Positions 1 through 64,000 of a stretch of DNA of 64,000 bases are shown here, one piece after another. A program made the translations under genes and the position numbers. The notes below the pieces were generated by a model. The model was given only the letters and a program-made list of their open reading frames with translations, ran no database searches and was not told where the DNA came from. How positions within the stretch are numbered: position 1 is the stretch's first letter; the number at the start of each line of letters is the position of its first letter. This DNA is from an uncultured Gammaproteobacteria bacterium (GTDB lineage: Bacteria; Patescibacteriota; Patescibacteriia; Magasanikbacterales; GWA2-37-8): contig CAYZYP010000002.1 in NCBI GenBank assembly GCA_964482695.1, positions 46,962 to 110,961 of the forward strand, in the 5' to 3' direction.

Positions 1-1129
1 TCTAGAACGAACATTAGTTGTTTTAAATGGTTATGCCGATGTTTTCCAAATAGATACTTTTTGGCCATTAATTCAAAAAATAGAAGAGATATCCGGACGC
101 GAATATATAGAAAATATAGAAGTTACCAAATCAATGCGTATTATTGCCGACCATTTGCGTACAGCGACGATGATTATGGGCGATGACAAGGGTGTCGCTC
201 CTAGCAATGTTGATCAGGGATATGTTGTTCGCCGTTTAATTCGCCGCGCCATTCGCCAAGCTCATAATCTGGGGGTTAAAGAAAATTTTTGTACGCGAAT
301 TGTTGAAGAAGTAATTAAAATTTTTAAAGATGTTTATCCAGAAGTTGAACGAAACAAAGAATTTATATTAACAGAAATGGCAAAAGAAGAAAGTAAATTT
401 AGGAATACGTTAGAAAAGGGGTTAAAAATTTTTACCAAAGGAGTAGGAAGTAAAGAGTGGAAAACAGCAGTGCCAAATAAAGATGTTTTTGACCTGTATC
501 AAAGTTATGGATTTCCAATAGAAATGACAATTGAATTAGCAAAAGAAAGCGATTTAACAATTGACGTGGCAGGTTTTAACGAAGAAATGAAAAAACACCA
601 AGAACTTTCTCGTGTTGGCGCGGAACAAAAGTTTAAGGGTGGTTTGGCAGATGATACCGAAATGTCAAAAAAATATCATACTGCCACGCATTTACTGCAT
701 GCGGCTTTACGACAAGTTTTGGGTAAACATGTTGAACAAAAGGGGAGTAATATTACTGTCGAAAGATTGCGTTTTGATTTTTCTCATCCACAGAAAATGA
801 CAGCCGAAGAAAAAAAACAGGTAGAAGATTTGGTAAATCAGGCTATTGAACATAATTATTCAGTTAATTGCGCCGAAATGACAGTTTTAGAAGCCAAAGA
901 CAAAGGCGCCATTGGCTTGTTTGAAGATAAATACGGTAGCAAAGTAAAAGTTTATACAGTAGGCGAAGAAAATAATCATTCAGAAGCGCGCGCTGGTTCT
1001 TTAACTTTTAGTAAAGAAATTTGCGGCGGTCCGCATGTTGAAAATACCGGAGTTTTAGGGAAATTTAGAATTATAAAAGAAGAGGCCTCTAGCGCGGGAG
1101 TGAGAAGAATAAAAGCAATGTTAATTTAG
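1..1129 (+). CDS. alaS: Alanyl-tRNA synthetase, C-terminal part (second/editing domain); 5' end lies outside the window
   Basis: The frame stays open from position 2 and reads LERTLVVLNGYADVF...; it carries the HxxxH editing motifs (HTATHLLHAAL) and CGGPHV, ending at a TAA. The ORF track starts at an internal Met at 134. Confidence 0.85.
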   Translation, partial: LERTLVVLNGYADVFQIDTFWPLIQKIEEISGREYIENIEVTKSMRIIADHLRTATMIMGDDKGVAPSNVDQGYVVRRLIRRAIRQAHNLGVKENFCTRIVEEVIKIFKDVYPEVERNKEFILTEMAKEESKFRNTLEKGLKIFTKGVGSKEWKTAVPNKDVFDLYQSYGFPIEMTIELAKESDLTIDVAGFNEEMKKHQELSRVGAEQKFKGGLADDTEMSKKYHTATHLLHAALRQVLGKHVEQKGSNITVERLRFDFSHPQKMTAEEKKQVEDLVNQAIEHNYSVNCAEMTVLEAKDKGAIGLFEDKYGSKVKVYTVGEENNHSEARAGSLTFSKEICGGPHVENTGVLGKFRIIKEEASSAGVRRIKAMLI

Positions 1130-1131
1130 TT

Positions 1132-1521
1132 ATGAATTTTAAAACTCAATTTATTCGTTATTTTATCACCGGTCTAAGCGGCACTGTTTTAGATATTGGC
1201 TCACTTTACATTTTTAAAAGCTTGTTAGGCTGGCGCGCGGTTATCGCCGTAATGATTAATCAATTATTAGTTATCGCCTATGTCTTTACTCTTAACAAGT
1301 ATTGGTCTTTCAAAGCTAATGGTGGTATAACTCATAAACAGTTTATTCGTTTTGTTTTGGTTATGGGGATGAACTACATCATTGCTGTAAGCTGGATATG
1401 GTTTTGGCACGAATTATTTGGTTATAATTATTTAATAGCCAGATTAGTAAATATTATTTTAGCGGTTAGTTGGAATTTTTTATTGTATAGGTATTGGGTG
1501 TATGCTACCCCTCAAAAATAG
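1132..1521 (+). CDS. GtrA-family small membrane protein (polysaccharide synthesis-associated)
   Basis: 129 aa with 4 predicted TM helices and a GtrA-like N-terminus (FIRYFITGLSGTVLDIG). Confidence 0.6.
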   Translation: MNFKTQFIRYFITGLSGTVLDIGSLYIFKSLLGWRAVIAVMINQLLVIAYVFTLNKYWSFKANGGITHKQFIRFVLVMGMNYIIAVSWIWFWHELFGYNYLIARLVNIILAVSWNFLLYRYWVYATPQK

Positions 1522-1605
1522 CTTGTGCATAAAATGCAAAAACACTCTTGACGAATATAGTATTTTATATTATTATATTACTCAGTCTTTTTAATCAATT
1601 AAAAA

Positions 1606-1824
1606 ATGGCTAAAAATAAAGATACCATCGAGTTCAAAGGAAGCGTTACAGAGTTACTGCCAGCCGGTACTTTTAGGGTCAGCTTGGAAAGTGGACAAAT
1701 GATAATAGCTCATTTGTCAGGCAAAATGAGAATGAATAAAATAAGGCTGGGGGTAGGAGATACTGTAAAAGTAGAAATGACCCCTTACGATTTAACAAAA
1801 GGGAGAATAATTTATCGTTTTTAA
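1606..1824 (+). CDS. infA: Translation initiation factor IF-1
   Basis: 72 aa S1-like protein; [13 protein letters not shown]...[36 protein letters not shown] is a canonical IF-1 sequence. Confidence 0.95.
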
Positions 1825-1835
1825 ATAGTCACTTT

Positions 1836-1912
1836 AAATATCAACCGGTGCGGTGTAGCTTGGCTAGAAGATTGCTGAGCGTTGATATCGCGGCACAAGG
1901 TTGATATTTTTT
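1836..1912 (+). promoter_or_regulatory. Structured leader/attenuator-like hairpin between infA and rpmJ
   Basis: AAATATCAACC appears inverted at the left and GGTTGATAT appears twice as a direct repeat on the right; the last copy is followed by TTTTTT, giving alternative pairings. Confidence 0.25.
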
Positions 1913-1959
1913 CTTTAAAAAATTATATTTAAATAAGTTATAAATTCATTTGCTCTATT

Positions 1960-2073
1960 ATGAAAGTAAGAGCTTCTGTTAAAAAAATTTGTAAAGATTG
2001 CAAATCACTTCGCCGCAAAGGCCGAGTAGTTGTGCGTTGCAAAAAAACAAAACACAATCAAAGACAAGGATAG
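1960..2073 (+). CDS. rpmJ: 50S ribosomal protein L36
   Basis: 37-aa [40 protein letters not shown] found by hand; it is below the ORF-track size cutoff. Zinc-ribbon L36 signature. Confidence 0.9.
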
Positions 2074-2117
2074 AACCACTAATTTTTTCACGAATTTACA
2101 CAAATTATTACAATATT

Positions 2118-2504
2118 ATGAGAGTTTCAGGCATAAACATTCCTAAAGAAAAAAGAATCGTTGTGTCCCTACCTTATTTATATGGTATCGGGTCTGTTTT
2201 GGCTAAAAAGATTTTACAAAAGGCTGGCATCGACGAAAACACACGAACAAAAAATCTTACTCGCGAAGAAGAAGATAAAATACGTTTGATAGTAGAAAAA
2301 GAATACAAAACAGAAGGCGATTTAAAGCGTGAAATAATGGCCAATGTTAAACGTTTAAAAGAAATTAAATGCTATCGTGGCGTGCGACACATGAAACACC
2401 TGCCTGTTCGCGGGCAAAGAACTAAAACAAATAGCCGTACGGTACGCGGTAATACGCGCAAAACCATGGGAAGCGGTCGCAGGCCATCGGCACAAAAAAC
2501 ATAA
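2118..2504 (+). CDS. rpsM: 30S ribosomal protein S13
   Basis: The internal Met MRVSGINIPKEKRIVVSLPYLYGIG... is the S13 start; the ORF-track N-terminal extension from 1998 overlaps rpmJ in another frame. Confidence 0.92.
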   Translation: MRVSGINIPKEKRIVVSLPYLYGIGSVLAKKILQKAGIDENTRTKNLTREEEDKIRLIVEKEYKTEGDLKREIMANVKRLKEIKCYRGVRHMKHLPVRGQRTKTNSRTVRGNTRKTMGSGRRPSAQKT

Positions 2505-2515
2505 AATTTTTAAAT

Positions 2516-2959
2516 ATGTCAGACAAAATCAAACAACCTAATGTCGAAGAAACAAAACCTGTTAAAACAGCCGTTGTCGCGGTAAATAAAAAGAAAAAAA
2601 AGACAGGTAGACAAGTAGCGCATGGAAACGCTTATATACAAGCTACTTATAATAATACTATAATCACCCTGGCCGATTTAAATGGCGAAGTTTTGTGCTG
2701 GTCTTCCGCGGGAAAAGTTGGCTTTAAAGGCCCTAAAAAAGCTACTCCTTACGCTGCCAGCATGGTAGTAAAGGATATGGCTGTAAAAATAGCGGATCTT
2801 GGCTTAAAAGATGTTCATGTATATGTCAAAGGTATTGGTGGTGGTAGAGAAGGTGCCATAAGAGCTTTAAATACTAATGGACTAAATGTTTTAACTGTCA
2901 GCGATGTTACGCCAATTCCACACAATGGTTGTCGCCCGCCTAAAAAGAGACGCGTATAA
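2516..2959 (+). CDS. rpsK: 30S ribosomal protein S11
   Basis: Contains GNAYIQATYNNTIITLADLNGEVLCWSSAG...TPYAA, typical of S11. Confidence 0.95.
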   Translation: MSDKIKQPNVEETKPVKTAVVAVNKKKKKTGRQVAHGNAYIQATYNNTIITLADLNGEVLCWSSAGKVGFKGPKKATPYAASMVVKDMAVKIADLGLKDVHVYVKGIGGGREGAIRALNTNGLNVLTVSDVTPIPHNGCRPPKKRRV

Positions 2960-3001
2960 AATAAGATTTAATTTTTATTGTAATGTAATATTATATATAT
3001 T

Positions 3002-3637
3002 ATGCAGAAAAAGAAGATGAATAGACAATGCGCCATATGTCGACGTGCCGGAGAAAAACTTTTTTTGAAAGGAGAAAAGTGCCAAGGGCCAAAATGTTTG
3101 CTTTTAAAAAGAAATTTTATTCCAGGGCAACATGGTAACAAAAGAAAACATGCCAAACTTTCTGTTTATGGCAAGCAACTAGCCGAAAAGCGCAAAGTAC
3201 AAAAAATTTACGGTTTACGAGAGCGTCAATTTGCCAATTATGTCAAAGAAGCCGCCACTAAAAAAGGCAATACAGGCGAGTATTTATTAAATTTCTTAGA
3301 AGCTAGATTAGATAATGTTGTTTATAGAATAGGATTAGCGTCGTCTCGCCGTATGGCTAGACAAATAACTAACCATGGCCTAATCGCTGTTAATGGCAAA
3401 AAATTAGATGTTCCTTCATATCGTGTTAGAGTTGGCGATATAATAACTGTCAAAGAAACCGCTAAACAAAAAACTTTGTTTAATAAAATTTCCGAAAAAT
3501 TGGCAAAAATAGAAGCAACCAGCTGGTTGGCAGTAGACGCCAAGCAGGTTTCCGCGAAAATGTTAAATGTACCATCGGTTGAAACACCAAGTTTTGATAT
3601 AAAATTGGTAATTGAGTTCTACTCAAGAAAATTGTAA
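3002..3637 (+). CDS. rpsD: 30S ribosomal protein S4 (N-terminal Cys4 zinc-ribbon form)
   Basis: Zinc-ribbon motif CAICRR...CQGPKC followed by NFIPGQHG. The start could alternatively be the Met at 3017. Confidence 0.93.
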   Translation: MQKKKMNRQCAICRRAGEKLFLKGEKCQGPKCLLLKRNFIPGQHGNKRKHAKLSVYGKQLAEKRKVQKIYGLRERQFANYVKEAATKKGNTGEYLLNFLEARLDNVVYRIGLASSRRMARQITNHGLIAVNGKKLDVPSYRVRVGDIITVKETAKQKTLFNKISEKLAKIEATSWLAVDAKQVSAKMLNVPSVETPSFDIKLVIEFYSRKL

Positions 3638-3716
3638 TTTTAATAACTAAATATTGAAATATTATATATTGCGTAAATAGCGTGATATACAATATTTGAT
3701 ATTTAATATTTATTTT

Positions 3717-4559
3717 ATGGAAAATTTATTGCTTCCTTCTAAAGTAGAATATGATCCCGGAGAAACCGAAAATGTCGGAAATATAGTTATTTCTCCTTGT
3801 TATTTTGGCTATGGCGCCACTTTGGGGAATGCTTTGCGCCGAGTGTTATTATCTTCTTTGCCCGGAGCAGCGGTAGAAGCTTTTAGAATAAAAGGCGTTG
3901 CTCATGAATTTACCGCGATAGATGGCGTAAAAGAAGACATGATACAAATTATTTTAAATTTAAAACAATTAGCTGTAAAAGTTTATACCGACGAACCATT
4001 GATTTTAAAAATTAATAAAAAAGGCAAAGGAGCGGTTACCGCCAAAGATATAGAGGCTAATGCAGATATGGAAATAGCGAATAAAGATTTATTAATTGCC
4101 ACCTTAACTTCTGATCGCAATTTTGAAATGGAAATTATAGTTGGCCGTGGCCGTGGTTTTAAACCAGCCGAAGAAAAAGATAAAAAAGATTTTGCTTTAG
4201 GCACTGTGGTGATAGATTCTATTTATAATCCTGTTAAAGATATTGGTTATTCTATAGAATACACTCGTGTCGGTGATATTACTAACTACGAACGGCTTTT
4301 GGTGCGTATTGAAACCAACGGCACTGTTACTCCGCTAGAAGCAGCCAAAGAAGCGACCAAAATATTAACAGATCATTTAAATGTTATTGCCAAAAATACA
4401 GGTACTTTTGAAGAAACTAATTTAAATTCAGAAAATGAAGTAGAAACTGTTGCTCAGCCAGAAAAAACCAGCGAAGAAGTAACAGAAGAAACTAACGAAG
4501 ATGAAGAAGCAAATAATAAAGCTAAGAAAAAAAATAATAAAGCTAAGAAAAAAACTTAA
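3717..4559 (+). CDS. rpoA: DNA-directed RNA polymerase alpha subunit, NTD only, with a low-complexity acidic/Lys-rich tail and no alpha-CTD
   Basis: NIVISPCYFGYGATLGNALRRVLLSSLPGAAV is the alpha-NTD signature. The protein ends about 235 aa into the NTD and continues as ...EETNEDEEANNKAKKKNNKAKKKT. Start chosen at MENLLLP; the ORF track gives 3696. Confidence 0.9.
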   Translation: MENLLLPSKVEYDPGETENVGNIVISPCYFGYGATLGNALRRVLLSSLPGAAVEAFRIKGVAHEFTAIDGVKEDMIQIILNLKQLAVKVYTDEPLILKINKKGKGAVTAKDIEANADMEIANKDLLIATLTSDRNFEMEIIVGRGRGFKPAEEKDKKDFALGTVVIDSIYNPVKDIGYSIEYTRVGDITNYERLLVRIETNGTVTPLEAAKEATKILTDHLNVIAKNTGTFEETNLNSENEVETVAQPEKTSEEVTEETNEDEEANNKAKKKNNKAKKKT

Positions 4560-4585
4560 ATATTATCCCGGTTTTTTAAAAAAAT

Positions 4586-4936
4586 ATGAGACACCAAAAG
4601 AAAAAGGTTACTTTGGACAGAAACAAAAGCGCTCGACGCGCGTTGTTGGCGAATTTAGTCGCCAGCCTTGTTTTTCATGAAAAAATTTCCACCACCAAAG
4701 CCAAAGCCAAAGCCCTGCAATCTTTGGTGGAAAAATTGATTACCAAAGCCAAAGAGCAAACTTTGGCCAGTCGCCGAGAAATAAGTAAAACTGTCTATAC
4801 AGAAAATATCATCAAAAAATTATTAGAAGTTATTGGTCCTCGTTACAAAGATAGACATGGAGGGTATACCAGAATTATTAATTTAGGTTATCGTAAAAAT
4901 GATAACGCGGAAAAAGTTCTTATAGAATTTGTTTAA
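4586..4936 (+). CDS. rplQ: 50S ribosomal protein L17
   Basis: Reads MRHQKKKVTLDRNKSARRALLANLV...FHEKISTTKAKAK, typical of L17. Confidence 0.92.
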   Translation: MRHQKKKVTLDRNKSARRALLANLVASLVFHEKISTTKAKAKALQSLVEKLITKAKEQTLASRREISKTVYTENIIKKLLEVIGPRYKDRHGGYTRIINLGYRKNDNAEKVLIEFV

Positions 4937-4946
4937 TTAAAGATTT

Positions 4947-5309
4947 ATGATTAGTAATAAAAAAATAAAAGGAAAATACACTTTGGATGCTGTCGGAGAA
5001 AGCGTGGGCAGGTTAGCTACCAAAATAGCTATGATTTTAATGGGGAAAAACAGCCCTCATTTTACGCCTAATTTAGATAATAAAAACAAAGTTATTATCA
5101 CTAACGTAGATAAAATAAAATTTTCCGGCAAGAAATTAGATAAAAAAGTTTACAAACATCATAGTATGCACCCGGGTGGTTTAAAAATTGTCCCTGCCAA
5201 AAAGGTAATGCAAAGTGATCCTAAAAAGGTTGTTTTAAAAGCAGTTTCTAAAATGTTGCCTAAAAATAAGTTACGCACCGCGCGTTTATTAAGAATTTCT
5301 TTTAAATAA
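4947..5309 (+). CDS. rplM: 50S ribosomal protein L13
   Basis: Contains GRLATKIAMILMGKNSPHFTPNLD..VIITNVDKI. Confidence 0.9.
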   Translation: MISNKKIKGKYTLDAVGESVGRLATKIAMILMGKNSPHFTPNLDNKNKVIITNVDKIKFSGKKLDKKVYKHHSMHPGGLKIVPAKKVMQSDPKKVVLKAVSKMLPKNKLRTARLLRISFK

Positions 5310-5314
5310 AACTT

Positions 5315-5722
5315 ATGACTAATACAGTGATTCAGTCAGAAAAAAAACAGGTAGTCGGCCGACGTAAAACAGCAGCCGCTAGAATTAGAATTAAACCAGG
5401 AACAGGGGAAATAATCGTTAATAATAAAGATTGGAAAAAGTATTTTCCTTCTTCAGAATATCAAACTATTATTTTATCGCCTTTACAAAGCGTTGGAAAA
5501 CTAAAGTCTTTTGATTTTAGCGTCAAAGTAGCAGGTGGTGGCATGAAAGGGCAGGCAGAAGCCCTGCAATTAGGAATTTCCAGAGCCTTGGCTAGTTATG
5601 ACGAAGAACTTAAAAAGACTTTAAAATCTTTGGGGTATTTAACACGCGATCCAAGAGCCAAAGAAAGAAAAAAGCCAGGGCTTAAACGCGCCAGACGCGC
5701 ACCGCAATGGTCCAAACGTTAA
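5315..5722 (+). CDS. rpsI: 30S ribosomal protein S9
   Basis: Contains GRRKTAAARIRIKPGTGEIIVN... and the C-terminal KKPGLKRARRAPQWSKR. Confidence 0.95.
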   Translation: MTNTVIQSEKKQVVGRRKTAAARIRIKPGTGEIIVNNKDWKKYFPSSEYQTIILSPLQSVGKLKSFDFSVKVAGGGMKGQAEALQLGISRALASYDEELKKTLKSLGYLTRDPRAKERKKPGLKRARRAPQWSKR

Positions 5723-5733
5723 ACTTACGTAGC

Positions 5734-5760
5734 AAAGCCTCTAATAAAAGAGGCTTTTTA
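5734..5760 (+). terminator. Rho-independent terminator after rplM-rpsI
   Basis: AAAGCCTC-taataaaa-GAGGCTTT followed by TTTA. Confidence 0.6.
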
Positions 5761-5794
5761 AATTCTTGTTTTTGTTGTCTTTTTAGAGTAAAAT

Positions 5795-7234
5795 ATGTTT
5801 ATGTCTTACTCTGTCGCGCAAAATACATCTTTTTTAACAGTGGCTTCGATTTTACAAAAAATCATTTCTTTTTTTTATTTCGTTTTAATTGCGCGAATCA
5901 TTGGCGTAGAAAGTATTAGCCAATATTTTTTGGCGATTACTTTTTCTTTAATTTTTATAGTTTTCGCTGATTTTGGCTTATCTTCTATTTTAGTTCGTGA
6001 AAGCGCGCGGTATCCCGAAAATACCGAAAGATATTTAAATACTGTTTTATCCACCAAAGTTATTTTCAACCTGTTAACCTATATTTTTTTGCTGGCTACT
6101 GTTAATTTTTTAAATTATTCCGCAGGCACTAAACATTTGATTTATTTAGCTGGCATAACAATGTTTTTCGATAATTTGCACAGCGCTTTTTACGCTGTTT
6201 TTCGCGCGCGAAAGAATCTAATATTCGAATCTATCGGTATAGCTTGTTCGCAAGCTATTACTTTGGTTATTGGCGCTGTTTCTTTGCTAATGGGTTGGCC
6301 TTTATTTATGCTTATCCTTGCTTTTACAATCCCAAGTTGTTTAAATATTTTATATGTCGCCTATTTTGCCGCTAAAAAATTCAAGCTTCGTTATTATTTT
6401 ATTTTTGATTTTAAAATTATTAAAACTTTTTTAATTATGGCTTGGCCGTTTGCTTTAGCGGCGATAATCGGTCGTTTTTACGCTTATAGTGATTCACTGC
6501 TAATGTCCAAAATATTATCAGTTGCCGAACTAGGTTGGTGGAGCGTAGCTTATAAAATTAGCACTGCTTTTCAGTTTGTTCCTGTGGCGCTAGCCGCCAG
6601 TGTTTATCCAGTTTTTAGCAGTCTTTATTTACAGGATAAATTATTGATTAATCAATTATTTGAAAAAACCAGCCGTTATTTATTTTTTATTGTTTTTCCA
6701 ATTGTTTTCGGAATTTTTGTTTTAGCCAAGCCGGCTATTTTGTGGTTATATGGCGAGCAATTTTTACCAGCTGTCTTTCCGCTACAGCTACTGATGATTT
6801 CCTTGATTTTTACTTTTTTAATTTTTATCAACGGTGCTTTGCTTAATGCTATTGATAAACAAAAAATTCAGACAAGCATTACTGCTGGCGCGTTGTTTTT
6901 AAGCATTGTTTTAAATCTTATTTTTTTGCCACGCTTACAGATAGACGGCGCGGCTATTGTCGCTCTATTTACTAATTGTTTATTATTTATTATTGGCTAT
7001 ATCTTTGTAAAATCATATCTAGCTTTGAATTTAAAAAATACATTAGGGTATTTTAACCAAACTTTTTGGCCAGCGCTTATTATGGCTGTCGCGGTATATT
7101 TTTTAGTGGAGAAGATTCATTTTTTATTTACTATTCCAATTGGCGGTGCGATTTATCTGGGTTTGGTATTTTTGCTTGGCGGCATTGATCGAGAGTTGGT
7201 TGTAAGGATAAAAACTAAAATAATAAATAAATAA
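5795..7234 (+). CDS. Polysaccharide/oligosaccharide flippase (Wzx/MurJ-like MOP superfamily), about 12-14 TM
   Basis: 479-aa polytopic membrane protein whose composition and TM layout are typical of the PST family, sitting directly upstream of the GT genes. Confidence 0.65.
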   Translation: MFMSYSVAQNTSFLTVASILQKIISFFYFVLIARIIGVESISQYFLAITFSLIFIVFADFGLSSILVRESARYPENTERYLNTVLSTKVIFNLLTYIFLLATVNFLNYSAGTKHLIYLAGITMFFDNLHSAFYAVFRARKNLIFESIGIACSQAITLVIGAVSLLMGWPLFMLILAFTIPSCLNILYVAYFAAKKFKLRYYFIFDFKIIKTFLIMAWPFALAAIIGRFYAYSDSLLMSKILSVAELGWWSVAYKISTAFQFVPVALAASVYPVFSSLYLQDKLLINQLFEKTSRYLFFIVFPIVFGIFVLAKPAILWLYGEQFLPAVFPLQLLMISLIFTFLIFINGALLNAIDKQKIQTSITAGALFLSIVLNLIFLPRLQIDGAAIVALFTNCLLFIIGYIFVKSYLALNLKNTLGYFNQTFWPALIMAVAVYFLVEKIHFLFTIPIGGAIYLGLVFLLGGIDRELVVRIKTKIINK

Positions 7235-7247
7235 AAATATGAAATTC

Positions 7248-7281
7248 AGATGTTCAAATATATTTGAACATCTGAATTGCG
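7248..7281. repeat. Perfect 34-bp palindrome (17-bp arms, no spacer) between the flippase and GT4 genes
   Basis: ATTCAGATGTTCAAATAT|ATATTTGAACATCTGAAT; no T-run follows, so it is an operator-like or cruciform site rather than a classic terminator. Confidence 0.5.
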
Positions 7282-7299
7282 CTAAAATTAAAAATAGTT

Positions 7300-8412
7300 A
7301 TGAAAACTTTAATTATTACCCTAGAATACCCTCCGCAAATCGGCGGCATTGCTTCATATATATATAACGCGGCGAGTCATTGGCCAGACAATGACCTGCT
7401 CATTTATGCGCCCAAGACAAAACCCACATACGATGAAAATAGTAAGTGGAGAGTAATACGAAAAAAGCCATATTTTACCTTTTTCTGGCCGCATTGGTTA
7501 CGCTTACTATGGCAAATTTGGCGAATAGTTATAAAAGAGCACGTAGAGATAATCCACGTACACCATGTTTTACCTGTTGGTTATGTCGCTTATATTATAA
7601 AAAAAATAAATAAAATTCCTTATTATGTTTTTTTTCATGGCACAGATTTAGAAAAAGCCACTAAAAGTAGATGGAAAAAAAGAATGGCTAAAAAAATTTG
7701 CTTTGCGGCTGATAAAATTATAGTTAACAGCGTTTTTTTGCAAAATAAATTTAAAGATAAGTTTGAAGATTTAAACAAAGAAGTCGTAGTGGTAAATCCA
7801 GGACCCAATGAATTATTTTTAGAGACAATAGCAAATGAAGAAATTAAAAAAATAAAAGCCCAATTAGCCCTAGAAGGCAAAAAGGTAATTATTACAGTAG
7901 CTAGGCTAGCCGAAGCCAAAGGTTATCCACGTTTAATTCATGTTTTACCTGTGATACTTAAAAAAATACCCAATTTAGTTTGGCTGATTATTGGCGATGG
8001 GCCAAAAAAGAAATTGATATTGGATTTAATTCAAAAAAAATCTTTGCAAAATGTAGTTAGATATTTAGGTGAAATAGAGCCAAAATTATTGCCAAAATAT
8101 TATCAAGTTGCCGATCTCTTTGTTTTGCTTTCTCATCCTGATATAGAAGCCGAAGAAGGCTGGGGCACGGTATTTTTGGAAGCGGCCGCTAGCGGATTGC
8201 CGGTTGTGGCTGGAAACGCCGGCGGTGTTAGCGAAACTGTTGAAAATTTAGTTACCGGCCTAATGGTAGATGCTAGTCACGAAGAAGGCGTCGTAAACGC
8301 TGTTGTTGAACTATTGCGCAACGAACAGTATGCCAAACAAATGGGAAAAAAAGGCAAAGAAAGAGTAATAAAAGAGTTTGCCTGGGAAAAACAGATAAAA
8401 AAGATTTTATAA
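7300..8412 (+). CDS. Glycosyltransferase family 4 (GT-B fold)
   Basis: C-terminal EAAASGLPVVAGNAGGVSETVENLVTGLMVD matches the GT1/GT4 E-x7-E region. Confidence 0.85.
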   Translation: MKTLIITLEYPPQIGGIASYIYNAASHWPDNDLLIYAPKTKPTYDENSKWRVIRKKPYFTFFWPHWLRLLWQIWRIVIKEHVEIIHVHHVLPVGYVAYIIKKINKIPYYVFFHGTDLEKATKSRWKKRMAKKICFAADKIIVNSVFLQNKFKDKFEDLNKEVVVVNPGPNELFLETIANEEIKKIKAQLALEGKKVIITVARLAEAKGYPRLIHVLPVILKKIPNLVWLIIGDGPKKKLILDLIQKKSLQNVVRYLGEIEPKLLPKYYQVADLFVLLSHPDIEAEEGWGTVFLEAAASGLPVVAGNAGGVSETVENLVTGLMVDASHEEGVVNAVVELLRNEQYAKQMGKKGKERVIKEFAWEKQIKKIL

Positions 8413-8449
8413 TTAGAATCTGGCGTAACGCATTAACAAAATATTTTTT

Positions 8450-9202
8450 ATGATCAGCATTATTATTCCGGTTTATAACCATGCCCACATCTTGGAACGC
8501 AGTTTATGTTCGGTTTGCGCGCAAACCTATCGGCCGCTTGAAGTGATTATTGTAAATGATGGCAGTACGGATAATTTTGAAAAGGTAATGAGCAAGATAA
8601 TTATGAAGAATATGGAGAGAGGAATAAATAATGAAATAAAAATCAAGGTGATAAATCAAGAAAATAAAGGGGCAAGCGCGGCTAGAAATAGGGGATTTAA
8701 AGAGGCTACAGGTAAGTATGTAATTTTTTGGGACGCGGATACAATCGCCCAGCCAAAAATGCTAGAAAAAATGTTAAATGCTTTACAAAATAATCCATCG
8801 GCTAGTTATGCTTATAGTCAATTTAAATTTGGTTGGAAAAAAATAAAAAGTCATGAATTTGACCCTGATTTACTTAAAAAAATAAATTATATTGATGCCA
8901 CTTCTTTGATTAGAAAAAAAGATTACGTAGAATGTTTTTCCGCCAAAGCCGGACCAGCCTTGGGCTGGGATGAATCACTAAAACGTTTTCAAGACTGGGA
9001 TTTGTGGCTAACAATGTTAGAAAAAAATAAAACAGGCGTTTTTGTGCCCGAAGTTTTATTTAAAAAAATAGTTAGTGGCCGCAAGGGGATTAGCAATTGG
9101 CTGCCCAGTTTTGTTTATAAATTGCCGTGGAAAGGTAAAAAAGTTTTAGAATATGAGCAAACCAAAGAAATAATTTTTAAAAAGCATTTAGACGGCGCAT
9201 AA
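8450..9202 (+). CDS. Glycosyltransferase family 2
   Basis: IIIPVYN....VIIVNDGSTD and DADT resemble the GT2 DXD region. Confidence 0.85.
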   Translation: MISIIIPVYNHAHILERSLCSVCAQTYRPLEVIIVNDGSTDNFEKVMSKIIMKNMERGINNEIKIKVINQENKGASAARNRGFKEATGKYVIFWDADTIAQPKMLEKMLNALQNNPSASYAYSQFKFGWKKIKSHEFDPDLLKKINYIDATSLIRKKDYVECFSAKAGPALGWDESLKRFQDWDLWLTMLEKNKTGVFVPEVLFKKIVSGRKGISNWLPSFVYKLPWKGKKVLEYEQTKEIIFKKHLDGA

Positions 9203-9260
9203 ACATTCTTTTTCGCGCTGCGGACTTCGCCGCGACTGCGAAAAAGAATGTTTATGCGCC
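9194..9260. terminator. Bidirectional palindrome shared by the converging GT2 and ligase-like genes
   Basis: 23-bp arms GGCGCATAAACATTCTTTTTCGC / GCGAAAAAGAATGTTTATGCGCC around a 21-nt GC-rich loop. Each arm also encodes the terminal Gly-Ala-stop of one of the two genes. Confidence 0.55.
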
Positions 9261-10706
9261 TTTTAAGTCGTAACTAATTTTAGTCATTATTGCCGTTAGT
9301 AGAATAATTCCCAAAACATGAAATAAAGCCGGTGAAGTGAGATTGATAATCAAAAGAGAAATAAGCATTGCTAAAATATATCTTTTATTTTTAATCCTAT
9401 ATTTTTTTAATATTAAAAATAAAAGATTAAAAATAAAAGATAACCAAATCAAAAATCCAACCATTCCCATTTCATCAATTATTTCCAAATACCCCCAGTC
9501 AAATTGAGTAGTGGTGATTTCTTTCTTAACGACTGGGCTATAGACAGTAACCGTGTCTCCCAAACCATTTCCCCAAAGTGGTTTTTGTTTTATTTTCTCC
9601 CAAATTTTTGGCAGTAGCATCATTCTTGATAGGGAGCTTTTTTCTATTGAAGGCGAGGCAATACTGCCAATTCGTAAGCCTAATAATTCCCAACCAAAAC
9701 TTTGTCCTCGGCTGGCGGCTAAATGAATAGATGAGAAAATTAAGATAAAAATAAAAATAGAACCAAGAGAATAAATAAGCCAGCGTTTCCAATATTGACG
9801 ACTAAATAAAAATAATAATCCGATCAAATAGGCTAGAATGTAAATACGAGTGAGGTTGAGAGAGAAAATGATAAGTAAAGACAAGATAATAAAATGATAA
9901 AATATTTTATCATTTTTGTCATCCCGAGCCACAGCGAGGGATCTCTGTCCGTTCACATAAGTATAGTTGGTATTTGTAGACAGAGATTCCTCGCTTCGCT
10001 CGGAATGACAGTCCTGTCTTGCAACTATTTGATAAATAAAATACAACAACACCGGCACTAACAACAAATGTTCATTAACTACCATCCGGTAAAAATTATT
10101 ATTTAAGTCAGTTATTTTGCCGCCAACAATATTTCTAAACCAATGATAATAGCTATCTTGCAACACTAAAATGTCAGAAGAATAGCTAATAAAAGTCAGT
10201 AAAACAAAAATTACATTGCCGATAATAGCCGCGCCGAGCATGGCAAAAGCCGTTTGTTTGAATTTTTCCGAATGCCATAACTCACATAAAGGAAAATAAT
10301 ACAAAAAGAAAAAATAGGGGATAGCGTCGGCAAAAATTTGGTGTGGATTATGGCCAGCATAATAACCAAGAGTAGAAGAAATAAAAACGATTAATAAAAT
10401 AGCTGAAAAAAGATAACAGATGATCTTGCTGTCTTTAAAAATTGTTTTGTATTTTTTATTATTTATTATCTGTATTGTATAAATTATTAATGAACAAATT
10501 AACAATAACGTTCTTAATGATGTCGAGTTAATGCTAAAAACCCCGCCCGCCCCGCCCAAAATAATTTCACCGGCAATAATATACCAACCACGTTCGTCTT
10601 TTTTTAAAAGTAAGTAAACAGTTGTGGCGAGTATAATAAAAGATAGAAAATAATTTATATACGACATTTCCGGGCTAAAAAAATACGAAAAAAGACGTGT
10701 GAACAC
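9252..10706 (-). CDS. O-antigen ligase/polymerase-like (Wzy_C-type) polytopic membrane protein carrying an in-frame palindromic-element insertion
   Basis: 484 aa, many TM helices, with a periplasmic-loop motif ...WGNGLGDT... resembling Wzy_C. The segment QDCHSERSEESLSTNTNYTYVNGQRSLAVARDDKNDK is encoded by repeat copy A. Confidence 0.55.
   Translation of the reverse strand: MFTRLFSYFFSPEMSYINYFLSFIILATTVYLLLKKDERGWYIIAGEIILGGAGGVFSINSTSLRTLLLICSLIIYTIQIINNKKYKTIFKDSKIICYLFSAILLIVFISSTLGYYAGHNPHQIFADAIPYFFFLYYFPLCELWHSEKFKQTAFAMLGAAIIGNVIFVLLTFISYSSDILVLQDSYYHWFRNIVGGKITDLNNNFYRMVVNEHLLLVPVLLYFIYQIVARQDCHSERSEESLSTNTNYTYVNGQRSLAVARDDKNDKIFYHFIILSLLIIFSLNLTRIYILAYLIGLLFLFSRQYWKRWLIYSLGSIFIFILIFSSIHLAASRGQSFGWELLGLRIGSIASPSIEKSSLSRMMLLPKIWEKIKQKPLWGNGLGDTVTVYSPVVKKEITTTQFDWGYLEIIDEMGMVGFLIWLSFIFNLLFLILKKYRIKNKRYILAMLISLLIINLTSPALFHVLGIILLTAIMTKISYDLKGA
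9918..10011. repeat. RPE-like palindromic element, copy A (full), in-frame inside the ligase-like CDS
   Basis: Left arm GTCATCCCGAGCCACAGCGAGGGATCTCTGTC, ~30-nt loop, right arm GACAGAGATTCCTCGCTTCGCTCGGAATGAC; homologous to the copies at 26855 and 11441. Confidence 0.8.
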
Positions 10707-10749
10707 GTAAATAAGAAAAAAATAAAATATGTTATATTTACTTATTATA

Positions 10750-11685
10750 TTATAATTTAAAATTATTAAGCTGCTTGTACCCGTTTATAAAATCCTTTGC
10801 TTTCATTGGCTTTTTTCCTTCCATTTGTAATTCTAAAATTTCTATACAGCCGCTATTACAACCGATAAAAATCTTTTCATCTTTATAAACCACTATCTTG
10901 TTTTCTATTTTTGCCTCGGATGGTTTGATTCTTAACAATTTTAATCTTTGATTTTTTACCTCTATATATATTCCCGGCCAAGGCGTTAACCCCCTGTATT
11001 GATTATAAATTTCCTGGGCTGTTTTATTAAAATCAACCAAGCCGTCTTCGCGCTTCAATATCTTGCAAAATGTAGCTTTTTTGTCATCTTGTGGTTTGGG
11101 GGAAATCTTACCGTCTACATAGGCTGGAATAGTGTTTAAAAGCATTTCAGAGGCCATTTTAGCGGCTTTAGCGTGTAAAGTGGTATAAGTGTCATCTGGC
11201 TCAATATTAAGCGTTTTTTGCGCCAAAATCGGCCCATGATCCATTTTTGCGTCAATGAGCATTATACTAACTCCGGTCTGGCTTTCACCATTTATTAAAA
11301 CCGATTGAATAGGCGATGGGCCGCGATATAAGGGGAGTAGAGAAGGATGAATATTGATAGACCCATGTTTGGGAATGTCTATTATATTTTGTGGAATAAG
11401 TAAGCCATAATCTACCACAATGTTTAAATCAATTTTTTTTGTCATCCCGAGGAGGTTCGCACCGACGAGGGATCTCTGTAATTTTTCCGGTTGCTCTATT
11501 TGCAAACCATGTTTTTGAGCCAAAAGTTTTACTGGTGGCAGTTGCAACTCTTGTTTACGCCCAACCGGCTTATCTGGTTGGGTAATAACTAGTTCAACCT
11601 TAACCAAAGGATTATTTATTAACCCTTGTAAAATCACAGTCGCGAAATCACCAGTACCAAAAAAGATGATGCTTATTTTTGTCAT
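10750..11685 (-). CDS. fmt: Methionyl-tRNA formyltransferase, with a short in-frame insertion from a half palindromic element
   Basis: Contains IIFFGTGDFA, HGSINIHPSLLPLYRGPSPIQ and the C-terminal domain. QRSLVGANLLGMTKK in the interdomain linker is encoded by repeat copy B. Confidence 0.92.
   Translation of the reverse strand: MTKISIIFFGTGDFATVILQGLINNPLVKVELVITQPDKPVGRKQELQLPPVKLLAQKHGLQIEQPEKLQRSLVGANLLGMTKKIDLNIVVDYGLLIPQNIIDIPKHGSINIHPSLLPLYRGPSPIQSVLINGESQTGVSIMLIDAKMDHGPILAQKTLNIEPDDTYTTLHAKAAKMASEMLLNTIPAYVDGKISPKPQDDKKATFCKILKREDGLVDFNKTAQEIYNQYRGLTPWPGIYIEVKNQRLKLLRIKPSEAKIENKIVVYKDEKIFIGCNSGCIEILELQMEGKKPMKAKDFINGYKQLNNFKL
11441..11479. repeat. RPE-like palindromic element, copy B (solo left arm) inside fmt
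   Basis: GTCATCCCGAGGAGGTTCGCACCGACGAGGGATCTCTGT is near-identical to the left arm of copy C; no right arm follows. Confidence 0.75.
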
Positions 11686-11752
11686 ATTTTTTAATATTTA
11701 TCAGGGCGGGACATTTCCCGCCCCTACAATTATATCATGTGAATAAAAATAT

Positions 11753-11781
11753 TGACAATTATCGGTTTCAAAGGTATCTTT
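11753..11781 (+). promoter_or_regulatory. Sigma70-like promoter at the left edge of the GC-rich island
   Basis: TTGACA, 17-nt spacer, TATCTT, followed by GGAGGTG (Shine-Dalgarno) and a GTG start. Confidence 0.35.
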
Positions 11782-11808
11782 TACCCAACCAACAACTGGA
11801 GGTGTGAA

Positions 11809-12192
11809 GTGAATAAAAAGCCTGTGTTAGTAGATTGGAAAGAGGCGTACGTAGAGCATGGGGGGCTACTTGTAGTCCCTATCCGCTCCGGAGATGGGAT
11901 GTACCTCGGGGAGCTTCGACTCCAGATGCACGAGAGGAGAACTTCTACCTCGCAGTCGCAACACTGGCATGGGAACATGGATGCCGGCGGCATCTGTATC
12001 ACCCCCGACGAGGAGGCTGCCCGCCGAGCAGCCACCCCGGACTCTGTGCGGCGGGAGGTTGGCCAGTTCGACCCTCCCACCCCCCCTACCATCAGCCCCA
12101 AGGTCGAGGACGCCCTCGACGCCGATCTGGCAAACGGTCCCACGCTTGAGGCCGTACCCTCCGGCCTCAAAGGCGATCCCAGCGGGATCTAG
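11809..12192 (+). CDS. Hypothetical protein encoded in a GC-rich (about 65%) foreign-looking island; no recognisable family
   Basis: GTG start 7 nt after GGAGG. The frame has strongly G/C-biased third positions (GC3) in its distal two-thirds, whereas the overlapping ORFs on both strands lack this. Product: VNKKPVLVDWKEAYVEHGGLLVVPIRSGDGMYLGELRLQMHE...GDPSGI. Confidence 0.45.
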   Translation: MNKKPVLVDWKEAYVEHGGLLVVPIRSGDGMYLGELRLQMHERRTSTSQSQHWHGNMDAGGICITPDEEAARRAATPDSVRREVGQFDPPTPPTISPKVEDALDADLANGPTLEAVPSGLKGDPSGI

Positions 12193-12307
12193 CCCCCCCC
12201 TCCGCTCCCACCCCCACGGTGAGAGCGCGCCCTTCGACTCTCACTAACCATAAATTTTAAAATAATTTAAAGTTTATGGCTAAGAGTCGAAGAAAAAAAG
12301 TTAAAAT

Positions 12308-12340
12308 AAAATATCCCGACGAGAAGTCGGGATATTTTTA
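12308..12340. terminator. Hairpin with flanking A/T runs (bidirectional terminator-like)
   Basis: AAATATCCCGAC-gagaa-GTCGGGATATTTTT. Confidence 0.55.
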
Positions 12341-12349
12341 ATTTTAGTC

Positions 12350-12457
12350 TTTACGCGTCACGCCAGCGGAAAACACTTTTTGAGCGTTCCCGACTTGTTC
12401 GGGACGATTCAAAAAGTTTTTTCCGCTGGCGCAAGGAATAACATTTACGCGTATTTT
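12350..12457. repeat. Long-hairpin repeat family, copy a (conserved tail abuts the def stop codon)
   Basis: Left CTTTACGCGTCACGCCAGCGGAAAACACTTTTTGA, inner hairpin, right TCAAAAAGTTTTTTCCGCTGGCGCAAGGAATAACATTTACGCGTATTTTT. Confidence 0.7.
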
Positions 12458-12458
12458 T

Positions 12459-12950
12459 CTATGCCTCTTTTTTTTCTATCTTTTGCAATTCCTTTGCCTT
12501 CTCAATAAACAAAATTCCATTCAAATGATCCACCTCGTGCTGAATAACTCGCGCCAAAATATCACTGGCTTTAAATTTTATCACCTCGCCATTTTTATTT
12601 AACGCTTCTATTTTTATTTTTTTATACCGCTTAACCTTGCCCCAAATTTCCGGCACTGACAAACACCCTTCCACATCCCATTCTTTAAGTAACGACGCCC
12701 GTTTCCATTTCGGATTTACCAAAACTAAATCTTCTTTTTTTTCTAACGTATAAATTTTTGCGATCACGCAAATAGCCACCGCTTGCCCCACTTGCGTTGC
12801 CGCCAACCCTGCGCCATCGGCTTTTAACATTGTTTCTATCATATTCTTAATCAAACGCTGTGTTTTCTTAACCAAAATTTCCTCTTTGGTGAGAGGTTTG
12901 GTTTTGGTATGGAGAATTGGATTAGGAGTGGTTATTATTGGCAGTAACAT
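12459..12950 (-). CDS. def: Peptide deformylase
   Basis: Motifs GAGLAATQVGQ, EGCLSVP and QHEVDHLNG. Confidence 0.95.
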   Translation of the reverse strand: MLLPIITTPNPILHTKTKPLTKEEILVKKTQRLIKNMIETMLKADGAGLAATQVGQAVAICVIAKIYTLEKKEDLVLVNPKWKRASLLKEWDVEGCLSVPEIWGKVKRYKKIKIEALNKNGEVIKFKASDILARVIQHEVDHLNGILFIEKAKELQKIEKKEA

Positions 12951-12968
12951 AAATAATAAATTAAGTTA

Positions 12969-13138
12969 GCCAACGGAAATTAGGTACTAAATTTCTGTCG
13001 GCAATGGAAGCCCTCGGGAGGGCGACTGAGCGAACTCATAAACCGAGATTTTTTGATTGACGTTGAAGCGAAGGAGTCTTGCCGACAGAAATTTAGTACC
13101 TAATTTCCGTTGGCGCGATGGATATAATTTACGCGCGC
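12969..13138. repeat. Long-hairpin repeat family, copy b (34-bp perfect stem, 74-nt loop, conserved tail)
   Basis: Stem CCAACGGAAATTAGGTACTAAATTTCTGTCGGCAA / TTGCCGACAGAAATTTAGTACCTAATTTCCGTTGG, then tail CGCGATGGATATAATTTACGCGCGC. Confidence 0.7.
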
Positions 13139-13153
13139 TTCTTTGCGAAAACT

Positions 13154-15076
13154 TTACAATTGCAACACTTCATTTGGATTAGGGTCAACCTTCCAATATT
13201 CCGGCACCCCAGAAAGCAACATCTTCACGTCACTTTTATAATTATCATACCTGATTTTTGCCAAAATCACCAGCCAATATTTACCCCCATAAAATTCCGG
13301 CGTGGTTTCCAAAGGACCAGATAATTTAATACCAGATTCGTTTTTTGTCAATTCAGACAATGTTTTAAAAACTTGACCAGCTTCATTTTCAACAACCTGT
13401 TTATTTACGTGGCCATAAAGCAATTTTAACAAAAAACGAAAAGGTGGATAGCCCAATATTTGTCGCCCTTTTAATTCTTGCTCATAAAATTTAAGTGGAC
13501 TACTTAAGGCGGTAAAAACCAAATGGTCAGGATGACTGGTTTGAATTAATAATTCAGCCTGTTTATTTAGTTTGTATTTAGCGTCGCGTAAATTATACCA
13601 CAAATTTTCATTTATTTTGTATTCCGGCACGAAGAGCGAAGTGTCCGCATCCAAAAAAACCATTAATTTTACCTTTTCCCAATCAACAAACGGCCAGGCC
13701 AGTTGCGTGCCAATAATTATTTTATTTCTATCATCACTAGTATTTTTATAAGCCATATCTTTCTGATCGCTATCTATCCGTACTACTTGCGTGTTATTTT
13801 TACCAACCATTAATTTCCTTATTTGATTTTCGGCCAGTTGCGTGCCTGCCCCCAGCATGTTCATGTTTATACCATGACATTTTTCACAATTTCTAGCCAT
13901 AAATTGTTTGTGACCGCAATAATGACAGCGCAAATTATTGTCGTTGTGAAACGTTAAAAGCAAATCACATTTAGGACATTTTAAAACTTGCCCACAATCA
14001 CGACAGCCAACATAGCCAGAAGCGCCTCTTCTGTTGAGAAAAACAAAAATGTCGCCATTTTTTACTTGTAAAATTTTTTCTGTTAATTTATTGCTAAAAC
14101 AACCATAATTGCCATAATGACGCTCGTCGCGCATGTCTATAATATTTATGTCTTGTTTTTTTTCTTTTTCTAAATTTGATTTAAATTTATTGATTGACTG
14201 TTGATTTAAAGTAGAAAGATTTGTAGATAAATATATTTTTTTCTTGGCAAAAAAATATGTTTCCACGCTTGGCGTGTGAGTTAATAAATGCAAAGTGGCG
14301 TTATGCTGTTTGGCCAAAAATAAAGCCGCGTCTCTGGTTTGATACCGTGGGGTCATATCCCAGCTTTTATAATTTGGATTAGATTCGTCCGTTAAAAAAA
14401 TATTTTCTAAATTATGCCACGGTAAAAATAACGCCCGACGCGTGCCAATTATTATTTTTTCACCTTCGTAAATTTGCCACCATTTTTTAAAAAGTTCTTT
14501 AGGGCTTAATTGACTAGAAATTATAATTGCTTTTTTTAACAAAGATTTTGGCAATTTATTTATGCTTTTTAATTCCGGAACTAAAATTAAATTTTGTTCT
14601 TTAACAGCTAAATTTTTTTTTAAATAATCATCCCGTTGTTTTTCTGTTTGATAAATAAAAAGCCTGGGTTTGGCCGTAAAAACAGCTTGTTTCAAGCTTT
14701 TGTTATTTTTAAATTTTAGTTCTAAACTGGCCAATTTCTTTTTTTGCAACGGCGGTAAATTTTCTTTAAGTAAAAATCCCAAAGAAGTGTGGTAAAATTC
14801 TGCCAAATCATTTAAAAAATTAATTTGCGGTAAAGATAATAGGGGACCAGAAAAAATAATTTTGCTAATTGATTTTGTTTTCTTCAATGCTTGTTCTGTA
14901 AAATTTTCTTTTTGTTTTACGGCGGCTATAACGCCAAAAATTTCCTTATTGCGGAAAGGAACAGCTGTTAACTGCCCAACCTTAATACTATCCGCTAATT
15001 CATCCGGCACCAAATAATCCAGCAATGATAAATAACGCGGCATGCGGCGAGGTAAAATAATTTTAGCGATAACCAT
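13154..15076 (-). CDS. priA: Primosomal protein N' (PriA)-like with intact Cys4x2 zinc-binding domain but degenerate Walker A/DEAH motifs
   Basis: Zinc-binding CRDCGQ..CPKC...CHYCGH...CEKC, plus PriA-specific FLNRRG and LDADTSLFVPEY. The Walker A position reads IYQTEKQRDDYL (no GxGKT) and the DExH position reads LTDESN. Confidence 0.7.
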   Translation of the reverse strand: MVIAKIILPRRMPRYLSLLDYLVPDELADSIKVGQLTAVPFRNKEIFGVIAAVKQKENFTEQALKKTKSISKIIFSGPLLSLPQINFLNDLAEFYHTSLGFLLKENLPPLQKKKLASLELKFKNNKSLKQAVFTAKPRLFIYQTEKQRDDYLKKNLAVKEQNLILVPELKSINKLPKSLLKKAIIISSQLSPKELFKKWWQIYEGEKIIIGTRRALFLPWHNLENIFLTDESNPNYKSWDMTPRYQTRDAALFLAKQHNATLHLLTHTPSVETYFFAKKKIYLSTNLSTLNQQSINKFKSNLEKEKKQDINIIDMRDERHYGNYGCFSNKLTEKILQVKNGDIFVFLNRRGASGYVGCRDCGQVLKCPKCDLLLTFHNDNNLRCHYCGHKQFMARNCEKCHGINMNMLGAGTQLAENQIRKLMVGKNNTQVVRIDSDQKDMAYKNTSDDRNKIIIGTQLAWPFVDWEKVKLMVFLDADTSLFVPEYKINENLWYNLRDAKYKLNKQAELLIQTSHPDHLVFTALSSPLKFYEQELKGRQILGYPPFRFLLKLLYGHVNKQVVENEAGQVFKTLSELTKNESGIKLSGPLETTPEFYGGKYWLVILAKIRYDNYKSDVKMLLSGVPEYWKVDPNPNEVLQL

Positions 15077-15145
15077 AAAAATAAAAATCCTAAACTCTAA
15101 ATCCTAAACAAATTTTAATTTAGGCAAGGTTTAGGATTTAAGAAA

Positions 15146-15940
15146 TTAGCTCAAAACAAAATTTGCTACCAAGTATCCTACGCCAAAAGGCGCTTCGTAC
15201 GAGTACTGCTTGTAGGTAAAATCAACATTACGCAAGATTCCCATAAGTATTAGTAAAGATCGAAAACCACATTCCGCGGCTTCTTCGACGAATTTTTTAT
15301 CCAAACGCAACATGCCGGCGGCGTTATTGTTGGCCAAAAGTTCTTGGATCTTGGCGTCAAATTCTGGGCCAGCTGGAGAAAAACCTGCTGGCGCGTCGGT
15401 CTGTAAAGCATGCGACAAATCGCCAGAAGCTATTACCGCCACTCTTTTATTAGATTCCGTTAAGCATTCTTTTAACATATAGCCGAAACCAAGATGCGTT
15501 TTCCAATCTAAATTACAAAAGCCAATTGGAATAATAGCTATTTGTGGCAAATGTTTGGCCAAGTAGTACAATGGTACTGCCGCGCCATGATCTAAATTTT
15601 GCTCGCTTATCATGGCGGCTGGAAAACTTTGGTCCCTGGTGCACTCTCTAATTTTTGAGGTTAAATTCATTTCTCCTTTAAATTTTATTCTGGTTGCTAA
15701 ATCACCGAATTCTTTTAGGTCTGTTTCATATTCAGAGAAATTATTAATTGTAAACGCGTCGTTAAAATAACTACCATGAGGCGAAATAATCAAAATAATT
15801 TCCGGGCGGCTCAAATACAAATCTTCTTCTAGTTGTTCCAAAGCTTGTTTTGTTTGCTCTACCTTTTTTACAGCTTCTTTACCTATGGTTGGGATAAGAA
15901 GCGGCGGGTGGGGGACAAAAGACGCAAAAACTAAAGACAT
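15146..15940 (-). CDS. LigB/class III extradiol dioxygenase-family (MEMO1/AmmeMemo-like) protein
   Basis: N-terminal FASFVPHPPLLIP...SPHGSYF pattern and a size of 264 aa. Confidence 0.45.
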   Translation of the reverse strand: MSLVFASFVPHPPLLIPTIGKEAVKKVEQTKQALEQLEEDLYLSRPEIILIISPHGSYFNDAFTINNFSEYETDLKEFGDLATRIKFKGEMNLTSKIRECTRDQSFPAAMISEQNLDHGAAVPLYYLAKHLPQIAIIPIGFCNLDWKTHLGFGYMLKECLTESNKRVAVIASGDLSHALQTDAPAGFSPAGPEFDAKIQELLANNNAAGMLRLDKKFVEEAAECGFRSLLILMGILRNVDFTYKQYSYEAPFGVGYLVANFVLS

Positions 15941-15954
15941 ATTGTTAGTTATAA

Positions 15955-18171
15955 TTATTTAGTTCCAGCGATTGTTAAATCTTGGGTAGAAATCCATTTG
16001 GCAATTTTATCCGGTTCAACAAAGCGATTGTTATAATCTGAATTACCCATAGTAATTACTACGTATTTTTTATTGTCACTCGTGCTTTTAATTAATAAGA
16101 ATAAAACCGCGCCAGCTTCTTCGGTATAACCAGTTTTGCTAGAAATAATTTCGTAATTACTATTATTAAAGGCTAGGCTATTGGTATTTTTAATCGAAAA
16201 ATAGTGTCCATTTGATGTGCCAAAATCATGTCTTTGTTTCCCCAGAATATTTTTAACATCAAAACTTTTTTCTAAAGAATAAGTAAATAATTTTAGTAAA
16301 TCACGCGGAGTGGAAACATTTTTTTCGCTCAGTCCGCTTACATCATCAAGAGAACTGTTAGAGGCGCCCCACTCTTTGAATCGTTGGTTGATTTTTTCTA
16401 CCAACTGCTTTTCTGTTAATCCAGTGGTTTGCACGGCTAGACGAGCGACGTTATTGTAAGATCCGATAAGCATAGTGTTTAAAACGTCTTTGTTGGTAAT
16501 TTTTGTGCCATCAGTTATCGCCAAACTATAACCTTCGGCGCCGTATTTTTTAGAGTCATAAACACTGGTTTTATTTTGATCAAAACCTTGTTGCAAAATT
16601 TCAAAGCCAACAAAAGTTTTAGTAAACGAAGCTATCGGTCTTTTGGTGTCAATATTTTTACCGGCGATTACTTTGCCGCTTGGATATTCGGCTACTATAT
16701 AAGCTGGCATATTAGTGCCGTATAAATCTTTAACACCAGTGGCCGCGTCACCCAAAAAAGCGTATTGAGTTTTGTTTAAATCAGTAACATCGATGCCACC
16801 AGAATAATAAATCGACTCGCCGTTTAAAATGGTCATGATAGCCGTAGAATCAACAGAAATTACGTTTTCTTTTTTATAACCCATGGCTAAAAAAGTTTTT
16901 TCATCGGCGAATTTTCTTTTTTTACCATCTTCCATGACATAAATATTGTTACTATCTTTGCTTTTAAATAAAGTACCGTCTTTAAATTGCAATGGGGAGT
17001 CAGCTAGTTTAAATTTGTTCAAATCGGCCAAAACATGCTTTTCAATTGTCAAAGTTTTGTAATCTGTTTGTACAATACCTTTGTCGGTAATAGAATAAGC
17101 AACACTATTTTTAATTAAATAATAAGAGTTGTTGTAATCAGTAATTTGATAAATAATTCCCTGGGGAGCGTACTCGACTTCGGTAATGGTAGAACCAATG
17201 GCTAAGCCGATTAAATCATTTTCATTAACAGTAATTATTTCTTCTGGGTTATAACCAATTTTTTTAACAACCGTGTCCGAAGCAAAAGGTCTTAAAGTAT
17301 CATAATCTAATAAATAGGTCGCCTTGGCTGTTTTAAGAAGCGAATAATTAGGAAAAGTTATGTCTGCTCCTAATTTATAATTAGACAATTCAGCGTCAGT
17401 AACAGTAATAATCATTTTGGGATCAGCGCGAGAGATTAAAACTGATTGGTTTTTAAATTTGCGGCGAGTGTTGTTTTGCACCAACCAAACATCGCTAGAC
17501 GAAGCTGATTTAAGCAAAGTGCCATTTGGGTAGCTTATTTGGAACCATTCTTGCCAAATTTTCCAAAAATTTTCATTGCCGTGTAAGTGGGGAGTATAGG
17601 TATACAAAAAGGCTGTTGCCCAACTTTTTGGTATAACAGATTGGCCGTCTATAACCGTTTCTTGATCTTTTTTCTTAACTATCGAAGAGCTTTGATTGTC
17701 GTAATACCAACGCATAAGCCCAGCGGAATTATCTACTTGTTTGCCAAAGCCTTTATATTTTTCTAGTTTTGGGTCGCTGGTATCACAACTGTCGCAAACA
17801 GCATAGCCTGTGGCCCAATCAAGCTGTTTGGCTTCTGGGGTTGGGTCGGTAATCAAACTCTGTTCTTTTTGCAAAGTAACTAATAAATATTTAGGGTTAA
17901 TGTTGTAGTTTTTAGAAGCGTCATAAATAATATCAGCAGCTGTTTTAGGTAATCCTTTGTAATCAACCGTAACATAATTGCTTAAATAGCTATTTTTATT
18001 ATGTAAAAAAGCGCTGATATCATTTCGCGACCAACTATTACAATCTTGAATTTCTTCGTCGGAAACAATAAAGTGCGGGTCAAAGGTAGTGGCGGCTAGA
18101 GTGGTGAAAGGAGAAAATAAAAAAGAAGTTATAATAAAGACATTAAAAATATGGAAAGTTTGTTTTTTCAT
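15955..18171 (-). CDS. Secreted D-alanyl-D-alanine carboxypeptidase (peptidase S11/PBP5-like) with a large N-terminal extension
   Basis: Signal peptide, then SFTK (SxxK), SYN (SxN) and KTG motifs in the C-terminal ~300 aa. Confidence 0.7.
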   Translation of the reverse strand: MKKQTFHIFNVFIITSFLFSPFTTLAATTFDPHFIVSDEEIQDCNSWSRNDISAFLHNKNSYLSNYVTVDYKGLPKTAADIIYDASKNYNINPKYLLVTLQKEQSLITDPTPEAKQLDWATGYAVCDSCDTSDPKLEKYKGFGKQVDNSAGLMRWYYDNQSSSIVKKKDQETVIDGQSVIPKSWATAFLYTYTPHLHGNENFWKIWQEWFQISYPNGTLLKSASSSDVWLVQNNTRRKFKNQSVLISRADPKMIITVTDAELSNYKLGADITFPNYSLLKTAKATYLLDYDTLRPFASDTVVKKIGYNPEEIITVNENDLIGLAIGSTITEVEYAPQGIIYQITDYNNSYYLIKNSVAYSITDKGIVQTDYKTLTIEKHVLADLNKFKLADSPLQFKDGTLFKSKDSNNIYVMEDGKKRKFADEKTFLAMGYKKENVISVDSTAIMTILNGESIYYSGGIDVTDLNKTQYAFLGDAATGVKDLYGTNMPAYIVAEYPSGKVIAGKNIDTKRPIASFTKTFVGFEILQQGFDQNKTSVYDSKKYGAEGYSLAITDGTKITNKDVLNTMLIGSYNNVARLAVQTTGLTEKQLVEKINQRFKEWGASNSSLDDVSGLSEKNVSTPRDLLKLFTYSLEKSFDVKNILGKQRHDFGTSNGHYFSIKNTNSLAFNNSNYEIISSKTGYTEEAGAVLFLLIKSTSDNKKYVVITMGNSDYNNRFVEPDKIAKWISTQDLTIAGTK

Positions 18172-18258
18172 AATGATTTGTTAGTTATTACTTTTAATAT
18201 ATTATAACATATTAAATTAAAAGCACCAATTGAAAGAGGGTTATCCACAGCCTTTCTC

Positions 18259-18289
18259 TTGACACCACCACCATAGGTGGAGGTATAAT
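18259..18289 (+). promoter_or_regulatory. csoR promoter with a candidate operator (CCACC-ATA-GGTGG) between the -35 and -10
   Basis: TTGACA at 18259-18264, TATAAT at 18284-18289, and an inverted repeat at 18268-18280 inside the spacer. Confidence 0.5.
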
Positions 18290-18343
18290 AGAAACAGATA
18301 ATTAAAAATATCAAACAATTAATTATTTAATTATAATCTCAAT

Positions 18344-18619
18344 ATGTTGGAACCATATACAGCCAAAGTCAAATTAAATCTAAAGAAAGTGCAGGGGCAA
18401 ATTAATCTGGTAAATAAGATGATCGAAGAAAAAAGATATTGTGTTGATGTGGCTCAACAGGTAAACGCGGCCATTGGTATTTTAAAACAAACTAATAATA
18501 TTATTTTGGAAAGCCATTTAAATACTTGCGCTACCAGTAAATTAAACTCAAAAAAAGCCGGTGAACGTGAAGAATTTGTCAAAGAATTGATACAGACTTT
18601 TAATGTGGCGGGGAAATAA
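18344..18619 (+). CDS. csoR: CsoR/RcnR-family metal-sensing transcriptional repressor
   Basis: 91 aa with the C...H...C ligand pattern (YCVDV....HLNTC). Confidence 0.8.
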   Translation: MLEPYTAKVKLNLKKVQGQINLVNKMIEEKRYCVDVAQQVNAAIGILKQTNNIILESHLNTCATSKLNSKKAGEREEFVKELIQTFNVAGK

Positions 18620-18650
18620 TATAAAAATAATTTATCATTATACATATACA

Positions 18651-18790
18651 TTCTCAGCATTAAATTATTTTTAGACACATCAATTTTGCCCAGCGGCAAA
18701 ATTAACTTAAGTGCTCGGCAAAAATCCCGACTAACGTCGGGACCATGCATTTTTGCCTCGCAAACTCTAAAAATAATTTAATGCTGAGAA
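18651..18790. repeat. Nested-palindrome structured repeat, copy 1 (about 96-nt conserved core inside a locus-specific 22-bp inverted repeat)
   Basis: Outer arms TTCTCAGCATTAAATTATTTTT / AAAAATAATTTAATGCTGAGAA. The core TAGACACATCAATTTTGCCCAGCGGCAAAATTAACTTAAGTGCTCGGCAAAAATCCCGACTAACGTCGGGACCATGCATTTTTGCCTCGCAAACTCT contains two sub-hairpins. Confidence 0.8.
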
Positions 18791-18808
18791 TGTAATTAAA
18801 CAAAAAAT

Positions 18809-20254
18809 ATGCAAAAACGAACAATTTTTATCAACGGCATGCACTGCGCGTCCTGCGAACTTTTAATAGAAAATAATCTTAAAAAAATAAATGGAGTTAA
18901 AGAAGTTAAAATTAGCCACAAAACAGGACAGGCAGAGATAAGTTTTACAGGAGATGTTTTAGCAGACAGTGATGTTTTACAAGCGGTAAAAGACGCTGGT
19001 TACGATATTGGCTCGGTTAATAAATTATCATTCTTTTCTAAAGACATAAAAGATTATAAAAATTTATTAATAGCGGCTTTAATTATATTAATCGGCTATT
19101 TAACCGCTAAATGGTTTGGTTTGTTTGAACTTAATGTAAACACTTCATCTGATGGCTTGTTTATTTCTTTATTAGTTGGTTTGGTGGCCGGCATTTCTAC
19201 CTGCATGGCTTTGGTTGGCGGGCTGGTGTTGGCTTTGTCAGCCAGGCACGCCGAAATCCACCCCGAAGCAACGTCGATGCAAAAATTTCGACCGCATTTA
19301 TTTTTTAATCTTGGTCGGATTGTCGGTTTTGGTTTGTTGGGCGGTTTAATCGGCTTAATTGGTTCAACTGTAAAATTTTCTACCAACACGTTGGCCATGA
19401 TGACAATAATAATTGGGTTAGTGATGATTTTTTTAGGTTTAAAGTTAGTAGAAATATTTCCTTTTTTAAAAAATAAAACAATTTCATTGCCAAAAAGCAT
19501 TTCTAAATTTTTTGGTTTTAAAAGCGAGCAGAAAGAATACAGTCATAAGGGGGCGTTTGTTACTGGTGTACTGACATTTTTTTTACCCTGTGGCTTTACG
19601 CAAGCGATGCAATTATACGCTGTAAGCACTGGTAGTTTTGGGCGTGGAGCGCTAATTATGTTTTTATTCGCCTTAGGCACCGCGCCCGGACTATTGGGCA
19701 TTGGGGGAGTTAGTTCTTTATTTAAAGGTCAACGTAAAAGATTATTTTTTGCTACTGCCGGCGTGTTGGTAATTTTATTTGGGATTTATAACATCACTAA
19801 TGCCAGCAAGCTTATTGCTATAAACAATGTCCCTAAAACTAATAATACAAACAATATTATTTCAAATGGAAAAACACAAGAAGTTAAAATGACCCAAAAA
19901 GCCAATGGCTACGCGCCAAATGTATTTACCGTGAAAAAGGGCGTGCCGATAAAATGGATTATTACTTCGGAAACAACATTTTCTTGCGCCAGCTATATTG
20001 CCATGCCAAAATATGGTATTAGCCAATCGCTTAAAAAAGGCGAGAATATTATCACCTTTACCCCAACAGAAATCGGTGAAATTCCATTTTCTTGTTCAAT
20101 GGGCATGTATACCGGGAAATTTATCGTGGTGGATAATGATTCTGCTGTTTCCGCGCCAACTACTGACAAAAGTTTGTCTTCTGGCGGCGGCTGTAGAATG
20201 ACGAGTAGCGGCGGGGGTTGTGGTGGCTGTGGTGGGATAGTAAAGAATAATTAA
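18809..20254 (+). CDS. HMA-domain membrane protein (putative Cu chaperone/permease) with a C-terminal cupredoxin-like domain and a Gly/Cys-rich tail
   Basis: N-terminal MHCASCE heavy-metal-associated motif, about 8 TM helices, a beta-rich C-terminal domain, and a tail [20 protein letters not shown]. Confidence 0.6.
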
Positions 20255-20265
20255 AATTTAATAAT

Positions 20266-22611
20266 ATGTCTGCTAAATTATACTTACAAATTCAAGGCAT
20301 GCATTGCGCGTCGTGCGCTCGCTTGGTGGAAAATGGTTTAAAAAAGATAGCTGGTGTTAACGAAGTAAATGTTAATTTTTCCACCGAAAAAGCAAAGGTC
20401 ATTTTTGATGAAAATAAAACTAATATCACAAAATTAATAGAAGCTGTAAAAAAAGCTGGCTATAAAGCTGCTGTTAATGAACCAGGAGATCAAGACGCGG
20501 AACAACAAAGAAAACAGCAAGAAATTAAAATAATAAAAAATAATTTTCTTTTAAGCGCTTTTTTTAGTTTGCCAATGTTGTATTTCATGCTGTTGGATTT
20601 TTTTATTTTTTTACCCGGCAATGAATTTATAATGCCATTTATGGGTATTATTTCTTTAATTCTTGCCACCCCCATACAATTTATCATTGGCGCTGGTTTT
20701 TATCGGGGTCTGTGGAGCGGTTTAAAGATGAAAACTTTTAACATGGATAGTTTAATCGCCATTGGCACCAGCACGGCGTTTATTTATAGTTTAATTCAAT
20801 TTATAATTTACGTCATAAATAACGGGAGTGTGTTCGGTTTGAACGGAGAAAAAATTCCCGACTTATATTTTGAAACAGCGGCGTTTTTAATTACTTTCGT
20901 GATTTTGGGCAAATGGCTAGAAGCAAAAGCCAAAGGGCGTACTTCGGAAGCGATTAAAAAATTAATGGGTTTACAGCCAAAAACCGCGCGCGTTATAAAA
21001 AATAACGCGACAATGGACGTGCCAATTGAACAGGTTCAAGTCGGCGATACTATTGTTGTCAGGCCGGGCGAAAAAATTCCGGTTGACGGCGAAATTACCA
21101 AAGGTAACTCGTCTGTTGACGAATCAATGTTGACCGGCGAAAGTATTCCGGTGGAAAAAAATATTGGCGATAAAGTAGTTGGCGCGACGATAAATAAGCA
21201 CGGCAGTTTTGAATTTAAAGCCACCAAAGTCGGCAGTGAAACCGCTTTGGCGCAAATTGTTCGTTTGATAGAAGAAGCCCAAGGGTCAAAAGCGCCCATC
21301 CAAGCTTTTGCTGATAAAATTTCCGCCTATTTTGTGCCAACAGTCATTGGCTTGGCAATTCTTACTTTTATAATTTGGTTTTTTATACTAAGCGCTGGTT
21401 TTGCCTTTAGTATTATGGCGTTTACGGCCGTGATAGTTATTGCTTGCCCCTGCGCCCTGGGATTGGCCACACCAACCGCTATAATGGTAGGTACTGGTAA
21501 AGGAGCAGAATACGGGGTGTTGATTAAAGGCGGTGAACCATTAGAGGCAGCTTGTAAAATAAAAGCGATTGTTTTTGATAAAACAGGCACTTTGACCAAA
21601 GGAGAGCCGGAAGTGACTGATATTGTTGGCTTAGCGGAAAGTGACGAAGAAGAAATTATTAGTATTGCCGCAAGTTTAGAAAAATTATCAGAGCATCCTT
21701 TAGCCGAAGCAATTGTCAAATACGCGACAGAAGAATCAATTGTTTTAGAAGAGGCAGATAACTTTAAAGCTATTCCCGGTCATGGCGTGGAAGCGATTAT
21801 CAATGGCCAAAAATATTATTTTGGTAATAGAAAATTGATGACCGATATTGTGAATTTAGATGTCAGTAAGACAGAGAGAAAAATTCGTAAACTGGAAGAA
21901 GGTGGAAAAACTACCATGATACTATCTTCTGATAAAGAAATTCTCGGGTTAATCGCGGTGGCCGATACTTTGAAAGAAAGTACAGTGGAAGCGGTTCAGC
22001 AATTGCAAAAACGTGGGTTAGAAGTTTATATGATAACCGGTGATAATCGCCGCACAGCCGAAGCTATTGCTAAACAAGTTGGTATAAAAAATGTTTTAGC
22101 CGAAGTTTTGCCAGAAGATAAGGCGAATGAGATAAAAAAAATACAAGGCATGGGCGTGAGAGTAGCGATGGTGGGGGATGGAATTAACGACGCGCCAGCA
22201 TTGGCGCAAGCTGATTTGGGTATTGCTATGGGCGGGGGCACTGATGTGGCGATGGAAACCGGCGGCATTGTCATTATTAAAAATGATTTGCGCGATGTCC
22301 TCACCGCTATTAAACTAAGCCGCGAGACAATGGGGAAAATTAAACAAAATATGTTTTTTGCTTTGTTCTATAATGTTATTGGCATCCCCATTGCCGCGCG
22401 CGTTTTTGTTGGTTTGGGCTTAATTTTAAAGCCAGAACTAGCCGGACTAGCTATGGCCATGAGCTCTATTTCTGTTGTCAGTAATTCTTTGTTACTGCGC
22501 CGTTTTCACCCGCGTAAAAAAAATTATTTTTCAATTATCGCGCCAATTATTATGGGTGTGATTTTTTTGATATTGTTTGTTGTATTCGCCAAGTGGAGCG
22601 CGAAAGTATAA
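20266..22611 (+). CDS. copA: Copper-translocating P1B-type ATPase
   Basis: MHCASCA (HMA), CPC, DKTGTLT and GDGINDAP motifs. Confidence 0.95.
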
Positions 22612-23002
22612 TTATATTAAAAAATTTTACAGATAATATTTTTTTGTGGATAACTTCCATTGACCAAGAATAACTTTTCATCTAAACTATCTTTAGTTCT
22701 TTCAAATATATCAAGAGCGGTGCGAGGGAATCGGCCCGACAACCACCCAGCAACCCCCAAAGCGGGGGTGCTAATTCCGAACCCTAAATACAGGGAAAGA
22801 TAAGTTTTGTCTTGTCTACCCGCCTCTGGCGGAGACAAGGCAAAAAACGCTTTTTTAAAAAGGCCTTTTACTCTTTCTTTGTGATATATTTAGGGTAAAG
22901 GGCTTTTTTGTTTTATTATGTAAAAATTGTATTTCCATTCATAGACGGTTTAAGAATTAAAACAATTTAATTTTTAAACCGTCTATGACGGAAGGAGAAG
23001 AA

Positions 23003-23155
23003 ATGAAAAAAAAGGATAAAAAAAAATCCCCGCCCACACCCCCGCCTCTTTCACGAGAAAAATTAGAGGAGTTGGCCAATGCTGGCCAACTCCGTCCTTC
23101 TTTTTTCTGCGATTCGCGCATGGCCAAAGTAGCGGCCAACAACGCGGGTCGTTAG
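23003..23155 (+). CDS. Small hypothetical protein (50 aa), Pro/Lys-rich N-terminus
   Basis: Strong Shine-Dalgarno AAGGAG 5 nt upstream of the ATG, which is unusual here, and a 14-bp hairpin immediately before it. An antisense ORF (22957..23142) overlaps. Confidence 0.3.
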   Translation: MKKKDKKKSPPTPPPLSREKLEELANAGQLRPSFFCDSRMAKVAANNAGR

Positions 23156-23771
23156 CCACCGAGGCAATTCCCTCCCCATGGGTCGACCTCGGTGGCGACC
23201 CAATCCCTTTTCAAAAAATCATAAACTTAAAATTACATAAAAACACCCCGACTAAGTCAGAGTGTTTTTAAATTTTGCTTTCCAGTCAGTGAATATTTTT
23301 TGCAACATTGTTATCCCCGCGAAAGTGGGGGATCCAGAATAGTTGTAAAAAATACAGGGGACTGGAACGCAGTACCCATTTGGTTTTTTTTGGCGCGGAA
23401 CGCGCCTAAGAGAGGAGATTATTGCTCGGCAACCTCGATTCCGGGGTCGCTGAGATTATACCCGGAGAGTTGGAGGCTGCCCGGGTAGCGGAAGATGAGG
23501 CGGTCATAGGAGTACCACCTCGATGCTGAATTTTTGTGCGGGCGTGCTAGAATTTCCTTGTTTCTCGCCCGTTTTTCAGTAGAAGGCGTCCGTATTCCAC
23601 CGAAGAAAAAAATGGTGGTTTTTTTTCCATCTTTTTCCAGTGTTGCGTTCAACATGTTTTTTGCCATCGCTTCTTCCTTTCTTGTAACGTGGTTGTACGA
23701 CCAGAATTGGATGAAAGAATACCAAAGAGAGAGAGTTGTCAAGAAAAAGCGATGCTGATATAATTACTCAC

Positions 23772-24914
23772 ATGAATCTAATAATCCACCCAGACGAACT
23801 ATTTCTTAAAGGCGCTAATCAGCGCTTGTTTTACGATCAATTAATTAATAATTTAAAGCAAATATTTAAACAAATAAAAGTTGAAAGAACAGAAAGCGGT
23901 TTGTGGGTAGAAAATTTTGAAGAAAATAAACTAAGTCAATTAGCCAAAGTTCCTGGTATTTCCAATTTCGCGGTAGGGGAGAGAGGGGGAAATGGAGTGG
24001 AGGAAATAAAGAAAAATGTTTTAAATTTATTGAAACAAATGTCTCGGGATGACAAAGATGCTGTAACTTTTCGCGTTACTACCACTCGTTCCTATAAAGG
24101 TTACCCACTATCTTCCAAACAGCTAGACATAGAAATTGGCGATTTTGTGCGACAAAAATACGGTTGGCAAGTTAATTTAAAAAATTACGATTTAAACATC
24201 TCTGTTAATATTGGCAAAGAGAATGCCACAGTCTATTCAAATCCAATTGAAGGTGCTGGCGGCCTGCCAACTGGTGTTTCTGGCAAAATGCTTTGTCTTT
24301 TGTCCGGTGGCATAGACAGCCCGGTGGCGGCCTATAAAATGATGACTAGGGGCGCGGAAGTAGGTTTGATTCATTTTCAAAATCAAACCTCGGTTACAGA
24401 CGAAGTGAGCGAGAAAATTTTTGATTTAGCCAAAATATTATCTTTATACCAGTCTAAAATTAAAATTTTCATTATTCCTTTTGCTGATCTTCAAAAACAA
24501 GTAGTGATGAGTATTCCGGCCGAATATCGCATGCTTGTAACACGTCGCTTATTTTTTAAAATAGCCGAAAATATTGCCAAAAACAATAATTACCAAGCAC
24601 TAATAACTGGCGATAGCCTTGGTCAAGTGGCTTCACAAACAGTAGAAAACCTAACTGTTACCAGCCAAGCGGTGGAAATGTTAAAATTTTCACCATTGAT
24701 TGGTGCTAATAAAAAAGATATAATGGAGATGGCAAAACAAATCGGCACTTACGAAATATCTACCAGGCCATACGAAGATTGTTGCAGTTTATTTGTCGCC
24801 AAACATCCACAAACCAGAGCAAAAATAAATGACGTTTTAAAACTAGAAAAAAATCTATCTTTGCCGGATCTTGACAAAACAACCTTTAAATCATACTATA
24901 TTAGTAATAATTAG
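23772..24914 (+). CDS. thiI: tRNA 4-thiouridine(8) synthase / thiamine sulfur-carrier adenylyltransferase ThiI
   Basis: THUMP-like N-terminus and PP-loop SGGIDSP. Start chosen at MNLIIHPDELFLKG; the ORF track gives 23736. Confidence 0.88.
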   Translation: MNLIIHPDELFLKGANQRLFYDQLINNLKQIFKQIKVERTESGLWVENFEENKLSQLAKVPGISNFAVGERGGNGVEEIKKNVLNLLKQMSRDDKDAVTFRVTTTRSYKGYPLSSKQLDIEIGDFVRQKYGWQVNLKNYDLNISVNIGKENATVYSNPIEGAGGLPTGVSGKMLCLLSGGIDSPVAAYKMMTRGAEVGLIHFQNQTSVTDEVSEKIFDLAKILSLYQSKIKIFIIPFADLQKQVVMSIPAEYRMLVTRRLFFKIAENIAKNNNYQALITGDSLGQVASQTVENLTVTSQAVEMLKFSPLIGANKKDIMEMAKQIGTYEISTRPYEDCCSLFVAKHPQTRAKINDVLKLEKNLSLPDLDKTTFKSYYISNN

Positions 24915-24943
24915 TTTTTATTAGCCGGCTATTTACCAAAATT

Positions 24944-25537
24944 ATGCTCAACGAAATAGTCTTTGACATTGAAACACAAAATACTTTTGCCGAAGTAGGA
25001 AATGATTTTAAAAAATTTCGCGTCTCGGTTGTTTCTATATATAGCTATGCCACCGATAGTTACCAAAGCTTTGTTGAAAATGAAATTGGTAAATTATGGC
25101 CTATTTTAGAAAAAGCCGATCGTTTAATAGGCTACAATAGCGAACATTTTGATTTGCCAATTTTAAATAATTATTATCCGGGCGATCTTTTAAAATTACC
25201 CCACCTAGATTTAATGAAGCAAATAAAAGAAGGTGCTGGTATGCGTTTAAAATTAAGCGATGTGGCCGAGGCGACTTTGGATAATATTAGTAAAAGCGCT
25301 AATGGCTTGCAGGCAATTGTTTGGTGGCGCGAAGGAAAGATAGCAGAAATAAAAAAATACTGCGAGCAAGATGTAAATGTTACCAAAGCTCTTTATGAAT
25401 TTGGCCGGCAAAATAAACAATTGTTTTATAAATCATTAACAGGAGAAATTTTACCATTCGCGGTAAATTTTGATTTACCAGCCGTTTCAATTAATGTCAG
25501 TGGAACAAAAAATATAAATTTAACATTGCCTTTTTAA
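24944..25537 (+). CDS. DEDD-family 3'-5' exonuclease (RNase H-like fold)
   Basis: Exo I FDIET, Exo II YNSEHFDLP and Exo III YCEQD motifs. Confidence 0.6.
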   Translation: MLNEIVFDIETQNTFAEVGNDFKKFRVSVVSIYSYATDSYQSFVENEIGKLWPILEKADRLIGYNSEHFDLPILNNYYPGDLLKLPHLDLMKQIKEGAGMRLKLSDVAEATLDNISKSANGLQAIVWWREGKIAEIKKYCEQDVNVTKALYEFGRQNKQLFYKSLTGEILPFAVNFDLPAVSINVSGTKNINLTLPF

Positions 25538-25539
25538 AT

Positions 25540-25926
25540 ATGTTTACCTTTCGTCGTGAAACCGATTACGCTATTCAATTTATAATATTTTTAGCAAAAT
25601 GTAAGAAATGTTTTTGCAGTTTAAAAGAATTTGCTGAAAAAGAAAATATTTCTTTCTTTTTTATGCAAAAGATAGCGCGTCGGTTGCAAGCAGGTAAAAT
25701 AATAGAAGCTGGCAAAGGCGTAAAAGGAGGTTATCGTTTGCGAATTAAAAAAATAAATTTAAAAGAAATAGTTGAAGTAATAGAAGGAAAAATAGGCTTA
25801 TTGCCTTGTTTAAAACAGACGAACTTTTGTTGCGCTAAACAAGGAAAAAATTGTGAATTAAAAAATATAATAAACAAATTAAACAAAGATTTTTGCCAAA
25901 AAATACAGGCAATTAAAATAGTTTAA
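25540..25926 (+). CDS. Rrf2-family transcriptional regulator (IscR-like)
   Basis: Winged-helix pattern SLKEFAEKENIS...GKGVKGGYRL, immediately upstream of iscS-iscU. Confidence 0.7.
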   Translation: MFTFRRETDYAIQFIIFLAKCKKCFCSLKEFAEKENISFFFMQKIARRLQAGKIIEAGKGVKGGYRLRIKKINLKEIVEVIEGKIGLLPCLKQTNFCCAKQGKNCELKNIINKLNKDFCQKIQAIKIV

Positions 25927-25946
25927 TAATTACGAAATAAGTAATT

Positions 25947-27305
25947 ATGCTACCAAAACCTAAAAAAATTCGTCAAATTTATTTAGACCACGCCGCAACT
26001 ACCTACACAGAGAAAGAAGTGCTTGATGCCATGTTGCCCTATTTTAACCAAAAATACGGCAACCCATCTTCTTTATACAATACAGGCAGAGAAGCCAACG
26101 GAGAGATAAATAATGCCAGACGAATGGTAGCGCGCATAATCCATGCTTTACCAGAAAATATTATTTTTACTGGTAGTGGCACAGAATCCGATAACCTGGC
26201 AATTTACGGTATTGCCCGCGCCCACGAACAAAAAGGCAAACATATTATTTCTTCCCCCATAGAGCATCACGCTGTGCTGTATCCGCTAGAAGATTTGAAA
26301 AAACAAGGTTGGGAAATTACTTACACAAAGGTGGATAAAAAAGGTTTTGTTGATGCTAAAGAAATTATCAAAAATATTAAAAAAGATACTGTTTTAATTA
26401 CAGTAATGTACGCCAACAATGAAATAGGCACCATAGAATCAATAGCCGAAATCGGCCGGGAAATTTTAAAAATTCGTAAACAAAATAATTCGCCGTATCC
26501 TTATTTTCATACCGATGCTTGTCAGGCAGCCGGCTACTGCGATTTGGATGTCGAGAAACTACACGTAGATTTGATGACAATCAATGGCAGTAAAATTTAC
26601 GGCCCAAAGGGGGTTGGCATGTTGTATCTGCGACGTGGTGTTAAAATTAAACCGCTGATATTGGGTGGCTCGCAAGAAAAGAAATTGCGCGCTGGCACGG
26701 AAAATGTGCCCGGTATAGTGGGGTTTGCCAAAGCTTTTGAAATGGCGCAAAAGAATAGAGAAAAAGAAAGCGCGCGAGTCGCTGGTTTACGAGATTATCT
26801 TTGGCAAAGGATTGAAAAAGAAATTTCAGACGTTCGTCTCAACGGCCCAGTTTTGTCATCCCGAGGAGGTTCGCACCGACGAGGGATCTCTGTCCCGTCG
26901 GACAGTAGGCGACCAGACAGAGATTCCTCACCCTGCGATGGGTTCGGAATGACAAAAACGGATTTTCGTGAATTCTGCAATGACAGTGAACGACTACCTA
27001 ATAATCTCAACGTCACATTCATGAACGTGGAAGGTGAAGCCATGCTCCTATATTTAGATGAATATGGTGTGATGTGTTCCACCGGTTCGGCCTGCACTTC
27101 GGATTCACTAGATCCATCACATGTCTTAACTGCTATCGGATTACCATACGAATACGCTCATGGAAGTTTGCGTTTTAGTTTAGGAAAACGCAACACCAAA
27201 CAAGATATTGATTATTTGATGAAATATTTGCCAAAAATAGTAGAGACTTTGCGCGAAATGTCGCCAGTGAATATGGGGGTTAAAAAACATGCTAAATACA
27301 AATAA
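25947..27305 (+). CDS. iscS: Cysteine desulfurase (IscS/NifS class I) carrying a ~46-aa in-frame insertion from a palindromic element
   Basis: PLP-Lys region SGSKIYGPKG and the active-site loop SGSACTS. The segment VLSSRGGSHRRGISVPSDSRRPDRDSSPCDGFGMTKTDFREFCNDS is inserted between LNGP and ERLPNNLNVTF. Confidence 0.9.
   Translation: MLPKPKKIRQIYLDHAATTYTEKEVLDAMLPYFNQKYGNPSSLYNTGREANGEINNARRMVARIIHALPENIIFTGSGTESDNLAIYGIARAHEQKGKHIISSPIEHHAVLYPLEDLKKQGWEITYTKVDKKGFVDAKEIIKNIKKDTVLITVMYANNEIGTIESIAEIGREILKIRKQNNSPYPYFHTDACQAAGYCDLDVEKLHVDLMTINGSKIYGPKGVGMLYLRRGVKIKPLILGGSQEKKLRAGTENVPGIVGFAKAFEMAQKNREKESARVAGLRDYLWQRIEKEISDVRLNGPVLSSRGGSHRRGISVPSDSRRPDRDSSPCDGFGMTKTDFREFCNDSERLPNNLNVTFMNVEGEAMLLYLDEYGVMCSTGSACTSDSLDPSHVLTAIGLPYEYAHGSLRFSLGKRNTKQDIDYLMKYLPKIVETLREMSPVNMGVKKHAKYK
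26855..26953. repeat. RPE-like palindromic element, copy C (full), in-frame inside iscS
   Basis: Left arm GTCATCCCGAGGAGGTTCGCACCGACGAGGGATCTCTGTC, loop, right arm GACAGAGATTCCTCACCCTGCGATGGGTTCGGAATGAC. Confidence 0.85.
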
Positions 27306-27350
27306 TAACTTTAGAATTTACGCGTTTTACCTTGTCATTCTGAACTTCCT

Positions 27351-28034
27351 TTGAATATGAAACAAAAATCAACTAAAAAGAAAAATTTATCTAAGCCAGT
27401 AGATATTCGCTCGACCGACGGTGGCGGCTGGTTGTATTCTAGTATTGTCAAAGATCATTTTTTTAATCCGCGCAAATTCATGCAATACGACGAGGAAGAA
27501 AAGTTCAAATATAATGGAATGGGTCGGGTTGGTTCGCCGGCTTGTGGCGATGAAATGGTGATGTGGCTAAAAATAGATCCAAAGACAGAAAAAATAAATG
27601 ACTGTCGTTGGCGGACTTTTGGCTGTGGTTCGGCGATTGCTTCTACTTCTGTTTTAGCAGAAATGCTGACAGAAAAAGGCGGTATGAAAATAACAAACGC
27701 CATTAAATTGCGCCCGCAAGATATTTTAAAACGTTTAGGCGGTTTACCGGATCGCAAAATTCATTGTTCTGTTTTGGGCGACAAAGCCTTACAAGCGGCA
27801 GTTAACGATTATTTTAGAAGTTCCAATCAGCATAGTAGAATTATCACCGCTGGCGCGAAAATTATTGATAAAGTTTTAAATATTACCGATCATGATATAG
27901 AAGAAGCCGTTTTAGAAGGCGCCAAAACTTTGGAAGATGTACAAAAAAAATTAAAAGTTGGAGTAGGGGATAAAGAGGCTATCCCGGAAATTGAAGAATT
28001 AATAAAATTCTATAGTGAAAAATACTATAGATAA
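27351..28034 (+). CDS. iscU: Fe-S cluster assembly scaffold IscU/NifU-like with N- and C-terminal extensions
   Basis: Motifs GSPACGD, FGCGSAIAS and HCSVLG. Confidence 0.85.
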   Translation: MNMKQKSTKKKNLSKPVDIRSTDGGGWLYSSIVKDHFFNPRKFMQYDEEEKFKYNGMGRVGSPACGDEMVMWLKIDPKTEKINDCRWRTFGCGSAIASTSVLAEMLTEKGGMKITNAIKLRPQDILKRLGGLPDRKIHCSVLGDKALQAAVNDYFRSSNQHSRIITAGAKIIDKVLNITDHDIEEAVLEGAKTLEDVQKKLKVGVGDKEAIPEIEELIKFYSEKYYR

Positions 28035-28066
28035 TAATATTGTTTATTTAATTATTTGTAATTTTT

Positions 28067-28246
28067 ATGACTTTAAAAATAGACTCGGAAAAATGCATCG
28101 GCTGTGGTACTTGCGTGGCATTGGCGTCAAATACTTTTAAAATGAATGATGATGGCAAAGCGGAAATTATTAATGAAACAGGCGATGAGGCGGAAACAGT
28201 TAAAATGGCAGCTGATTCCTGCCCAACACAAGCGATAATTTTATAG
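28067..28246 (+). CDS. fdx: Small 4Fe-4S ferredoxin (59 aa)
   Basis: CIGCGTCV...CP motif; hand-called ORF below the ORF-track cutoff, at the end of the isc operon. Confidence 0.75.
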   Translation: MTLKIDSEKCIGCGTCVALASNTFKMNDDGKAEIINETGDEAETVKMAADSCPTQAIIL

Positions 28247-28274
28247 GGTTGATACCCGTTATATATTTTATCTA

Positions 28275-28302
28275 AAAAGGGCTTTTTGTTTGCCCTTTTT
28301 TG
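28275..28302 (+). terminator. Rho-independent terminator after the ferredoxin gene
   Basis: AAAAGGGC-tttttgttt-GCCCTTTTTT; it overlaps the ORF-track start of the next gene, so the true rsmI start is internal. Confidence 0.6.
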
Positions 28303-28328
28303 TTATTTCTGTTAAAATAATCACTGCT

Positions 28329-28994
28329 ATGGATAGTGGAAAATTATTTATTGTCGCCACTCCTATTGGAAATTTAGGCGACATCACTTTACGAGCCTTA
28401 GAAACCTTGAAAACGGTTGATTTTATTTTATGCGAAGATACCAGAGTAACCAAAAATTTATTAGATCATTTTCAAATTAAAAAACCATTAATAAGCTACC
28501 ACCAACATAGCGACGCTAGAAAAGTTAACGAAATTAAAGATATCTTGAGTCAAGGAAAAAATTTAGCTTTGGTAACAGACGCGGGCACTCCTGGGATAAG
28601 CGACCCGGGAAACCAATTAATTTATGATTTAAGATTTAAGATTTTAGATTTAGAAATTATACCAATACCTGGCGCAAGTGCAATAATCGCTGCCCTTTCT
28701 ATCTCTGGTTTTCCGACTGACAAATTTATCTTTATGGGTTTCCCGCCGCATAAAAATAAGCGACAAAAATTTTTTAAAGAAGTGGCGGAAAATAAATACA
28801 CAACCGTTTTCTACGAATCAAATCACAGGATTAAAAAATGTTTAAATGAATTAATGCTTGTTTTGCCCACAGATCAAAAAATTGTTGTCTGTCGTGAATT
28901 AACCAAAAAATTCGAAAGTATTTATCGAGGAACAATTGAAGAAATTTTAAAAATGGCTATAAAAGAAAAAGGGGAGTTTGTAGTAATAATTTAA
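28329..28994 (+). CDS. rsmI: 16S rRNA (cytidine1402-2'-O)-methyltransferase
   Basis: Contains LFIVATPIGNLGDITLRALETLKTVDFILCEDTR. Confidence 0.88.
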   Translation: MDSGKLFIVATPIGNLGDITLRALETLKTVDFILCEDTRVTKNLLDHFQIKKPLISYHQHSDARKVNEIKDILSQGKNLALVTDAGTPGISDPGNQLIYDLRFKILDLEIIPIPGASAIIAALSISGFPTDKFIFMGFPPHKNKRQKFFKEVAENKYTTVFYESNHRIKKCLNELMLVLPTDQKIVVCRELTKKFESIYRGTIEEILKMAIKEKGEFVVII

Positions 28995-29015
28995 TGGAAA
29001 ATAAATTTAGACATT

Positions 29016-30557
29016 ATGAAGCAAAAATTCTACCTCACCACCGCCATTCCATACGCTAACGCTGATCCGCATATTGGTTTTGCTTTAGAAATTTTGTACG
29101 CCGACGTGATGGCTAGGTATCAAAGGTTAATTGGCAAAGATGTCTATTTTCTCACTGGCACAGATGAACACGGTCAGAAAATGTATAAAACTGCCAAAGA
29201 AAATGGCCGGCCAGTAGAAGAATTTGCCGCCGAAAAATCAGCCATGTATTTAAATTTAGCAGACCAGTGGAACATAACTAACGATGATTTTATTCGTACG
29301 ACCGAAACGCGGCATATGGAACGTGCGCAAAAATTTTGGCAAGTGGCGCTTGAAAATGAAGATATTTATAAAAAAGAATACGAAGGACTGTATTGTGTTG
29401 GTTGTGAATCATTTAAAACAGAAAAAGATTTAATAGACGGCAAATGCCCGGATCACAACAAAGAGCCAGAAGAATTAAAAGAAGAAAATTATTTTTTTAA
29501 ACTTTCTAAGTATCAGCCACGATTATTAGATTTATTTGAAAATAAACCTGATTTTGTTTTTCCAAAGTCGCGCTTTAACGAAATGTATAATATTTTACGT
29601 CAAGGATTAGAAGACATTAGTATTTCACGCTCCAAAGAAAAATTGCCTTGGGGCATACCGGTCCCAGGCGATAATACGCAGGTAATGTATGTTTGGTTTG
29701 ACGCTTTAACAAATTATATCACCGCGCTTGGCTATGGCTCTGATGACGAAAAAAATTTAAAAAAATATTGGCCGGCAGATGCGCATATAATTGGTAAAGA
29801 AATTAACCGTTTTCATTCTCTACTTTGGCCGGCGATGCTCATGTCCGCTGGTGTGGAATTACCAAAACAAATAGCTGTTCATGGTTGGATAACAGTTGAT
29901 GGGCAAAAAATGAGCAAAACAATTGGCAATGTTATTAGTCCTCTTGAATTAATTGAACAATATCCATTAGAAGCTGTGCGTTATTTTTTCATGCGAGAAA
30001 TACCATTTGACAATGATGGTGATTTTTCCTACACAAAATTTGTCGCGCGATATAACGCTGATCTGGCAAACGGTTTGGGTAATTTAACCAATCGTATTTT
30101 AGTAATGATTGAAAAATATTGTGATAAAACCGTGCCAGAAGTAAAAAATATTCATCATGAAATGATCGATAAGTTAAGTAATGAAATTTGGCCCCAATAT
30201 AATACTGCCATGGAAAAATTTAGCTTTAATCACGCTTTGGAACAAGTTTGGAAGTTAATTACTTATTGTGACCAAATTATTACTGATAAAAAGCCTTGGG
30301 AATTATACAAACAAGGCAAAACCAATGAACTAAACGACCTTTTGCACCATCTGGCCGAGGCCTTGCGTCATATTGCTGTTATGGTCTGGCCAACAATGCC
30401 GGAAACAGCGGAAAAAATACTGGCTCAACTTGGTTTAGAAGTGTCAAAAGAATTAAGCAAACCGCTTTCAGAATTACAAAATTGGGTGCAGTTAATGGTT
30501 GGTAATAAAATAAATAAAGGTGAACCGTTGTTTCCGCGTTTAATTGAAAAGTTATAA
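29016..30557 (+). CDS. metG: Methionyl-tRNA synthetase (short form lacking the C-terminal tRNA-binding domain)
   Basis: HIGH-like PHIGF, KMSKT, and a CxxC...CP zinc knuckle. Confidence 0.95.
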   Translation: MKQKFYLTTAIPYANADPHIGFALEILYADVMARYQRLIGKDVYFLTGTDEHGQKMYKTAKENGRPVEEFAAEKSAMYLNLADQWNITNDDFIRTTETRHMERAQKFWQVALENEDIYKKEYEGLYCVGCESFKTEKDLIDGKCPDHNKEPEELKEENYFFKLSKYQPRLLDLFENKPDFVFPKSRFNEMYNILRQGLEDISISRSKEKLPWGIPVPGDNTQVMYVWFDALTNYITALGYGSDDEKNLKKYWPADAHIIGKEINRFHSLLWPAMLMSAGVELPKQIAVHGWITVDGQKMSKTIGNVISPLELIEQYPLEAVRYFFMREIPFDNDGDFSYTKFVARYNADLANGLGNLTNRILVMIEKYCDKTVPEVKNIHHEMIDKLSNEIWPQYNTAMEKFSFNHALEQVWKLITYCDQIITDKKPWELYKQGKTNELNDLLHHLAEALRHIAVMVWPTMPETAEKILAQLGLEVSKELSKPLSELQNWVQLMVGNKINKGEPLFPRLIEKL

Positions 30558-30562
30558 GGTGC

Positions 30563-30608
30563 TTCTTTTTTCGCTGACGCAAGGAATATAATTTTACTCG
30601 TATTTTTT
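30563..30608. repeat. Long-hairpin repeat family, copy d (solo conserved tail only)
   Basis: TTTTTTCGCTGACGCAAGGAATATAATTTTACTCGTATTTTTT matches the tail of copy a at about 85% identity. Confidence 0.6.
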
Positions 30609-30625
30609 AATTTTTAACTAACTCT

Positions 30626-31150
30626 ATGTCTTTCTTTGACATCTGCCTTCTGATAATTGTCGGGGGGTTTGGTTTGTTTGGTCTATGGTTTGGTTTAATT
30701 CATACTATAGGATCCTTGCTGGGAACTTTAGTTGGCTTATATTTAGCCGCGCGTTTTTATGAACCAATGGCCAATTGGTTAATGAATCTTACGGGTTGGA
30801 GTGGCAACTTTTCCAAAGTATTAATGTTTATCATCGTTTTTGTTATAATAACGCGTTTAGTTGGTTTTATTTTTTGGTTAATTGGCAAAATTTTAGGTAT
30901 TGTTACTAAGTTGCCATTCGTTAGCGGCTTAAATCATTTTTTGGGTTTAATTTTTGGTTTATTTGAAGGGGTTATTATAGTTGGTGTTAGTCTGTATTTT
31001 ATTGTTCGATTTCCAGTCGGTGTAAAATTTATGACCGCCCTGTCTATTTCTAAAATCGCTCCTTATATAGTCAAGCCGGTCAACACGCTCGCTCCACTTA
31101 TTCCAGACGCGATTAAATTTTTACAAAGTACGGTAAAAAGCATCGTTTAA
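30626..31150 (+). CDS. cvpA: CvpA-family membrane protein
   Basis: 4 TM helices with a CvpA-like N-terminal pattern. Confidence 0.6.
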   Translation: MSFFDICLLIIVGGFGLFGLWFGLIHTIGSLLGTLVGLYLAARFYEPMANWLMNLTGWSGNFSKVLMFIIVFVIITRLVGFIFWLIGKILGIVTKLPFVSGLNHFLGLIFGLFEGVIIVGVSLYFIVRFPVGVKFMTALSISKIAPYIVKPVNTLAPLIPDAIKFLQSTVKSIV

Positions 31151-31162
31151 TTCTTAAAAGTT

Positions 31163-31996
31163 ATGTTTGATACCCACTGCCATATTCAATTCAACGGTTT
31201 TAAAAATGATTACGAACAAATTATCAAAAAATGTATAGAAAAAGATTGTACTATGTTTGCGGTTGGCACGCAAAAAGACACAAGTAAGAAAGCGGCAGAG
31301 TTCGCGCAAAAATATGATAATATCTATGCCATTGTTGGATTACATCCAATTCATTCCAGCTCTACCGAAGTAGATGAAGAAGAAATCAGTTTTGTGTCGC
31401 GCGAAGAAGAATTTGATTATCAATATTATAAAAATTTAGCCAGTCAGCCGAAAGTGGTGGGAATTGGGGAGTGTGGAATTGAATTATTTCATCTGCCAAA
31501 AAACAAAAATAAAAATGAAATATTAGAAAAACAAAAGAAAAGTTTTTTAGCACAAATAAAATTAGCGTTAGAGTTAAATTTGCCAATGAGTATTCATGTG
31601 CGCGACGCCTATCAAGAAGTAATAGAGATATTGGAAAAGGAAAAAATTAATGGCGTGATTCATTGTTATACCGGCAATTGGCCGACCGCCCAAAATTTTT
31701 TAGATTTGGGGCTTTATTTGGGTTTTACCGGAGTAGTAACATTTCCACCCAAAAAAACCGATCCTCAACCTCAATATGATTTGCTTGAAGTCATAAAAAA
31801 TTGTCCCGCAAACAAAATACTGGTAGAAACTGACGCACCATACCTCGCGCCCCAGGCGTATCGCGGACAAAGATGCGAACCGTGGATGGTGGAAGAAGTT
31901 ATTAAAAAAATAGCGGAAATTAAAAATATAAATTTTAAAGAAATGCTAGAAATAACAAAAAATAACACAAAAAAATTATTCACAAAAATCCCTTGA
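31163..31996 (+). CDS. tatD: TatD-family metal-dependent hydrolase/DNase
   Basis: Motifs FDTHCH, GECG and VETDAPYL. Confidence 0.9.
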   Translation: MFDTHCHIQFNGFKNDYEQIIKKCIEKDCTMFAVGTQKDTSKKAAEFAQKYDNIYAIVGLHPIHSSSTEVDEEEISFVSREEEFDYQYYKNLASQPKVVGIGECGIELFHLPKNKNKNEILEKQKKSFLAQIKLALELNLPMSIHVRDAYQEVIEILEKEKINGVIHCYTGNWPTAQNFLDLGLYLGFTGVVTFPPKKTDPQPQYDLLEVIKNCPANKILVETDAPYLAPQAYRGQRCEPWMVEEVIKKIAEIKNINFKEMLEITKNNTKKLFTKIP

Positions 31997-32073
31997 CCAA
32001 TTCAATTTTATATTGTAAAATAATGCCTGCCCGCAGAGCTACGCTCAGATTTGTAGGCGGGCCACTTTAAAAT

Positions 32074-32343
32074 ATGTTGGAAAACATGTCTCCCAAAACG
32101 ACTGACAGACAATACTATTTATTTGCTTTGCGAATAATTGGTGATTTTGGGGCTAGCATCGCTGTACCGATAGTTATTTTTGTTTTAGCAGGGCAATACT
32201 TAGATGAAAAATATCAAAAATCTCCGTTTTTCACCATTTCAGCTTTTATGATATCAGCCTTAATTTCCGCGAAAATAATACATAAAAAAGCTAAACGTTA
32301 CGGAGCGGAATACCAAAAAATGGTTGATAATGAAAAGAAATAA
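32074..32343 (+). CDS. AtpZ/AtpI-like small membrane protein preceding the atp operon
   Basis: 89 aa with 2 TM helices, positioned immediately upstream of atpB. Confidence 0.5.
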   Translation: MLENMSPKTTDRQYYLFALRIIGDFGASIAVPIVIFVLAGQYLDEKYQKSPFFTISAFMISALISAKIIHKKAKRYGAEYQKMVDNEKK

Positions 32344-32346
32344 ACT

Positions 32347-33117
32347 ATGCACATTCCTACACTGGCGCCAGAAATTTTGTTTGAACTAGGGGGATTTCCA
32401 ATAACCAACACCATGGTCAATGTTTGGTTGGCAATTGTCATTTTTTTAATCTTTGGTTTAATAATCAGAAAAAAAGCGGCCGTGCGGCCAGGAAAATTAC
32501 AAAATGCCTCAGAATTTTTTCTAGATGGACTCATGGGCTATTTTGATCAAGTTACCGGAGACCATAAAAAAACTTTGCGTTTTTTACCACTTGTTGGTTC
32601 GGTCTTCTTTTTTATTTTACTTTCTAACTGGCTAGGCTTACTTCCTGGCACAGGCAGTATAACTTTTGGCGGCAAGATGTTACTACGACCAGCCAATACC
32701 GATTTAAATTTAACAGCTGCCATGGCTATTGTTTCGGTTTTAGCTTCACATTTATTTGGGCTATTTACTGTTGGAATTTTTACGCATCTAAATAAATTTA
32801 TACAAATAGGTACTTTTGTCAAAAGTTTTCGCAAAGGCCCGGTGGCAATACTCACGGCTGTTATTGAATTAGCGGTTGGCGCGATTGAAATAGTAAGTGA
32901 GATGGCCAAAGTAGTTTCTCTTTCACTAAGGTTATTTGGTAATATTTTTGCCGGCGAAGTTTTAATTACAGTTATCAGTAGCTTGGTAGGTTTAATAGTA
33001 CCAACGCCATTTATGTTATTAGAATTATTGGTTGGAATTATCCAAGCAAGTGTTTTTGCTATATTAACATTGGTATATTTGACAATCCTAACAACCAAAC
33101 CACAGACGGAACACTAA
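32347..33117 (+). CDS. atpB: F0F1 ATP synthase subunit a
   Basis: LSLRLFGNIFAGE contains the essential Arg. Confidence 0.95.
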   Translation: MHIPTLAPEILFELGGFPITNTMVNVWLAIVIFLIFGLIIRKKAAVRPGKLQNASEFFLDGLMGYFDQVTGDHKKTLRFLPLVGSVFFFILLSNWLGLLPGTGSITFGGKMLLRPANTDLNLTAAMAIVSVLASHLFGLFTVGIFTHLNKFIQIGTFVKSFRKGPVAILTAVIELAVGAIEIVSEMAKVVSLSLRLFGNIFAGEVLITVISSLVGLIVPTPFMLLELLVGIIQASVFAILTLVYLTILTTKPQTEH

Positions 33118-33122
33118 TCAAA

Positions 33123-33285
33123 CTTTTACGGTGCACCAACGAACAATATATCTTTTTTAGAAAAAAAGTAGTCGGAAAACTTTTTGCCGTAGTGAAACGT
33201 AGGCAAAAAGGCAAACGGATAACTGCTTTTTTTCTAAAAAAGATATATTGTTCGTTGGTGCGATGAATTACGTTTACGCATATTC
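33123..33285. repeat. Long-hairpin repeat family, copy c (35-bp perfect stem plus conserved tail) between atpB and atpE
   Basis: Stem CACCAACGAACAATATATCTTTTTTAGAAAAAAAG / rc, then tail CGATGAATTACGTTTACGCATATTC; the left flank CTTTTACGGTG resembles copy a. Confidence 0.7.
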
Positions 33286-33385
33286 TTTACAAAAAAATTT
33301 TATAATTTAATTAAGGACATGATACTGGCGAAGTAAAACATACCCCCTCTTCGTCTCCAGTAACATATCCAAGAAAGGTAATAAT

Positions 33386-33607
33386 ATGGAACACGAATCA
33401 ATCGTGACAATCGTCAAAGGTTTAACCATGGCCTTGGGAGGCTTTTTCCCGGCAATGGCTATCGGCAGATTAGTGGCCAAAGCTATGGAAAGTATCGGCC
33501 GCAACCCAGAATCAGCTGGAAAATTATTCGTCCCAATGTTACTTGGCGCCGCTTTTGCCGAAGCTATCGCTATTTACGCTCTAGTAGTTGTGTTTACTTT
33601 AAAATAG
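33386..33607 (+). CDS. atpE: F0F1 ATP synthase subunit c
   Basis: Two-TM hairpin with the conserved carboxylate region AFAEAIAIYALVV. Confidence 0.95.
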   Translation: MEHESIVTIVKGLTMALGGFFPAMAIGRLVAKAMESIGRNPESAGKLFVPMLLGAAFAEAIAIYALVVVFTLK

Positions 33608-33668
33608 TTTGATCCATACTAGGTCATCTTTGTTGGCCTAGTATAACTAAATTAGTTTAAATAAATTT

Positions 33669-34235
33669 ATGCTTATAGATATCGTTCACGCCTCCGAGAC
33701 TGTGGCGACCCATGCCGTAGAAGGTGCTGTAAAAAATGAGAATGTTTTAGCGTCTTTAGGTATAAATAGTACAATGTTTATTTTTCAATTAATAAACTTT
33801 GCTATTGTCGCATTGATATTATGGTTCTTGGTTTTAAAACCACTAACTAAAAAGATGGCCGAAAGACAGTCTTTGATAGAAGATGGTTTAAAAAATGCCG
33901 AAGAAGTAAAGAAAAATTTGCATAAAAGCGAACAAAAATATCAAGAAAAAGTAGACGAAGCCAAAGCAGAAGCTGGCAAAATAATCGCTAAATCACAAGT
34001 AGATGCTTTAGATGCCACTAACAAAACAAAAGAAAAGGCCAAGCAAGAAATAGAATTGCTGGTTGACCAAGCAAAACGAAATATTAAAATTGAAAAGCAA
34101 GAAATGATTAGCGAAGTTAAAAAAGAAGCCGCTAATTTAGTAACTATTGCTTTAGAAAAAATATTAAATGAAAAAATTGATGAAAAAAAAGATAAACAAT
34201 TAATAGAAGATAGTTTAAAAAAAATTAAAATATAA
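33669..34235 (+). CDS. atpF: F0F1 ATP synthase subunit b
   Basis: One N-terminal TM helix plus a long charged coiled coil. Confidence 0.85.
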   Translation: MLIDIVHASETVATHAVEGAVKNENVLASLGINSTMFIFQLINFAIVALILWFLVLKPLTKKMAERQSLIEDGLKNAEEVKKNLHKSEQKYQEKVDEAKAEAGKIIAKSQVDALDATNKTKEKAKQEIELLVDQAKRNIKIEKQEMISEVKKEAANLVTIALEKILNEKIDEKKDKQLIEDSLKKIKI

Positions 34236-34266
34236 AAATGTGAAAGGTGGTTAGAAACGCAAAATT

Positions 34267-34674
34267 TTGCGTCTGTACAAAATTATGAAAAAAAATAGCA
34301 ACAAACAACTAGCAATTTCATTCTTTAAAGCCACCAAAGAAATTAAGGGCGATGATTTAGAAAAAATAATTAAAAATTTTATTATTTTATTATCTAAAGA
34401 ACATAAATTAAAACAAATCAATAATATAATCACCGAGTTTATAAAATATGCCAAAAAACAAGAGGGGATAATAGATGTTGAGGTTATTACCGCGCGCGAT
34501 ATGAGTGATCCTATGATTAACAAAATACAAACAGCGTTAGGGCAAAAAATCGAAGCAGTAAAAAAGACAGATGGCAGTTTACTTGGTGGATTAGTAATAA
34601 AAACAGAAAATGTAATTTTAGACGCTAGTTTAAAAACACAGCTAAAAAAAGTAAAAGAAGCCATGGAAAGTTAA
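34267..34674 (+). CDS. atpH: F0F1 ATP synthase subunit delta (OSCP), short
   Basis: C-terminal LGGLVIKTENVILDASLKTQL consensus; assigned from its position between atpF and atpA. Confidence 0.8.
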   Translation: MRLYKIMKKNSNKQLAISFFKATKEIKGDDLEKIIKNFIILLSKEHKLKQINNIITEFIKYAKKQEGIIDVEVITARDMSDPMINKIQTALGQKIEAVKKTDGSLLGGLVIKTENVILDASLKTQLKKVKEAMES

Positions 34675-34749
34675 AAATATTAAATATTATATACTGTTTA
34701 TTATACGCTTTGATATGATATCCATTATATAATATCTAATACTTAAAAT

Positions 34750-36243
34750 ATGTCTGTAAATTCAATCGTCGAACAATTAAAAAAGAATATTGCCGCGTTT
34801 GAAAAAAACGTGCAAGTAGAAGAAGTGGGTAAAGTAGTAGAAGTAGGAGATGGTATTGCCAGAATGAGCGGCCTAACAAAATGTCAGGCCAGCGAAATGT
34901 TAGAATTTCCCAACAATGTTTATGGGGTAGCTTTGAATTTAGAAGAAGAAACAGTTGGCGCTGTTTTACTAGGTGAATACGAACATATCAAAGAAGGCGA
35001 TATTGTAAAACGCACCGGAAGAGTATTGTCTGTGCCAGTAGGCGAAGAATTGATAGGTAGGGTTGTTAATCCATTAGGTCAAGCTATTGATGGTGGCAAA
35101 GAAATAAAATCAACTAAGTTTTATCCTGTAGAAAAAATAGCTCCTGGAGTAATGAAGCGCCAACCAGTAACCCAACCTGTGCAAACAGGTATTAAAGCGA
35201 TTGACGCCATGATCCCAATTGGTCGCGGTCAACGCGAACTAATAATTGGCGATCGCCAAACAGGCAAAACAGCGGTAGCTATAGATACTATTATCAATCA
35301 AAAAGGCAAAGACATGATTTGTGTTTATGTCGCTATTGGCCAAAAAGAATCAAAAATAGCTCGCATCGTAGCCAAACTAAAAGAAGCGGGCGCTATGGAT
35401 TACACCATAGTTGTTGTAGCCGGAGCTTCGCAACCAGCTTCTCTATCTTATATGGCTCCTTACGCTGGAGTAGCTATGGCGGAATATTTCATGGATAAGG
35501 GCAAAGACGCTCTAATTATTTATGATGATTTATCTAAACAAGCTTGGGCTTATAGAGAAATTTCGTTACTACTTCGCCGCCCACCTGGCCGCGAAGCATA
35601 TCCTGGTGATGTTTTTTATTTGCACTCTAGATTATTAGAACGAGCTTGTCGCAGGAACAAAGAATCGGGTGGTGGCTCTATTACAGCGTTACCTATTATA
35701 GAAACTCAGGCTAGCGATGTAACTGCTTATATCCCTACCAATGTAATTTCTATTACCGATGGCCAAATTTTTTTAGAAACAGATCTGTTTTACCGTGGCA
35801 TTCGCCCGGCTTTAAACGTTGGTATCTCTGTTTCTCGTGTTGGTGGCGCGGCGCAAATAAAACCAATGAAAAAAGTAGCTGGTAAATTAAAATTAAACAT
35901 GGCTCAATTTCGCGAACTAGAAGCTTTCGCTCAGTTTGCTAGTGATTTGGATCCAGAAACAAAAAAACAAATTAATTTAGGCCAACGTTTGGTAGAAATT
36001 TTAAAACAACCACAATATCAGCCAATGTCCGTAGCTAATCAAGTAGCGATTATTTTTGCAGTTTCTAATGGTTTTGCCGACGATATAGCTGTTAAAGATA
36101 TTAGCGATTGGGAAATAAAATTTCATGAATTTATCAATAAAAAACCGGCGCTTTTAGAAAAGATAGAGAGTGGAGATTGGGATGAAAAAATAGAAAATGA
36201 ATTAAAAAATGTTTGTGATGAATTTATCAAATCTACTAAATAG
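34750..36243 (+). CDS. atpA: F0F1 ATP synthase subunit alpha
   Basis: Walker A GDRQTGKT and the alpha signature regions. Confidence 0.97.
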
Positions 36244-36262
36244 AACGTGCTAATATTTAATT

Positions 36263-37234
36263 ATGGCAATTAATACCAAGGCAATTAAACGACGCACAAA
36301 ATCAGTTTCCAGCACTAAAAAAATCACCAAGGCGATGGAAATGGTGGCTGCGGCAAAAATGAGAAAGGCTGTTTCTGCTGCTTTGGATACTCGCGCCTAC
36401 GCTACGGTGGCTTGGAATTTGTTAGTAAATTTATCAAAAACACAAAAAGCTATCTTACCTCTTTTAGATGTCCGATCGGTTAAACGTTTATTGGTAATTT
36501 TAGTAACTTCCAACAGGGGATTATGCGGTAGTTTTAATAGTAATATAATTAAAAAAACAGCTGAACAAATGCAAAACCCTATAAATATTAGCAAACAAAG
36601 AATAGCTAATAAAAATGTTGAACCTGCTGAAAAAATAGAAATAGATGTTATTGGTATTGGTAAAAAAGGCGCTGACTTTGCCAAAAAAATGAAGTATAAT
36701 TTAGTCGCCTCATTTAGTGAATTTACCGACACTCCTAGTCTTAAAGACATTTTGCCGATAAGTAAAATAATAATCAACGATTACGAAACAAAAAAATACG
36801 ATAAAATTGTTATTGCTTATACTGATTTTAAATCCACTATCAATCAAGTAGCAAAATTAAGACAAGTTTTACCAATATCAGAACAAGATTTAGAAAAAAT
36901 GATCAAAGAAATCGGCAAAGACGAAGCAGACGCCGTTTCTGTCGCCGAAGAAAAAAATAAAAGCCAATTAGAATTAAATAATTATCTTTTTGAACCAAAT
37001 AAAATTGATGTCTTAAAAATTATTTTACCACGCTTGGTTGAAACACAGATTTTTCAAGCTGTTTTAGAGTCTTCGGCCAGTGAACACAGCGCGCGTATGA
37101 TAGCCATGAGAAATGCTAGCGATGCTGCCGAAGATATGGTTAAAGAATTAAATTTAAATTTTAATAAAGCTCGCCAAGCTGGTATAACACAAGAAATTGC
37201 CGAAATAGCTGGCGGGGCGGCCGCTTTAGGATAG
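36263..37234 (+). CDS. atpG: F0F1 ATP synthase subunit gamma
   Basis: Conserved N- and C-terminal helices (ITQEIAEI). Confidence 0.92.
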   Translation: MAINTKAIKRRTKSVSSTKKITKAMEMVAAAKMRKAVSAALDTRAYATVAWNLLVNLSKTQKAILPLLDVRSVKRLLVILVTSNRGLCGSFNSNIIKKTAEQMQNPINISKQRIANKNVEPAEKIEIDVIGIGKKGADFAKKMKYNLVASFSEFTDTPSLKDILPISKIIINDYETKKYDKIVIAYTDFKSTINQVAKLRQVLPISEQDLEKMIKEIGKDEADAVSVAEEKNKSQLELNNYLFEPNKIDVLKIILPRLVETQIFQAVLESSASEHSARMIAMRNASDAAEDMVKELNLNFNKARQAGITQEIAEIAGGAAALG

Positions 37235-37306
37235 ATAATAAAGATTAAAAATTAATCTCGATAATTAATATTTAATCTTTTATATTTAATATCTAAATAT
37301 TTTTAA

Positions 37307-38680
<1,374 letters not shown>

Positions 38681-38689
38681 ATTTACTCT

Positions 38690-39103
38690 ATGAAGCTAAA
38701 AATAGTTACTCCGGAAAAAACAACTTACGAAAACGAAATTTTTCAAGTTTCCATACCTACCACAACAGGTGAAATTACGATCCTCCCACACCATATTTCT
38801 TTGGTAACTGTTTTGATAGCTGGAGAATTGAAGATAAAAGATAGTAGCGGCGAACAGTTTATCGCCGTGGCCGGTGGTTTTGTAGAAATACGTTCTAACG
38901 ACGAAATAATTATTTTAGCCGATAACGCTGAACGCGCAGAAGACATAGATATTCAACGTGCCGAAGAAGCTAGAAAAAGAGCCGAGGAACAAATGAAACA
39001 AACTAAAATTTCCGAAGATATCGACTTTGCTAAATTACAGGCTATAATAGACAGAGAAGTAAACAGGGTAAGGATAGCCAAAAAATATCGTAAACTCCCA
39101 TAA
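38690..39103 (+). CDS. atpC: F0F1 ATP synthase subunit epsilon
   Basis: Size, position, and a beta-sandwich N-terminus plus helical C-terminus. Confidence 0.88.
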   Translation: MKLKIVTPEKTTYENEIFQVSIPTTTGEITILPHHISLVTVLIAGELKIKDSSGEQFIAVAGGFVEIRSNDEIIILADNAERAEDIDIQRAEEARKRAEEQMKQTKISEDIDFAKLQAIIDREVNRVRIAKKYRKLP

Positions 39104-39145
39104 TTTTTAATGGGGTTTAATATCGTTTATTTTTAATTTTAATAT

Positions 39146-39277
39146 ATGGCCAATTGCTCTAATTGTGAAATGCCAATGGAAAACGAGAGCGAACAATGCT
39201 CTTGTAATAACGAACTTTGCTTTCATTGTTGCGAATGTGATACAGATTGTGAATGTGCTTGCTCTGAAAAAGAATAA
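39146..39277 (+). CDS. Cysteine-rich acidic 43-aa peptide (11 Cys), possible metal-binding or RiPP-like
   Basis: MANCSNCEMPMENESEQCSCNNELCFHCCECDTDCECACSEKE; it lies 40 nt after atpC and is followed by a strong terminator. Hand-called. Confidence 0.45.
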   Translation: MANCSNCEMPMENESEQCSCNNELCFHCCECDTDCECACSEKE

Positions 39278-39299
39278 TTAAAACAGCAGAAAAGTATAT

Positions 39300-39327
39300 A
39301 ACCCCGACCAGTTCGGGGTTATTTTTT
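39300..39327 (+). terminator. Rho-independent terminator closing the atp operon and small ORF
   Basis: AACCCCGA-ccag-TTCGGGGTT followed by ATTTTTT. Confidence 0.8.
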
Positions 39328-39336
39328 GTTTGTTAA

Positions 39337-39484
39337 TAGACATTCATATTTATCTATTACTAGACACATAGATTTTGCCCAGCGGCAAAATCTATTCAAG
39401 TGCTCGACAAAAATTTTTTCCTTCGGGAAAAAACCATGCATTTTTGCCTCGCAAGCTCTAATAATAGATGAATATGAATGTCTA
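39337..39484. repeat. Nested-palindrome structured repeat, copy 2
   Basis: Outer arms TAGACATTCATATTTATCTATTA / TAATAGATGAATATGAATGTCTA around the core TAGACACATAGATTTTGCCCAGCGGCAAAATCTATTCAAGTGCTCGACAAAAATTTTTTCCTTCGGGAAAAAACCATGCATTTTTGCCTCGCAAGCTCT. Confidence 0.8.
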
Positions 39485-39555
39485 CTCTAATTTATGTAAC
39501 AAAATAGCAATTTTTTCGTCTACTATGGTAAGCCTTAACAAGGAAAAGGCATTTT

Positions 39556-41319
39556 TTGTTTAATTTTGTTATGAAATATAATACAAAACTGACATTTAAG
39601 ATATTTTGGCAACACGCTTTAAAGTATAAATTAGCGATGATTGTCATTTTTTTATCTGTTACCACTGGCGCGGCTTTTGGCGTCAGCACCCCGTATTTTT
39701 ATAAGAAATTTTTTGATGCCTTAACAAATAATGGCACTAAGGGCGACTTGCTGCATGTTTTGTTTTTCATCTTTTTAACCATGACTGGCGAATGGTTTTT
39801 TTGGCGTATTGCCGCTTTTGTCAACGCTTATTTTCAAACAAAAATGATGGGTGATTTGGCTGTTACCTGCTTTAAATACCTTCACAAACACTCTTTTGGC
39901 TTTTTTAATAATAACTTTGTTGGCTCTTTGGTAAAAAGAGTTAACCGTTTTTATCGCGCTTTTGAAGGTATTGCCGATCGCTTTACTTGGGATTTATTGC
40001 CAATCCTCACTAACATTATACTTATTATCATCATTCTCGCTAAAAGAAGTGTCTACCTTGGTTTGGCCATAATTGTCTGGATAATAATTTATTGCGTAAT
40101 TAATTATCTATTTACTATTTATAAATTAAAGTATGATGTTGAAAGAAGTAAGTGGGATAGCAAAGTAACCGGTGTTTTAGCCGACACCATCACCAATAAT
40201 TCAAACATCAAACTTTTTGTTGGTTATAACAGAGAGGTTAAAAACTTTGCTGGCGTCACAGAAAAATTAAACCGTTTAAGAAAATTTACCTGGGATCTGT
40301 CTAATATTTTTGAAGGTTTCCAGGTTATGTTTATGATTGCCTTGGAAATTGGTATTTTTTATATTGCCATAAATTTATGGTTTAAAAAAGCATTAACCAT
40401 CGGCGATTTTGTTCTTATTCAATCATATATTTTAACAATTTTCATGAAATTGTGGGATTTTGGTCGTGTTGTTAGAAATTTTTATGAAAATTTAGCTGAT
40501 GCCGAAGAAATGACCGAGGTTTTAAACACCCCGCATGGAATAACAGATGTTAAAAATGCCAAAAAATTACTTGTTAAAGAGGGTGGCATAAAATTTAATA
40601 AAGTAAATTTTTTTTACCATCAAACCAGGCCGGTGTTTGAAAATTTTAATTTAAATATTATCCCTCGTGAAAAAATCGCTTTAGTTGGCCCGTCTGGAGC
40701 TGGCAAAACCACTATAGTTAAATTGCTGTTGCGCATGCACGATGTAAGTCAAGGGGAAATAGTTGTTGATGGACAAAATATTGCCAAAGTTACTCAAGAA
40801 AGTTTGTGGCAAAATATTTCTATGGTGCCGCAAGATCCAATTCTTTTCCATCGTTCACTATTGGAAAATATTCGCTATGGCAAACCAGACGCAAATGACA
40901 AAGAAGTATTTAAAGCCGCGAAATTAGCTCACTGTCATGAATTTATTTCTGAATTTCCTGATGGTTATGAGACAAAAGTAGGGGAGCGCGGTATTAAATT
41001 ATCTGGTGGCGAACGTCAACGTGTGGCTATAGCGCGCGCTATTTTACGTAACGCGCCAATTTTGGTGTTAGACGAAGCCACCTCTAGTCTGGACTCGGAA
41101 TCCGAATCGCTTATCCAAGATGCTTTGGATGTATTAATGAAAAATAAAACTGTCATTGTTATAGCTCATCGTTTGTCTACTATTATGAAAGTAGATAGGA
41201 TACTTGTCGTGGCTGCTGGTGGAATTCTAGAACAAGGCACTCACACCGAACTACTAGCCAAAAAAGATGGCCTATACCAAAAATTGTGGAAAATTCAGGC
41301 TGGAGGATTTATTAGATAA
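39556..41319 (+). CDS. ABC transporter permease/ATPase fusion (type I exporter, MsbA/lipid-A-exporter-like)
   Basis: 6 TM helices followed by an NBD with GPSGAGKTT, LSGGERQR and LVLDEATS. Confidence 0.9.
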   Translation: MFNFVMKYNTKLTFKIFWQHALKYKLAMIVIFLSVTTGAAFGVSTPYFYKKFFDALTNNGTKGDLLHVLFFIFLTMTGEWFFWRIAAFVNAYFQTKMMGDLAVTCFKYLHKHSFGFFNNNFVGSLVKRVNRFYRAFEGIADRFTWDLLPILTNIILIIIILAKRSVYLGLAIIVWIIIYCVINYLFTIYKLKYDVERSKWDSKVTGVLADTITNNSNIKLFVGYNREVKNFAGVTEKLNRLRKFTWDLSNIFEGFQVMFMIALEIGIFYIAINLWFKKALTIGDFVLIQSYILTIFMKLWDFGRVVRNFYENLADAEEMTEVLNTPHGITDVKNAKKLLVKEGGIKFNKVNFFYHQTRPVFENFNLNIIPREKIALVGPSGAGKTTIVKLLLRMHDVSQGEIVVDGQNIAKVTQESLWQNISMVPQDPILFHRSLLENIRYGKPDANDKEVFKAAKLAHCHEFISEFPDGYETKVGERGIKLSGGERQRVAIARAILRNAPILVLDEATSSLDSESESLIQDALDVLMKNKTVIVIAHRLSTIMKVDRILVVAAGGILEQGTHTELLAKKDGLYQKLWKIQAGGFIR

Positions 41320-41355
41320 ATTTTATTGTAAAACTTTTTATATTAAGTTATAATA

Positions 41356-41381
41356 AAAACACTCTACAATAGAGTGTTTTT
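41356..41381 (+). terminator. Rho-independent terminator
   Basis: AAAACACTCTA-caa-TAGAGTGTTTTT. Confidence 0.75.
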
Positions 41382-41401
41382 ATGTATTTGAGTGTATTTA
41401 T

Positions 41402-41878
41402 ATGATTAAATGTAAATTTGAAAATGGAAATTCGGCTAATTTACGCCACGTAACAATAGACGCGATAGCAATTAAAGATAATAAAATTCTTTTAGTTAGA
41501 CGAGCTAAAGGCAAACTTCTAGAGGGTGGCAAATACGCCCTTCCGGGCGGCCATTTAGATAGAGAAGAAAATACTCAACAAGGTATTTTACGAGAATTAC
41601 GTGAAGAAACTGGTTACGAAGGAAAAATAATTTCACTTTTTAGGATTATTGATAAGCCCGACAGAAAAGGAGAAGATAGACAAAATGTTGATTTTATCTA
41701 TCTAGTTGAAGCTGGTGAGCAGACATCCCAGCCAGATGACGAAAGTTCGGAGGTAAAGTGGTTTAATTTAAATAATTTACCCGATGAAAGTAGCATAGCT
41801 TTTGATCATTTTGAAACTATCCAATTATTTTTAAAGTATCAGAAAGAAAAAATAAAACTACCAATTTTACACTTATAA
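41402..41878 (+). CDS. NUDIX hydrolase
   Basis: Nudix box GGHLDREENTQQGILRELREETGY. Confidence 0.85.
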   Translation: MIKCKFENGNSANLRHVTIDAIAIKDNKILLVRRAKGKLLEGGKYALPGGHLDREENTQQGILRELREETGYEGKIISLFRIIDKPDRKGEDRQNVDFIYLVEAGEQTSQPDDESSEVKWFNLNNLPDESSIAFDHFETIQLFLKYQKEKIKLPILHL

Positions 41879-41922
41879 ATAAGGAAGCCTCGGCGCGCAA
41901 TGTAAAGCGACGCCGAGGCAAT

Positions 41923-41994
41923 ACGGGGCAAGAGGATTCGAACCTCCGACTGTGGGTTGTCAACCCACCACTCTGCCAACTGAGTTATGCCCCG
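41923..41994 (-). tRNA. tRNA-Val (anticodon GAC)
   Basis: Hand-folded cloverleaf: acceptor CGGGGCA/TGCCCCG, D stem ACTC/GAGT, anticodon stem GTGGG/CCCAC with loop TTGACAA, T arm GGAGG-TTCGAAT-CCTCT. CCA is not encoded. Confidence 0.8.
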
Positions 41995-42000
41995 AAATAA

Positions 42001-42073
42001 AGCGGGAAGCTGGATTTGAACCAGCGACATCGAGTTTAAAAACTCGCGCTCTGCCATGCTGAGCTATTCCCGC
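42001..42073 (-). tRNA. tRNA with glycine-type acceptor stem and U73 discriminator but a noncanonical anticodon loop (CGAG-TTTTTAAA-CTCG); identity uncertain
   Basis: Hand-folded: acceptor GCGGGAA/TTCCCGC plus discriminator T (identical to the E. coli tRNA-Gly acceptor), D arm GCTC-AGCATGGCA-GAGC, T arm GCTGG-TTCAAAT-CCAGC. The anticodon arm folds only as a 5-bp stem with a 6-nt loop, or a 4-bp stem with an 8-nt loop. Confidence 0.6.
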
Positions 42074-42120
42074 CTAACATAAAAATTTATATCATTTTTT
42101 AGTGATCTAGTCAAGCATCT

Positions 42121-45063
42121 ATGCGTGAATTAAATTCACATCAAAAACAAGCTGTTGAATATACCAAAGGCCCGTTAATTATTGTCGCTGGCGCGGGAAC
42201 TGGCAAAACTACCGTTATTACCAACAAAGTCGCTTATCTAATAGAAAAAAAACTGGCCCTGCCAGAAGAAATTTTGGTATTGGCGTTTAATGATAAAGCG
42301 GCCGAAGAAATAGTCGCGCGAGTAGATGAAAAACTTGATTTAGGTTACGTAGAATTACAAATTTCTACTTTTCACGCTTTTTGCCAAAAAATTTTAGAAC
42401 AATACGGACTAGAAATTGGTTTAAGCAACCAATTCAAAATATTAACTCAAACAGACGCTTGGATTTTAATACGACAAAATTTAGATAAGTTTAATCTTGA
42501 TTATTATCGCCCACTGGGCAATCCAACTCGCCATATTCACGAATTAATAAAACACTTTTCCAAATGCAAAGACGAACTTATTACCCCGCAAGAATACTTA
42601 GACTACGCCGAAAATTTAGAATTAGATAAAGATGACAACAATACAGAAGACAAAAGCAGGATTACAGAAATAGCTAACGCTTTTCATACTTACAATCAAT
42701 TATTATTAGATAACAACGCTTTGGATTTTGGAGATTTAATTCAATATGCCGTAATTCTTCTAGAAAAAAGAAAAAATGTGTCTAAACAATTACAAAATAG
42801 ATTTAAATATATTTTGGTTGATGAATTTCAAGATGTTAACTGGGCGCAGTATCAATTAGTAAGGTTTTTGGTTAATAATCAGTCACAATTAACGGTTGTG
42901 GGCGATGATGATCAATCAATTTATGCCTTTCGCGGGGCATCGGTCTCAAATATCATGCGCTTTAAAGATGATTTTCTCAAAGCCAAAGAAATAGTATTAA
43001 CAGAAAACTATCGTTCGGGGCAAAAAATCTTAGACACAGCTTATCAGTCAATACAAAATAATAACCCCGATAGGCTAGAAGCAAAACTGAAAATAGATAA
43101 AAAACTTAAATCCGCGTTAAAAATCAATAGCGAAGTTATTTATATCCACAAAACGACTCTGGACGATGAAACACGAGCGGTTGTAGAAGAAATAGGCAGA
43201 TTAAAAATAATAAACAAAGAAACAACTTGGGATGATTTTGCTATTCTAGTTAGAGCTAATAGCCATGCGCAACCTTTTATCAATATTTTAGAAGCCAAGG
43301 GTATTTCATACGAATTTTTAGCTTCTAGCGGATTATACCGCCAGCCGATTGTTTTAGATTGTTTAAATTTTTTCAAATTATTAAATAGTTATCACGAATC
43401 CACTGCTATTTATAGGCTACTTCGTTTACCATTTTTAAACTTTAAAGAAAATGATTTGCAAAAAATAACTTACAACGCTAAACGAAAAAGTATTTCCTAT
43501 TACGAGACAATAAAACGAGCGACAGAATTTAATTTGTCTCCAGATGGTCTAAAAATTTGTGATAAACTAATCGGTTTAATCCACGATGGGCTAAAAAACG
43601 CCCGTTTCAATAAGCCACACCGAGTATTGTACGAATTTTTAGAACAATCAGGATATTTAAAATATCTAGCTCATGAAGAAAACAAAAATAACAGAGAAGT
43701 TACTAGACAAATATACCAATTAACTCAGTTTTTTAATTATTTAAAAAAATACGAAGAAACGACTCCGGACGCGCATATTACTGATTTTATGATTCATTAC
43801 AATGATTTGGCTGAATCTGGCGATGAAGGCAATCTCTACCAACCTGTTGATACGCCGGATTCGGTTAATATTATAACCGTGCACAAAGCAAAAGGTTTGG
43901 AATTTAAATATGTTTTTGTTGTTAATTTAGTAGAAGACAGATTTCCAGCTCGCAAAAGGGGAGAGGGGATAGAAATGCCAGCTCCGCTTATTAAAGAACA
44001 ATTGCCAGAAGGTGATAGCCGCTTACAAGAAGAAAGAAGATTGTTCTATGTCGCCTTGACTCGCGCTAAAGAAAAATTATATTTAACCAGCGCCAGTGAT
44101 TATGGCGGAGTTAAAACTAAAAAAATTAGCAGATTTCTAGATGAATTGGGATATAAAATTATTAATTCTTTGCCGGAAAAAACAAACGAAATATTGATTA
44201 ATCAAAAAAACAAAAATTCTAACAATGACAATAATAAAGAAGGACTGGAATATTCCGTTCCAACCAATTTTTCTTTTTCACAAATCAAATCTTATAATAC
44301 CTGCCCTTATCAATACAAGCTGGGAAATATTATCAAGTTGCCCATAAAAGAAACTCATTATTTCAGTTTTGGTAATACGATGCATAATACTTTGCAAGAA
44401 TTTTATAAACGAATACAAATATTAAACAGCGCGCGACAAAACAGTTTGTTTGATTCGGTAGGGACAAGTCGCGAGATGTCTCCGTCTAATAATATTAATA
44501 TACCAGATTTAAAAGAATTATTATCTATTTACGAAGAAAAATGGCTAGATGAATGGTATTTAAACAAACAGCAACGTGAAAAATATTTTGCTGATGGTAA
44601 AAAAATGTTAACAGAATTTTATAATAGCCAAAAAAACAGCTGGACGATTCCTATAGTTTTAGAAGGGGGATTTAAAATAAAGATAAAAAATTATTTAATA
44701 AACGGGCGGATTGATAGAATAGATAAATTAGAAAAAGGCACCCTACACATTATTGATTACAAAACAGGAGCCAGCAAAGAAACCGCAGTTGGTGATGAAA
44801 AAGATCAGTTGCTGTTATATCAATTAGCTGTTTCTAGCTTGCCACAATATACTAATATTGGCTTACCGGAAAAATTAACTCTTTATTATCTAAAAGACAA
44901 TTTACAAACTAATTTTATAGGCAAAGACAAAGAAATAGAAAAATTGCAGAATAAAATAGCAACTACTATTGATAAAATTCAAGCAAAAGATTTTATGCCT
45001 ACTCCAGAAAAATTTACTTGTAAGAATTGCCATTTTAAAGATATTTGCGAATCTAGAATGTAA
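42121..45063 (+). CDS. UvrD/AddA-family ATP-dependent helicase fused to a C-terminal RecB/Cas4-like PD-(D/E)xK nuclease domain with a Cys cluster
   Basis: Walker A GAGTGKTT, the UvrD motif set, C-terminal ...IIDYKTG... and CKNCHFKDIC. Confidence 0.85.
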   Translation: MRELNSHQKQAVEYTKGPLIIVAGAGTGKTTVITNKVAYLIEKKLALPEEILVLAFNDKAAEEIVARVDEKLDLGYVELQISTFHAFCQKILEQYGLEIGLSNQFKILTQTDAWILIRQNLDKFNLDYYRPLGNPTRHIHELIKHFSKCKDELITPQEYLDYAENLELDKDDNNTEDKSRITEIANAFHTYNQLLLDNNALDFGDLIQYAVILLEKRKNVSKQLQNRFKYILVDEFQDVNWAQYQLVRFLVNNQSQLTVVGDDDQSIYAFRGASVSNIMRFKDDFLKAKEIVLTENYRSGQKILDTAYQSIQNNNPDRLEAKLKIDKKLKSALKINSEVIYIHKTTLDDETRAVVEEIGRLKIINKETTWDDFAILVRANSHAQPFINILEAKGISYEFLASSGLYRQPIVLDCLNFFKLLNSYHESTAIYRLLRLPFLNFKENDLQKITYNAKRKSISYYETIKRATEFNLSPDGLKICDKLIGLIHDGLKNARFNKPHRVLYEFLEQSGYLKYLAHEENKNNREVTRQIYQLTQFFNYLKKYEETTPDAHITDFMIHYNDLAESGDEGNLYQPVDTPDSVNIITVHKAKGLEFKYVFVVNLVEDRFPARKRGEGIEMPAPLIKEQLPEGDSRLQEERRLFYVALTRAKEKLYLTSASDYGGVKTKKISRFLDELGYKIINSLPEKTNEILINQKNKNSNNDNNKEGLEYSVPTNFSFSQIKSYNTCPYQYKLGNIIKLPIKETHYFSFGNTMHNTLQEFYKRIQILNSARQNSLFDSVGTSREMSPSNNINIPDLKELLSIYEEKWLDEWYLNKQQREKYFADGKKMLTEFYNSQKNSWTIPIVLEGGFKIKIKNYLINGRIDRIDKLEKGTLHIIDYKTGASKETAVGDEKDQLLLYQLAVSSLPQYTNIGLPEKLTLYYLKDNLQTNFIGKDKEIEKLQNKIATTIDKIQAKDFMPTPEKFTCKNCHFKDICESRM

Positions 45064-45077
45064 AATTAAAGACCCCT

Positions 45078-45368
45078 ATGCAAAATTTAGCCGAGATTTT
45101 CAAAAAACACAAAAACACTTCTCCTTTATGGCGAGGGGTTAATGCCTCTTTGATTGTAGAAGAAGCAAACAAAATATTAATAGAACTATTCGGCAAAGAA
45201 GCGTTAAAATATGCTAACGCTGTTTATTGTAAAAATAATATTTTAACCTTTGCCTGCCTTAGCTCTACTTTTGCTCAAGAAATAAAACTAAATAAAAATT
45301 TAATCATACTCAAAATAAACAAAAAATTTGGTTTAAACACTATTTTAAATATAAAATATTTGGCTTAA
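45078..45368 (+). CDS. DUF721/DciA-like small protein
   Basis: 96 aa with the pattern NILTFACLSSTFAQEIKLNKNLIILKINKKFG, typical of DUF721. Confidence 0.5.
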   Translation: MQNLAEIFKKHKNTSPLWRGVNASLIVEEANKILIELFGKEALKYANAVYCKNNILTFACLSSTFAQEIKLNKNLIILKINKKFGLNTILNIKYLA

Positions 45369-45452
45369 ATTAGCCACGTCTTGCCAAAAATAGTAAAAAA
45401 GTATACTATTAAGGTTATAAAGTTATATAATTTTTAAGGTTTATAAGATTTT

Positions 45453-45884
45453 TTGCATTATTTTATAACTTTTAACTTTAAATTACAAATTATGACCCTT
45501 CGCCAATACTTAATACTGATGACCATAGGGACTACCTTGTGTTGGCTAGCATGGTTTTTTGTTGTCAGTAGTGTCAACCCACTAGAAACAGGCTTTTGGG
45601 GTATAGCTTTCTTTTATATTAGTCTTTTTCTGGCTTTTACAGGAACATTTTCTGTTATCGGTTTTTTGATTCGCCATCATTTTGTTAAAAATGATATGAT
45701 AATTTTTCATCATGTTAGACATACCTTTAGACAAGGAATTCTTGTTTCTTCTTTGTTTATAATTGCTTTAATATTGTTGCAACAAAAATTATTAACTTGG
45801 TGGAATGGTATAATTTTAGTTATTTTATTCGTAATTTTAGAAAGTATAATTTTTGCCAACAGAAAATACAAAAACTATGTTTGA
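45453..45884 (+). CDS. Hypothetical membrane protein (4 TM)
   Basis: Hydrophobic segments only; no recognisable motif. Confidence 0.4.
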   Translation: MHYFITFNFKLQIMTLRQYLILMTIGTTLCWLAWFFVVSSVNPLETGFWGIAFFYISLFLAFTGTFSVIGFLIRHHFVKNDMIIFHHVRHTFRQGILVSSLFIIALILLQQKLLTWWNGIILVILFVILESIIFANRKYKNYV

Positions 45885-46929
45885 TAAATTTTTTAATAAA
45901 TTTAGGAAAGATTTAAGTATTGATTTAGGTACGGCAAATACTTTGGTTTACGTCAAAGGACGCGGTATTGTTATTAATGAACCAAGCGTGGTCGCGGTAA
46001 ATACTAGAACCGAACAAATTTTAGCAGTTGGCAGCGAAGCCAAAGAAATGTTGGGAAAAACCCCGCCACACATAGTTACCACCAGACCGTTGGTCAATGG
46101 AATCATTTCTGATTTTGAGATAACAGAAAAGATGTTGCGTTATTTTATAGACAAAGTACGAGAAGAAAGCTCTACTTTTCTCTCTCGCCCACGAGTAATA
46201 ATCGGCGCTCCCCTAGACATAACAGAGGTAGAACGAAAAGCTGTCCAAGATGCCGCCTTAAACGCTGGAGCCAAAGAGGTATGGATAATAGAAGAGCCCA
46301 TGGCAGCTGCCATTGGGGCTAGGATGCCTATTCGTGAGCCAGTTGGTAATTTTATAGTAGAAATTGGCGGAGGCACCTGTGAGATAGCAGTAATTTCTTT
46401 AAGCGGAATAGTAACTTGGCGGTCGTTACCAATTGCTGGTGACGAATTAAATCGCAACATTATTCAATATGCTCGCGATGTCTTTAATTTACTGTTAGGA
46501 GAAAAACAAGCAGAAGAAATAAAAATAAAAATTGGTTCGGCTATAGAGCAAAAAGAACACAAACAATTTCCCATGCGTGGACGAGATTTGATTTCCGGCT
46601 TGCCAAAAGAAATAATGATAAATGACACGCAAGTACGTGAAGCTATTAGTAAATCTTTAAAAATTATAGTTGACAACATCAAGCAAACTTTGGAAATAAC
46701 CCCGCCAGAATTAGTAGCCGATATCCACGAGCGGGGTATTCTAGTATCTGGTGGCGGCGCCTTGTTGCGTGACATAGATGAATTAATCGCCAAAACCACT
46801 CAAATTCCAGTTCGCATAGCCGACGATCCATTAACATCTGTTGTTAGGGGCGGAGGAATATTGTTAGATGAACCAGAGTTATTGCAAGAAATTATAATTA
46901 AACCGGATGATAAAACAATATTTAATTAA
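45877..46929 (+). CDS. mreB: Rod shape-determining protein MreB
   Basis: DLGTANTLVYV and the actin-fold phosphate motifs. Start chosen at MFDKFFNKFRKDLSIDLGTANT. Confidence 0.93.
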   Translation: MFDKFFNKFRKDLSIDLGTANTLVYVKGRGIVINEPSVVAVNTRTEQILAVGSEAKEMLGKTPPHIVTTRPLVNGIISDFEITEKMLRYFIDKVREESSTFLSRPRVIIGAPLDITEVERKAVQDAALNAGAKEVWIIEEPMAAAIGARMPIREPVGNFIVEIGGGTCEIAVISLSGIVTWRSLPIAGDELNRNIIQYARDVFNLLLGEKQAEEIKIKIGSAIEQKEHKQFPMRGRDLISGLPKEIMINDTQVREAISKSLKIIVDNIKQTLEITPPELVADIHERGILVSGGGALLRDIDELIAKTTQIPVRIADDPLTSVVRGGGILLDEPELLQEIIIKPDDKTIFN

Positions 46930-46971
46930 AAAATTAACGCAGTTACTTTAACATAAGTGTTAATTTAATCT

Positions 46972-47784
46972 ATGGTGGCAACTAATTTAAAAATTAAAAG
47001 AAAGATCATTTTATTCCTAGGAGCAATTATAATGCTCATTTTTTTTCATTACTTGGGCTGGCTGGGTTGGCTGGAAAAAACAACCCGTAATTTATTTATA
47101 CCAATTTCAAAAACAACCCTGGAATGGCGAATCGTTATGAGTGATAAATATAACTCTTTTAAAAAAAGACAGGATTTAAGCAATTTATATTCTCAATGTT
47201 TAGAAAAGAACAAAACAGTAGATGAACAAAAAAGTAAAATTTCTGTTCTTTTGGAAGAAAACGATAAATTAAAAAAAATAGTCAATTGGCAAAGTAAAAC
47301 AAAATTATCAATTGTCAGCGCCAAAGTTGTCGGTAAGGGGGCGAATGAATTAGAAAAGACAATCATTATTGATATTGATGAAAAACAACAAATAAAAATC
47401 GGCCAACCAGTAATTGTTGGCGAGGGTATTTTGATAGGCAAAATAATTAAAATAGAAAATGGCGCTTCGATAGTTAGGCTTATAAATGATAACAAAAGCA
47501 AGGTAGTGGCCACTATTTTAAACAAAGATAAAAGTTTGGGGGTTGTTGAAGGCGGTTATGGTTTAAGCGTCAGGATGAACTTTATTCCTCGCAACGAGAC
47601 AATACTAATAGGCGATCAGGTAATAACCTCTGGTTTGGAAGAAAATATACCGCGTGGATTAGTTATAGGCGAAGTTGTGGTGGCTGAAAACGAATCCTAT
47701 CAACCTTTTCAACAAGCCATTTTAACGCCAGCCACAGACTTGTCCAAAATCACTGTCGTTAGCGTTATCTTATCTAGCAAATAA
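46972..47784 (+). CDS. mreC: Rod shape-determining protein MreC
   Basis: N-terminal TM helix, coiled coil, and C-terminal beta domains (IGQPVIVGEGILIGKI...). Confidence 0.85.
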   Translation: MVATNLKIKRKIILFLGAIIMLIFFHYLGWLGWLEKTTRNLFIPISKTTLEWRIVMSDKYNSFKKRQDLSNLYSQCLEKNKTVDEQKSKISVLLEENDKLKKIVNWQSKTKLSIVSAKVVGKGANELEKTIIIDIDEKQQIKIGQPVIVGEGILIGKIIKIENGASIVRLINDNKSKVVATILNKDKSLGVVEGGYGLSVRMNFIPRNETILIGDQVITSGLEENIPRGLVIGEVVVAENESYQPFQQAILTPATDLSKITVVSVILSSK

Positions 47785-47807
47785 CACAAAATCATTTTAA
47801 CAGATGT

Positions 47808-48338
47808 ATGTTTTTTAAATATTGCCGGTCGCTACTATTAATAATAAGTTTATTTTTAGTTCATCTGGTTGCTATCAATTTTTTACCCGTGCCAATTAAT
47901 AAAATTAATTTAATATTTTTATTTCTTCTTTGGCAAATAATTTATAAAAATAAACTACTTATTGGATACTCTTTGATTTTTGCCTCCTTGTTAGAATTAT
48001 TTAGCAGTACACCTTTTGGCGTAAATCTCGTAATTTATCCCGCTAGTTTATTGATCATATACTGGTTTTCGAAAAATATCCTTACCAACCGGTCGTTTTT
48101 TACCATTATTATTATCACCGCTCTGGGTACGGTTATTTTCAAATTAATTTTTTATTTTTCTCTTGTAATTTTAAATATTTTTATCCCTTCTTTATTTGCT
48201 TTAAATCAAGAAATCTTTATATTAGCCGGCTGGGAAGTCTTGTTTAACAGCCTTTTTTCCGCGATAATTTATTTGATAAATTACAATATCTTAAAAAATT
48301 TAAACCCCACATTTCTTAAAATAAACAAAAGGTTTTGA
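47808..48338 (+). CDS. mreD: Rod shape-determining protein MreD (by position and topology)
   Basis: 176-aa polytopic membrane protein lying between mreC and mrdA. Confidence 0.5.
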   Translation: MFFKYCRSLLLIISLFLVHLVAINFLPVPINKINLIFLFLLWQIIYKNKLLIGYSLIFASLLELFSSTPFGVNLVIYPASLLIIYWFSKNILTNRSFFTIIIITALGTVIFKLIFYFSLVILNIFIPSLFALNQEIFILAGWEVLFNSLFSAIIYLINYNILKNLNPTFLKINKRF

Positions 48339-50317
48339 ATCGTATTATGGCAAGCAATAAAGGTCTATTTGAAATTCAAAAAGAAGATATCTCTGACAGT
48401 GATTTAAACGGTAAATATAATCTAACTTGGGTAGAGGAGTCTTTTACCATATCAGATAATAATAAAAAACAAAAAATCGGTAATAGTTACTTAGGTACTA
48501 GTATTAAAAAGAAAAAAATTGTTATTTTAGCTTTTTTTATTTTTATTTGCGTAATGATAATTTTGGGAAGACTGATATATTTACAAATTATTAAAGGAAA
48601 TTTTTATTATACTTTAGCAGAAAATAATCGCATCCGTTTAAATCCCATTGCGGCTGAAAGAGGAATTATTTATGACCGTAACCATAAAAGTTTGTTACAA
48701 AACGTACCAAATTTTTCTTTAAATCTGATACCGCAAAATCTACCAACCGATGAAAACAAAAGACAAGAAATTATCAAACAAGTAGTGGCCGCCGGTAATA
48801 TAGAAGAAAAACAGATCTACGAATTATTAAACAAATACGGTTCGTACAGTTACGCTTCGTTAATATTAAAAGAAAACCTTGATTACGACTCTGCTCTTAA
48901 GCTATATATCAAAAACGCTGAATTACCAGGAATAACTATTTCCAAAGGTAGTAAAAGAAAATATTTAATAAGCAACAACGGAACAAGCACTTTAAGTTTG
49001 TCGCATATTTTAGGTTATGTTAGTAAACTCAATGAACAAGAATACGCTGATTTAAAAAATAACGGTTATTTATTGTTTGACAATATTGGTAAAACTGGTT
49101 TAGAAAAAATATATGAAAAAGAATTGCGTGGAATATATGGCCAACAAAAAATAGAAGTAGACGCTAAAGGTAGAGAAACAAATATATTAGCCGAGGATAG
49201 CCCCATACCAGGAAATAATTTAATTTTAAGTTTAGATTTAGAAGCGCAAACAAAAATGGAACAGTTGATAAAAGAAGCTCTGAATAAAAAAAATAAACAA
49301 CGAGCCGCGGCCATAGCTTTAAACCCGCAAGATGGTTCTATCTTAGCTCTTGTTTCTTGGCCTGCTTTTGACAACAATGATTTTGCCGGTGGTATTGAAC
49401 AAAAAAAATATGAGGATTATTTAAATGATATAGACAACCCTTTATTTAACCGTGCAATTAGCGGTACTTACCCTTCTGGATCCACTATTAAATTAATTTT
49501 AGTAGCTGCTGCTTTGCAAGAAAAAATAATAACACCACAAACTGTTTTTCTTAGTGTCGGCGGTTTAAGTGTGGGGACATGGTTTTTTAAAGATTGGCAA
49601 GCTGGCGGCCACGGTATTACTAACGCGACCAAAGCAATAGCCTGGTCGGTAAACACCTTTTTTTATTATATTGGCGGCGGCTATGAAAATTTTGTCGGCT
49701 TGGGTGTAGATAAAATAAGCCAATACATGCGCTATTTTAATTTAGCTAAAAAAACCGGCATTGATTTACCAGGAGAAGAAACTGGGTTTATACCTAGTAA
49801 AACTTGGAAAGAAAATGTTAAAAAAGAACAATGGTACGTAGGTGATACTTATAATCTTTCTATCGGCCAAGGCGATCTTTTGGTAACCCCTTTGCAAGTA
49901 GCAGCTTGGACATCAACAATCGCTAATAATGGAAAAAATATTCAACCCCATTTGGTGGAAAAAATTGAAAATTCTCTTAATTTAAAAACAACAAAAATTA
50001 AATACAACGAAACAACTGTCCCTATAGACTATAAAAATATTTTTGTTGTCCAACAAGGAATGCGGGAATGCGTCACTGGTGGCAGTTGTCAACAATTACA
50101 ATATTTACCTTTTGCCAGCGCTGGCAAAACAGGTACGGCGCAGTGGAATAACAATAATAAACAAAATCATGCTTGGTTTACTGCTTTTGCCCCTTTTAAT
50201 AATCCGCAAATAGTAGTAACTGTTCTAGTAGAAGAAGGAGAAGAGGGGGCTAGCGTCGCCATGCCTGTTGCTTATGAATTTCTAAAATGGTGGGGAGAAA
50301 AATATAAAATTAAATAA
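48335..50317 (+). CDS. mrdA: Penicillin-binding protein 2 (elongasome transpeptidase)
   Basis: N-terminal TM helix, dimerisation domain, and SGSTIKL (SxxK), SVN and KTGTA motifs. Confidence 0.92.
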   Translation: MNRIMASNKGLFEIQKEDISDSDLNGKYNLTWVEESFTISDNNKKQKIGNSYLGTSIKKKKIVILAFFIFICVMIILGRLIYLQIIKGNFYYTLAENNRIRLNPIAAERGIIYDRNHKSLLQNVPNFSLNLIPQNLPTDENKRQEIIKQVVAAGNIEEKQIYELLNKYGSYSYASLILKENLDYDSALKLYIKNAELPGITISKGSKRKYLISNNGTSTLSLSHILGYVSKLNEQEYADLKNNGYLLFDNIGKTGLEKIYEKELRGIYGQQKIEVDAKGRETNILAEDSPIPGNNLILSLDLEAQTKMEQLIKEALNKKNKQRAAAIALNPQDGSILALVSWPAFDNNDFAGGIEQKKYEDYLNDIDNPLFNRAISGTYPSGSTIKLILVAAALQEKIITPQTVFLSVGGLSVGTWFFKDWQAGGHGITNATKAIAWSVNTFFYYIGGGYENFVGLGVDKISQYMRYFNLAKKTGIDLPGEETGFIPSKTWKENVKKEQWYVGDTYNLSIGQGDLLVTPLQVAAWTSTIANNGKNIQPHLVEKIENSLNLKTTKIKYNETTVPIDYKNIFVVQQGMRECVTGGSCQQLQYLPFASAGKTGTAQWNNNNKQNHAWFTAFAPFNNPQIVVTVLVEEGEEGASVAMPVAYEFLKWWGEKYKIK

Positions 50318-50345
50318 TTGACATTTAAAAAAACCATGGTATACT
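50318..50345 (+). promoter_or_regulatory. Near-consensus sigma70 promoter upstream of greA
   Basis: TTGACA, 16-nt spacer, TATACT. Confidence 0.5.
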
Positions 50346-50443
50346 AATTGGCATAAGAAAAGAAAAAAACTAGAAAATTATTTGTGGCTAATATCTGTTA
50401 AATTTTTTTGGATATCTTTTTTATATTATTAATATTTATTTTT

Positions 50444-50917
50444 ATGTCCGATGACAAAGTACAGTATCTTACTCCCAATGGCTATGAAAAAATCAAAGCT
50501 GAATACGACGAGCTGAAAAACAATAAAATACCAGAAATCGCCAACAAAATAGATGAGGCCAAACAACAAGGCGATTTGTCAGAAAACGCGGAATATCATC
50601 AAGCCAAAGAAGAAATGGCTTGGGCTCAGGGCAGATTAATAGAATTAGACTATATTTTAAATAACGCGCAAGTCTTTAAAACCTCAAATAATAACAAAAA
50701 CGCGGTCGTCGTGGGTTGTACTGTCAAATTTAAGAACAAAAATAAGCAAATTAAAGAATATACTATAGTTGGTCCACAAGAAGCGGACCCAATCAAAGGT
50801 AGAATTTCAAATGAATCACCGTTGGGCGAATCATTTCTCGGACAAAAAGTAGGTGACGTAATAAAGGTAAATACCCCGCTCGGAGAACAAATTTACGAAA
50901 TTTTAGAAATAAATTAA
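50444..50917 (+). CDS. greA: Transcription elongation factor GreA
   Basis: Coiled-coil N-terminus with LSENAEYHQAKEE and an FKBP-like C-terminus. Start chosen at MSDDKVQYLT. Confidence 0.9.
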   Translation: MSDDKVQYLTPNGYEKIKAEYDELKNNKIPEIANKIDEAKQQGDLSENAEYHQAKEEMAWAQGRLIELDYILNNAQVFKTSNNNKNAVVVGCTVKFKNKNKQIKEYTIVGPQEADPIKGRISNESPLGESFLGQKVGDVIKVNTPLGEQIYEILEIN

Positions 50918-50936
50918 TTTAACAAACTACGTGCTA

Positions 50937-50967
50937 GCCCCCATAATTTACTTTATGGGGGTTTTTG
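50937..50967 (+). terminator. Rho-independent terminator after greA
   Basis: GCCCCCAT-aatttactttat-GGGGGTTTTT. Confidence 0.8.
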
Positions 50968-50993
50968 ACGAAAGAGACAAATTAGGCTATAAT
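50965..50993 (+). promoter_or_regulatory. Sigma70-like promoter upstream of lysS
   Basis: TTGACG, 17-nt spacer, TATAAT. Confidence 0.5.
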
Positions 50994-51083
50994 TGCATAT
51001 GATAATCGAAAATAAAGAACGATAAACCCTAACTAGGCAATTTTTTGGGGTTAACACCATTTATAATTAATAATAAAATTTTT

Positions 51084-52538
51084 ATGACAACCCTAGATGA
51101 AGAACAGGTGCGACAAGAAAAAATTAAAAATTTTTTGTCAGCAGGCATATATCCTTACCCAGCGAAAAGCAATCGCTTACAAACTACTGCCGAAGCTTTA
51201 AAAATAGGCGAAAATCAGTCTGTTGTTTTAGTTGGCCGGCTAATATCAAAAAGAGAGATGGGGAAACTTTGTTTTAGTCATCTTAAAGATCAATTTGGAA
51301 AAATACAGTTAGCTTTTTCAGAAAAAGAATTAGGTAAAGACAAATTTAAATTTTTTATCAAAAATTTTGATGTCGGTGATTTCGTTCAAGTCAGCGGAAA
51401 TATCTTTGTAACTCATAAAGGCGAGACCTCTGTTTTGACAAAAGAATATAATATCTTAACAAAAACGTGTTTGCCATTACCAGAAAAATTTCATGGCTTG
51501 TCTGACATAGAAATCCGTTACCGCCAACGTTATTTGGATTTATTAGCTAACGAGGAAAGCCTTAAAATAGCCTACTTGCGCAGTAATTTAATCAAAGAAA
51601 TCAGAAAATATTTTGATTGCAAAAATTTTTATGAAGTAGAAACACCGATATTACAAACCCTATATGGGGGCGCTTTAGCCAAGCCTTTTGTTACCCATCA
51701 CAATGCTTTGGATATCACATTATACCTACGTATCGCCCCAGAATTATATTTAAAACGTTTAATAGTTGGCGGCTTTGAAAAAGTTTATGAAATTGCTCGT
51801 TGTTTTAGAAATGAAGGAATAGACAATAATCATAACCCCGAATTTACCCAAATTGAATTTTATTGGGCATACGCTAATTACAACGATTTAATGAATTTCG
51901 TAGAAGACTTTTTACCAGCTATTATCAAAGCCGTTGATTTACCTCTTAAATTTAAAGTTGGCGACAAAGAAGTTGATTTTACGCCACCTTACCCACGCAT
52001 AACAATGCGTGAGATAATTAAAAAATACGCCAAAATAGACATAGAAGATTTTCCTGATCAGGAATCTATCTACCAAAAAGCACTCGGGCTTCATATCGAA
52101 GGTGTTCTAAAAAATGATGGTCGGGGGAAAATAATTGATGAAATTTACAAAACTTACGCTCGTCCGCATATTGTTAATCCAATTTTCATGATCGATCATC
52201 CAGTAGAACTTTCGCCACTTGCCAAACAAAGGCAGGACGACCCTCGATACGTAGAACGAGTGCAATTGTTATGTGTTGGTGGCAACGAACTATGTAATGG
52301 TTTTTCAGAATTAAACGATCCTATTGAGCAAGAAAATCGTTTTAAAGAACAAGAAAGGTTGCAAGAAGCTGGCGACGATGAAAGCATGCCGTATGATGAA
52401 GATTTTGTTACTGCTTTAAAGCATGGAATGCCACCAACCGCTGGATTGGGTATGGGTATAGATAGGCTAGTAAAATTGCTAACAGATTCAGAAAATTTAA
52501 AAGAAGTTATTTTATTTCCAACATTAAAACCAAATTGA
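51084..52538 (+). CDS. lysS: Lysyl-tRNA synthetase (class II)
   Basis: OB-fold N-terminus and class II motifs (FRNEG, GGNELCNGFSE, GLGMGIDR). Confidence 0.95.
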   Translation: MTTLDEEQVRQEKIKNFLSAGIYPYPAKSNRLQTTAEALKIGENQSVVLVGRLISKREMGKLCFSHLKDQFGKIQLAFSEKELGKDKFKFFIKNFDVGDFVQVSGNIFVTHKGETSVLTKEYNILTKTCLPLPEKFHGLSDIEIRYRQRYLDLLANEESLKIAYLRSNLIKEIRKYFDCKNFYEVETPILQTLYGGALAKPFVTHHNALDITLYLRIAPELYLKRLIVGGFEKVYEIARCFRNEGIDNNHNPEFTQIEFYWAYANYNDLMNFVEDFLPAIIKAVDLPLKFKVGDKEVDFTPPYPRITMREIIKKYAKIDIEDFPDQESIYQKALGLHIEGVLKNDGRGKIIDEIYKTYARPHIVNPIFMIDHPVELSPLAKQRQDDPRYVERVQLLCVGGNELCNGFSELNDPIEQENRFKEQERLQEAGDDESMPYDEDFVTALKHGMPPTAGLGMGIDRLVKLLTDSENLKEVILFPTLKPN

Positions 52539-52541
52539 TAC

Positions 52542-52937
52542 ATGAAGAAAGTAATTGTTTTCGGGACATTTGATATTTTACACCCCGGCCATATCCACAT
52601 GTTAAAAGAAGCTAGGGAGTATGGTGATTTTTTGATAGTTGTAGTAGCGCGCGACGACATAGTTTGTGAAATTAAAGGTAAGAAACCAACAAACAACGAG
52701 GATAAACGATTTGAAAATATACAAAAAACTAATCTCGCGGATAAGGTCAGGCTAGGCTGTCTAGATGATAAATATAAAGCGATCGCCGAAGAAAAACCAA
52801 ATGTTATAGCTTTGGGTTACGACCAAAGGGCTTTTGTTGACAAACTCAGCGAGGTTGTTGAAGATGAAGTACAGATAGTAAAGCTAAGTCCATACCTGCC
52901 AGAAAAATATAAAAGTTCTAAATTAAACCAATCTTAG
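52542..52937 (+). CDS. Cytidylyltransferase-like nucleotidyltransferase (TagD/RfaE-II/RibL-like)
   Basis: GTFDILHPGHI (HxGH motif); 131 aa. Confidence 0.65.
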   Translation: MKKVIVFGTFDILHPGHIHMLKEAREYGDFLIVVVARDDIVCEIKGKKPTNNEDKRFENIQKTNLADKVRLGCLDDKYKAIAEEKPNVIALGYDQRAFVDKLSEVVEDEVQIVKLSPYLPEKYKSSKLNQS

Positions 52938-52950
52938 GTCTGTAAAATTT

Positions 52951-53976
52951 ATGAAAAAAATTCTGATCGCCACGACTAACCTAGGAAAATTTCAAGAAAT
53001 AGCCAGCGAACTGTCTGATTTACCTTTTACTTTTTTATCATTAAACGAGCTTGATAAAAAAATTGCTACTCCACCAGAAGACGAGCCTACTATAGAAGGT
53101 AATGCTGTTTTAAAAGCTAAATATTACGGTAAAAAAACAGGTCTTTTAACTATTGCTGATGATGGTGGTCTTTTTATTAAGGCGCTAAACAATTGGCCAG
53201 GAGTAATTACAGCTCGCGTAGCTAAAAATGATACTGAAAGAAAAAAAATAGTTCTTAAAAAAATGAAAATGAAAAAAAATAGAACCGCGATTTTTAAAGC
53301 AGTTTTGGCAGCTTACGACCCACAAAACGATAACCTATTTATTGCCAGCGGAGAAACTAAAGGAACTATTTTAACAAAATCAGTTAAAAAAATAAAAACC
53401 GGCTTTGCTTATGATCCTATCTTTTACGTAACTAGCGCTAAAAAAGCTTATGCCGAAATGACACTACCAGAAAAAAATAAATTAAGTCATCGTGGTAAAG
53501 CTTTGATAAAAATCAAACTTTTTTTAATAAAACAACACAGTTTTAGACAATTATTGGTTTCCATTGCTATTATTGTAAAAGATAGAAAAATGCTTATGAC
53601 TTTACGGCGTGATCATAGACCAGAGTTTGATAAAAAATGGGAATTTCCTGGCGGGGGAGTAGATAATGGCGAAAATTTAGAACAAGCTTTAAGAAGAGAG
53701 GTAAGAGAAGAAACTGGCTATAATATAAAAATTTTAGAAAAGCTCCCGGACCCCTGGACCGCTATAAGTAAAAAGGGGGATTACCAGGTTTTTGTGTTTA
53801 TTTATATTTGCAAAGTAACGAGTGGTAAATTTAAAACTTCTGACACAGAAACTATCGACCATGGATGGTTCACTGTTTCACAAGCCCTTAAAAAAAATCT
53901 AATGCCCTTGAACAAAAAAAGTATTCAAAGCAAAGATACAATGAAAATTTTAAAAAAATACATTAAACATAAATAA
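52951..53976 (+). CDS. Fusion of a non-canonical purine NTP pyrophosphatase (RdgB/Ham1) with a C-terminal NUDIX hydrolase domain
   Basis: N-terminal ATTNLGKFQEI...GFAYDPIF...SHRG (Ham1), then the Nudix box GGGVDNGENLEQALRREVREETGY. Confidence 0.85.
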   Translation: MKKILIATTNLGKFQEIASELSDLPFTFLSLNELDKKIATPPEDEPTIEGNAVLKAKYYGKKTGLLTIADDGGLFIKALNNWPGVITARVAKNDTERKKIVLKKMKMKKNRTAIFKAVLAAYDPQNDNLFIASGETKGTILTKSVKKIKTGFAYDPIFYVTSAKKAYAEMTLPEKNKLSHRGKALIKIKLFLIKQHSFRQLLVSIAIIVKDRKMLMTLRRDHRPEFDKKWEFPGGGVDNGENLEQALRREVREETGYNIKILEKLPDPWTAISKKGDYQVFVFIYICKVTSGKFKTSDTETIDHGWFTVSQALKKNLMPLNKKSIQSKDTMKILKKYIKHK

Positions 53977-53985
53977 CTAAATTAT

Positions 53986-55245
53986 ATGCTTGATATTAAA
54001 TTTATTAGAGAAAATAAAGACGCCGTATTACTAAATTGTAAAAATAGGAAAATCAAGGTGGATTTGGATACTCTTTTGGAAGCAGACGACGAACGAAAAA
54101 AATTAGTCCAAAAAATAGACGACTTACGGGCCGCACGCAAACAAAAATCAAAACAAAAACCTAACGAAGATGATATTAAGCTGGTAAGAAAATTAGGAGA
54201 TGAAATTCAACAATTAGAAAAATTGCTTTTAAAAAAAGAAGATGAGGTAAAGGAATTGTTATACCAAGTGCCAAACATGACTCATCCAGAAAGCCCGATT
54301 GGGGATGAAGAAAATTTTAAAACGATTTACACCAATAAAGAATCAACCCTATTTTCCTTTGTTCCAAAAGACCACGAACAATTAATGACAGCACTTGATT
54401 TGATAGACTTTGAGCGCGGAGCAAAAGTAGCGGGAGCAAAATTTTACTTTTTTAAAAACCAGATGGTAAGGCTTAATCAGGCATTAATCAACTACGGTTT
54501 AGATATTGCCGCTAAATACGATTATAAATTAATGGAAACGCCCGATTTAGCCAATCAAACCACCATGAGTGGCAGTGGCTTTAACCCGCGTGGTGAAGAA
54601 AAACAAACATATGAAATTAAAAGTGACAACCTTGATTTAATCGGCACGGCTGAAATAAATATTTTAGGCTATCACGCTGACGAAATTTTGGACTTTAAAA
54701 ATGGCGCGAAAAAATATGTTGCTTTATCTCATTGTTTTCGCAAAGAAGCTGGTGCCTATGGTAAAGCCAGTAAAGGCCTATATCGAGTCCATCAATTTAC
54801 TAAACTGGAAATGTTTATCTTTTGTCGGCCAGAAGAAAGCGAAAAATTTCATCAGGAATTGTTAGCTATTGAAAAAGAAATAGCTGATGGTTTAGGCTTC
54901 CCATACAAGGTAATTGATATTGCTACTGGTGATTTAGGCGGACCTGCGTACAGAAAATATGATTTGGAGGCATATATGACTATGAAAGGAGATGAAAAAA
55001 AACAAGGTGATTACGGAGAAATTACTAGTGCCAGTAACTGTACCGACTATCAGGCACGACGACTAAATATAAAATACAAAGACGAACAACAGAACACAAA
55101 ATTTGTTCATACCTTAAATGGCACAGCTATAGTTTTGAGCCGTTTCCCAATAGCAATTATAGAAAACAATCAACAGGCTGATGGTAGTATTCTGGTGCCG
55201 GAAGTTTTACAAAAATACTGCGGATTTGATGTAATAAAAAAATAA
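53986..55245 (+). CDS. serS: Seryl-tRNA synthetase
   Basis: N-terminal coiled coil and class II motifs (FRKEAG, GTAE..NGTA). Confidence 0.95.
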   Translation: MLDIKFIRENKDAVLLNCKNRKIKVDLDTLLEADDERKKLVQKIDDLRAARKQKSKQKPNEDDIKLVRKLGDEIQQLEKLLLKKEDEVKELLYQVPNMTHPESPIGDEENFKTIYTNKESTLFSFVPKDHEQLMTALDLIDFERGAKVAGAKFYFFKNQMVRLNQALINYGLDIAAKYDYKLMETPDLANQTTMSGSGFNPRGEEKQTYEIKSDNLDLIGTAEINILGYHADEILDFKNGAKKYVALSHCFRKEAGAYGKASKGLYRVHQFTKLEMFIFCRPEESEKFHQELLAIEKEIADGLGFPYKVIDIATGDLGGPAYRKYDLEAYMTMKGDEKKQGDYGEITSASNCTDYQARRLNIKYKDEQQNTKFVHTLNGTAIVLSRFPIAIIENNQQADGSILVPEVLQKYCGFDVIKK

Positions 55246-55287
55246 ATATAAATTTTTCACTTAATAGCTTATTTACTATTAATTTTT

Positions 55288-56409
55288 ATGTTAACTTGGC
55301 TAGAAATCTCCAAGCAAGCTATAGAACACAACATCAAACAATTCCGGAAATTAGTTGGCGCTAACGTTCTTCTAATGCCGGTCATAAAGTCCAACGCCTA
55401 TGGGCATGGATTTTTTGAAATTGCCAAAATTTGTAATAAAAATAAAGAAGTAGACCGAATTTGCGTAGTCTGTGATGATGAAGCGAACCAACTTTTTTCT
55501 CTTAAAGAAAATTTGAAAAAACCAGTGTTAATTTTAAGTTTCTACGAATTAAATGAAAATAAAATATTAAAGTTAGCCAAAAATAACGTAATTTTTCCTC
55601 TTTATAACGAAAAACAGCTAAATTTTTTAAATCAGGTGGGGGAGATGTTGGGAAAAAAAATAAAAGTTCATCTTAAAATTGATATTGGCACTTCTCGGAT
55701 AGGCGTTTTGCCAAAAAATATTTTAAACTTCACCAGTAAAATATATAAAAATAAATTTATTGAGGTCGAAGGAATATTCGGCCATTTTGCTTCCATAGAA
55801 GAGAATGGGGGAGCGTATACAAAAATTCAATTAAAACTATTTAATGACATTGTTCAAAAAATAGAATCGACCGGAATTAAAATTAAATATAAACACACTA
55901 CTTGTTCCGCGGCCATGATATTGTTTAAAAATAGCTATTTTAACACCGTTAGATTTGGACTTAGCCTATACGGGCTTCACCCTTCTTCTAAAACTATCAA
56001 AAAAATCAATCTCCAGCCAGCTTTATCATGGTTTACTACTATTATTCACCTAAAAACAGTGCCCAAGGGCACAAAAGTAGGCTATGGTTGCACTTATACA
56101 ACTAAAAAGCAAACCAAAATTGCCACCCTGCCGATTGGTTACTGGGATGGGTACGATCGTGGATTTTCTAACAATGCTCATGTGATTATAAACGGCCTTA
56201 AATGTCCTATAATAGGTCGTATAAGCATGAATTTAACAACAGTTGATGTTTCTAGTGTTAATAATATAGAAATAGGCGACAGGGTAATTTTAATTGGCCA
56301 AAGTAAAAAAAATCAAATTACCGCCGATGAACTGGCAAAAAATATCAATACCATAAATTACGAAATAACAACCAGAATCAATCCTCTTTTACCAAGATTG
56401 GTAATATGA
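55288..56409 (+). CDS. alr: Alanine racemase
   Basis: PLP-Lys motif VIKSNAYGHG and an overall alr-like layout. Confidence 0.88.
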   Translation: MLTWLEISKQAIEHNIKQFRKLVGANVLLMPVIKSNAYGHGFFEIAKICNKNKEVDRICVVCDDEANQLFSLKENLKKPVLILSFYELNENKILKLAKNNVIFPLYNEKQLNFLNQVGEMLGKKIKVHLKIDIGTSRIGVLPKNILNFTSKIYKNKFIEVEGIFGHFASIEENGGAYTKIQLKLFNDIVQKIESTGIKIKYKHTTCSAAMILFKNSYFNTVRFGLSLYGLHPSSKTIKKINLQPALSWFTTIIHLKTVPKGTKVGYGCTYTTKKQTKIATLPIGYWDGYDRGFSNNAHVIINGLKCPIIGRISMNLTTVDVSSVNNIEIGDRVILIGQSKKNQITADELAKNINTINYEITTRINPLLPRLVI

Positions 56410-56416
56410 TTTCTTT

Positions 56417-57472
56417 ATGCGCCGTTTTCAATCCACTAATGCTTTTAATAAATACCGCCCTTACCAAAATCCATGGCAACGTTTTTGCAATTTTTGGAAA
56501 AAAAGAAAAAACAAAAAAATTCCCGTTGTCAGAATAATAGAAACTAACAAATTTGGCGGTAATCCGTATAAAAAAAAGGAGGATACAAAAAGAAGACTTA
56601 GTATTGGCGGAAAGATATTTTTTTTATGTGCTATCACTACTGCTTGGTTAGGGCTTTTAATGTATCTACCTTATTTCCAAATCAAACAAATTAAATACAC
56701 TGGCTTAGAAAATATTTCCAAAAATGAATTAGACTCCTATTTAAATGATAATTTTTTTAAATATAGCCGTGTTATACCTTGGAAAAACTACTTTTTAATC
56801 AACAACGATAAAATAGCAAAAAAAATAGAAAATGATTTTCCGGTCTTAAAAATAGAGGTAAAAAAATGTTTCCCCAATAAAATAGAAATAACTTTAATAG
56901 AAAAAATTTCTACGCTTATTTATGATAACGGAAGTAACTATTATTTATTAGATAGTGGGGGAAACGTGATAAAATTTTTAACCAATGTAAGCGCCAGCGA
57001 ATTTAGAATCATTGAAATTGCTGTTTCTAGTACCAAACCAACAACAACTAATTTTGCCGCCAATCTGGCATCTAGTACCACTTCAACCAACAAAATAGTA
57101 ACTTCTTCGTACCACGTGCCAGATTACCAAAAAATTCAAAAACAATTTGGCAAATATCCTTTATTATACGATAAAAGAAATTTAACTATTACCGGCAATC
57201 AATTAAATAATGTTGTGCCAACTATCCATGTAGCTAGTATATTAGATTGGAACAAACAATTGCCAGAAAAGGGGATAGCCCAACCGCTGTATTATGTTTT
57301 AGAAAATATTGGCGCTGGCATAGAAATTGAAACTAATAAACAATGGAATATCTTTTTTCAGCCAAATATTGATTTAACTACTCAGCTGAATCGTTTAAGA
57401 ATAATTTTAAAGGATAATAAACCGTGGCAATACATTGATCTAAGACATGGAGAAAGAGTTTATTGGAAATAA
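56417..57472 (+). CDS. Hypothetical membrane-anchored protein (single N-terminal TM helix; possibly FtsQ/DivIB-like)
   Basis: One TM helix near residue 70 followed by a large extracytoplasmic domain; no definitive motifs. Confidence 0.3.
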   Translation: MRRFQSTNAFNKYRPYQNPWQRFCNFWKKRKNKKIPVVRIIETNKFGGNPYKKKEDTKRRLSIGGKIFFLCAITTAWLGLLMYLPYFQIKQIKYTGLENISKNELDSYLNDNFFKYSRVIPWKNYFLINNDKIAKKIENDFPVLKIEVKKCFPNKIEITLIEKISTLIYDNGSNYYLLDSGGNVIKFLTNVSASEFRIIEIAVSSTKPTTTNFAANLASSTTSTNKIVTSSYHVPDYQKIQKQFGKYPLLYDKRNLTITGNQLNNVVPTIHVASILDWNKQLPEKGIAQPLYYVLENIGAGIEIETNKQWNIFFQPNIDLTTQLNRLRIILKDNKPWQYIDLRHGERVYWK

Positions 57473-57540
57473 AAAGGGGATAAGTATATTTGACCTATTT
57501 CATTGATATTATATAATATAGTTAATGTCGTATAAGATAG

Positions 57541-57663
57541 ATTAAGCGACATAGTATGGTTCTTTTTTATCAAAAAATATACTCTTACTAATAGCTAACC
57601 ATACTGTGTCGCTTAATCTGCCCACGTAAAGCGACATTTTTTAAAATGTCGCTTTACGTGGGC
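57541..57663. promoter_or_regulatory. Two adjacent palindromes sharing the motif AAGCGACA(T/C) directly upstream of the xer gene; candidate dif-like site or operator
   Basis: IR1 ATTAAGCGACATAGTATGGTT...AACCATACTGTGTCGCTTAAT (57541-57617); IR2 is a perfect palindrome GCCCACGTAAAGCGACATTTT TT AAAATGTCGCTTTACGTGGGC (57620-57663). Confidence 0.5.
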
Positions 57664-57705
57664 TATGTGAGCTACAATATATCTTTTATCAATGTGGAAA
57701 ATATT

Positions 57706-58665
57706 ATGCACAAATCAAACCAGCCTATTACTTACCATATTCCTAATTTTTTGGATTTTTGTGAAGTGGAAAAGGGTTTGAGTCCAGTTACCACCAAAAA
57801 CTATCATAATTTCTTAAAGGTGTTCATTAACTGGCTAAAAGAGCAAAAAAAATCGCTTTTAAGGCCTCATGAACTCACTCCAGAGCATATCTGGCAGTAC
57901 CGGCTATATTTATCGCGTAAAAACGATTTAAAAGGCAAATACATCAAAAAAACCACTCAAAACTACTATCTAATAGCTTTGCGCAACATGCTAAACTATT
58001 TTGCTGAAAAAGATATCATTTCTTTGCCTTCGGACAAAATTAAATTACCTAAAATAACTGACAAAGATAAAAAAATAAAATTCTTACGTTTTGATCAATT
58101 AGAAAAATTAATGTCTATGCCAGACACTTCTAAGACCGAGGGTTTGCGTGATCGGGCGATTTTAGAAATCCTCTTCTCTACTGGTATGCGAGTTTCCGAA
58201 CTTACGTCGCTTAATATTAGATCATTTAATATTGAAAATTTAGAAAAAAATAATTTTATTGAACAAGAATTAAGTATTAGTGGCAAAGGTGGTTCTACTA
58301 GAACTATCTATTTTTCCGCAAGTGCTTTAAAGTGGTTGGCACAATACCTTAAAACCAGAAAAGACATGAACACTCCTCTATTTATCAACTATAAAAAAGA
58401 CAAAGACGATGATGAACATCGCCTTACTCCGCGCTCTGTTGAACGGATTGTCAGAAAATATGCCGTTATGGCAGGGCTGCCTGTTGATGCCACTCCGCAC
58501 ACACTTCGCCATAGTTTTGCCACTGATTTATTAGAACACGGCGCGGACGTGCGCTCGGTGCAAGAGCTATTGGGACACAAAAACATCGTTACCACGCAAA
58601 TTTATACTCATGTTACCAATCCTCACTTAAAAGATATTCATAAACGATTTCATAGTGGAACATAA
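57706..58665 (+). CDS. Tyrosine site-specific recombinase (XerC/XerD/XerH-like)
   Basis: N-terminal core-binding domain and catalytic R...HTLRHSFAT...Y region ending ...GHKNIVTTQIYTHV. Start chosen at MHKSNQPITYHIP. Confidence 0.88.
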   Translation: MHKSNQPITYHIPNFLDFCEVEKGLSPVTTKNYHNFLKVFINWLKEQKKSLLRPHELTPEHIWQYRLYLSRKNDLKGKYIKKTTQNYYLIALRNMLNYFAEKDIISLPSDKIKLPKITDKDKKIKFLRFDQLEKLMSMPDTSKTEGLRDRAILEILFSTGMRVSELTSLNIRSFNIENLEKNNFIEQELSISGKGGSTRTIYFSASALKWLAQYLKTRKDMNTPLFINYKKDKDDDEHRLTPRSVERIVRKYAVMAGLPVDATPHTLRHSFATDLLEHGADVRSVQELLGHKNIVTTQIYTHVTNPHLKDIHKRFHSGT

Positions 58666-58695
58666 AAATAAACCCCATATATATGGGGTTTATTT

Positions 58696-59739
58696 TTAAA
58701 ATTTTAAACTCGCTTCTATTATTAAATCCAACATCTTATTAAAACTAATTCCCATTTTTCCAGCTGCTTCTGGCAGTAAACTAACCGCCGTCATACCGGG
58801 AATAGTATTAGTTTCTATCACATAAAAATTACCATCATCAGCCACAAAAATATCTGTTCTAGACATCCCTCTGCAACCCAAAACTTGGTGCGCCTTAACC
58901 GCGATAACTTGCAATTTTTTATTTACAGTTGGCGAAAAATCGGCTGGACAAATATGGGTAGAACCGCCTTCGTCGTATTTTGACTTATAATCATAAAATT
59001 TACCTTTATTGGCGATTATTCTTGTTGGCGGCAAGGCAAAAGGAATGCCGTTTTTTTCTAACACGCCACAAGTCGCTTCTTTGCCTTTAACAAACTTCTG
59101 CGCCATTAGATAAGAAAAATTTTTAAATGTACTTTCTATTATTTTAACCATTTCTTTTTCCGTGTTAACTATAGAAACCCCCACAGCCGAACCTTGATCA
59201 ACTGGCTTAATAACAACTGGAAAACCAATTTTCTTAATAATTTCTTTAATTAATTGTTTTTTATCTTTTAGCCACTCTATTTTTTGAAAATCTATAAAAT
59301 CCGGGGTTAACAAACCGTGCGCTCGATATATTTCCGCGGTTTTGGCTTTATTCATGGCCAAAGCGCTGGCTAACACTCTGGAGCCAGTATAAGGCACGTT
59401 TAAACACTCTAGTAAGCCTTGTAAGCAACCGTCTTCGCCGTAAGTGCCGTGCAAAGCAATAAAAATTAAATCTAATTTTGTAGCGCTTAAATTATAATTA
59501 TCTTGGCTTGTTGTGATGGAAAAACTTTCTTGCTGTTTTTTGTCGCCGTACTTAATTGATTTTAAATCTCCACTATTAAGCAAAATCATTTTACCGTCTT
59601 TGGACATCTCTATTGGAATAATTTCATATTTCTGATTATCTAAATTTTCTGTTACCGCTCTACCGGTAATTAAAGAAATCTCTCGTTCTGCCGAAGGACC
59701 GCCCATCAATACGCCAATACGTAATTTTTGTTTAGACAT
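58696..59739 (-). CDS. ddl: D-alanine--D-alanine ligase
   Basis: ATP-grasp motifs and the conserved EDGCLQGLLE, FPVVIKP and ETNTIPG. Start chosen at MSKQKLRIGVLMGG. Confidence 0.92.
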   Translation of the reverse strand: MSKQKLRIGVLMGGPSAEREISLITGRAVTENLDNQKYEIIPIEMSKDGKMILLNSGDLKSIKYGDKKQQESFSITTSQDNYNLSATKLDLIFIALHGTYGEDGCLQGLLECLNVPYTGSRVLASALAMNKAKTAEIYRAHGLLTPDFIDFQKIEWLKDKKQLIKEIIKKIGFPVVIKPVDQGSAVGVSIVNTEKEMVKIIESTFKNFSYLMAQKFVKGKEATCGVLEKNGIPFALPPTRIIANKGKFYDYKSKYDEGGSTHICPADFSPTVNKKLQVIAVKAHQVLGCRGMSRTDIFVADDGNFYVIETNTIPGMTAVSLLPEAAGKMGISFNKMLDLIIEASLKF

Positions 59740-59862
59740 ATTTTTTCTATATAAACCCTTCCCTGTGACAAAGACCACAGGGTATATAAACTCCTCGGCT
59801 CGGAAAAGCAAACTCGTTTGCTTTTCACTCGCCTGCGTCGCTTATCAACTAAACAGATAATT

Positions 59863-61095
59863 TTATTTCAAATATCCCAATGGATCTACCGGTATGCCAC
59901 TCGCGCGCACTTCAAAGTGTAAATGCGGACCAGTGACAAACGGCCCGGCGCCAACCGTGCCTGGCGTGCCACCGGAATAACCAATAATATCTCCTGTATT
60001 TACATACTGATCAGCGCTAACAGTAATTTTGCTTAAGTGGCCATAAAGAGTGGACAAATTACCAGTGTGTACGATTAAAACATAAGCATAGCAAGAAGCA
60101 GCGGAACATGTTCTGGCGCGCGCTATATAGCCAGAAGCGGCCGCTTGAATAGGCGTACCTTGAGAAGCGCGCAAATCCATACCACTATGCTCAAAAACAT
60201 AGCGATAGGGGTAATCCGGATCGTGAAAATAAGAGGTAATATAATGACTTGGTGTTGGCCAAATTAAAGTGGTTGGACCACTAGTAGAATATTTGTCTTT
60301 TTCCGCTAATTTTTTTTGTACTTCTCTTTCATAACTACGCACTTCGTTTTCTATAGCCTGATACTGTTGCCTTAAACTGCTGACCAAAGTTTTGTATTGC
60401 CATTCCGAAGAAACGGTTTGAGTTAATAAATTTTCTTTAACATTGGTCTGATCGGATAAATTCAATCTTTTTTGTTCTAAATCTGTTTTTAATTTTTCAT
60501 AATCAGCTTTAATTTTGTCTTGCTCGGTTTTTTTGGTTTCTAAATCTGTTTTTGCCAAACGCAAACTTTTTAAAGAACGCCCCAAATCTTGTTGCAAAGT
60601 TTCTAACTGCTGAACTTCGGTATAAAAATCAGAAAAAGTATTGTTAGTTAACATGACTGTTAAATAATTTTTATTCTGTTCGCGGTTAAGATCGCGAATC
60701 ATTTTAGTAATAATTGTTTTTTGACGTTCAATCACTGTTTCTTTTTCTTTAATACTTAATTTTAAAGAATCAATTTCTAATTGTGTTTTTTTAATTTTTT
60801 CTTCTGTTAACAAAATATCTGTTTTAATTTTATCTATATGGTCGCCTAAAATACTTAGTTGGTTTCTTAACGAAGTAGCTTCTAATTGCTTTTGTTTAAT
60901 GCTTTGGTTGTATTTATTAATAGTGTCTTCTAGTTGTTTAATTTTATCTTTTTTTTCGTCTATTTTTTTATTTAAATCGGTAATTTCATCCGCAGTAGTT
61001 GTAGCTGTGGCTGATAAAGGATTAAATACAAAAAAACATTGGGTAAGTAATGTAAAAATTATAACTAGGCTGATAATTTTTGAAAATTTTCGCAT
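59863..61095 (-). CDS. M23/LytM-family metallopeptidase with a long N-terminal coiled coil (EnvC-like)
   Basis: Signal peptide, ~250 aa of coiled coil, then HTGNLSTLYGHLS...GPHLHFEVR. The ORF-track start at 61161 falls inside a repeat; the Met at 61095 precedes the signal peptide. Confidence 0.85.
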   Translation of the reverse strand: MRKFSKIISLVIIFTLLTQCFFVFNPLSATATTTADEITDLNKKIDEKKDKIKQLEDTINKYNQSIKQKQLEATSLRNQLSILGDHIDKIKTDILLTEEKIKKTQLEIDSLKLSIKEKETVIERQKTIITKMIRDLNREQNKNYLTVMLTNNTFSDFYTEVQQLETLQQDLGRSLKSLRLAKTDLETKKTEQDKIKADYEKLKTDLEQKRLNLSDQTNVKENLLTQTVSSEWQYKTLVSSLRQQYQAIENEVRSYEREVQKKLAEKDKYSTSGPTTLIWPTPSHYITSYFHDPDYPYRYVFEHSGMDLRASQGTPIQAAASGYIARARTCSAASCYAYVLIVHTGNLSTLYGHLSKITVSADQYVNTGDIIGYSGGTPGTVGAGPFVTGPHLHFEVRASGIPVDPLGYLK

Positions 61096-61126
61096 AAGTT
61101 TTATAATTTTTATAATTTGTTGATAA

Positions 61127-61259
61127 TATCTTTTTTTGGAGTTTGCGAGGCAAAATTGCACGGCTCCCCGACTCAGTCGGGGAAATTTTGTCGAGCACTT
61201 AAGTCAATTTTGTCGCTGGACAAAATTGACGTGTCTAAAAAAAGATGTTATCAACAAAT
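61127..61259. repeat. Nested-palindrome structured repeat, copy 3 (reverse orientation); the outer right arm overlaps the last codons of gltX
   Basis: Outer arms TTTGTTGATAATATCTTTTTTT / AAAAAAAGATGTTATCAACAAA around the reverse complement of the same ~90-nt core. Confidence 0.8.
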
Positions 61260-62729
61260 ATTAAATTTTTTAACTGCTGATTTTATTCTTCGTAAACTTT
61301 CTTCTTTGCCAAGAACATCGGCTATTTCAAATGGCCCGGGAGATTTTTCTAAACCAGACAAAATTACTCTAAATGGCCACAAAACACTGCCATTATTATA
61401 GCCATTTTCTTTTACCCACTCCCCTATTCGTTTTTTTAGGATATCTTTGTTCCATTCTTTTTCACTAAAACTATCTAGTAAATTTTCTAAAGCTGGTAAA
61501 ATTTCCTTTAATTCGTTAGCAGAACTTTTTTTCCAAATCAATAATTCTGGCTGATAATCCGGCAATTTAAATATAAACTCTATCGCGCTCGGCAATTCGG
61601 ATAAAATCGCTATCCGTTCTCTTTCCAAAGACACTGCTTTGGTTAACAATTCACTTTTTTCAGCTATTTTTTCTAACCATGGCCAAGCTTTTTCTACCAA
61701 TTCGCTATCACTCAACTTCTTGATATATTGTTTATTATACCACGCTAGCTTATCCATGTTAAATATCGCACCAGCTTTGCCCACTTTTTCCAAATCAAAC
61801 TCACTCACCAGCTCTTTTAAAGTAAACAATTCCCTATCATCACCGGGATTCCAACCTAAAAAGGCGACAAAATTAATTAACGCTTCTGGCAAATAACCTT
61901 TTTTAATATAATCTTCTACCGCCACATCGCCTTGACGCTTGCTTAACTTTGATTTATCTGAATTAAGTAGTAGTGGCAGGTGTGCCATTTGAGGAATTTC
62001 CCAACCAAAATATTTGTAAAGCTGAATATGTTTTGGCACGCTTGAAATCCATTCTTCACCGCGAATAATGTGTGATACTTCCATTAGATGATCGTCGACA
62101 ACAACTGCAAGATGATAAGTTGGGTAACCATCCGATTTTAAAATAACTTGATCATCAATTAATTCATTTTTAATTTTTACTTCACCGCGAATCAGATCTT
62201 TAAAAATAGTTTCGCCGGTTTTTGGCATTTTCATTCGCACGACGTATTTTCCACCAGCAGAAATTCTTTTTTTAGCTTCTTCTAAATTTATTTCACGACA
62301 ATGGCCATCATAGCCGGTAGGCAATTTTTTCTTTTGCTGGCGATCACGTAATTCTGTTAATCTTTCGGGAGTACAAAAACAATAATAGGCGTGGCCTTTT
62401 TCTAAAAGCTCGTTAACATATTTTTTATAAATATCTAATCGTTCTGATTGGATGTACGAACCGTTTTCCCCTTCTTGTATTGTTTGGCACTCCCCTGTTG
62501 ACTCATAATCTAATTTTACTCCTTCATCTGGCATGATGCCTGCCCAATAAAGAGATTTTAAAATATTAGTAACACCATCAGCTACAAAACGTTCGCGATC
62601 GGTATCTTCAATTCGTAATAAAAACTTACCACCATTTTTTTTGGCGAATAAATATGAATACAGCGCGGTGCGCAGACCGCCTATGTGCAAGTAACCGGTT
62701 GGGCTGGGGGCAAAACGAGTTTTAATCAT
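61251..62729 (-). CDS. gltX: Glutamyl-tRNA synthetase
   Basis: Motifs RFAPSPTGYLHIGG (HIGH) and KLSKR (KMSKS). Confidence 0.95.
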   Translation of the reverse strand: MIKTRFAPSPTGYLHIGGLRTALYSYLFAKKNGGKFLLRIEDTDRERFVADGVTNILKSLYWAGIMPDEGVKLDYESTGECQTIQEGENGSYIQSERLDIYKKYVNELLEKGHAYYCFCTPERLTELRDRQQKKKLPTGYDGHCREINLEEAKKRISAGGKYVVRMKMPKTGETIFKDLIRGEVKIKNELIDDQVILKSDGYPTYHLAVVVDDHLMEVSHIIRGEEWISSVPKHIQLYKYFGWEIPQMAHLPLLLNSDKSKLSKRQGDVAVEDYIKKGYLPEALINFVAFLGWNPGDDRELFTLKELVSEFDLEKVGKAGAIFNMDKLAWYNKQYIKKLSDSELVEKAWPWLEKIAEKSELLTKAVSLERERIAILSELPSAIEFIFKLPDYQPELLIWKKSSANELKEILPALENLLDSFSEKEWNKDILKKRIGEWVKENGYNNGSVLWPFRVILSGLEKSPGPFEIADVLGKEESLRRIKSAVKKFNIC

Positions 62730-62779
62730 AAATGAATTAAAATCTAAATTCTAACATCGGAATGAGAATTTAGTTTGGT

Positions 62780-63514
62780 TTAGGATTTTATTATTAACAA
62801 CAAAAACTTAAATGTCGCTTTAAAAATCCTCTCTGCTCTTTTTGGTTGTTTTATTAATCTATACATCCATTCTAACCCAATTTTACGTAGCCAGCAAGGC
62901 GCGCGTTTAACAAATCCGGAAATATAATCAAAAGCACCGCCAACACCCATAGCGATTTTAACGCTCGGCATTTTATTCAAATTCTCGTAAATCCATTTTT
63001 CTTGCTTATTGTGGCCAAAAGCGATAAATAAAATGTCTGGCTTAAAACTGTTTATCTTGTATAAAATTTTACTATTTTCCGCTTGATCATAAATTAGTTG
63101 TTGGCTGTTTTTATCTAAAACATAACTCGCGCCTTGGTCATAGCCAACAATTTTAAGTTTGGGAAATTGTTTTTGTAAATTTTCAACTGTTTTTTTAACA
63201 ATTTCATCACTACCCGACCCTAACAAATACACCTCTCTCCCCTCTTTTTCCGCGATTTCACATATTTCCAGCATAAAATCAATGCCGGTAATTCGCTTAC
63301 ACCCAGAAACCAAAGCTAATCCAAACCCATCGCATAAATTTAGATCACCACTATTTAATACTTCCTTAAAATATTCATCTTTTCGCGCGTCTACCAGCAT
63401 TTCCGGATTAGGTGTAAATATTTTATATTGCTTATCGGAATTTAAAAATTCAAGCACTTTATTTTTTGCTTCTATTATGTTTGGTTCACTTATTTTAACT
63501 CCCAAGTAACCCAT
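62780..63514 (-). CDS. WecB/TagA/CpsF-family glycosyltransferase (GT26)
   Basis: Contains CDGFGL.., ...QEKW... and MGVGGAFDY. Confidence 0.85.
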   Translation of the reverse strand: MGYLGVKISEPNIIEAKNKVLEFLNSDKQYKIFTPNPEMLVDARKDEYFKEVLNSGDLNLCDGFGLALVSGCKRITGIDFMLEICEIAEKEGREVYLLGSGSDEIVKKTVENLQKQFPKLKIVGYDQGASYVLDKNSQQLIYDQAENSKILYKINSFKPDILFIAFGHNKQEKWIYENLNKMPSVKIAMGVGGAFDYISGFVKRAPCWLRKIGLEWMYRLIKQPKRAERIFKATFKFLLLIIKS

Positions 63515-63525
63515 ATTTTAAACCA

Positions 63526-63981
63526 TTAATTTTTCTGGCCCGCGAGTTCTTTAATATATAATCTATTAGACATTGACGCCAATTCTCCAGCTAAATACTG
63601 CTTATGTTTTATTCTTTCTATTAATTTTTCTTCTAAACCATGCATTTCTTTTAAACGTTTTTCAGTTAAACTAAACATTTTATCAAAATACCCTACTTTT
63701 TTTATTTCAAATAACGCTATCTCATCTTTTAATTTCGTTAATTTTTGATGTAAGACCTCAATTTCTCTTCTTAATCTATATACTTTACTCGTTATCTGAT
63801 CAGAATTATAATCACCTGCTTTAACCTTTGCTATTACATCATCTTCTAAGGCGTATTCTGATTCTCTGTTTAATGGCGCCACACCCTCTATTCTTTCAAA
63901 CGGCAAACCTGTTATTATTACCGTTTCATTTAAATCAGCTGGCAAACCTTCTGCTTGTTTAGTTTGAAAACCTTCATACAT
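63526..63981 (-). CDS. Hypothetical coiled-coil protein
   Basis: 151 aa, complete within the window (an upstream in-frame stop is present); no recognisable family. Confidence 0.35.
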   Translation of the reverse strand: MYEGFQTKQAEGLPADLNETVIITGLPFERIEGVAPLNRESEYALEDDVIAKVKAGDYNSDQITSKVYRLRREIEVLHQKLTKLKDEIALFEIKKVGYFDKMFSLTEKRLKEMHGLEEKLIERIKHKQYLAGELASMSNRLYIKELAGQKN

Positions 63982-64000
63982 ATAAAATATTTTTTAAATT

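Follow-up and report, generated by a model that had tools for sequence, protein, structure and literature searches.

In-frame copies of a small hairpin repeat, probably a mobile-type variant of the CGTC-tagged REP and Ssn-related motif family, in three genes of a Candidatus Magasanikbacteria genome

Palindromic elements that lie within unrelated and often essential genes, and that keep the reading frame, were reportedly described in Rickettsia by Ogata et al. in 2000 and 2002 (Rickettsia palindromic elements, RPEs), RPE-1 being a longer, distinct element. The REPIN and REP-RAYT systems, which are said to have been described by Nunvar in 2010 and by Bertels and Rainey in 2011, include repeats with a GTAG tag that have as their partner a Y1 HUH transposase acting through a covalent intermediate.

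The CGTC-tagged REPs, in which the tag can also be TGTC or CCTC, begin the stem with AT pairs and occur mainly as head-to-head (HH) dimers with spacers of 20-100 nt (PMC3733652). Four families with continuous stems of 8-9 bp and loops of 4-5 nt were published from hosts in the Proteobacteria, Chlorobi, Bacteroidetes, Spirochaetes and Thermotogae, and Neisseria dRS3 and R. conorii RPE-6 were assigned to CGTC-1 and RPE-4 to CGTC-4 (PMC3733652). Some copies were catalogued in 2013 as intragenic and in-frame, the dimers encoding 20-30 aa; no partner enzyme was reported at that time, and Di Nocera et al. raised the possibility that various transposases mobilise the CGTC elements (PMC3733652).

The hairpins of the Ssn-related motif (SRM/NTS) family are bound as ssDNA and cut, on one strand only, a few nt 5' of the tag by a cognate GIY-YIG nuclease of CDD family cd10448; for the NTS (CGTCATTCCCGCGMAVGCGGGAATCYRG) the GTC upstream of the palindrome and the C after it are critical, and only ssDNA is cleaved (PMC11893778). 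In N. meningitidis, in which NTS are rarely intragenic (2%), natural transformation is modulated by NTS/SsnA, and the mobility of NTS-ssn-NTS units and of the repeats was left open in the same work (PMC11893778).

The DNA examined here, a stretch of 64 kb referred to in full as the window, is from an ultra-small groundwater bacterium belonging to Candidatus Magasanikbacteria, in the Candidate Phyla Radiation (CPR). An earlier note on this DNA had claimed that one palindrome is present in three conserved genes with the reading frame kept. This was borne out using R1, a covariance model whose input sequences came from unrelated genomes, which identified in the window five arms of one 33-42-nt hairpin unit at E <= 5e-6, all of them inside ORFs and in frame (Table 1). 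Nothing else in the window was convincing, and a weak R1 match in fmt (11079-11111; E = 0.15) was treated as chance. The arms are found at three sites in all (copies A, B and C), and the sequence GTCATCCCGAG occurs in the window 5 times at <=1 mismatch, compared with 0.2 expected. Folding z-scores relative to shuffled sequences were -7.1 and -7.5 for copy A and -4.7 and -6.8 for copy C. The sequences of the copies were found where they had been reported earlier, and the limits of each copy are those listed in Table 1. The left arms of B and C, which had been called near-identical over 38 nt, are identical at 43 of 43 nt (26851-26893 in copy C). This identity, together with an extended CTCTGTC tail common to copies A, B and C, fits with spread of the element inside this genome, as judged from the sequences.

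Table 1. Host genes, element copies and associated features in the 64-kb window
Feature	Coordinates	Strand	Description	Match
wzy-like host gene	9252..10706	-	Wzy_C/O-antigen-ligase-like membrane protein	PF04932
fmt host gene	10750..11685	-	methionyl-tRNA formyltransferase	PF00551 + PF02911; PDB matches
iscS host gene	25947..27305	+	IscS/NifS-type cysteine desulfurase, 452 aa vs ~410 aa in relatives	PF00266
copy A	9914..10013	.	head-to-head dimer, tags outside; read on minus strand in the wzy-like gene; encodes ...ARQDCHSERSEESLSTNTNYTYVNGQRSLAVARDDKND...	
copy A left arm	9914..9947	+	TTTT-GTC-ATCCC-GA-GCCACAGC-GA-GGGAT-CTCTG	R1, 38.6 bits, E = 2.2e-8
copy A right arm	9981..10013	-	minus strand = CTGTCATTCCGAGCGAAGCGAGGAATCTCTG, family consensus with GCGAAGC mini-hairpin	R1, 47.1 bits, E = 1e-10
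copy B	11437..11479	+	solo left arm in fmt (gene on minus strand); encodes QRSLVGANLLGMTK	R1, E = 4.8e-6
13-nt element terminus	24041-24053 (feature 24034..24057)	-	TTGTCATCCCGAG, in ThiI; encodes ..SRDDK..	exact match; R1 E = 0.13 only
copy C	26851..26957	.	head-to-head dimer in iscS, plus-strand reading; DNA TTTTGTCATCCCGAG...CGGAATGACAAAA; encodes VLSSRGGSHRRGISVPSDSRRPDRDSSPCDGFGMTK	
copy C left arm	26851..26892	+	15-nt apical hairpin GAGGTTCGCACCGAC	R1, E = 4.8e-6
copy C right arm	26918..26957	-	minus strand = TTTTGTCATTCCGA-ACCCATCGCAGGGT-GAGGAATCTCTG	R1, E = 4.2e-6
11 extra codons	26958..26990	+	TDFREFCNDSE, 3' of copy C; orthologues lack them (alignment)	

The 11 extra codons that follow copy C could be what is left of a third arm after decay (their reverse complement begins CTGTCATTGC...), or else a loop specific to this lineage, the resemblance to an arm being suggestive by eye and giving no R1 match at E <= 10. 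The 13-nt fragment in ThiI is ambiguous as a relic because ThiI is at that point only 1 to 3 aa longer than in its relatives. Rfam searches, at gathering thresholds for the whole window and at E <= 10 for the element, returned no meaningful family and only chance matches to miRNA-like hairpins. The peptides predicted to be encoded by the inserts, which include GISVPSDSR and DSSPCDGFGMTK, had no match in NCBIfam, which would cover any RPE domain models, and a full-text literature search with the arm sequence retrieved only unrelated primers.

The ~100-nt palindromes A and C are dimers of a smaller structured unit, with two units arranged tag-outside (head-to-head) and sharing the CTCTGTC tail, and B is a single unit. 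The core of the unit is 25-34 nt and consists of a 5' YGTC tag (TGTC in the window) and a covarying 5-bp stem that begins A-T, T-A (ATYCC/GGRAT), flanked inward by a conserved tandem G.A/A.G step (GA...GA). The apex is a variable mini-hairpin of 7-15 nt, often the very stable GCGAAGC, and the unit ends in an unpaired C(TC) tail. All five arms in the window read TGTC-AT..., and AT...AT is invariant both in these arms and in the family alignment, in which the GTC, and the C that follows GGRAT, do not vary either. Among 145 family copies, 76% have T and 19% have C at position -1. At the stem positions where pairing was unforced by the search pattern, T/A was recorded 111 times, C/G 45 times, T/G once and C/A not at all, and more stem variants (ATTGC/GCAAT, ATCTC/GAGAT and ATTTC/GAAAT) were found in the unconstrained flanks of ssn genes. 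Paired units in the genome sample were oriented with tags outside (HH) in 14 cases and with tags inside (TT) in 2. On these characters, and on its association with GIY-YIG nuclease genes in other genomes, the unit is classed as a tandem-GA variant of the CGTC-tagged REP/SRM (NTS) family.

The effect of each copy on its host protein was examined by comparison with orthologues and solved structures. IscS matches PDB entries at E = 1e-122 in alignments that are interrupted at residues 300/337, and 47 residues separate LNGP from RLPNNLN, whereas this spacing is 5-6 residues in 16 close orthologues. The insertion reported previously is therefore present, with a net gain of ~41 aa, of which ~33-36 are coded by the element. 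The corresponding position in the closest syntenic relative is an empty site with no model match. The site had been placed near residue 260 of E. coli IscS; however, structure alignment (query residue 302 = chain residue 293) and residue count locate it at about residues 291-297. AF2 pLDDT is < 50 for IscS residues 305-350, and the insert is predicted to be disordered. The Wzy-like protein is ~35 aa longer than 12 orthologues, close to the ~32 codons given in the earlier note, and most alignments to 824 Wzy-like relatives are split at query residues ~230-270.

The solo arm in fmt was confirmed, although neither its position nor the gain of ~13 codons assigned to it was correct. It lies not in the inter-domain linker but in the N-terminal formyltransferase domain, at about residues 68-83 (element-coded ~69-82), and supplies 14 codons. 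As Fmt is only 5-6 aa longer than CPR orthologues and 2 aa longer than solved Fmt structures, it appears that ~8 native codons were replaced. Unrelated inserts of their own are found in three orthologues at the IscS site and in two each at the Wzy and fmt sites. The copies in the window occupy variable, predicted-disordered loops with the frame preserved. The closest IscS and Wzy-like orthologues, including the one with the syntenic empty site, lack the segments, in agreement with the earlier view that they are lineage-specific, and the host genes are, as had been stated, otherwise intact, the flanks of each copy belonging to one continuous gene.

In other genomes, the arm pattern was found in at least 120 DNA stretches, which represent most bacterial phyla, and it is also present in phage contigs; tag-outside dimers are the prevailing form. 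In low-GC genomes the copies are mostly located between genes, with ~3 of 47 matches inside a spanning ORF. Copies on many viral contigs are co-oriented. At two loci, inverted copies bracket GIY-YIG ORFs in the manner of NTS-ssn-NTS units, in one case with the motif ending right at the ATG, and the bracketed GIY-YIG protein (PF01541, E = 4e-16) has a weak PDB match to the UPF0213 protein 1zg2. When 80 metagenomic ssn-homologue loci were examined, 40 were found to be flanked in the canonical orientation, with 25 flanked on both sides, and the tandem-GA variant was present at 44. The C terminus of many GIY-YIG homologues is ...DSSLRSE*, a translation of the motif. The arrangement of these loci identifies the unit as a putative DNA partner of small GIY-YIG (Ssn-type) nucleases. 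An ssn/GIY-YIG gene was not found in the 64-kb window, in ~9 kb beyond it, in the loci of the closest relatives or in the motif-bearing viral loci. The published degenerate SRM search sequence (HGTCWYN(0-2)YYVSBRHN(0-5)WNVSBRGN(0-2)RNCYNB) matches an NTS control, but it matches none of the arms in the window, nor the variant consensus, and 0 of 126 tandem-GA matches.

It is therefore probable that a single small DNA hairpin repeat of mobile type, belonging to the CGTC-REP/SRM kind as a tandem-GA variant, gave rise to all three features. They may have arrived by trans-mobilisation of non-autonomous dimers on ssDNA, in a manner analogous to REPINs, and would have persisted only where they were in frame, free of stops and in permissive loops, as presumably translated segments that would have no function of their own. 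Copy B could derive from insertion of a dimer or of an arm, with an in-frame deletion of the ~8 native codons following. To our knowledge, GIY-YIG nucleases are not known to have strand-transfer activity, and we know of no case in which transposition of an SRM dimer has been shown.

An alternative is that the hairpins are kept for a benefit to the host, either in ssDNA uptake or recombination as for NTS, at the RNA level, or as functional peptide modules. A role of this kind would suit the modulation of transformation by NTS/SsnA in N. meningitidis, the strong conservation of sequence and structure across phyla and the co-orientation of copies on many viral contigs. However, close orthologues of each of the three genes do without the inserts, which are therefore dispensable, the three host genes are functionally unrelated, and disorder is predicted for the IscS insert. 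As the unit is also usually intergenic in low-GC genomes and has no Rfam match, maintenance for host benefit is considered unlikely.

It is very unlikely that the copies are GTAG REPs or REPINs moved by a RAYT (an IS200-like tyrosine transposase), or an IS-derived MITE with TIRs and TSDs. The inverted doublet that folds into a long hairpin is REPIN-like in its layout, and the proposal of Di Nocera et al. that various transposases act on CGTC elements points the same way, but the tag is TGTC/CGTC and not GTAG, and the bracketed gene encodes a GIY-YIG nuclease and not a Y1 transposase. Furthermore, transposase Pfam families are absent from 21 kb of called genes around IscS, and no direct target-site duplication was found around A, B or C, the TTTT/AAAA at copy C being inverted and hence part of the palindrome.

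Ordinary lineage-specific variable loops, with no repeat element involved, are an extremely improbable source of the extra segments. All three sites are length-variable and some orthologues carry unrelated inserts there, but these inserts have no model match, whereas fmt and IscS, which are unrelated genes, share 43 of 43 nt. The five R1 matches at E <= 5e-6 and the G+C content of the arms, 50-57% compared with ~35% for the whole window, also disagree with such an origin, and it is refuted by the nucleotide identity in combination with the matches to at least 120 DNA stretches of other genomes. Although the source contig is metagenome-assembled, and archaeal-type genes occur alongside bacterial ones on a neighbouring JGI contig past the right end of the window, there is almost no prospect that the insertions are assembly artefacts or chimeric joins at repeats, as an identical 452-aa IscS and 311-aa Fmt are present in the JGI, ENA and NCBI assemblies, those with the IscS being independent of one another, and both flanks of each copy lie in one continuous, otherwise intact gene. 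An intein or intron was also considered and rejected, the inserts being 33-47 aa, without an Rfam family and read through in frame.

The interpretation as copies of a mobile-type hairpin repeat agrees with the proposal in the earlier note that selfish palindromes survive here as peptide segments in the manner of RPEs, given that the segments are absent from orthologues, that the unit is dispersed over phyla and that disorder is predicted in the IscS insert. As the CGTC family is reported to include Rickettsia RPE-4 and RPE-6, and has known intragenic copies, the RPE analogy holds, and the TGTC/CGTC tag, AT stem start and HH layout, as in CGTC REPs, suggest that the likeness is more than an analogy. 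The novelty was overstated, as intragenic in-frame CGTC/GTAG REPs were catalogued in 2013. The finding is nonetheless real and extends a known repeat family, and the CPR host, the tandem-GA variant outside the published pattern and the clean filled and empty sites appear to be undescribed so far.

These results bring together three mostly separate literatures, on the Rickettsia 'protein-coding palindromes', the CGTC-tagged REPs and the recently discovered Ssn ssDNA nucleases, and extend them to the Candidate Phyla Radiation. The presence of a filled site in a highly conserved gene, opposite an empty site in the closest syntenic relative, bears on the question of mobility. As the tandem-GA variant is widespread and is unmatched by the published search, a large clade would escape surveys of Ssn targets and of enzyme/site pairs for ssDNA tools. 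The repeats are also of use in annotation, as they account for numerous junk ORFs and for unusual C-terminal tails (...DSSLRSE and ...LGMT, for example). A further, tentative suggestion is that the tandem-GA hairpin, together with a clade of small GIY-YIG nucleases of its own, might constitute a distinct pan-bacterial, phage-borne Ssn/SRM branch that published patterns have missed, with HH dimers mobile in trans. If so, the filled and empty sites would be the first clean natural evidence of de novo insertion of SRM dimers into naive targets, and bacteria with reduced genomes would gain new peptide segments in essential proteins through them.

Among the known systems, REPINs resemble the element in that the unit that seems to replicate is a small hairpin doubled in inverted orientation, with singlets arising by decay, and in that an enzyme gene is flanked by the same hairpins, but they differ from it in that its tag is YGTC and its associated gene encodes a hydrolytic GIY-YIG nuclease. 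Like RPEs, the copies are palindromic repeats that interrupt conserved genes without shifting the frame, and that orthologues lack and loops tolerate, whereas the host phylum and the sequence variant are different, and the putative kinship to RPE-4 and RPE-6 is via the published equation of families.

The differences from SRM/NTS are that the published search sequence fails, that there is no ssn gene in the 64-kb window and that 5 of 5 arms are intragenic. However, the sequence frame (GTCATTCC...GGAATC) is shared and is oriented with GTC upstream and C after the palindrome, and the variant family has a wide phylogenetic spread and elsewhere includes inverted copies on either side of a gene for a single-domain GIY-YIG protein of ~100 aa. 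Unlike the CGTC REPs, the unit has a 5-bp stem, a tandem G.A step and a 7-15-nt apical hairpin in place of a continuous stem of 8-9 bp (its short form being readable as 9 stem positions with two mismatches), a CTC tail in place of the CCA of published families, and a CPR host. It has in common with them the terminal CGTC/TGTC tag, the A-T/T-A stem start and the short unpaired tail, as well as the predominance of HH dimers, the occurrence in several phyla and the presence of copies inside ORFs.

Three copies of the hairpin repeat, two of them two-arm palindromes (A and C) and one a solo left arm (B), were confirmed in the sequence at the positions reported in the earlier note, and long ORFs were found to contain every copy, each read through in frame. 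Over 43 nt, copy B and the left arm of copy C are 100% identical, and this identity together with the CTCTGTC tail common to A, B and C constitutes a genome-specific subfamily signature. The 11-mer GTCATCCCGAG occurs five times with at most one mismatch (0.2 expected), and the palindromes fold far better than shuffled sequences (z -4.7 to -7.5); arm B folded alone does not. A covariance model trained on 34 copies, the two arms of copy A and 32 from other genomes, recovered exactly these five arms at E 1e-10 to 4.8e-6 and gave no other convincing match in the window; a 13-nt element terminus inside ThiI reached only E = 0.13. These arms belong to a single family.

Repeat copies with their host genes, and other features of the window
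Feature	Coordinates	Description	Host gene product (Pfam)
Copy A	9914-10013	outer and inner stems as in C; centre unrelated to that of C, 29 nt, AT-rich	Wzy_C/O-antigen-ligase-like protein (PF04932)
Copy B	11437-11479	single arm	methionyl-tRNA formyltransferase (PF00551 + PF02911)
Copy C	26851-26957	TTTTGTCATCCCGAG...GGGATCTCTGTC, 21-nt centre, GACAGAGATTCC...CGGAATGACAAAA	IscS/NifS cysteine desulfurase (PF00266)
G+C-rich island	11790-12230	~440 nt, fmt/def interval	
ORF of the island	11752-12192	plus strand, 146 aa	
Second palindrome family	12361-12446, 12969-13130, 30566-30594, 33133-33275	long, near-perfect, motif TTCCGCTGGCG/GCCAACGGAAA	
Third repeat family	18647-18794, 39348-39473, 61101-61273	~130-170 nt, one copy inverted, at least two with inverted-repeat termini	
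SAM-I riboswitch	22705-22806	Rfam, 55.6 bits	
tRNA	42000-42074	Rfam, 59.9 bits; ARAGORN 'tRNA-???', anticodon 'tt'; neighbour tRNA-Val	

In HMMER alignments of the IscS protein with PDB chains, the alignment breaks at residue 300 and restarts at 337-346. An alignment with 16 homologues gave the canonical junction as LNGPEIGxKRLPNNLN, whereas 47 residues separate LNGP from RLP in the window protein. The best 119 homologues, mostly from Candidatus Magasanikbacteria/Patescibacteria, are about 400-433 aa long, and a length of 452 aa was found only for the identical protein. The closest relative, P0002, is encoded in a syntenic locus (L292; ThiI-RNaseH-like-Rrf2-IscS-NifU) with an empty site, CTAAACGGTCCTGAAATTGGACTTAGGACTCGTCTGCCC, and the covariance model found no match in that locus. 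Short inserts of other kinds occur at this loop in three orthologues; they are AT-rich and show no relation to the repeat. In the window protein, the insert separates the final strand of the large PLP domain from the opening strand of the C-terminal domain, and PDB-alignment mapping with a manual residue count places it at E. coli residues ~291-297 rather than near residue 260 as originally suggested. In an AlphaFold2 model built on the homologue alignment (mean pLDDT 67.6), residues 305-350 have pLDDT <50 and are without regular structure except for a short helix (337-345).

Most of 824 relatives of the Wzy-like protein align as two stretches with a break at query residues ~230-270, and ~35 residues are absent at this site in 12 orthologues. 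In fmt, arm B contributes 14 codons (QRSLVGANLLGMTK), but the protein is only 5-6 residues longer here than CPR orthologues and exceeds solved Fmt structures by 2 residues, therefore ~8 native codons have been replaced. The earlier note, which had ~13 codons added to the inter-domain linker, was thus in error on the details of fmt, as the site is at residues 68-83 in the N-terminal domain, though its observation is otherwise real. Identical IscS and Fmt proteins are on record from JGI, ENA and NCBI assemblies, which speaks against an assembly artefact. The segments are insertions relative to orthologues, and the copies sit in variable, predicted-disordered loops with the frame preserved.

Several other features of the window were recorded. 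The G+C-rich island, covered by 1-kb bins of 42-45% G+C in a window of ~35%, matched no Rfam family and looks like foreign DNA. The second palindrome family, unrelated to the hairpin repeat, possibly represents terminators or another repeat, and the third is MITE-like or a small RNA gene family. The tRNA at 42000-42074 may have an unusual anticodon loop. A JGI contig extending past the right end of the window (L203, 1-2000) encodes ClpB and then genes of archaeal/eukaryotic type (Ribosomal_L21e, and Rpb4 as a weak match), which could reflect a chimeric assembly or gene transfer.

Each arm has the order GTC - ATYCC - GA - small hairpin - GA - GGRAT - CTC. When a set holding a single genome for each GTDB species was scanned with the pattern GTCATYCCGAN{5,18}GAGGRATCTC, at least 120 stretches matched, and the sources of those listed include Chloroflexota, Acidobacteriota, Bacteroidota, Verrucomicrobiota, Planctomycetota, Gemmatimonadota, Firmicutes, several proteobacterial classes, Bdellovibrionota, three other CPR lineages and one Nanoarchaeota bin. 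Among the matches listed, the Y/R stem position, at which the pattern leaves pairing free, is T/A in 111, C/G in 45, T/G in 1 and C/A in none, and in nearly every case the apical segment folds into a mini-hairpin of its own, often GCGAAGC or GCGNAGC. At position -1, 76% of family copies have T and 19% have C, which makes the tag YGTC, and close pairs are arranged tags-outside in 14 cases and tags-inside in 2. The unit normally lies between genes in low-GC genomes, where ~3 of 47 matches fall within a spanning ORF, and three other CPR loci have it between genes or in doubtful ORFs. That all five window arms are intragenic may be no more than a consequence of very high coding density in this genome.

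A Komeilibacteria (CPR) contig (L019) carries at least four copies in 8 kb (1114-1212, 3174-3228, 6564-6597), including one head-to-head dimer at the 5' end of a 250-aa ORF, and the unit family is therefore present in several CPR classes. In a Dehalococcoidia MAG (L081, 6431-6468), a unit is read through (...LLDCHSERSAAEPRNLSG...) by a 557-aa ORF resembling a phage terminase large subunit, so in-frame copies may also exist in other phyla and in prophage genes. The unit was also found on 84 stretches of IMG/VR viral contigs (including L206, L214, L224, L227, L250, L276 and L278). On many of these every copy points in one direction (8:0, 7:0, 6:0, 5:0...), and four of the five copies in L276 are regularly spaced at ~230 nt. 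No ssn ORF was found near the viral copies.

Widely spaced inverted copies bracket a small GIY-YIG ORF in two genome loci. In L014 (Kiritimatiellae) the motif end ...GGAATCTC is followed directly by ATG, and in L112 (Bacteroidales) copies lie ~150 nt upstream and ~100 nt downstream. GIY-YIG homologues are single-domain proteins of ~100-130 aa, many with a C-terminal tail that is the translated downstream motif (...DSSLRSE*, ...LGMT...). In an alignment of ssn-type proteins (A2), many ORFs continue into the inverted hairpin downstream, where the TGA within GGAATGAC ends them (L014, 5061-5087); recurrent tails such as ...DSSLRSE are a source of odd annotated protein ends. When 80 metagenomic homologue-encoding loci were searched with a covariation-aware pattern (at most one mismatch), a canonically oriented copy adjoined 40 of the 80 genes, on both sides in 25. 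This pattern gave 126 matches in 185 kb, against ~0.03 per shuffled 64-kb window. Of the 12 loci that a stricter pattern had missed, most show, by eye, further stem variants (e.g. ATTGC/GCAAT, ATCTC/GAGAT, ATTTC/GAAAT). A search of the window, the 9 kb past its end and the loci of relatives found no ssn gene.

The palindromes are probably non-autonomous head-to-head dimers derived from motif-ssn-motif units. Their mobilisation would occur in trans, on single-stranded DNA, in a relation much like that of REPINs to RAYTs. The insertions visible in these genes would be only the survivors that were in frame, stop-free and in permissive loops, and copy B probably arose by insertion and a later in-frame deletion. 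Points that weaken this proposal are the failure to find an ssn gene in the regions searched, the hydrolytic chemistry of GIY-YIG nucleases, which have no known strand-transfer activity, and the small number of sites examined, three in all.

CGTC-tagged REPs, defined earlier by Di Nocera et al. 2013 (PMC3733652), occur in five phyla with no dedicated transposase, and have a tag that is sometimes TGTC, AT first stem pairs and a 3-nt tail. Their dimers are mostly head-to-head (there meaning tags outside) with 20-100-nt spacers, and catalogued intragenic copies include dimers encoding 20-30 aa (PMC3733652). The authors equated CGTC-1 with dRS3, and R. conorii RPE-6 and RPE-4 with CGTC-1 and CGTC-4, respectively (PMC3733652). 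The Neisseria Transformation Sequence (NTS; CGTCATTCCCGCGMAVGCGGGAATCYRG), an extended dRS3, and Ssn-related motifs (SRMs) flank ssnA, whose product is a GIY-YIG nuclease of 94 aa with a single domain (Chenal et al. 2025, PMC11893778). SsnA binds the hairpin solely as single-stranded DNA, on one strand only, and cleaves a few nucleotides upstream; the critical positions are the three bases preceding the palindrome and the C that follows it (PMC11893778). Motifs flank 71% of homologues, motif-rich genomes include Rickettsia and Wolbachia, and only 2% of NTS copies in N. meningitidis are intragenic (PMC11893778).

The window arms have the frame GTCATTCC...GGAATC, the tag and the dimer layout of these elements, along with the C of the tail and the association with GIY-YIG genes, and therefore belong with the CGTC REP/SRM superfamily. 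As RPE-4 and RPE-6 are reported members, the comparison with Rickettsia palindromic elements made in the earlier note was apt, and its reading of the segments as mobile palindromes is supported by the orthologues, including the empty site. Where the published CGTC families have an uninterrupted stem of 8-9 bp, the arms instead carry a conserved tandem G.A followed by an apical hairpin that varies. The published degenerate SRM sequence matched an NTS control but none of the window arms and 0 of the 126 tandem-GA matches, and of the 80 ssn-homologue loci, 4 carry a published-pattern motif and 44 the GA variant. A literature search found no paper tying Patescibacteria to REPs, MITEs or Ssn. The phenomenon thus belongs to a known kind, CGTC-REP/SRM hairpins with previously described in-frame intragenic copies; what appears to be new is the CPR host, the widespread tandem-GA variant with its own GIY-YIG clade, missed by published patterns, and the clean filled and empty sites within a highly conserved gene.

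Follow-up and report, generated by a model that had tools for sequence, protein, structure and literature searches.

A gene for an 11-cysteine mini-protein downstream of atpC belongs to an undescribed Patescibacteria family with metallothionein-like features

The mini-protein gene and its surroundings

The window, i.e. the whole stretch of 64 000 nucleotides that was analysed, contains a complete F1Fo ATP synthase operon, atpIBEFHAGDC, on the + strand at positions 32074–39103. An atpI-like gene at 32074 is followed by atpB, E, F, H, A, G, D and C, and atpC, which encodes the F1 epsilon subunit (38690–39103, + strand), is the last true gene of the operon; its product matches the Pfam domains ATP-synt_DE_N and ATP-synt_DE and lies above the cutoff of NCBIfam TIGR01216. 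An open reading frame on the same strand begins 42 nt after atpC, a distance given as 40 nt in the original prediction. It extends from 39146 to 39277, stop codon included, and its translation, MANCSNCEMPMENESEQCSCNNELCFHCCECDTDCECACSEKE, has 43 amino acids. Direct translation agrees exactly with the acidic 43-residue, 11-cysteine peptide that had been described: cysteine makes up 11 of the 43 residues (26%), there is one histidine, and the net charge is −10.

An intrinsic terminator of the mini-protein gene is found at 39298–39328 (+ strand), with a 10-bp stem (ATAACCCCGA/TCGGGGTTAT), a 5-nt loop and the run TTTTTT. It had been thought to be the strongest terminator in the window, but a crude hairpin-energy scan places the segment 39298–39322 plus its T-run at about −13 kcal/mol and only about eighth in rank, and a hairpin at 23065–23097 (− strand) reaches −22 kcal/mol. 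Comparable terminators are present 3′ of the homologous gene in four related loci (L081, L087, L090 and L096).

On the upstream side, a weak hairpin (39096–39115, + strand) lies over the atpC stop codon. It has a 6-bp stem, an energy of −9.9 kcal/mol for the extended stem, and an interrupted T-rich tail, and it occupies the position that a strong atp-operon terminator has in relatives. This hairpin probably passes some transcription on into the mini-protein gene, and because nothing stronger lies between the two genes, read-through from the atp operon is possible in the window. The 3′ end of atpC also contains two candidate sigma-70-like promoters, both consensus matches on the + strand: TCGACT-16-TATAAT at 39021–39048 and TAGCCA-18-CATAAT at 39075–39104. 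Either could perhaps drive a separate mini-protein transcript, but these matches are weak evidence, because the region has no more of them in total than shuffling leads one to expect. Downstream of the mini-protein gene is an MsbA-like ABC exporter gene (39556/39572–41319), which is below cutoff for every NCBIfam family.

The number of cysteines is far above what base composition predicts, i.e. 1.2 per 43 codons, the probability of finding at least 11 being 3e-8. The reading frame has the highest cysteine fraction among the 914 stop-to-stop segments of at least 30 amino acids in the window, and the mean cysteine content of the long reading frames there is 0.95%. The gene is not preceded by a Shine–Dalgarno (SD) sequence; this is unremarkable, since only 3 of the 47 long reading frames of the window carry an SD-like 4-mer. 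A collection of 15 billion proteins contains no exact match to MANCSNCEMPMENESEQCSCNNELCFHCCECDTDCECACSEKE but does include the atpC and atpE products of this contig, and thus the mini-protein reading frame is unannotated.

A family of cysteine-rich mini-proteins in Patescibacteria

A single-sequence word-index search with the mini-protein gave no candidates, and an exhaustive search was needed to find the homologues. Exhaustive phmmer detected 11 representatives, with E values of 7e-6 to 4e-4, and two successive profile searches returned 24 clusters and 70 clusters, respectively (best E 5e-16). The resulting homologues number about 80, are 41–77 amino acids in length, are all named ‘hypothetical’, and all come from Patescibacteria; the sequence conservation that had been named as a check on this small reading frame was thus found. 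PHROGs and tblastn searches against phage genomes produced no match to the family. A metagenome scan with a degenerate pattern, in which TGY codons stood for the last nine cysteines, picked up mostly (TGC)n/(TGT)n microsatellites, and none of its 120 loci was a family member.

The family motif is C-x(1,2)-C-G-M-P-L-x(5-7)-C-x-C-x4-C-x-[HY]-C-C-x-C-x3-C-x-C-G-C. In the alignment of 80 sequences seven cysteines are invariant (C18, C20, C29, C31, C35, C37 and C39), C7, C25 and C28 are present in at least 99%, and C4 in 75%. Most sequences without C4 have CxC as their first pair in place of CxxC (22/80). The G-M-P-L motif is conserved across the family, with M9 and P10 in at least 90% of the sequences, L11 and L24 are also conserved, position 26 is Y, F, I or V, and position 27 is H or Y. 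M9, P10, L11, L24 and Y/F26 would together form a tiny core. The spacers are variable and often acidic or basic, with family members between −20 and +8 in net charge, and many members end in a Lys-rich C-terminal tail, but the window protein has no basic tail. Conserved cysteines set in variable charged spacers suggest that selection acts on the thiolates and the tiny core, and not on a binding surface.

At the codon level, TGT and TGC are freely exchanged at the conserved cysteine positions, and pN is 0.12–0.40 against a pS of 0.6–1.0; these values are given in place of dN/dS because synonymous sites are saturated. From these comparisons the mini-protein gene is judged to be under purifying selection. 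The fallback offered by the original prediction, a chance reading frame inside an AT-rich 3′ UTR, had in its favour that the gene is short, lacks an SD sequence, was passed over by annotation pipelines, and lies in a genome of 35% G+C. It is ruled out, with next to no probability left to it, by about 80 homologues that have kept their cysteines, by a pN well below pS and by the compositional probability of 3e-8; moreover, starts that lack an SD sequence are the norm for this genome. The reading frame at 39146–39277 is a genuine protein-coding gene, and by sequence homology it belongs to an uncharacterized and previously undescribed family spread over the Patescibacteria/CPR. Literature searches on metallothioneins in Patescibacteria/CPR and on small Cys-rich proteins of the CPR yielded no relevant paper.

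Genomic neighbourhoods of the family genes

The family gene lies next to atp genes in 5 of 15 loci overall (the window, L002, L007, L090 and L093), in each case downstream of atpC and only in Magasanikbacteria-like genomes. Among the 12 loci found by protein search, i.e. without using atpC, two are adjacent to atp and ten are not near it. In L002, L007 and L093 atpC is closed off by a strong terminator, and the peptide gene has an extended −10 promoter (TGnTATAAT-like) in front of it; in L090 a promoter with the sequence TTGACA-17-TATAGT overlaps the atpC end. Folding shows strong G+C-rich hairpins with a T-run after atpC in L002, L007, L093, L018 and L024. The family promoters look constitutive and share no operator. 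The original prediction took the gene to be probably the final cistron transcribed with atp; however, terminators and separate promoters intervene in L002, L007 and L093, most loci are unlinked to atp, and there is no consistent co-occurrence or co-transcription with atp across the family.

Six close relatives (L001, L003, L004, L005, L009 and L010) have the same atp operon but no such reading frame. In other genomes the slot downstream of atpC is filled by different Cys-rich peptides (L011/L012, L018 and L024). Those of L011, L018 and L024, which are sister genomes, have the cysteines without the residues that define the fold. The L011/L012 and L024 peptides have no match to the family HMM and their homology with the family is not demonstrable; hhalign of the L011 peptide against the family gave 19%, over 13 N-terminal residues.

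The five loci with the gene directly 3′ of atpC, the recurrence of Cys-rich peptides in the same slot, and the weak hairpin that alone separates the two genes in the window might be taken to mean that the mini-protein is an accessory or regulatory subunit of the Magasanikbacteria F1Fo enzyme, e.g. an inhibitor that responds to redox state or metal and is co-expressed from the end of the operon. Against this are the strong terminators and separate promoters of the other genomes, the unlinked loci, and the relatives that have the operon and lack the peptide. In addition, synteny extends downstream to the ABC exporter, helicase and DciA genes, and vertical inheritance of gene order suffices to explain the adjacency to atp. 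The mini-protein is probably not a part of ATP synthase, and a subunit role is considered very improbable. The same small chance is given to a variant, in which the slot downstream of atpC in Magasanikbacteria would be kept for fast-diverging Cys-rich peptides, the peptide serving as a redox- or metal-sensing F1Fo modulator that read-through delivers in the window genome; if true, ultra-small bacteria would possess a novel type of small regulator for their ATP synthase. Known small regulators of ATP synthase, AtpTheta of cyanobacteria and IF1 of mitochondria, are not known to be Cys-rich. They share with the mini-protein a length of about 45 amino acids and, within one clade, adjacency to atp genes, but the mini-protein differs in its cysteines and in a clade-specific atp linkage that is interrupted by terminators and promoters. 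The gene is best regarded as a stand-alone unit, which in Magasanikbacteria was simply passed down at its place between atpC and the MsbA-like exporter gene, and which in the window genome may be expressed in part by read-through from the atp operon.

The adjacent exporter gene, together with the small size and richness in cysteine, raises the question of a RiPP precursor, e.g. a ranthipeptide (SCIFF-like) or other Cys-crosslinked peptide exported through the ABC transporter. As the original prediction stated, there is no adjacent modification enzyme: rSAM/SPASM, YcaO and LanM/LanBC genes are absent within ±10 kb in the window, and they are absent from 14 related loci as well, the sole radical-SAM gene in any neighbourhood being RlmN (L090). 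SCIFF precursors, which have six cysteines in forty-five residues, resemble the mini-protein in size and cysteine content, but neither SCIFF nor any other NCBIfam precursor family gives a match at E ≤ 1. Conservation is uniform over residues 4–39, with neither a division into leader and core nor a GG cleavage motif. The exporter lacks a C39 peptidase domain, its NCBIfam scores are below cutoff, and its best likeness is to MsbA. It was also weighed as a dedicated exporter of the mini-protein and rejected, as it adjoins atpC in three relatives that lack the peptide (L004, L014 and L026). The RiPP reading is largely refuted, and what chance it retains is slighter than that of an ATP synthase subunit.

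A copper-handling module is found about 20 kb upstream of the mini-protein gene, as had been noted: csoR (18344–18619) and copA (20266–22611), with a DsbD_2/HMA/cupredoxin fusion gene (18809–20254) between them. The CsoR-box-like palindrome CCACCATAGGTGG occurs in the window only at the csoR promoter, and none is near the mini-protein gene. Control of the window gene by CsoR was considered and dropped because no operator-like palindrome is close to it. The suggested relevance of copper thus has no direct link to the csoR/copA module of the window, but it gains indirect support from another genome. In L081 the family gene is 0.7 kb from a csoR/RicR-like operon, and the last reading frame of this operon, 1.7 kb from the family gene, is an unannotated peptide, MTKEKQTCECNCKCKCEPDCKCGCQDKCECEPGCKCGCNQ, that carries a duplicated form of the family C-terminal module (CxCxxDCxCGC). 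An hhalign comparison of the family C-terminal module with MTKEKQTCECNCKCKCEPDCKCGCQDKCECEPGCKCGCNQ gave a probability of 91% (E 1e-6), for one locus and over a 15-column alignment of a Cys-rich module; the same comparison with the Cys-rich L018 peptide from the slot downstream of atpC gave 74%. A family gene inside a csoR operon was seen in no locus examined.

The L086 gene adjoins a rubrerythrin gene and has ZIP and thioredoxin genes nearby, that of L087 is close to a P-type cation ATPase gene, and thioredoxin/thioredoxin reductase genes are within 3–5 kb in L086 and L096. Most neighbourhoods contain uninformative housekeeping genes, and no partner gene co-occurs with the family across the loci examined. 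The rubrerythrin and thioredoxin genes, as well as the many cysteines, might point to an iron-sulfur or other redox mini-protein, such as an electron carrier resembling ferredoxin or a protein that scavenges oxidants through its thiols. However, direct reading finds no CxxCxxCxxxCP ferredoxin motif, no Fer4 or other Fe-S family of Pfam or NCBIfam matches at E ≤ 10, and the CC, CxC and CxCxC spacings are atypical of Fe-S ligation; this role is regarded as improbable, if somewhat less so than one in ATP synthase.

Predicted fold and possible metal binding

AlphaFold2 predicts compact and confident models for the family, with pLDDT values of 82 and 87, the latter for the window mini-protein. The window peptide has no Pfam or NCBIfam match, and a profile search of PDB sequences gave nothing at E ≤ 10. 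Foldseek neighbours are all non-significant and are multi-zinc modules (GATA, RING/IBR, FYVE, CXXC, PHD and LIM); with known zinc ribbon and zinc finger families there is neither an HMM match nor significant structural similarity. Nor is there significant similarity to any metallothionein family by Pfam, NCBIfam or hhalign. The best Pfam result within the family is a non-significant one to Metallothio_5 (E 0.14; 2 of 14 members, reported range 0.14–0.39), and PF02069, which represents SmtA/BmtA, has no match at E ≤ 10. By hhalign the family gave 3% with SmtA and 0.4% with MymT, and 2.9% with human MT2A as a control.

Metallothioneins are proteins of low mass in which cysteine makes up roughly 15–30% of residues, arranged in CxC, CxxC and CC motifs. 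The mini-protein has such a composition, with 43 amino acids, 26% cysteine, and CxxC, CxC, CxxCC and CxCxxxCxCxC spacings that are conserved in the 80 homologues. The original prediction had favoured a metallothionein or a RiPP precursor over a zinc ribbon; the likeness to metallothioneins stands, but the RiPP part does not, in that no maturase was found in 15 loci. One departure from classical metallothioneins, which are poor in an aromatic/hydrophobic core, consists of L11, L24 and the residues at positions 26 and 27, and the same departure is seen in bacterial metallothioneins of the SmtA type (PMC7387436).

These features suggest that the mini-protein, whose gene stands alone, could be a new metallothionein-like protein that holds Cu(I) or Zn(II) through its cysteine thiolates, and the chances of this are put at about even. 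We infer metal binding, and likewise the identity of the metal, the stoichiometry and the physiological role. The 11 conserved thiolates, possibly with Met9 and His/Tyr27, would wrap several soft metal ions, which could be Cu(I) or else Zn(II)/Cd(II). A pair near the N terminus that resembles a zinc knuckle (C4/C7 and C18/C20) would combine with a C-terminal seven-cysteine module, CxxCCxCxxxCxCxC. The resulting cytoplasmic protein of about 40 residues might sequester metal or buffer its level, and perhaps that of oxidants, in the manner of a folded metallothionein; it would be analogous, and not homologous, to SmtA or MymT.

The compact, confident models, the cross-braced zinc fingers that make up the weak Foldseek neighbours, the N-terminal C-x-x-C-G knuckle and the residues M9, P10, L11, L24 and Y/F26, which suggest a defined fold, are also what a structural domain with two or three Zn(II) would present. 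Such a multi-zinc finger would be a small regulator and not a buffer, and its function would lie in binding a macromolecular partner, be it protein, RNA or DNA. The G-M-P-L motif and the confident fold fit this about as well as they fit a metallothionein, and the Lys-rich tail of many members and the constitutive-looking promoters are in keeping with it. However, 11 cysteines in 36 residues exceed known structural zinc modules and are in the metallothionein range. The wide spread of charge and the unconserved tail, with the window protein at −10 and tail-less, argue against a conserved nucleic-acid-binding surface; there is no co-occurring partner gene; and the slot peptides of L011, L018 and L024 retain cysteines while losing the residues that define the fold. 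A structural zinc finger is considered rather unlikely, though it is the most serious competitor of a metallothionein-like protein.

Comparison with known systems is instructive for the metallothionein-like reading. SmtA/BmtA (PF02069) has a Zn4Cys9His2 or Zn3Cys9His cluster inside a zinc-finger-like fold. The mini-protein resembles it in being small, bacterial, cytoplasmic judging by sequence and predicted to be folded, with about 9–11 cysteines and an often conserved histidine, and by analogy it could plausibly hold a thiolate cluster of 3–4 metals. It differs in the absence of detectable homology, in its cysteine pattern, in a shorter core of about 40 amino acids, and in its restriction to Patescibacteria. 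The family is similar to Pseudomonas metallothioneins in having no adjacent dedicated metal-responsive regulator in most genomes (PMC7387436). MymT, the Cu(I)-binding mycobacterial protein of about 50 amino acids, is likewise Cys-rich with CxC and CxxC-type motifs, and mymT is part of the RicR regulon, in which a CsoR-family repressor controls a metallothionein (PMC3944814). A tie to the CsoR family exists here through the module-sharing peptide of L081; in contrast to mymT, the window gene has no CsoR box nearby and the family genes lie outside the csoR operons of the loci examined.

The alpha-domain of mammalian metallothionein binds metal as an M(II)4Cys11 cluster. The mini-protein has an equal ligand count, 11 cysteines over about 35 residues in CxC, CC and CxxC arrangements, but it shows no homology to eukaryotic metallothioneins, and in contrast to classical metallothioneins the family combines conserved aromatic and hydrophobic positions with a fold that AlphaFold2 predicts confidently.

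Few types of bacterial metallothionein are known, and as of 2020 the role had been studied for two, SmtA with zinc and MymT with copper (PMC7387436). If the mini-protein is metallothionein-like, a family of 11-cysteine proteins that is unrelated in sequence and predicted to be folded would add a metal-handling component to the Patescibacteria, whose physiology is mostly deduced from genomes, and its scaffold of about 40 residues might represent a new metal-cluster fold. The finding also illustrates that conserved small genes escape annotation, as the mini-protein reading frame is uncalled in any source that has the contig. Should the protein prove to be a structural zinc finger instead, it would still represent an unrecognized and widespread family of CPR mini-proteins.

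A cysteine-rich gene and its family

The reading frame at 39146–39277 (+) encodes MANCSNCEMPMENESEQCSCNNELCFHCCECDTDCECACSEKE, a mini-protein of 43 residues with 11 Cys, one His and a net charge of −10. At the base composition of the window (35% G+C), a run of 43 sense codons should contain 1.2 Cys codons by chance, with P(≥11) = 3e-8. In Cys fraction the ORF ranks first among 914 stop-to-stop segments of ≥30 aa across the window, where the mean Cys content of long ORFs is 0.95%. No Shine–Dalgarno (SD) sequence precedes it, which is unremarkable because an SD-like 4-mer is found before only 3 of 47 long ORFs and the genome is essentially without SD sequences. Starts in the window are preceded by A/T-rich stretches, and A/T-rich leaders like that of the mini-protein are also present before the atp genes. 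That short genes like this one escape gene callers is probably due to the scarcity of SD sequences. The exact mini-protein sequence was not found in a collection of 15 billion proteins, whereas that collection does include atpC and atpE from this 121-kb contig (sources NCBI, JGI, ENA and Logan), and thus no annotation of this genome has picked up the ORF.

Searching a word index with the mini-protein sequence alone gave no match. Exhaustive phmmer search of 1.84 billion representatives detected 11 proteins of 44–60 aa (E 7e-6 to 4e-4, 45–56% identity), and profile searches extended the family to 24 and then to 70 clusters (E down to 5e-16). Members found by these searches are all 41–77 aa in length. 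Wherever a source name is given it is ‘hypothetical protein’, and the organisms named are all Patescibacteria (Paceibacterota, Daviesbacteria, Nealsonbacteria, Berkelbacteria, Minisyncoccales and Parcubacteria). In an alignment of 80 family sequences, numbered by the mini-protein, C18, C20, C29, C31, C35, C37 and C39 are invariant, C7, C25 and C28 are each kept in 79, and C4 is present in 60. The first Cys pair has CxxC spacing in 57 members, and in 22 it is CxC. Conservation is also seen at G8 (61), M9 (73), P10 (76), L11 (64) and G38 (69); at position 27, 48 members have His and 21 have Tyr, and positions 24 and 26 are hydrophobic or aromatic. Net charge ranges from −20 to +8 and spacer residues are highly variable, with the thiolates fixed.

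At the conserved Cys positions TGT and TGC alternate freely (11 coding sequences compared). Among 15 coding sequences, pN of 0.12–0.40 under a saturated pS of 0.6–1.0 indicates purifying selection on the family protein. Conservation in relatives, proposed as a check in the original prediction, is borne out by homologues throughout Patescibacteria and by this selection. Judged by sequence comparison the ORF is a genuine gene, and a chance ORF can be set aside with near certainty.

A RiPP precursor, also considered originally, was rejected on every testable count: maturase, leader/core split and dedicated exporter. Within ±10 kb are genes for MetRS, CvpA, TatD, the atp operon, an MsbA-like ABC exporter, a Nudix hydrolase, two tRNAs, a PcrA-like helicase-nuclease, DciA, MreBCD and PBP2; none is a maturase, in keeping with the first statement that modification enzymes are not adjacent. 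Neither was a RiPP maturase found in any of 14 related loci, and the sole radical-SAM gene among related loci, in L090, is RlmN. Conservation in the family extends evenly over residues 4–39 and shows no division into leader and core. The MsbA-like exporter has no peptidase domain, and an ABC exporter also adjoins atpC in L004, L014 and L026, relatives without the peptide. A RiPP precursor is thus extremely improbable.

Neighbourhood and transcription

A complete F1Fo operon lies upstream, with an atpI-like gene at 32074, then atpB, E, F, H, A, G, D and, last, atpC (38690–39103, +), whose product has its closest relatives (48–78% identity) in Candidatus Magasanikbacteria MAGs (Patescibacteria/CPR). 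The spacer between atpC and the mini-protein gene is 42 nt. An intrinsic terminator follows the mini-protein gene at 39298–39328 (+), consisting of a 10-bp G+C-rich hairpin and a T6 run (about −13 kcal/mol). It had been termed the strongest in the window; it is good, but in a rough scan of hairpin energies it comes about eighth.

Strict family members (HMM E<1e-9) are directly 3′ of atpC in the window and in four loci from other genomes, L002, L007, L090 and L093. The ABC exporter and PcrA-like helicase are also downstream in L092 and L093, and in L090 the PcrA-like helicase is downstream of the atp-adjacent family gene. In the window, 42121–45063 (+) encodes a 980-aa, AddA-like fusion protein made up of a PcrA/UvrD-type helicase and, at the C terminus, a Cas4/PD-(D/E)XK-like nuclease domain, and dciA (45078–45368, +) comes after it. 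This pair follows the ABC exporter in L092 too, and thus gene order is conserved. The exporter ORF (39556–41319) has a listed TTG start at 39556; comparison with relatives (MKYNTKLTLKIYW... in L014) suggests that the true start is the ATG at 39572.

In L002, L007 and L093, atpC is followed by a strong G+C-rich hairpin and T-run, and the family gene has an extended −10 promoter in front of it (TGGTATAGT, TGGTATAAT and TGTGTATAAT). In L090, TTGACA-17-TATAGT overlaps the atpC end, and a TGnTATAAT-type box is also found before family genes away from atp (L083, L086, L089 and L091). These signals argue that the family gene in relatives is an independent transcription unit. In the window, atpC and the mini-protein gene are separated solely by a weak hairpin at 39096–39115 (+; about −10 kcal/mol, interrupted T tail), and no extended −10 box was found in the 42-nt spacer, which makes read-through from the atp operon plausible. 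Mediocre sigma-70-like consensus matches are at 39021–39048 and 39075–39104, in the atpC 3′ end. The original view of the gene as last cistron of the atp transcript may therefore hold for the window, but relatives have transcription signals of their own.

Close relatives L001, L003, L004, L005, L009 and L010 have no such Cys-rich ORF after the same operon. In other Magasanikbacteria the same slot is occupied by different Cys-rich peptides, each with its own terminator and promoter (L018, 3506–3646; L011/L012, 3484–3624; L024, 3518–3640; all +). The L018 peptide has CxCxxxCxC repeats and a C-terminal module in common with the family (hhalign 74%); in those of L011 and L024 the family resemblance is confined to the first ~15 residues and is not significant. 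Among 12 loci reached through protein hits, and hence independent of atpC, only two are atp-adjacent, with unrelated genes around the remaining ten. All this is most simply explained if a small gene that evolves fast and can be dispensed with has been inherited vertically within a fixed gene order, and the ATP synthase link is probably one of synteny only. With adjacency to atpC on one side and the ten unrelated neighbourhoods on the other, a regulator of the ATP synthase is quite improbable.

Locus L008 contains an identical 45-codon Cys-rich ORF, MFCPYCDAVLLEDEICPKCGGCADCCVCYENEDDEEKDDLDEQ, twice, at 5183–5320 (+) and 5355–5492 (−). The pair, 35 nt apart, forms a perfect inverted duplication, which is either truly palindromic in the genome or the product of misassembly; the ORF has a weak Zn_ribbon_3 match (E 0.001).

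A structured intergenic repeat

The window also contains three copies of a structured intergenic repeat of ~145 nt, at 18648–18793 (+), 39337–39484 (+) and 61116–61258 (−), each oriented like its flanking genes (nhmmer E about 1e-30 for each). The copy at 39337 (copy B) begins 9 nt past the T-run of the mini-protein terminator; its presence explains why the interval from the mini-protein gene to the ABC exporter is roughly 150 nt longer than in L093. A core of roughly 100 nt is conserved, TAGACAC..TTTTGCCCAGCGGCAAAAT..AAGTGCTCGRCAAAA-[hairpin]-CCATGCATTTTTGCCTCGCAAACTCTAA, and its predicted fold is a three-way junction. The outer closing stem is 19–25 bp and nearly perfect, with a different sequence in every copy; the distal P3 hairpin also varies in sequence with pairing kept. 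RNAalifold shows compensatory changes in 17 of 50 pairs, with only three copies compared, and copy B has an MFE of −57.9 kcal/mol (z = −9.8).

Rfam has no family for the repeat even at E≤10, and copies were not found in about 100 related loci or in viral contigs. The downstream genes are unrelated (Cu operon, ABC exporter, M23 peptidase), and thus a dedicated riboswitch is unlikely. MITEs have conserved terminal repeats, whereas here the outer stem is variable and the core conserved. The repeat may be a structured RNA or a DNA cruciform repeat.

Metal context and predicted function

The copper module reported originally is confirmed, with csoR at 18344–18619, a DsbD_2/HMA/cupredoxin gene at 18809–20254 and copA at 20266–22611. 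The middle gene is an unusual fusion of N-terminal HMA, DsbD_2 membrane and C-terminal cupredoxin-like domains. A putative CsoR operator, CCACCATAGGTGG, at 18268–18280 is between TTGACA (−35) and TATAAT (−10) upstream of csoR. It is a perfect palindrome (CCACC-ATA-GGTGG), unique in the window, with no counterpart near the mini-protein ORF. Directly 3′ of copA is a SAM (S-box) riboswitch at 22705–22806 (+; 55.6 bits, above the gathering score), and the next long + strand ORFs are several hundred nt downstream.

In L081 (Paceibacterota) a csoR/RicR-like repressor gene (5006–5278, −; Pfam Trns_repr_metal, NCBIfam RicR E 5e-10) lies in divergent orientation 0.7 kb from the family gene. This csoR is followed by a 201-aa ORF (4396–5001, −), a putative membrane protein as judged by reading the sequence, and lastly by an unannotated 40-aa Cys-rich ORF, MTKEKQTCECNCKCKCEPDCKCGCQDKCECEPGCKCGCNQ (4193–4327, −); a CsoR-box-like palindrome, CATACCTATggTATAGGTATG, is upstream of csoR in the operon's promoter region. 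The 40-aa peptide consists of two copies of a CxCxxxCxCGC module, and the family profile matches it over CxCxxDCxCGC (hhalign 91% probability, E 1e-6). Comparisons with metallothioneins gave 3% for SmtA, 0.4% for MymT and 2.9% for human MT2A, and thus the similarity to the L081 and L018 peptides is not merely compositional. The 40-aa peptide is likely a copper-regulated metallothionein; CsoR-family control of a metallothionein has a precedent in mymT of the RicR regulon (PMC3944814). L081 also has an uncalled ORF, some 100 codons long and apparently encoding a membrane protein, that runs from near 5658 (approximate) to about 20 nt short of the family gene at 6001.

Neighbours elsewhere may hint at a metal/redox context: L086 has rubrerythrin, a ZIP gene and thioredoxin nearby, L087 a P-type cation ATPase, and L096 thioredoxin/thioredoxin reductase. 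An Fe–S or redox protein might also be at home there, and is an unlikely reading.

In Cys density and motif types the mini-protein falls within the range of metallothioneins. Its 11 Cys equal the number of ligands in the cluster of the mammalian MT alpha-domain, M(II)4Cys11. We infer, with about even confidence, that the product is a cytoplasmic, folded, metallothionein-like mini-protein that would buffer or detoxify metal. C4/C7 and C18/C20 would form a knuckle-type site and the seven C-terminal Cys, with or without His27 and Met9, a thiolate cluster; together these would bind roughly 3–4 ions of Zn(II)/Cd(II), or a larger number of Cu(I), as the basis of the metal buffering or detoxification. 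SmtA-type bacterial metallothioneins are folded and zinc-finger-like, and use His (PMC7387436). The main rival, a purely structural multi-zinc finger with a putative partner, is possible yet doubtful: it agrees with a confident fold and a conserved mini-core, but Cys density, an unconserved surface and the fact that sister genomes have different Cys-rich peptides in place of the gene argue against it.

No match to the peptide or the family profile was found in Pfam, NCBIfam, PHROG or PDB sequences, the lone trace in domain searches being Metallothio_5 (E 0.14, in 2 of 14 members); no description of the family was found in the literature, and no curated model covers it. The mini-protein thus belongs to what is rated a new, well-supported CPR small-protein family, metallothionein-like and unrelated in sequence to known metallothioneins, with its function a prediction, and it possibly represents a new metal-cluster fold.

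Follow-up and report, generated by a model that had tools for sequence, protein, structure and literature searches.

Glycyl-tRNA synthetase (GlyRS) recognises its tRNA by U73, the first three base pairs of the acceptor stem, and the anticodon nucleotides C35 and C36. The known suppressors of +1 frameshifts retain the anticodon stem of five base pairs and have gained a single base, which results in an arm of 18 nt with an 8-nt loop. The classic examples with expanded loops are the sufD tRNA-Gly(CCCC), the SufA6 and SufB2 forms of tRNA-Pro, and the SufJ tRNA-Thr (PMC4238358). An 8-nt anticodon loop is also found in the yeast mitochondrial tRNA-Thr1(UAG), which decodes CUN (PMC3113583, PMC7609411). 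All the known reassignments of stop codons in bacteria involve UGA (PMC8629427). In the phages, only the reassignment of TAG to Gln and of TGA to Trp has been observed, and that of TAA is undescribed (bioRxiv 10.1101/2021.08.26.457843).

The locus described here lies in a 64-kb stretch of DNA (64,000 nucleotides, referred to below as the window) from the genome of a groundwater member of the Magasanikbacteria (CPR), in which ARAGORN recognises two tRNAs, both on the minus strand. One of these, referred to here as tRNA-X, has 73 nt (42073..42001, minus strand), and is labelled 'tRNA-???' by the program, with a two-base anticodon 'tt' (42000-42074). It matches the Rfam model RF00005 from end to end (42001-42073) with 59.9 bits, where the gathering score is 29, in an alignment with one position of the anticodon loop deleted. 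The RNA reads GCGGGAA UA GCUC AGCAUGGCA GAGC G CGAG UUUUUAAA CUCG AUGUC GCUGG UUCAAAU CCAGC UUCCCGC U, and its fold has a free energy of -32.2 kcal/mol (z = -4.28), which was equalled or bettered by none of 200 shuffled sequences. The stems are Watson-Crick throughout, with flawless acceptor, D, and T arms, and the tertiary nucleotides are complete (U8-A14, G15-C48, G18/G19, A21, and G26-A44), as is the set of the T arm (G53-C61, U54-A58, U55, and C56). The CCA end is encoded neither in tRNA-X nor in its neighbour, tRNA-Val(GAC), and the same is true of the tRNA-Lys of the lineage. The cloverleaf, the 7-bp acceptor stem, the D and T arms, and the tertiary set are all those of RF00005, and the only departure is in the anticodon arm, which does not have a 5-bp stem with a 7-nt loop that presents U33, a triplet, and a purine at position 37. 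The tRNA-X is thus a genuine tRNA gene. A first-pass annotation, made from the letters of the window, had described a glycine-type body with textbook D and T arms and a malformed anticodon loop of U and A only, and this anatomy is confirmed by both ARAGORN and Rfam; the strand, which had been left unstated, is the minus strand.

The acceptor stem of tRNA-X (GCGGGAA/UUCCCGC) and its U73 are identical to those of the E. coli tRNA-Gly(GCC), a correspondence already claimed in that annotation, which was verified here with a reference sequence checked against 5,426 E. coli genomes. The acceptor identity set of tRNA-Gly (G1-C72, C2-G71, G3-C70, and U73) is present in full. In IMG/VR, all 15 of the tRNAs that carry this acceptor stem in the tRNA frame are tRNA-Gly(GCC), and all 13 of the full-length tRNAs that combine TTCAAAT...TTCCCGC with T73 are tRNA-Gly (GCC, UCC, CCC, or ACC). 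A body-based pattern recovered only ordinary tRNA-Gly(GCC) from the viral contigs. The best BLAST match among 50,697 phage genomes was the tRNA-Phe of a Vibrio phage (83.6% identity), which has the acceptor stem and T arm of tRNA-X, but A73. As this tRNA-Phe shares the stem, the acceptor stem alone is not diagnostic, and it is the stem together with U73 that indicates glycine. The anticodon of tRNA-Gly (NCC) is absent, given that the loop (UUUUAA or UUUUUAAA) contains no C, and hence neither C35 nor C36, as had been noted previously. By the established identity rules, tRNA-X carries the GlyRS signals of the acceptor and none of those of the anticodon. An origin from tRNA-Lys by a deletion was considered and rejected, because the tRNA-Lys(UUU) of the Magasanikbacteria (in L041 and L077) has a different body, the loop CUUUUAA, and A73, while tRNA-X has no UUU in a 7-nt loop, no A73, and no lineage-like tRNA-Lys body. 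The supplement of a paper on tRNA introns in the Patescibacteria contained no matching tRNA.

The anticodon arm, CGAG-UUUUUAAA-CUCG (42031..42046, minus strand), has 16 nt rather than the canonical 17, and can form a loop of 6, 4, or 8 nt, none of them 7. Of the possible cloverleaves, that with four base pairs and an 8-nt loop has the lowest stability (-27.6 kcal/mol), while that with five base pairs and the 6-nt loop UUUUAA has -29.0 kcal/mol, and that with six base pairs and a UUUA tetraloop, -29.7 kcal/mol, which leaves the 8-nt form 1.4-2.1 kcal/mol worse than the closed forms. The pairing probabilities in the ensemble are 0.97 for U31-A39 and 0.74 for U32-A38, and the arm is predicted to be contracted rather than expanded. 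The first-pass annotation had allowed loops of six or eight bases, but never seven. The 6-nt loop and the exclusion of seven stand, and a 4-nt tetraloop is to be added; the 8-nt loop is disfavoured, since a U-A pair with a probability of 0.97 would have to break. The appeal to an 8-nt loop as the hallmark of a +1 suppressor falls for an arm of 16 nt that prefers five or six base pairs with a loop of six or four. The runs of T3 and A5 at 42035-42042 were correctly placed, on the plus strand, and it is also correct that the loop is a single indel away from both UUUUUAA (anticodon UUU) and UUUUAAA (anticodon UUA). A loop of tRNA-Gly, such as UUUCCAA between U and A, would need at least two changes (C-to-U and a deletion) to give that of tRNA-X, both of them within the anticodon. 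Only a Gly-bodied tRNA with UUU, or one with UUA, could give rise to this loop in a single step, and either would itself be extraordinary.

The JGI assembly 3300009296 and an ENA/MEGAHIT assembly of SRR2177951 both contain the 247 bp that separate the flanking genes in exactly the form seen in the window, and their contigs match the window at 100% across 4.4-6.5 kb, although the identical assemblies represent one clonal population, with read sets that possibly overlap. The assembled contig of SRR5855239 stops at 41925. A further contig of the same JGI sample, L149 (JGI Ga0103681_1002957), is only 97.9% identical at 8922-11051 to the right end of the window (61871-64000), which indicates the presence of a second strain; the genes at its far end have archaeal-type Pfam matches (Ribosomal_L21e and a weak RNA_pol_Rpb4), which suggests that this contig is chimeric.

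The tRNA-X forms part of a lineage-specific cassette of 245 bp (41883..42127, minus strand), of which the order of transcription is promoter, tRNA-X as the first unit, tRNA-Val(GAC), and hairpin. A sigma-70-like promoter close to the consensus (42086..42114, minus strand), composed of TTGACT (42114-42109), a 17-nt spacer, and TATAAA (42091-42086), lies upstream of tRNA-X, with 12 nt between its end and G1. It was read directly from the sequence; the A at the end of the -10 hexamer was the sole reason for its absence from the automatic scan. The tRNA-Val(GAC) (41923..41994, minus strand; ARAGORN), which has the 7-nt loop UUGACAA, follows 6 nt downstream on the same strand. A G+C-rich hairpin, CCTCGGCG(CGC)...(GCG)..CGCCGAGG (41888..41918), separates the 3' end of tRNA-Val from the end of the NUDIX gene, and is likely to be a bidirectional terminator with a weak T tract. 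Given the promoter before tRNA-X and the hairpin after tRNA-Val, the cassette represents a compact operon, apparently equipped for expression, and tRNA-X is probably transcribed. It would be the leading unit of a two-tRNA transcript, from which RNase P and 3' processing presumably excise it like other tRNAs. The adjacent tRNA-Val had been described as normal; the adjacency is right, but its body (41923-41994) has C1-G72 and U73, where bacterial tRNA-Val usually has G1-C72 and A73, so that both tRNAs of the cassette carry U73. A pattern of the anticodon and T arm of this tRNA-Val had no match in the viral contigs.

The neighbourhood of the cassette includes the ATP synthase operon, an ABC transporter, a NUDIX hydrolase, a helicase-nuclease of the UvrD/AddA type, MreBCD, PBP2, GreA, a class II aminoacyl-tRNA synthetase (Asp/Lys/Asn type), and SerRS. 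A phage or mobile-element context was rejected, since these neighbours are core housekeeping genes, with no phage or mobile genes among them, and a phage origin of the cassette was also rejected, given that BLAST against the 50,697 phage genomes returned generic tRNA similarity only. No further tRNAs were found in the 11 kb beyond one edge of the window. Elsewhere in the window, a SAM riboswitch (22705-22806, plus strand) scores 55.6 bits, above the gathering score, and is followed by some 900 bp (22807-23735) that are relatively rich in G+C and have no ORF of more than 74 aa, and then by thiI (23736-24914); the riboswitch may be an orphan, unless the region contains a small gene or RNA that has gone unrecognised.

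Every relative of the adjacent UvrD/AddA-type helicase comes from a MAG of Candidatus Magasanikbacteria or Patescibacteria, at no more than 67% protein identity. A search of the GTDB species genomes based on this helicase gave 80 loci of the Magasanikbacteria, and in none of them do the 4 kb upstream of the helicase gene contain a tRNA. In many of these 80 related species, an ABC transporter gene or the NUDIX gene (as in L034) abuts the helicase gene directly. The NUDIX gene runs directly into the helicase gene, with no cassette, in L086 (NUDIX 86% identical) and in L084 and L085 (79%), and alignment with relatives of this type shows an insertion of 245 bp in the window (~41883-42127) in place of 11-21 nt. 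In other relatives, the NUDIX and helicase genes overlap. The cassette is lineage-specific at the NUDIX-helicase position in a comparison with relatives whose NUDIX proteins are 86, 79, and 71% identical, where it is absent or the contig ends too early. As the cassette is absent there in the relatives, synteny provides no orthologue of tRNA-X, and neither synteny nor a pattern scan of 241 million metagenome records recovered a relative or orthologue family.

The 56 long ORFs of the window end in TAA (43, or 77%), TAG (7), or TGA (6), and the commonest four-base stop context is TAAA (23 of the 56). The extension of all 56 genes past their stops, in frame and in the +1 and -1 frames, led only to short tails or to the next known gene, such as atpC after atpD. 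No split genes, in-frame TAA, TAA read-through, shift-dependent genes, or genes that would need quadruplet reading were found among these 56 genes of the 64-kb window, which uses the standard code. The first-pass annotation was right that UAA serves as a stop throughout the window. The nonsense suppressor or recoding tRNA that it offered is unsupported in a stretch with these stops, this context, and no split genes, and the scan for in-frame TAA and +1 shift sites that it recommended found none in the 56 genes. An ochre suppressor presents UUA in a 7-nt loop, of which tRNA-X is one A short, and would be accompanied by in-frame TAA or by a depletion of TAA as a stop, neither of which is seen in the window. 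The inserted base of a +1 suppressor (five base pairs and 8 nt, in an arm of 18 nt) is equally absent from tRNA-X.

Similar arms were sought outside the lineage with the pattern GCTCA..GAGC-N5-TTTTTAAA..GGTTC, which places the arm in the tRNA frame. The scan of the 241 million metagenome records returned 14 matches, none with the body of tRNA-X, and a related arm pattern matched nine viral contigs, in frequencies that are hard to interpret, given that the patterns demanded a sequence of the UUUUUAAA type. Five other bodies, unrelated to one another, have contracted N4-UUUUUAAA-N4' arms with perfect four-base stems (L107 = L115, L112, L113, L120 = L158, and L125), most of them in phage or phage-like tRNA arrays, and this recurrence on unrelated bodies is a hint of possible selection for the form. 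The tRNAs of L120 and L158 are identical across two data sets, while the comparison of L115 with L107 is uninformative on conservation, because the two are 100% identical. Pfam and PHROGs searches of the neighbours of the L112 and L120 tRNAs were uninformative. Under the same body constraints, approximately 11 viral contigs have a canonical Sup(UUA), six have five base pairs with an 8-nt YUUUAAAN loop, and two have the contracted arm. With eight contigs against some 11, the odd U/A loops are not a rare error tail of the ochre suppressors.

In the phage contig L107 (12292-12442 and 12695-12769, identical in L115), two neighbouring tRNAs have GCG...CGC acceptors, U73, an encoded CCA, and 16-nt anticodon arms, with the loops CAUACG and UUUUAA; a tRNA(CUA) of the amber-suppressor type is located approximately 250 nt downstream from the pair, and the interval contains further tRNA-like sequences. 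A family with expanded loops is found in the phage arrays of eight viral or metagenome contigs (L104:407-482, L105, L106, L108, L116, L121, L122, and L123), in which a stem with the 8-nt UUUUAAAC is conserved despite variation in the D and T loops, and L122 has UUUUAAAU with a compensating U-G pair. Two other bodies have 8-nt loops, UUUUAAAC in L111 (789-862) and CUUUAAAG in L151 (5192-5268), and these tRNAs, together with the expanded-loop family, are candidates for natural quadruplet readers or attenuated ochre readers. Approximately 11 contigs of IMG/VR, and one from a metagenome, have canonical tRNAs of the ochre-suppressor type, with UUA in a 7-nt loop (L119:522-597, L152-L157, L159, and L161-L163). 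On L142 (5900-5979), a viral contig of the same sample, a tRNA-Gly(CCC) is represented by its 3' half alone, identical to that of L138, and this looks like the remnant of an integration site (att).

One of the arms identical to that of tRNA-X belongs to a tRNA-like gene between the 23S rRNA and 5S genes on a chromosome fragment of the Kaiserbacteria (L113), where the 23S gene contains a group I intron and the tRNA-like gene is flanked by an inverted repeat. Its orthologue in L127, where the neighbour protein is 78% identical, retains the 3' end of the acceptor (CACCCCGACCA) as well as both the D and the T arm, with a T stem that has changed in a compensatory manner, and has an unrelated anticodon arm (CUGU-UCCGCGA-ACAG, 15 nt), the gene being called tRNA-Ala(CGC). 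Since the acceptor and the D and T arms persist through compensatory substitutions while this arm differs, selection acts here on the cloverleaf and not on the anticodon, which implies that CPR genomes keep tRNA-shaped RNAs that do not decode. The UUUUUAAA arm would then be one of the states that a free anticodon arm can take. In the spacers of the Kaiserbacteria (L113:6391-6789; L126:1447-1768; L127:1537-1767; L129:1177-1586; L131:1721-1828), a variable element is located between conserved inverted repeats, and the 23S genes carry group I introns; the inserts of L126 and L129 are larger (130-300 nt), with modules that resemble a T arm, and L131 has none.

Normal decoding by tRNA-X is very unlikely, as a loop of six (or four) bases rather than seven, without C35 and C36, could offer neither a normal triplet to the ribosome nor the anticodon determinants of GlyRS. 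A recoding tRNA of low efficiency, inserting Gly or another residue, might read UAA as an ochre suppressor, UAAA or AAAA as a quadruplet through the form with four base pairs and an 8-nt loop, or a doublet (-1) through the 6-nt loop. Such a role draws on the single indel that separates the loop from UUA or UUU, on the Sup(UUA) and YUUUAAAN-loop tRNAs of the phage arrays, on the persistence of the 8-nt family across eight contigs with variable D and T loops, and on the ability of a natural tRNA with an 8-nt loop, the yeast mitochondrial tRNA-Thr(UAG), to decode (PMC3113583). It is nevertheless unlikely, given that the arm is contracted (16 nt) rather than expanded (18 nt), with the open 8-nt form disfavoured, that the 56 genes include no in-frame TAA or shift-dependent gene, that the known reassignments are of UGA in bacteria and of TAG to Gln and TGA to Trp in phages, and that the GlyRS anticodon determinants are absent. 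An effective reader of UAA or UAAA would also be globally harmful, because TAA ends 77% of the genes and TAAA is the commonest context. On the window alone, recoding by tRNA-X is possible but unsupported. An artefact, in which the true gene would have a 7-nt loop (T6A3 or T5A4), is highly improbable: length errors classically arise in homopolymer runs and every available copy comes from one clonal population, but the 247 bp are the same in all three assemblies, runs of five and three are too short for systematic errors in an Illumina consensus, and even the corrected product would be a Gly-bodied tRNA with UUU or UUA, and not an ordinary one. The homopolymer error with which the first-pass annotation had hedged its reading is weakened by this agreement, and the single clonal population makes it unlikely, rather than excluded.

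The reading preferred here, albeit tentatively, is that tRNA-X is a glycine-type paralogue that cannot decode, its anticodon arm having collapsed to leave a 16-nt hairpin of U and A, and that it is a young relic or passenger that accompanies a working tRNA-Val gene, rather than a suppressor. The pseudo-tRNA of the first-pass annotation is the most likely of the options that it listed: an essential feature, the anticodon loop, has been lost, as in a tRNA pseudogene, but the expression signals are intact and there is no damage elsewhere, given the promoter, the perfect stems, and the operon with tRNA-Val. The strongest argument against decay is that the body is flawless and the changes are confined to the anticodon, with a promoter in a compact genome, and neutral decay rarely hits anticodon positions only. 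The near-consensus promoter and the flawless body make a role as a non-decoding, tRNA-like RNA conceivable, in which the arms would be kept by selection and the anticodon arm closed deliberately, for example, in a Gly carrier for a non-ribosomal transferase, a module for processing or stabilisation of the tRNA-Val transcript, or a decoy or ligand of tRNA-binding proteins. The cloverleaves with free anticodon arms in the Kaiserbacteria spacer, the two tandem tRNAs with 16-nt arms in L107, which are unlikely to be the result of chance decay, and the identity of the L120 and L158 tRNAs in two data sets are all consistent with selection. This role remains doubtful, however, as no partner enzyme is found among the neighbours, no orthologues of tRNA-X were found, and the recurrence of the UUUUUAAA arm came from a pattern that demanded this sequence. 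Charging is doubtful as well, because GlyRS needs C35 and C36, and the strongest argument against function combines the absence of these determinants with the short loop, the lack of an orthologue, and the lack of recoding signals. A bolder proposal, with rather little in its favour, is that the N4-UUUUUAAA-N4' arms mark an unrecognised, anticodon-contracted class of tRNA in CPR genomes and phage arrays, charged and used on purpose, possibly as attenuated readers of UAA or UAAA for regulated read-through or frameshifting, or as aminoacyl carriers or decoys off the ribosome. For tRNA-X itself, transcription and processing, as well as the absence of charging and decoding, are predictions from the sequence.

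If tRNA-X is only a relic, it represents a clean case of a tRNA disabled by changes in the anticodon alone within an expressed operon, and a caution for those who annotate CPR genomes automatically. A functional tRNA-X would be the first tRNA of a cellular bacterium with a contracted anticodon loop and a glycine identity, and would provide a link to the odd U/A-loop tRNAs of the phage arrays, which are approximately as frequent as the ochre suppressors. This would raise the question of whether bacteria and phages use anticodon loops of other than 7 nt for the attenuated reading of stops or for non-ribosomal tasks.

In comparison with the known systems, tRNA-X shares a non-canonical loop size with the +1 suppressors, of which sufD is also a derivative of tRNA-Gly, but it has lost a base, in contrast with their 18-nt arm, and would reach an 8-nt loop only by melting a U-A pair that is 97% formed. 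Its loop, like that of the Sup(UUA) tRNAs of the phage arrays, is composed entirely of U and A, and is one A short of UUUUAAA, whereas the canonical Sup(UUA) has five base pairs and the loop CUUUAAA, and tRNA-X has a 6-nt loop in a cellular CPR host with TAA as its main stop. The yeast mitochondrial tRNA-Thr1(UAG) is another natural tRNA with a loop of other than 7 nt, and arose from a tRNA of another identity; it decodes with an enlarged loop on a full stem, while the arm of tRNA-X is shortened. The bacterial tRNA-Gly (E. coli glyV/W/X/Y, GCC) matches tRNA-X in the acceptor stem, U73, the D stem, and the class I cloverleaf, but tRNA-X lacks C35, C36, and the 7-nt loop, and has a 16-nt arm with a loop of U and A only. 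The Kaiserbacteria element (L113), also from a CPR genome, has an intact cloverleaf and an N4-UUUUUAAA-N4' arm identical to that of tRNA-X, on a different body with C1-G72, A73, and an encoded CCA, none of which is present in tRNA-X, and it resides between the processing-stem repeats of an rRNA operon, whereas tRNA-X is the leading member of a tRNA operon.

Follow-up and report, generated by a model that had tools for sequence, protein, structure and literature searches.

A candidate dif site at a predicted xer promoter and the half-site palindromes beside it in a Patescibacterium

We read the locus around the Xer-type tyrosine recombinase gene (xer) of the window, the whole 64-kb stretch of DNA that was analysed, as a self-contained Xer/dif module for chromosome-dimer resolution at the terminus of a Patescibacterium, with a probability of about 0.7. 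The core of this module would be a 28-mer at 57525-57552, with the two palindromes next to it in an accessory role. A dif-like site directly upstream of the recombinase gene had been proposed in an earlier note on this sequence, and the 28-mer lies there. The interval given for it, 57541-57663, was only partly right, as the conserved right arm of the site falls inside this interval but the rest of the 28-mer falls outside it. The features at the core of the locus are:

57490-57517, plus strand: predicted sigma-70-type xer promoter (TTGACC, 16 nt, TATAAT; 11/12 consensus positions)
57525-57552, plus strand: candidate dif core, made up of ATGTCGTATAA (57525-57535), GATAGA (57536-57541) and TTAAGCGACAT (57542-57552)
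57706-58665, plus strand: Xer-type tyrosine recombinase gene (xer), 319 aa

The candidate dif site, the xer promoter and the recombinase

The candidate dif site is 28 bp long with an 11+6+11 geometry, and its arms agree at 9 of 11 positions when compared as inverted repeats. The right arm corresponds to the first "TAAGCGACAT" copy of the earlier note, which had overlooked ATGTCGTATAA, a fifth related half-site directly upstream. A dif-like 28-bp site is common to 37 distinct orthologous xer loci from Patescibacteria, and 35 distinct sequences of the site were assembled. In the conserved site the TAA ends of the arms point toward the 6-bp centre, so that TAA/TTA flank it, with a left arm of the form nnnTCG[T/C]ATAA and a right arm of the form TTAAnnGnnnn. 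The right arm of the candidate is variable among the relatives, and in one clade the centre is TGTATA.

Of the 25 species-level genome loci, 23 have the dif-like site <=400 nt upstream of xer and the remaining two have it <=1.1 kb away; most of the metagenome loci and of the closer loci have it as well. Matches to the dif pattern occur at a density of 2.4 per kb upstream of xer versus 0.065 per kb elsewhere in those loci, a 37-fold difference. Barring AT-rich chance matches to the pattern, neither the 64-kb window nor the 20-kb loci have a second copy of the site. When a canonical dif with an XerD-type arm was sought elsewhere in the window, 14 matches at 2 mismatches were found, against 13.3 expected, and none was better. 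The distance from the end of the site to the start codon is 9-45 nt in most loci and 153 nt in the window.

The predicted xer promoter, with its -35 box at 57490-57495 and its -10 box at 57512-57517, is the top promoter-like site in 57300-58800. The end of the -10 box is exactly 7 nt ahead of the dif-like site in 27 of the 37 distinct loci and 13 nt ahead in five others; this distance places dif at the predicted transcription start (+1) of xer. Since the candidate core starts at this position, occupancy of dif by Xer would be expected to repress xer (negative autoregulation). An autoregulatory operator, which the earlier note had offered as an alternative to a recombination site, is plausible because the dif-like site is fused to the xer promoter. 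In the recombination reaction itself, we infer that Xer protomers would bind both 11-bp arms, cleave the site and exchange strands over its 6-bp centre, much as they do at dif sites elsewhere.

The start of xer was placed at 57706, and the proteins of relatives open with MHKS or MNKS. The translation includes the Xer catalytic motifs GMRVSE, GKGG, HTLRH, LGH and IYTH, and Pfam identified Phage_integrase and SAM-like N-terminal domains. The scores against the NCBIfam models for XerD (TIGR02225, 230.2 vs a cut-off of 329.6), XerC (TIGR02224, 223 vs 335.15), XerA (NF040815, 196 vs 220) and XerS (NF003462, 117.5 vs 267) reached none of the four cut-offs. The nearest solved structures are those of archaeal XerA (4a8e) and Escherichia coli XerD (1a0p), while the XerH structure (5jjv) scored only 54.5 bits and is not close. 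Orthologues in Patescibacteria are 70-81% identical. The host is a Magasanikbacteria-like member of the CPR.

A tblastn search found no second tyrosine recombinase in the 64-kb window, which bears out, within the window, the earlier statement that this is the only Xer-type recombinase. The site, with its quasi-symmetric arms and no canonical XerD arm, makes it probable that this recombinase acts alone. Those large ORFs of the window that were checked include no FtsK gene.

The palindromes in the xer leader

Two palindromes and a pair of half-sites that spans their junction were examined:

57539-57619, no strand: palindrome 1 (hairpin 1), with 23-nt arms and a 35-nt loop (57562-57596)
57620-57663, no strand: palindrome 2 (hairpin 2), with perfect 21-nt arms around TT
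57606-57637, minus strand: inverted pseudo-dif (dif2), made up of ATGTCGCTTTA, CGTGGGCAGA and TTAAGCGACAC

With the xer start at 57706, the palindromes begin 167 nt and end 43 nt before the start codon. Both lie where the earlier note had placed them, and palindrome 2 is the perfect 44-bp palindrome that it described; for palindrome 1 the 35-nt spacer was correct but the arm length is 23 nt, not the 21 bp given. The 5' arm of palindrome 1 (57539-57561, AGATTAAGCGACATAGTATGGTT) takes in the final 3 nt of the dif centre and the whole right arm and continues for another 9 nt, and the 3' arm (57597-57619, AACCATACTGTGTCGCTTAATCT) holds an inverted copy of the right arm (H3, GTGTCGCTTAA, 57606-57616) followed by TCT. 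These arms are complementary at 22 of 23 positions, the sole exception being a T.G pair. Palindrome 2 reads, in order, GCCCACG, the half-site H4 (TAAAGCGACAT, 57627-57637), TTTTTAAA, the half-site H5 (ATGTCGCTTTA, 57646-57656) and CGTGGGC, and its half-sites are tail-to-tail, with CGACAT pointing inward. H3 and H4 are head-to-head on either side of a 10-bp spacer (57617-57626) and may, from their sequence, be regarded as a second, inverted dif-like pair, dif2, which with a spacer of this length is presumably recombination-incompetent.

A motif search recovered the four alternating motif copies reported earlier, namely TAAGCGACA at 57543 (plus strand) and 57607 (minus strand) and AAAGCGACA at 57628 (plus strand) and 57647 (minus strand). 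The pattern ATGTCGNNTAA, allowing <=1 mismatch, has 23 matches in the window, of which five are inside the 132 bp considered here and the rest are at background level. No further copies of the palindromes and no other half-site clusters were found in the 64-kb window. The palindrome sequence is the same in three independent assemblies from other samples and is therefore no assembly artefact.

Palindromes are present in five of the 37 distinct orthologous configurations, those of the window and of the relatives' loci L097, L103, L007 and L017, and conservation of the palindrome beside xer, which the earlier note had proposed as a check, was thus confined to this minority. As most relatives are without them, the palindromes cannot be essential. 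All five follow one plan, in which a loop separates dif from an inverted right arm and a half-site hairpin follows after 10-12 bp. The loop of hairpin 1 is 3-4 nt in L097, L103 and L007, 35 nt in the window and ~70 nt in L017. The half-sites of the module follow the dif arms of the genome in which they are found, and in L017 both dif2 arms are copies of the dif arms present there. H4 resembles the right arm in the clade of the window but the left arm in L017, which implies independent origins, and the module seems to have arisen at least twice. An invertible switch between the arms of palindrome 1 was considered and rejected, as loops of 3-4 nt or of 35 nt are too short for synapsis.

We propose that the palindromes would be an accessory module of minority lineages, in which dif half-sites, copied in inverted orientation into the xer leader, would make a second inverted dif-like pair and two stable hairpins. 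Most likely, the module would provide added Xer sites, secondary structure or both, and so tune xer expression or the accessibility of dif. Our best guess is an accessory element of the leader that binds Xer and forms hairpins.

One alternative is that the palindromes are purely a double-stranded operator array, in which H3, H4 and H5 would strengthen the autorepression of xer and the hairpins would be incidental. The position of the half-sites between the promoter/dif and the start codon is consistent with this, as is their spacing, which is 10-12 bp between H3 and H4 in all five module-bearing lineages and 8-9 bp between H4 and H5 in four of the five. In addition, L093, L099 and L101 have a lone half-site beside the xer -10 box, even where the full dif is displaced. 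However, complementarity continues past the 11-bp half-sites, by 9-10 nt in hairpin 1 (window and L017) and through the 7-nt outer stem of hairpin 2, and stem positions outside the half-sites covary. The distance between H2 and H3 ranges from 1 to 90 nt, which fits a stem-loop better than a fixed protein geometry. We consider an operator array without a role for the hairpins rather unlikely.

The palindromes may instead be functionless, either by-products of inverted duplication (fold-back or template switching) at the terminus or the remnant of a dif-integrated element with a CTX-like folded attP. The zig-zag of inverted partial copies, with dif1 on the plus strand, dif2 on the minus strand and half a dif on the plus strand, would be expected from such events, and the perfect or near-perfect arms in the window suggest a recent origin. 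The patchy distribution, the different parentage of H4 in the window clade and L017, the 6.7-kb foreign-looking island beside dif in L093, and a forked hairpin with an asymmetric central loop that can be formed between dif1 and dif2 in the window, L007 and L017 all point the same way. Against this, the detailed architecture recurs in two distant clades, and the homologous modules of L097 and L103, which have the loop sequence in common, show two compensatory pair changes in the outer stem of hairpin 2, which suggests that the structure is maintained. Covariation from lineage to lineage is seen in this outer stem. Pairing holds for 96.9% of the cells in the trimmed stems, and both sides have changed in 14 of the 26 pairs, vs 0/500 shuffles, but the alignment was hand-trimmed to stems preselected as inverted repeats, such that independent inverted duplications would yield equal numbers without selection. 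When the window was examined for a CTX-type attP or IMEX, the inverted pseudo-dif was seen but there were no element genes, no mobile-element genes nearby and no second complete direct dif, and scans of viral contigs gave matches no more often than chance. On balance, a lack of function is rather unlikely.

An RNA-level role, with hairpins in the 5' UTR of xer governing mRNA stability, processing or translation, is unlikely. With the predicted transcription start at dif, both hairpins would be transcribed on the plus strand, the stems covary and the fold is very stable (z = -10.8 on the plus strand and -11.3 on the minus strand, relative to shuffled sequence), and perfect stems of 21-23 bp resemble RNase III substrates. 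Of the non-Watson-Crick positions in the stems, the T.G in the window and the T.G in L017 are wobble pairs on the plus strand, but the A.C or C.A mismatches of L007 and L103 would be G.T wobbles only on the minus strand, and this even split, two against two, does not support a role specifically at the RNA level. The reading also leaves the make-up of the stems from recombinase half-sites unexplained, and hairpin 2 lies anywhere between 10 and 62 nt from the start codon, depending on the lineage. No Rfam family was found, either in the whole window at gathering thresholds or in 57350-57800 at permissive E-values. The far-sub-threshold Rfam matches were of hairpin type, mostly miRNA precursors.

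It is quite unlikely, though conceivable, that the double hairpin is a functional, folded chromosomal substrate that Xer recognises by structure, an accessory that evolved at least twice in Patescibacteria. In a cruciform, or when the DNA of the terminus is single-stranded, the two hairpins could stack as a dif-like duplex having two half-sites around a 10-12-bp centre and one interrupted strand. Another possibility is a forked hairpin of the CTX or attC kind, formed by pairing of dif1 with the inverted dif2. Xer recognition of either structure might then serve dif control, terminus marking or the docking of mobile DNA. Phage CTX has a folded attP made from two inverted dif-like sites (PMC5357621). 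The structure here is like the CTX attP and integron attC in its inverted sites, the loop of ~70 nt (L017) or 35 nt (window), the forked hairpin and the asymmetric bulge. It differs in being chromosomal, ~125 bp long, beside what would be a genuine dif and without element genes, and H5 becomes the partner of H4 when the sequence is taken at full length.

Position of the locus and its neighbours

The genes and the further palindrome that border the module are:

56417-57472, plus strand: gene for an FtsQ-like POTRA-domain protein, co-directional with and upstream of xer
58663-58698, no strand: perfect 36-bp palindrome, TAAAAATAAACCCCATAT followed by ATATGGGGTTTATTTTTA, between the convergent xer and ddl genes

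The ftsQ-like gene is the last of a long plus-strand run of cell-envelope and housekeeping genes, and an ftsQ-like neighbour is found upstream of xer in most relatives. The 36-bp palindrome looks like a bidirectional terminator and is situated at the gene-strand switch. The cumulative skew turns at this locus, as the earlier note had anticipated for a terminus, and the gene orientations turn here too: cumulative G-C in the window peaks at 55-57.5 kb and the genes turn from plus to minus at 58.68 kb, with the in-window GC skew confounded with gene strand and 5.3 kb and five genes lying to the right of xer. When replication skew was to be told apart from coding-strand skew in the window, coding-strand skews overall fitted a switch but third-codon-position skews were inconsistent in sign. 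Because of this inconsistency, a comparison of multiple loci was relied on. In ~20 of 24 relatives the 10 kb to the left of xer has positive skew and plus-strand genes, and the skew to the right is negative. The switch persists in L004, L005 and L007-L009 despite a majority of plus-strand ORFs to the right of xer. In the inverted-dif clade (L019-L022) it was not clear.

These findings bear on whether the 28-mer is a dimer-resolution site at all. Its role could instead be limited to that of an operator or an initial-transcribed element for xer, or a domesticated integrase could use it as an attachment site, as its position is fixed relative to the promoter and its right arm is variable, unlike the canonical XerD arm. 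The 11+6+11 geometry, the TAA/TTA beside the centre and a left arm like the canonical XerC arm argue for dif, however, as do the terminus-type skew and convergent genes across many lineages, the housekeeping neighbours and the highly conserved, Xer-like protein. Linkage of the site to the recombinase gene is documented for XerS and XerH (PMC5357621). A role confined to regulation or attachment is thus distinctly improbable.

The earlier note had favoured the palindromes themselves as the cognate dif core, and in particular the 44-bp one, taken as 11-bp arms around a 6-8-bp AT-rich centre (AAAGCGACATT-TTTTAA-AATGTCGCTTT). The palindromes adjoin xer at the skew switch and contain motifs like Xer half-sites, but they are missing upstream of xer in 32 of the 37 orthologous configurations, in which the neighbouring 28-mer is conserved. 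Their half-sites are tail-to-tail, the reverse of the arrangement in the conserved site, and complementarity between the inner parts of H4 and H5 is lacking in L097 and L103, leaving this assignment very unlikely. That the palindromes are intrinsic terminators of the upstream ftsQ operon is scarcely tenable, and had been discounted in the earlier note: they are strong stem-loops downstream of a long co-directional operon, but neither stem is followed by a T-run or listed by a terminator scan, a strong predicted promoter separates them from ftsQ, and most relatives have no palindromes.

Relation to known Xer systems and mobile elements

The promoter-fused dif with accessory hairpins is a variant of the known single-module Xer/dif systems. 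In XerS/difSL of streptococci and lactococci and XerH/difH of Helicobacter and Campylobacter, the site and the recombinase gene likewise form one module at the terminus, and the arms are likewise imperfect inverted repeats of which one is better conserved (PMC5357621). The centre of difSL is 11 bp rather than the 6 bp found here, the arm sequences differ and the protein is neither XerS nor close to XerH. An exact fusion of promoter and dif, or accessory half-site hairpins, are not mentioned in this review of Xer systems (PMC5357621).

The module also has features in common with the XerCD/dif and archaeal XerA/dif systems, in which the site is likewise 28 bp, with an 11+6+11 arrangement, and located at the terminus; XerA and XerD are the best structural relatives of the protein. 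The left arm here (...TCG[C/T]ATAA) resembles the XerC-side arms of dif in E. coli and Bacillus subtilis (GGTGCGCATAA and ACTTCCTAGAA). The TGTATA centre of one clade is a further likeness to canonical XerCD/dif. The right arm, TTAAnnGnnnn, differs from the conserved XerD arm, TTATGTTAAAT, and sites with that arm do not occur in the window above chance. A single xer was seen in the 64-kb window, scoring below the XerC, XerD and XerA cut-offs. In E. coli, dif is unlinked to the xer genes.

Two further groups of recombinases are relevant. The 'Cand' subgroup of simple tyrosine recombinases is Xer-related and comes from candidate phyla (Smyshlyaev et al. 2021, PMC8138268), the same taxonomic group as the Xer protein here, and the two are likened by taxonomy rather than by subgroup models. 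The portion of that paper drawn on here describes no DNA site for these recombinases. XerL/dif of the Legionellales is a recently recognised, lineage-specific single-recombinase system for which the site was found via its terminus position and the integration of mobile elements, and which was proven experimentally, including by excision of a dif-flanked cassette in a heterologous host (PMC9765430). It involves another protein family and site and is experimentally proven, whereas the assignment made here is sequence-based.

Patescibacteria (CPR) are a huge, mostly uncultured branch of the bacteria with minimal genomes, and in the literature searched no paper on a Patescibacterial dif or on chromosome-dimer resolution in this group was found. 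The conserved 28-bp dif could serve as a terminus marker in CPR assemblies, for use in estimates of completeness, skew and replication rate. The compact and, if our reading is correct, autoregulated recombination module is directly testable in vitro or in a heterologous host. The accessory half-site hairpins present a tractable puzzle as to how recombinase sites duplicate or gain regulatory structure.

Four pattern scans of viral contigs for a dif mimic gave 0, 0, 0 and 3 matches. Of these three, two were in coding repeats or a terminase-like ORF and one was at the end of an ORF, and by a rough estimate their number is about that expected by chance. The dif locus is a place to seek integrative elements that hijack Xer. 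The L093 island is an example; it had no Pfam matches and only weak PHROGs matches to families of unknown function, and its location beside dif is only suggestive of a possible Xer-type integration of the kind known for XerL/dif.

A conserved 28-bp site fused to the xer promoter

The most fitting description of the locus is a dif/Xer module belonging to a Patescibacterial Xer lineage. Two features are unusual: an exact promoter-dif fusion and, in some lineages including that of the window, accessory inverted copies of dif half-sites that form two hairpins. The upstream regions of xer were read and compared in 25 species-level genomes, about 45 metagenome contigs and nine closer relatives. The conserved element was a 28-bp site (11+6+11) lying directly 5' of the two palindromes, which are themselves not conserved.

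Features upstream of xer in the window
57472, end of the FtsQ-like gene
57517, end of the best sigma-70-type promoter of the region (TTGACC, 16 nt, TATAAT; 11/12 matches)
57525–57552, 28-bp site (dif1)
57539–57561 and 57597–57619, arms of palindrome 1 (23 nt each, 35-nt loop)
57606–57637, inverted pseudo-dif (dif2)
57620–57663, palindrome 2 (perfect 21-nt arms around TT)
57706–58665 (+), xer

The 28-bp site by clade (left arm, centre, right arm)
Window, 57525–57552: ATGTCGTATAA GATAGA TTAAGCGACAT
Close relatives: ACGTCGTATAA CATAGA TTAAGAGACGT
Another clade: ACTTCGTATAA CACAGG ATAACCGTAGT
Another clade: GGTTCGCATAA TTATAC TTAAACGAATA
Another clade, inverted orientation: ACTTCGCATAA TGTATA TTAATACACGT

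When the 400 nt upstream of xer were searched with a loose pattern and compared with the rest of the same loci, matches were found upstream in 23 of the 25 genome loci (2.4 hits/kb versus 0.065/kb elsewhere). The other two carried the site 0.7 and 1.1 kb upstream of xer. Across 35 distinct sites the left arm was nearly invariant (nnnTCG[T/C]ATAA) and the right arm variable outside TTAA/ATAA. The left arm resembles the XerC-side arms of the Escherichia coli (GGTGCGCATAA) and Bacillus subtilis (ACTTCCTAGAA) dif sites, and the centre TGTATA of one clade is that of E. coli dif. The geometry is also that of canonical dif, but the right arm does not match the XerD arm of XerCD/dif, and no canonical XerD-type site rose above chance anywhere in the window.

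The earlier note, which took the palindromes for a cognate dif-like site, was right in substance but chose the wrong element: the palindromes were absent in 32 of 37 distinct orthologous configurations, and of the 28-bp site its interval misses the whole left arm and the greater part of the centre. Because that site is the conserved element, the first TAAGCGACAT is the right arm of the true core. In the 32 configurations the site ends 4–45 nt before the start codon (about 185 nt in some Gribaldobacteria-type loci) and no significant structure is present.

In the window the promoter ends 7 nt before the site, and in 27 of the 37 configurations a promoter with 9–12 of 12 matches ends exactly 7 nt 5' of it; five Gribaldobacteria-type loci have 13 nt there instead. 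With this spacing the site starts at the predicted +1 of xer, from which it is natural to infer that Xer bound at dif would repress its own gene. In three orthologous loci (L093, L099 and L101) no complete dif adjoins xer and a lone half-site lies 7–12 nt upstream of the xer −10 box, which hints that Xer may bind its own promoter independently of recombination. This half-site, A[A/C]GTCG..TAA, is found at about 9950–9975, 1945–1975 and 1445–1475, respectively (−10 box TGGTATAAT). In L093 (2192–10001 of contig FX_forest_Scaff3946828; Xer 79% identical) the full dif, at 3201–3228, is 6.8 kb from xer, with a degenerate half-dif (ACGTCGTTTAATGTAAT) directly before the gene. The intervening 6.7-kb island, which varies strongly in composition (28–56% GC) and has ORFs without Pfam match, could be an element integrated at dif.

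The two hairpins

Both palindromes lie between the FtsQ-like gene and xer as originally described, and the four copies of (T/A)AAGCGACA in alternating orientation were confirmed. The arms of palindrome 1 are complementary at 22 of 23 positions, the exception being a T.G pair. Folding of the segment is far stronger than that of shuffled sequence (z ~ −11, either strand), and three independent assemblies of other groundwater samples carry the segment unchanged.

A double hairpin was found in five lineages: the window, L097/98 (Xer 81% identical), L103/104 (79%), L007/L035 (75%) and L017/51/52 (55%). The architecture is identical in all five. The dif site is followed by a loop, whose length is 35 nt in the window, 3–4 nt in L097, L103 and L007 and about 70 nt in L017. 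Next is H3, which repeats the dif right arm and the final 3 nt of the centre in inverted form. After 10–12 bp comes half-site H4, then 5–9 nt, the oppositely oriented half-site H5 and the complement of the 7 nt preceding H4. H3 and H4 thus make up a dif-like pair in inverted orientation, separated by a long spacer; H4 and H5 stand tail-to-tail. H4 is right-arm-like in the window (10/11 positions) while H4 and H5 of L017 copy the left arm (10/11), so the module seems to have arisen independently in these two clades. A minimal hairpin 1, an inverted repeat of the outer dif right arm only (AGGCGTA-TTA-TACGCCT), was seen in L010 (9946–9990), which has no hairpin 2.

The reading ranked first is that the hairpins are an accessory element of the xer leader, which would act through Xer binding or through structure. 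The conserved H3–H4 spacing and the half-site content argue for recombinase binding. A pure operator, the alternative in the earlier note, is a live explanation ranked lower; complementarity reaches past the half-sites and the loop varies in length, which argues for nucleic-acid structure or concerted evolution and not for protein sites in a fixed geometry on double-stranded DNA. An inverted duplication without function, or the remnant of an element, has a similar, lower likelihood. In a hand-trimmed alignment (13+13 stem pairs, chosen because they pair), pairing holds in 96.9% of cells and 14 of 26 pairs changed on both sides versus 0 of 500 shuffles; given that pre-selection, the covariation mainly shows symmetry persisting while sequence differs. 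More telling is the comparison of L097 with L103, where a shared hairpin 2 loop makes the modules homologous and the outer stem, outside the half-sites, differs by two compensatory pairs. An RNA leader structure is about as likely as the operator or remnant; stem mismatch types favour neither transcribed strand. Terminator and known-RNA readings were rejected.

Without H5, pairing of dif1 with the inverted dif2 is possible in the window, L007 and L017 and yields a hairpin that is forked, has an asymmetric loop at its centre and recalls the folded attP of phage CTX (PMC5357621). With the whole sequence, the H4:H5 hairpin is the more stable by a wide margin.

Other long intergenic inverted repeats in the window (12361–12431, 9188–9266 and 22939–22988; arms 33, 29 and 23 nt) are unrelated in sequence to dif half-sites. 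The 14-mer GAGGGATCTCTGTC has five copies at ≤1 mismatch versus 0.05 expected (9936–9992, 11467–11480 and 26881–26929), including two inverted pairs, each a hairpin, all within long ORFs (9252–10706 −, 10750–11685 − and 25947–27305 +).

The recombinase and the terminus

The xer ORF was listed from 57646; the true start is the ATG at 57706, giving 319 aa as in all orthologues. The protein has a Phage_integrase catalytic domain, SAM-like N-terminal domains and the catalytic motifs R...K...HxxR...H...Y. By score it is Xer-like, though under every curated family cut-off (XerD 230/330, XerC 223/335, XerA 196/220, XerS 118/267). The closest solved structures are archaeal XerA (4a8e) and E. coli XerD (1a0p), with XerH distant. 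The gene was called the only Xer-type recombinase, which holds within the 64 kb, where no second tyrosine recombinase was found. As in the single-module systems XerS/difSL and XerH/difH, the site adjoins the gene (PMC5357621), but the locus belongs to neither family by sequence. Exact and near matches came from groundwater metagenomes and MAGs labelled Magasanikbacteria, Parcubacteria or Patescibacteria, and orthologues at 70–81% identity are very common in Patescibacteria. In a published classification, Xer-related recombinases of candidate phyla make up a subgroup called 'Cand' (PMC8138268); our literature search found no paper describing a dif site of Patescibacteria.

A switch from positive to negative GC skew is the signature of a terminus. 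The sign change anticipated near this locus was found in the window, where cumulative G−C reaches a plateau at 55–57.5 kb and declines from 58 kb, though skew is confounded there with gene strand (long ORFs all + at 18.8–58.67 kb, all − at 58.70–64 kb) and third-codon-position skews are inconsistent in sign. It recurs in about 20 of 24 loci, with positive skew and + strand genes in the 10 kb left of xer and negative skew to the right. In five (L004, L005 and L007–L009) the right side is negative despite mostly + strand ORFs; in the L019–L022 clade, where dif is inverted, the switch is less clear. In L054 (contig Ga0074198_1000003, 976,338 bp, near genome size) xer/dif lies at 492–499 kb, almost exactly midway, a position that suits a terminus provided the record begins at the origin.

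The gene-strand switch falls exactly at a perfect 36-bp palindrome, 58663–58698 (TAAAAATAAACCCCATAT ATATGGGGTTTATTTTTA), which overlaps the stop codon of xer. It separates this gene from the convergent D-Ala-D-Ala ligase gene and has the appearance of a bidirectional terminator. Contigs L001 and L003, from two other samples and different assemblers, end at the same base (57440), 85 nt 5' of dif within the 3' end of the FtsQ-like gene, which suggests that the population varies, or the graph branches, just left of the dif-xer module. Elsewhere in the window, a SAM riboswitch (RF00162, 55.6 bits) is found at 22705–22806 (+), upstream of an ORF starting at 23736. At 41923–42074 (−), tRNA-Val(GAC) is followed 6 nt on by a second tRNA (Rfam 59.9 bits), whose identity ARAGORN reports as undetermined, with a 2-nt 'tt' anticodon.
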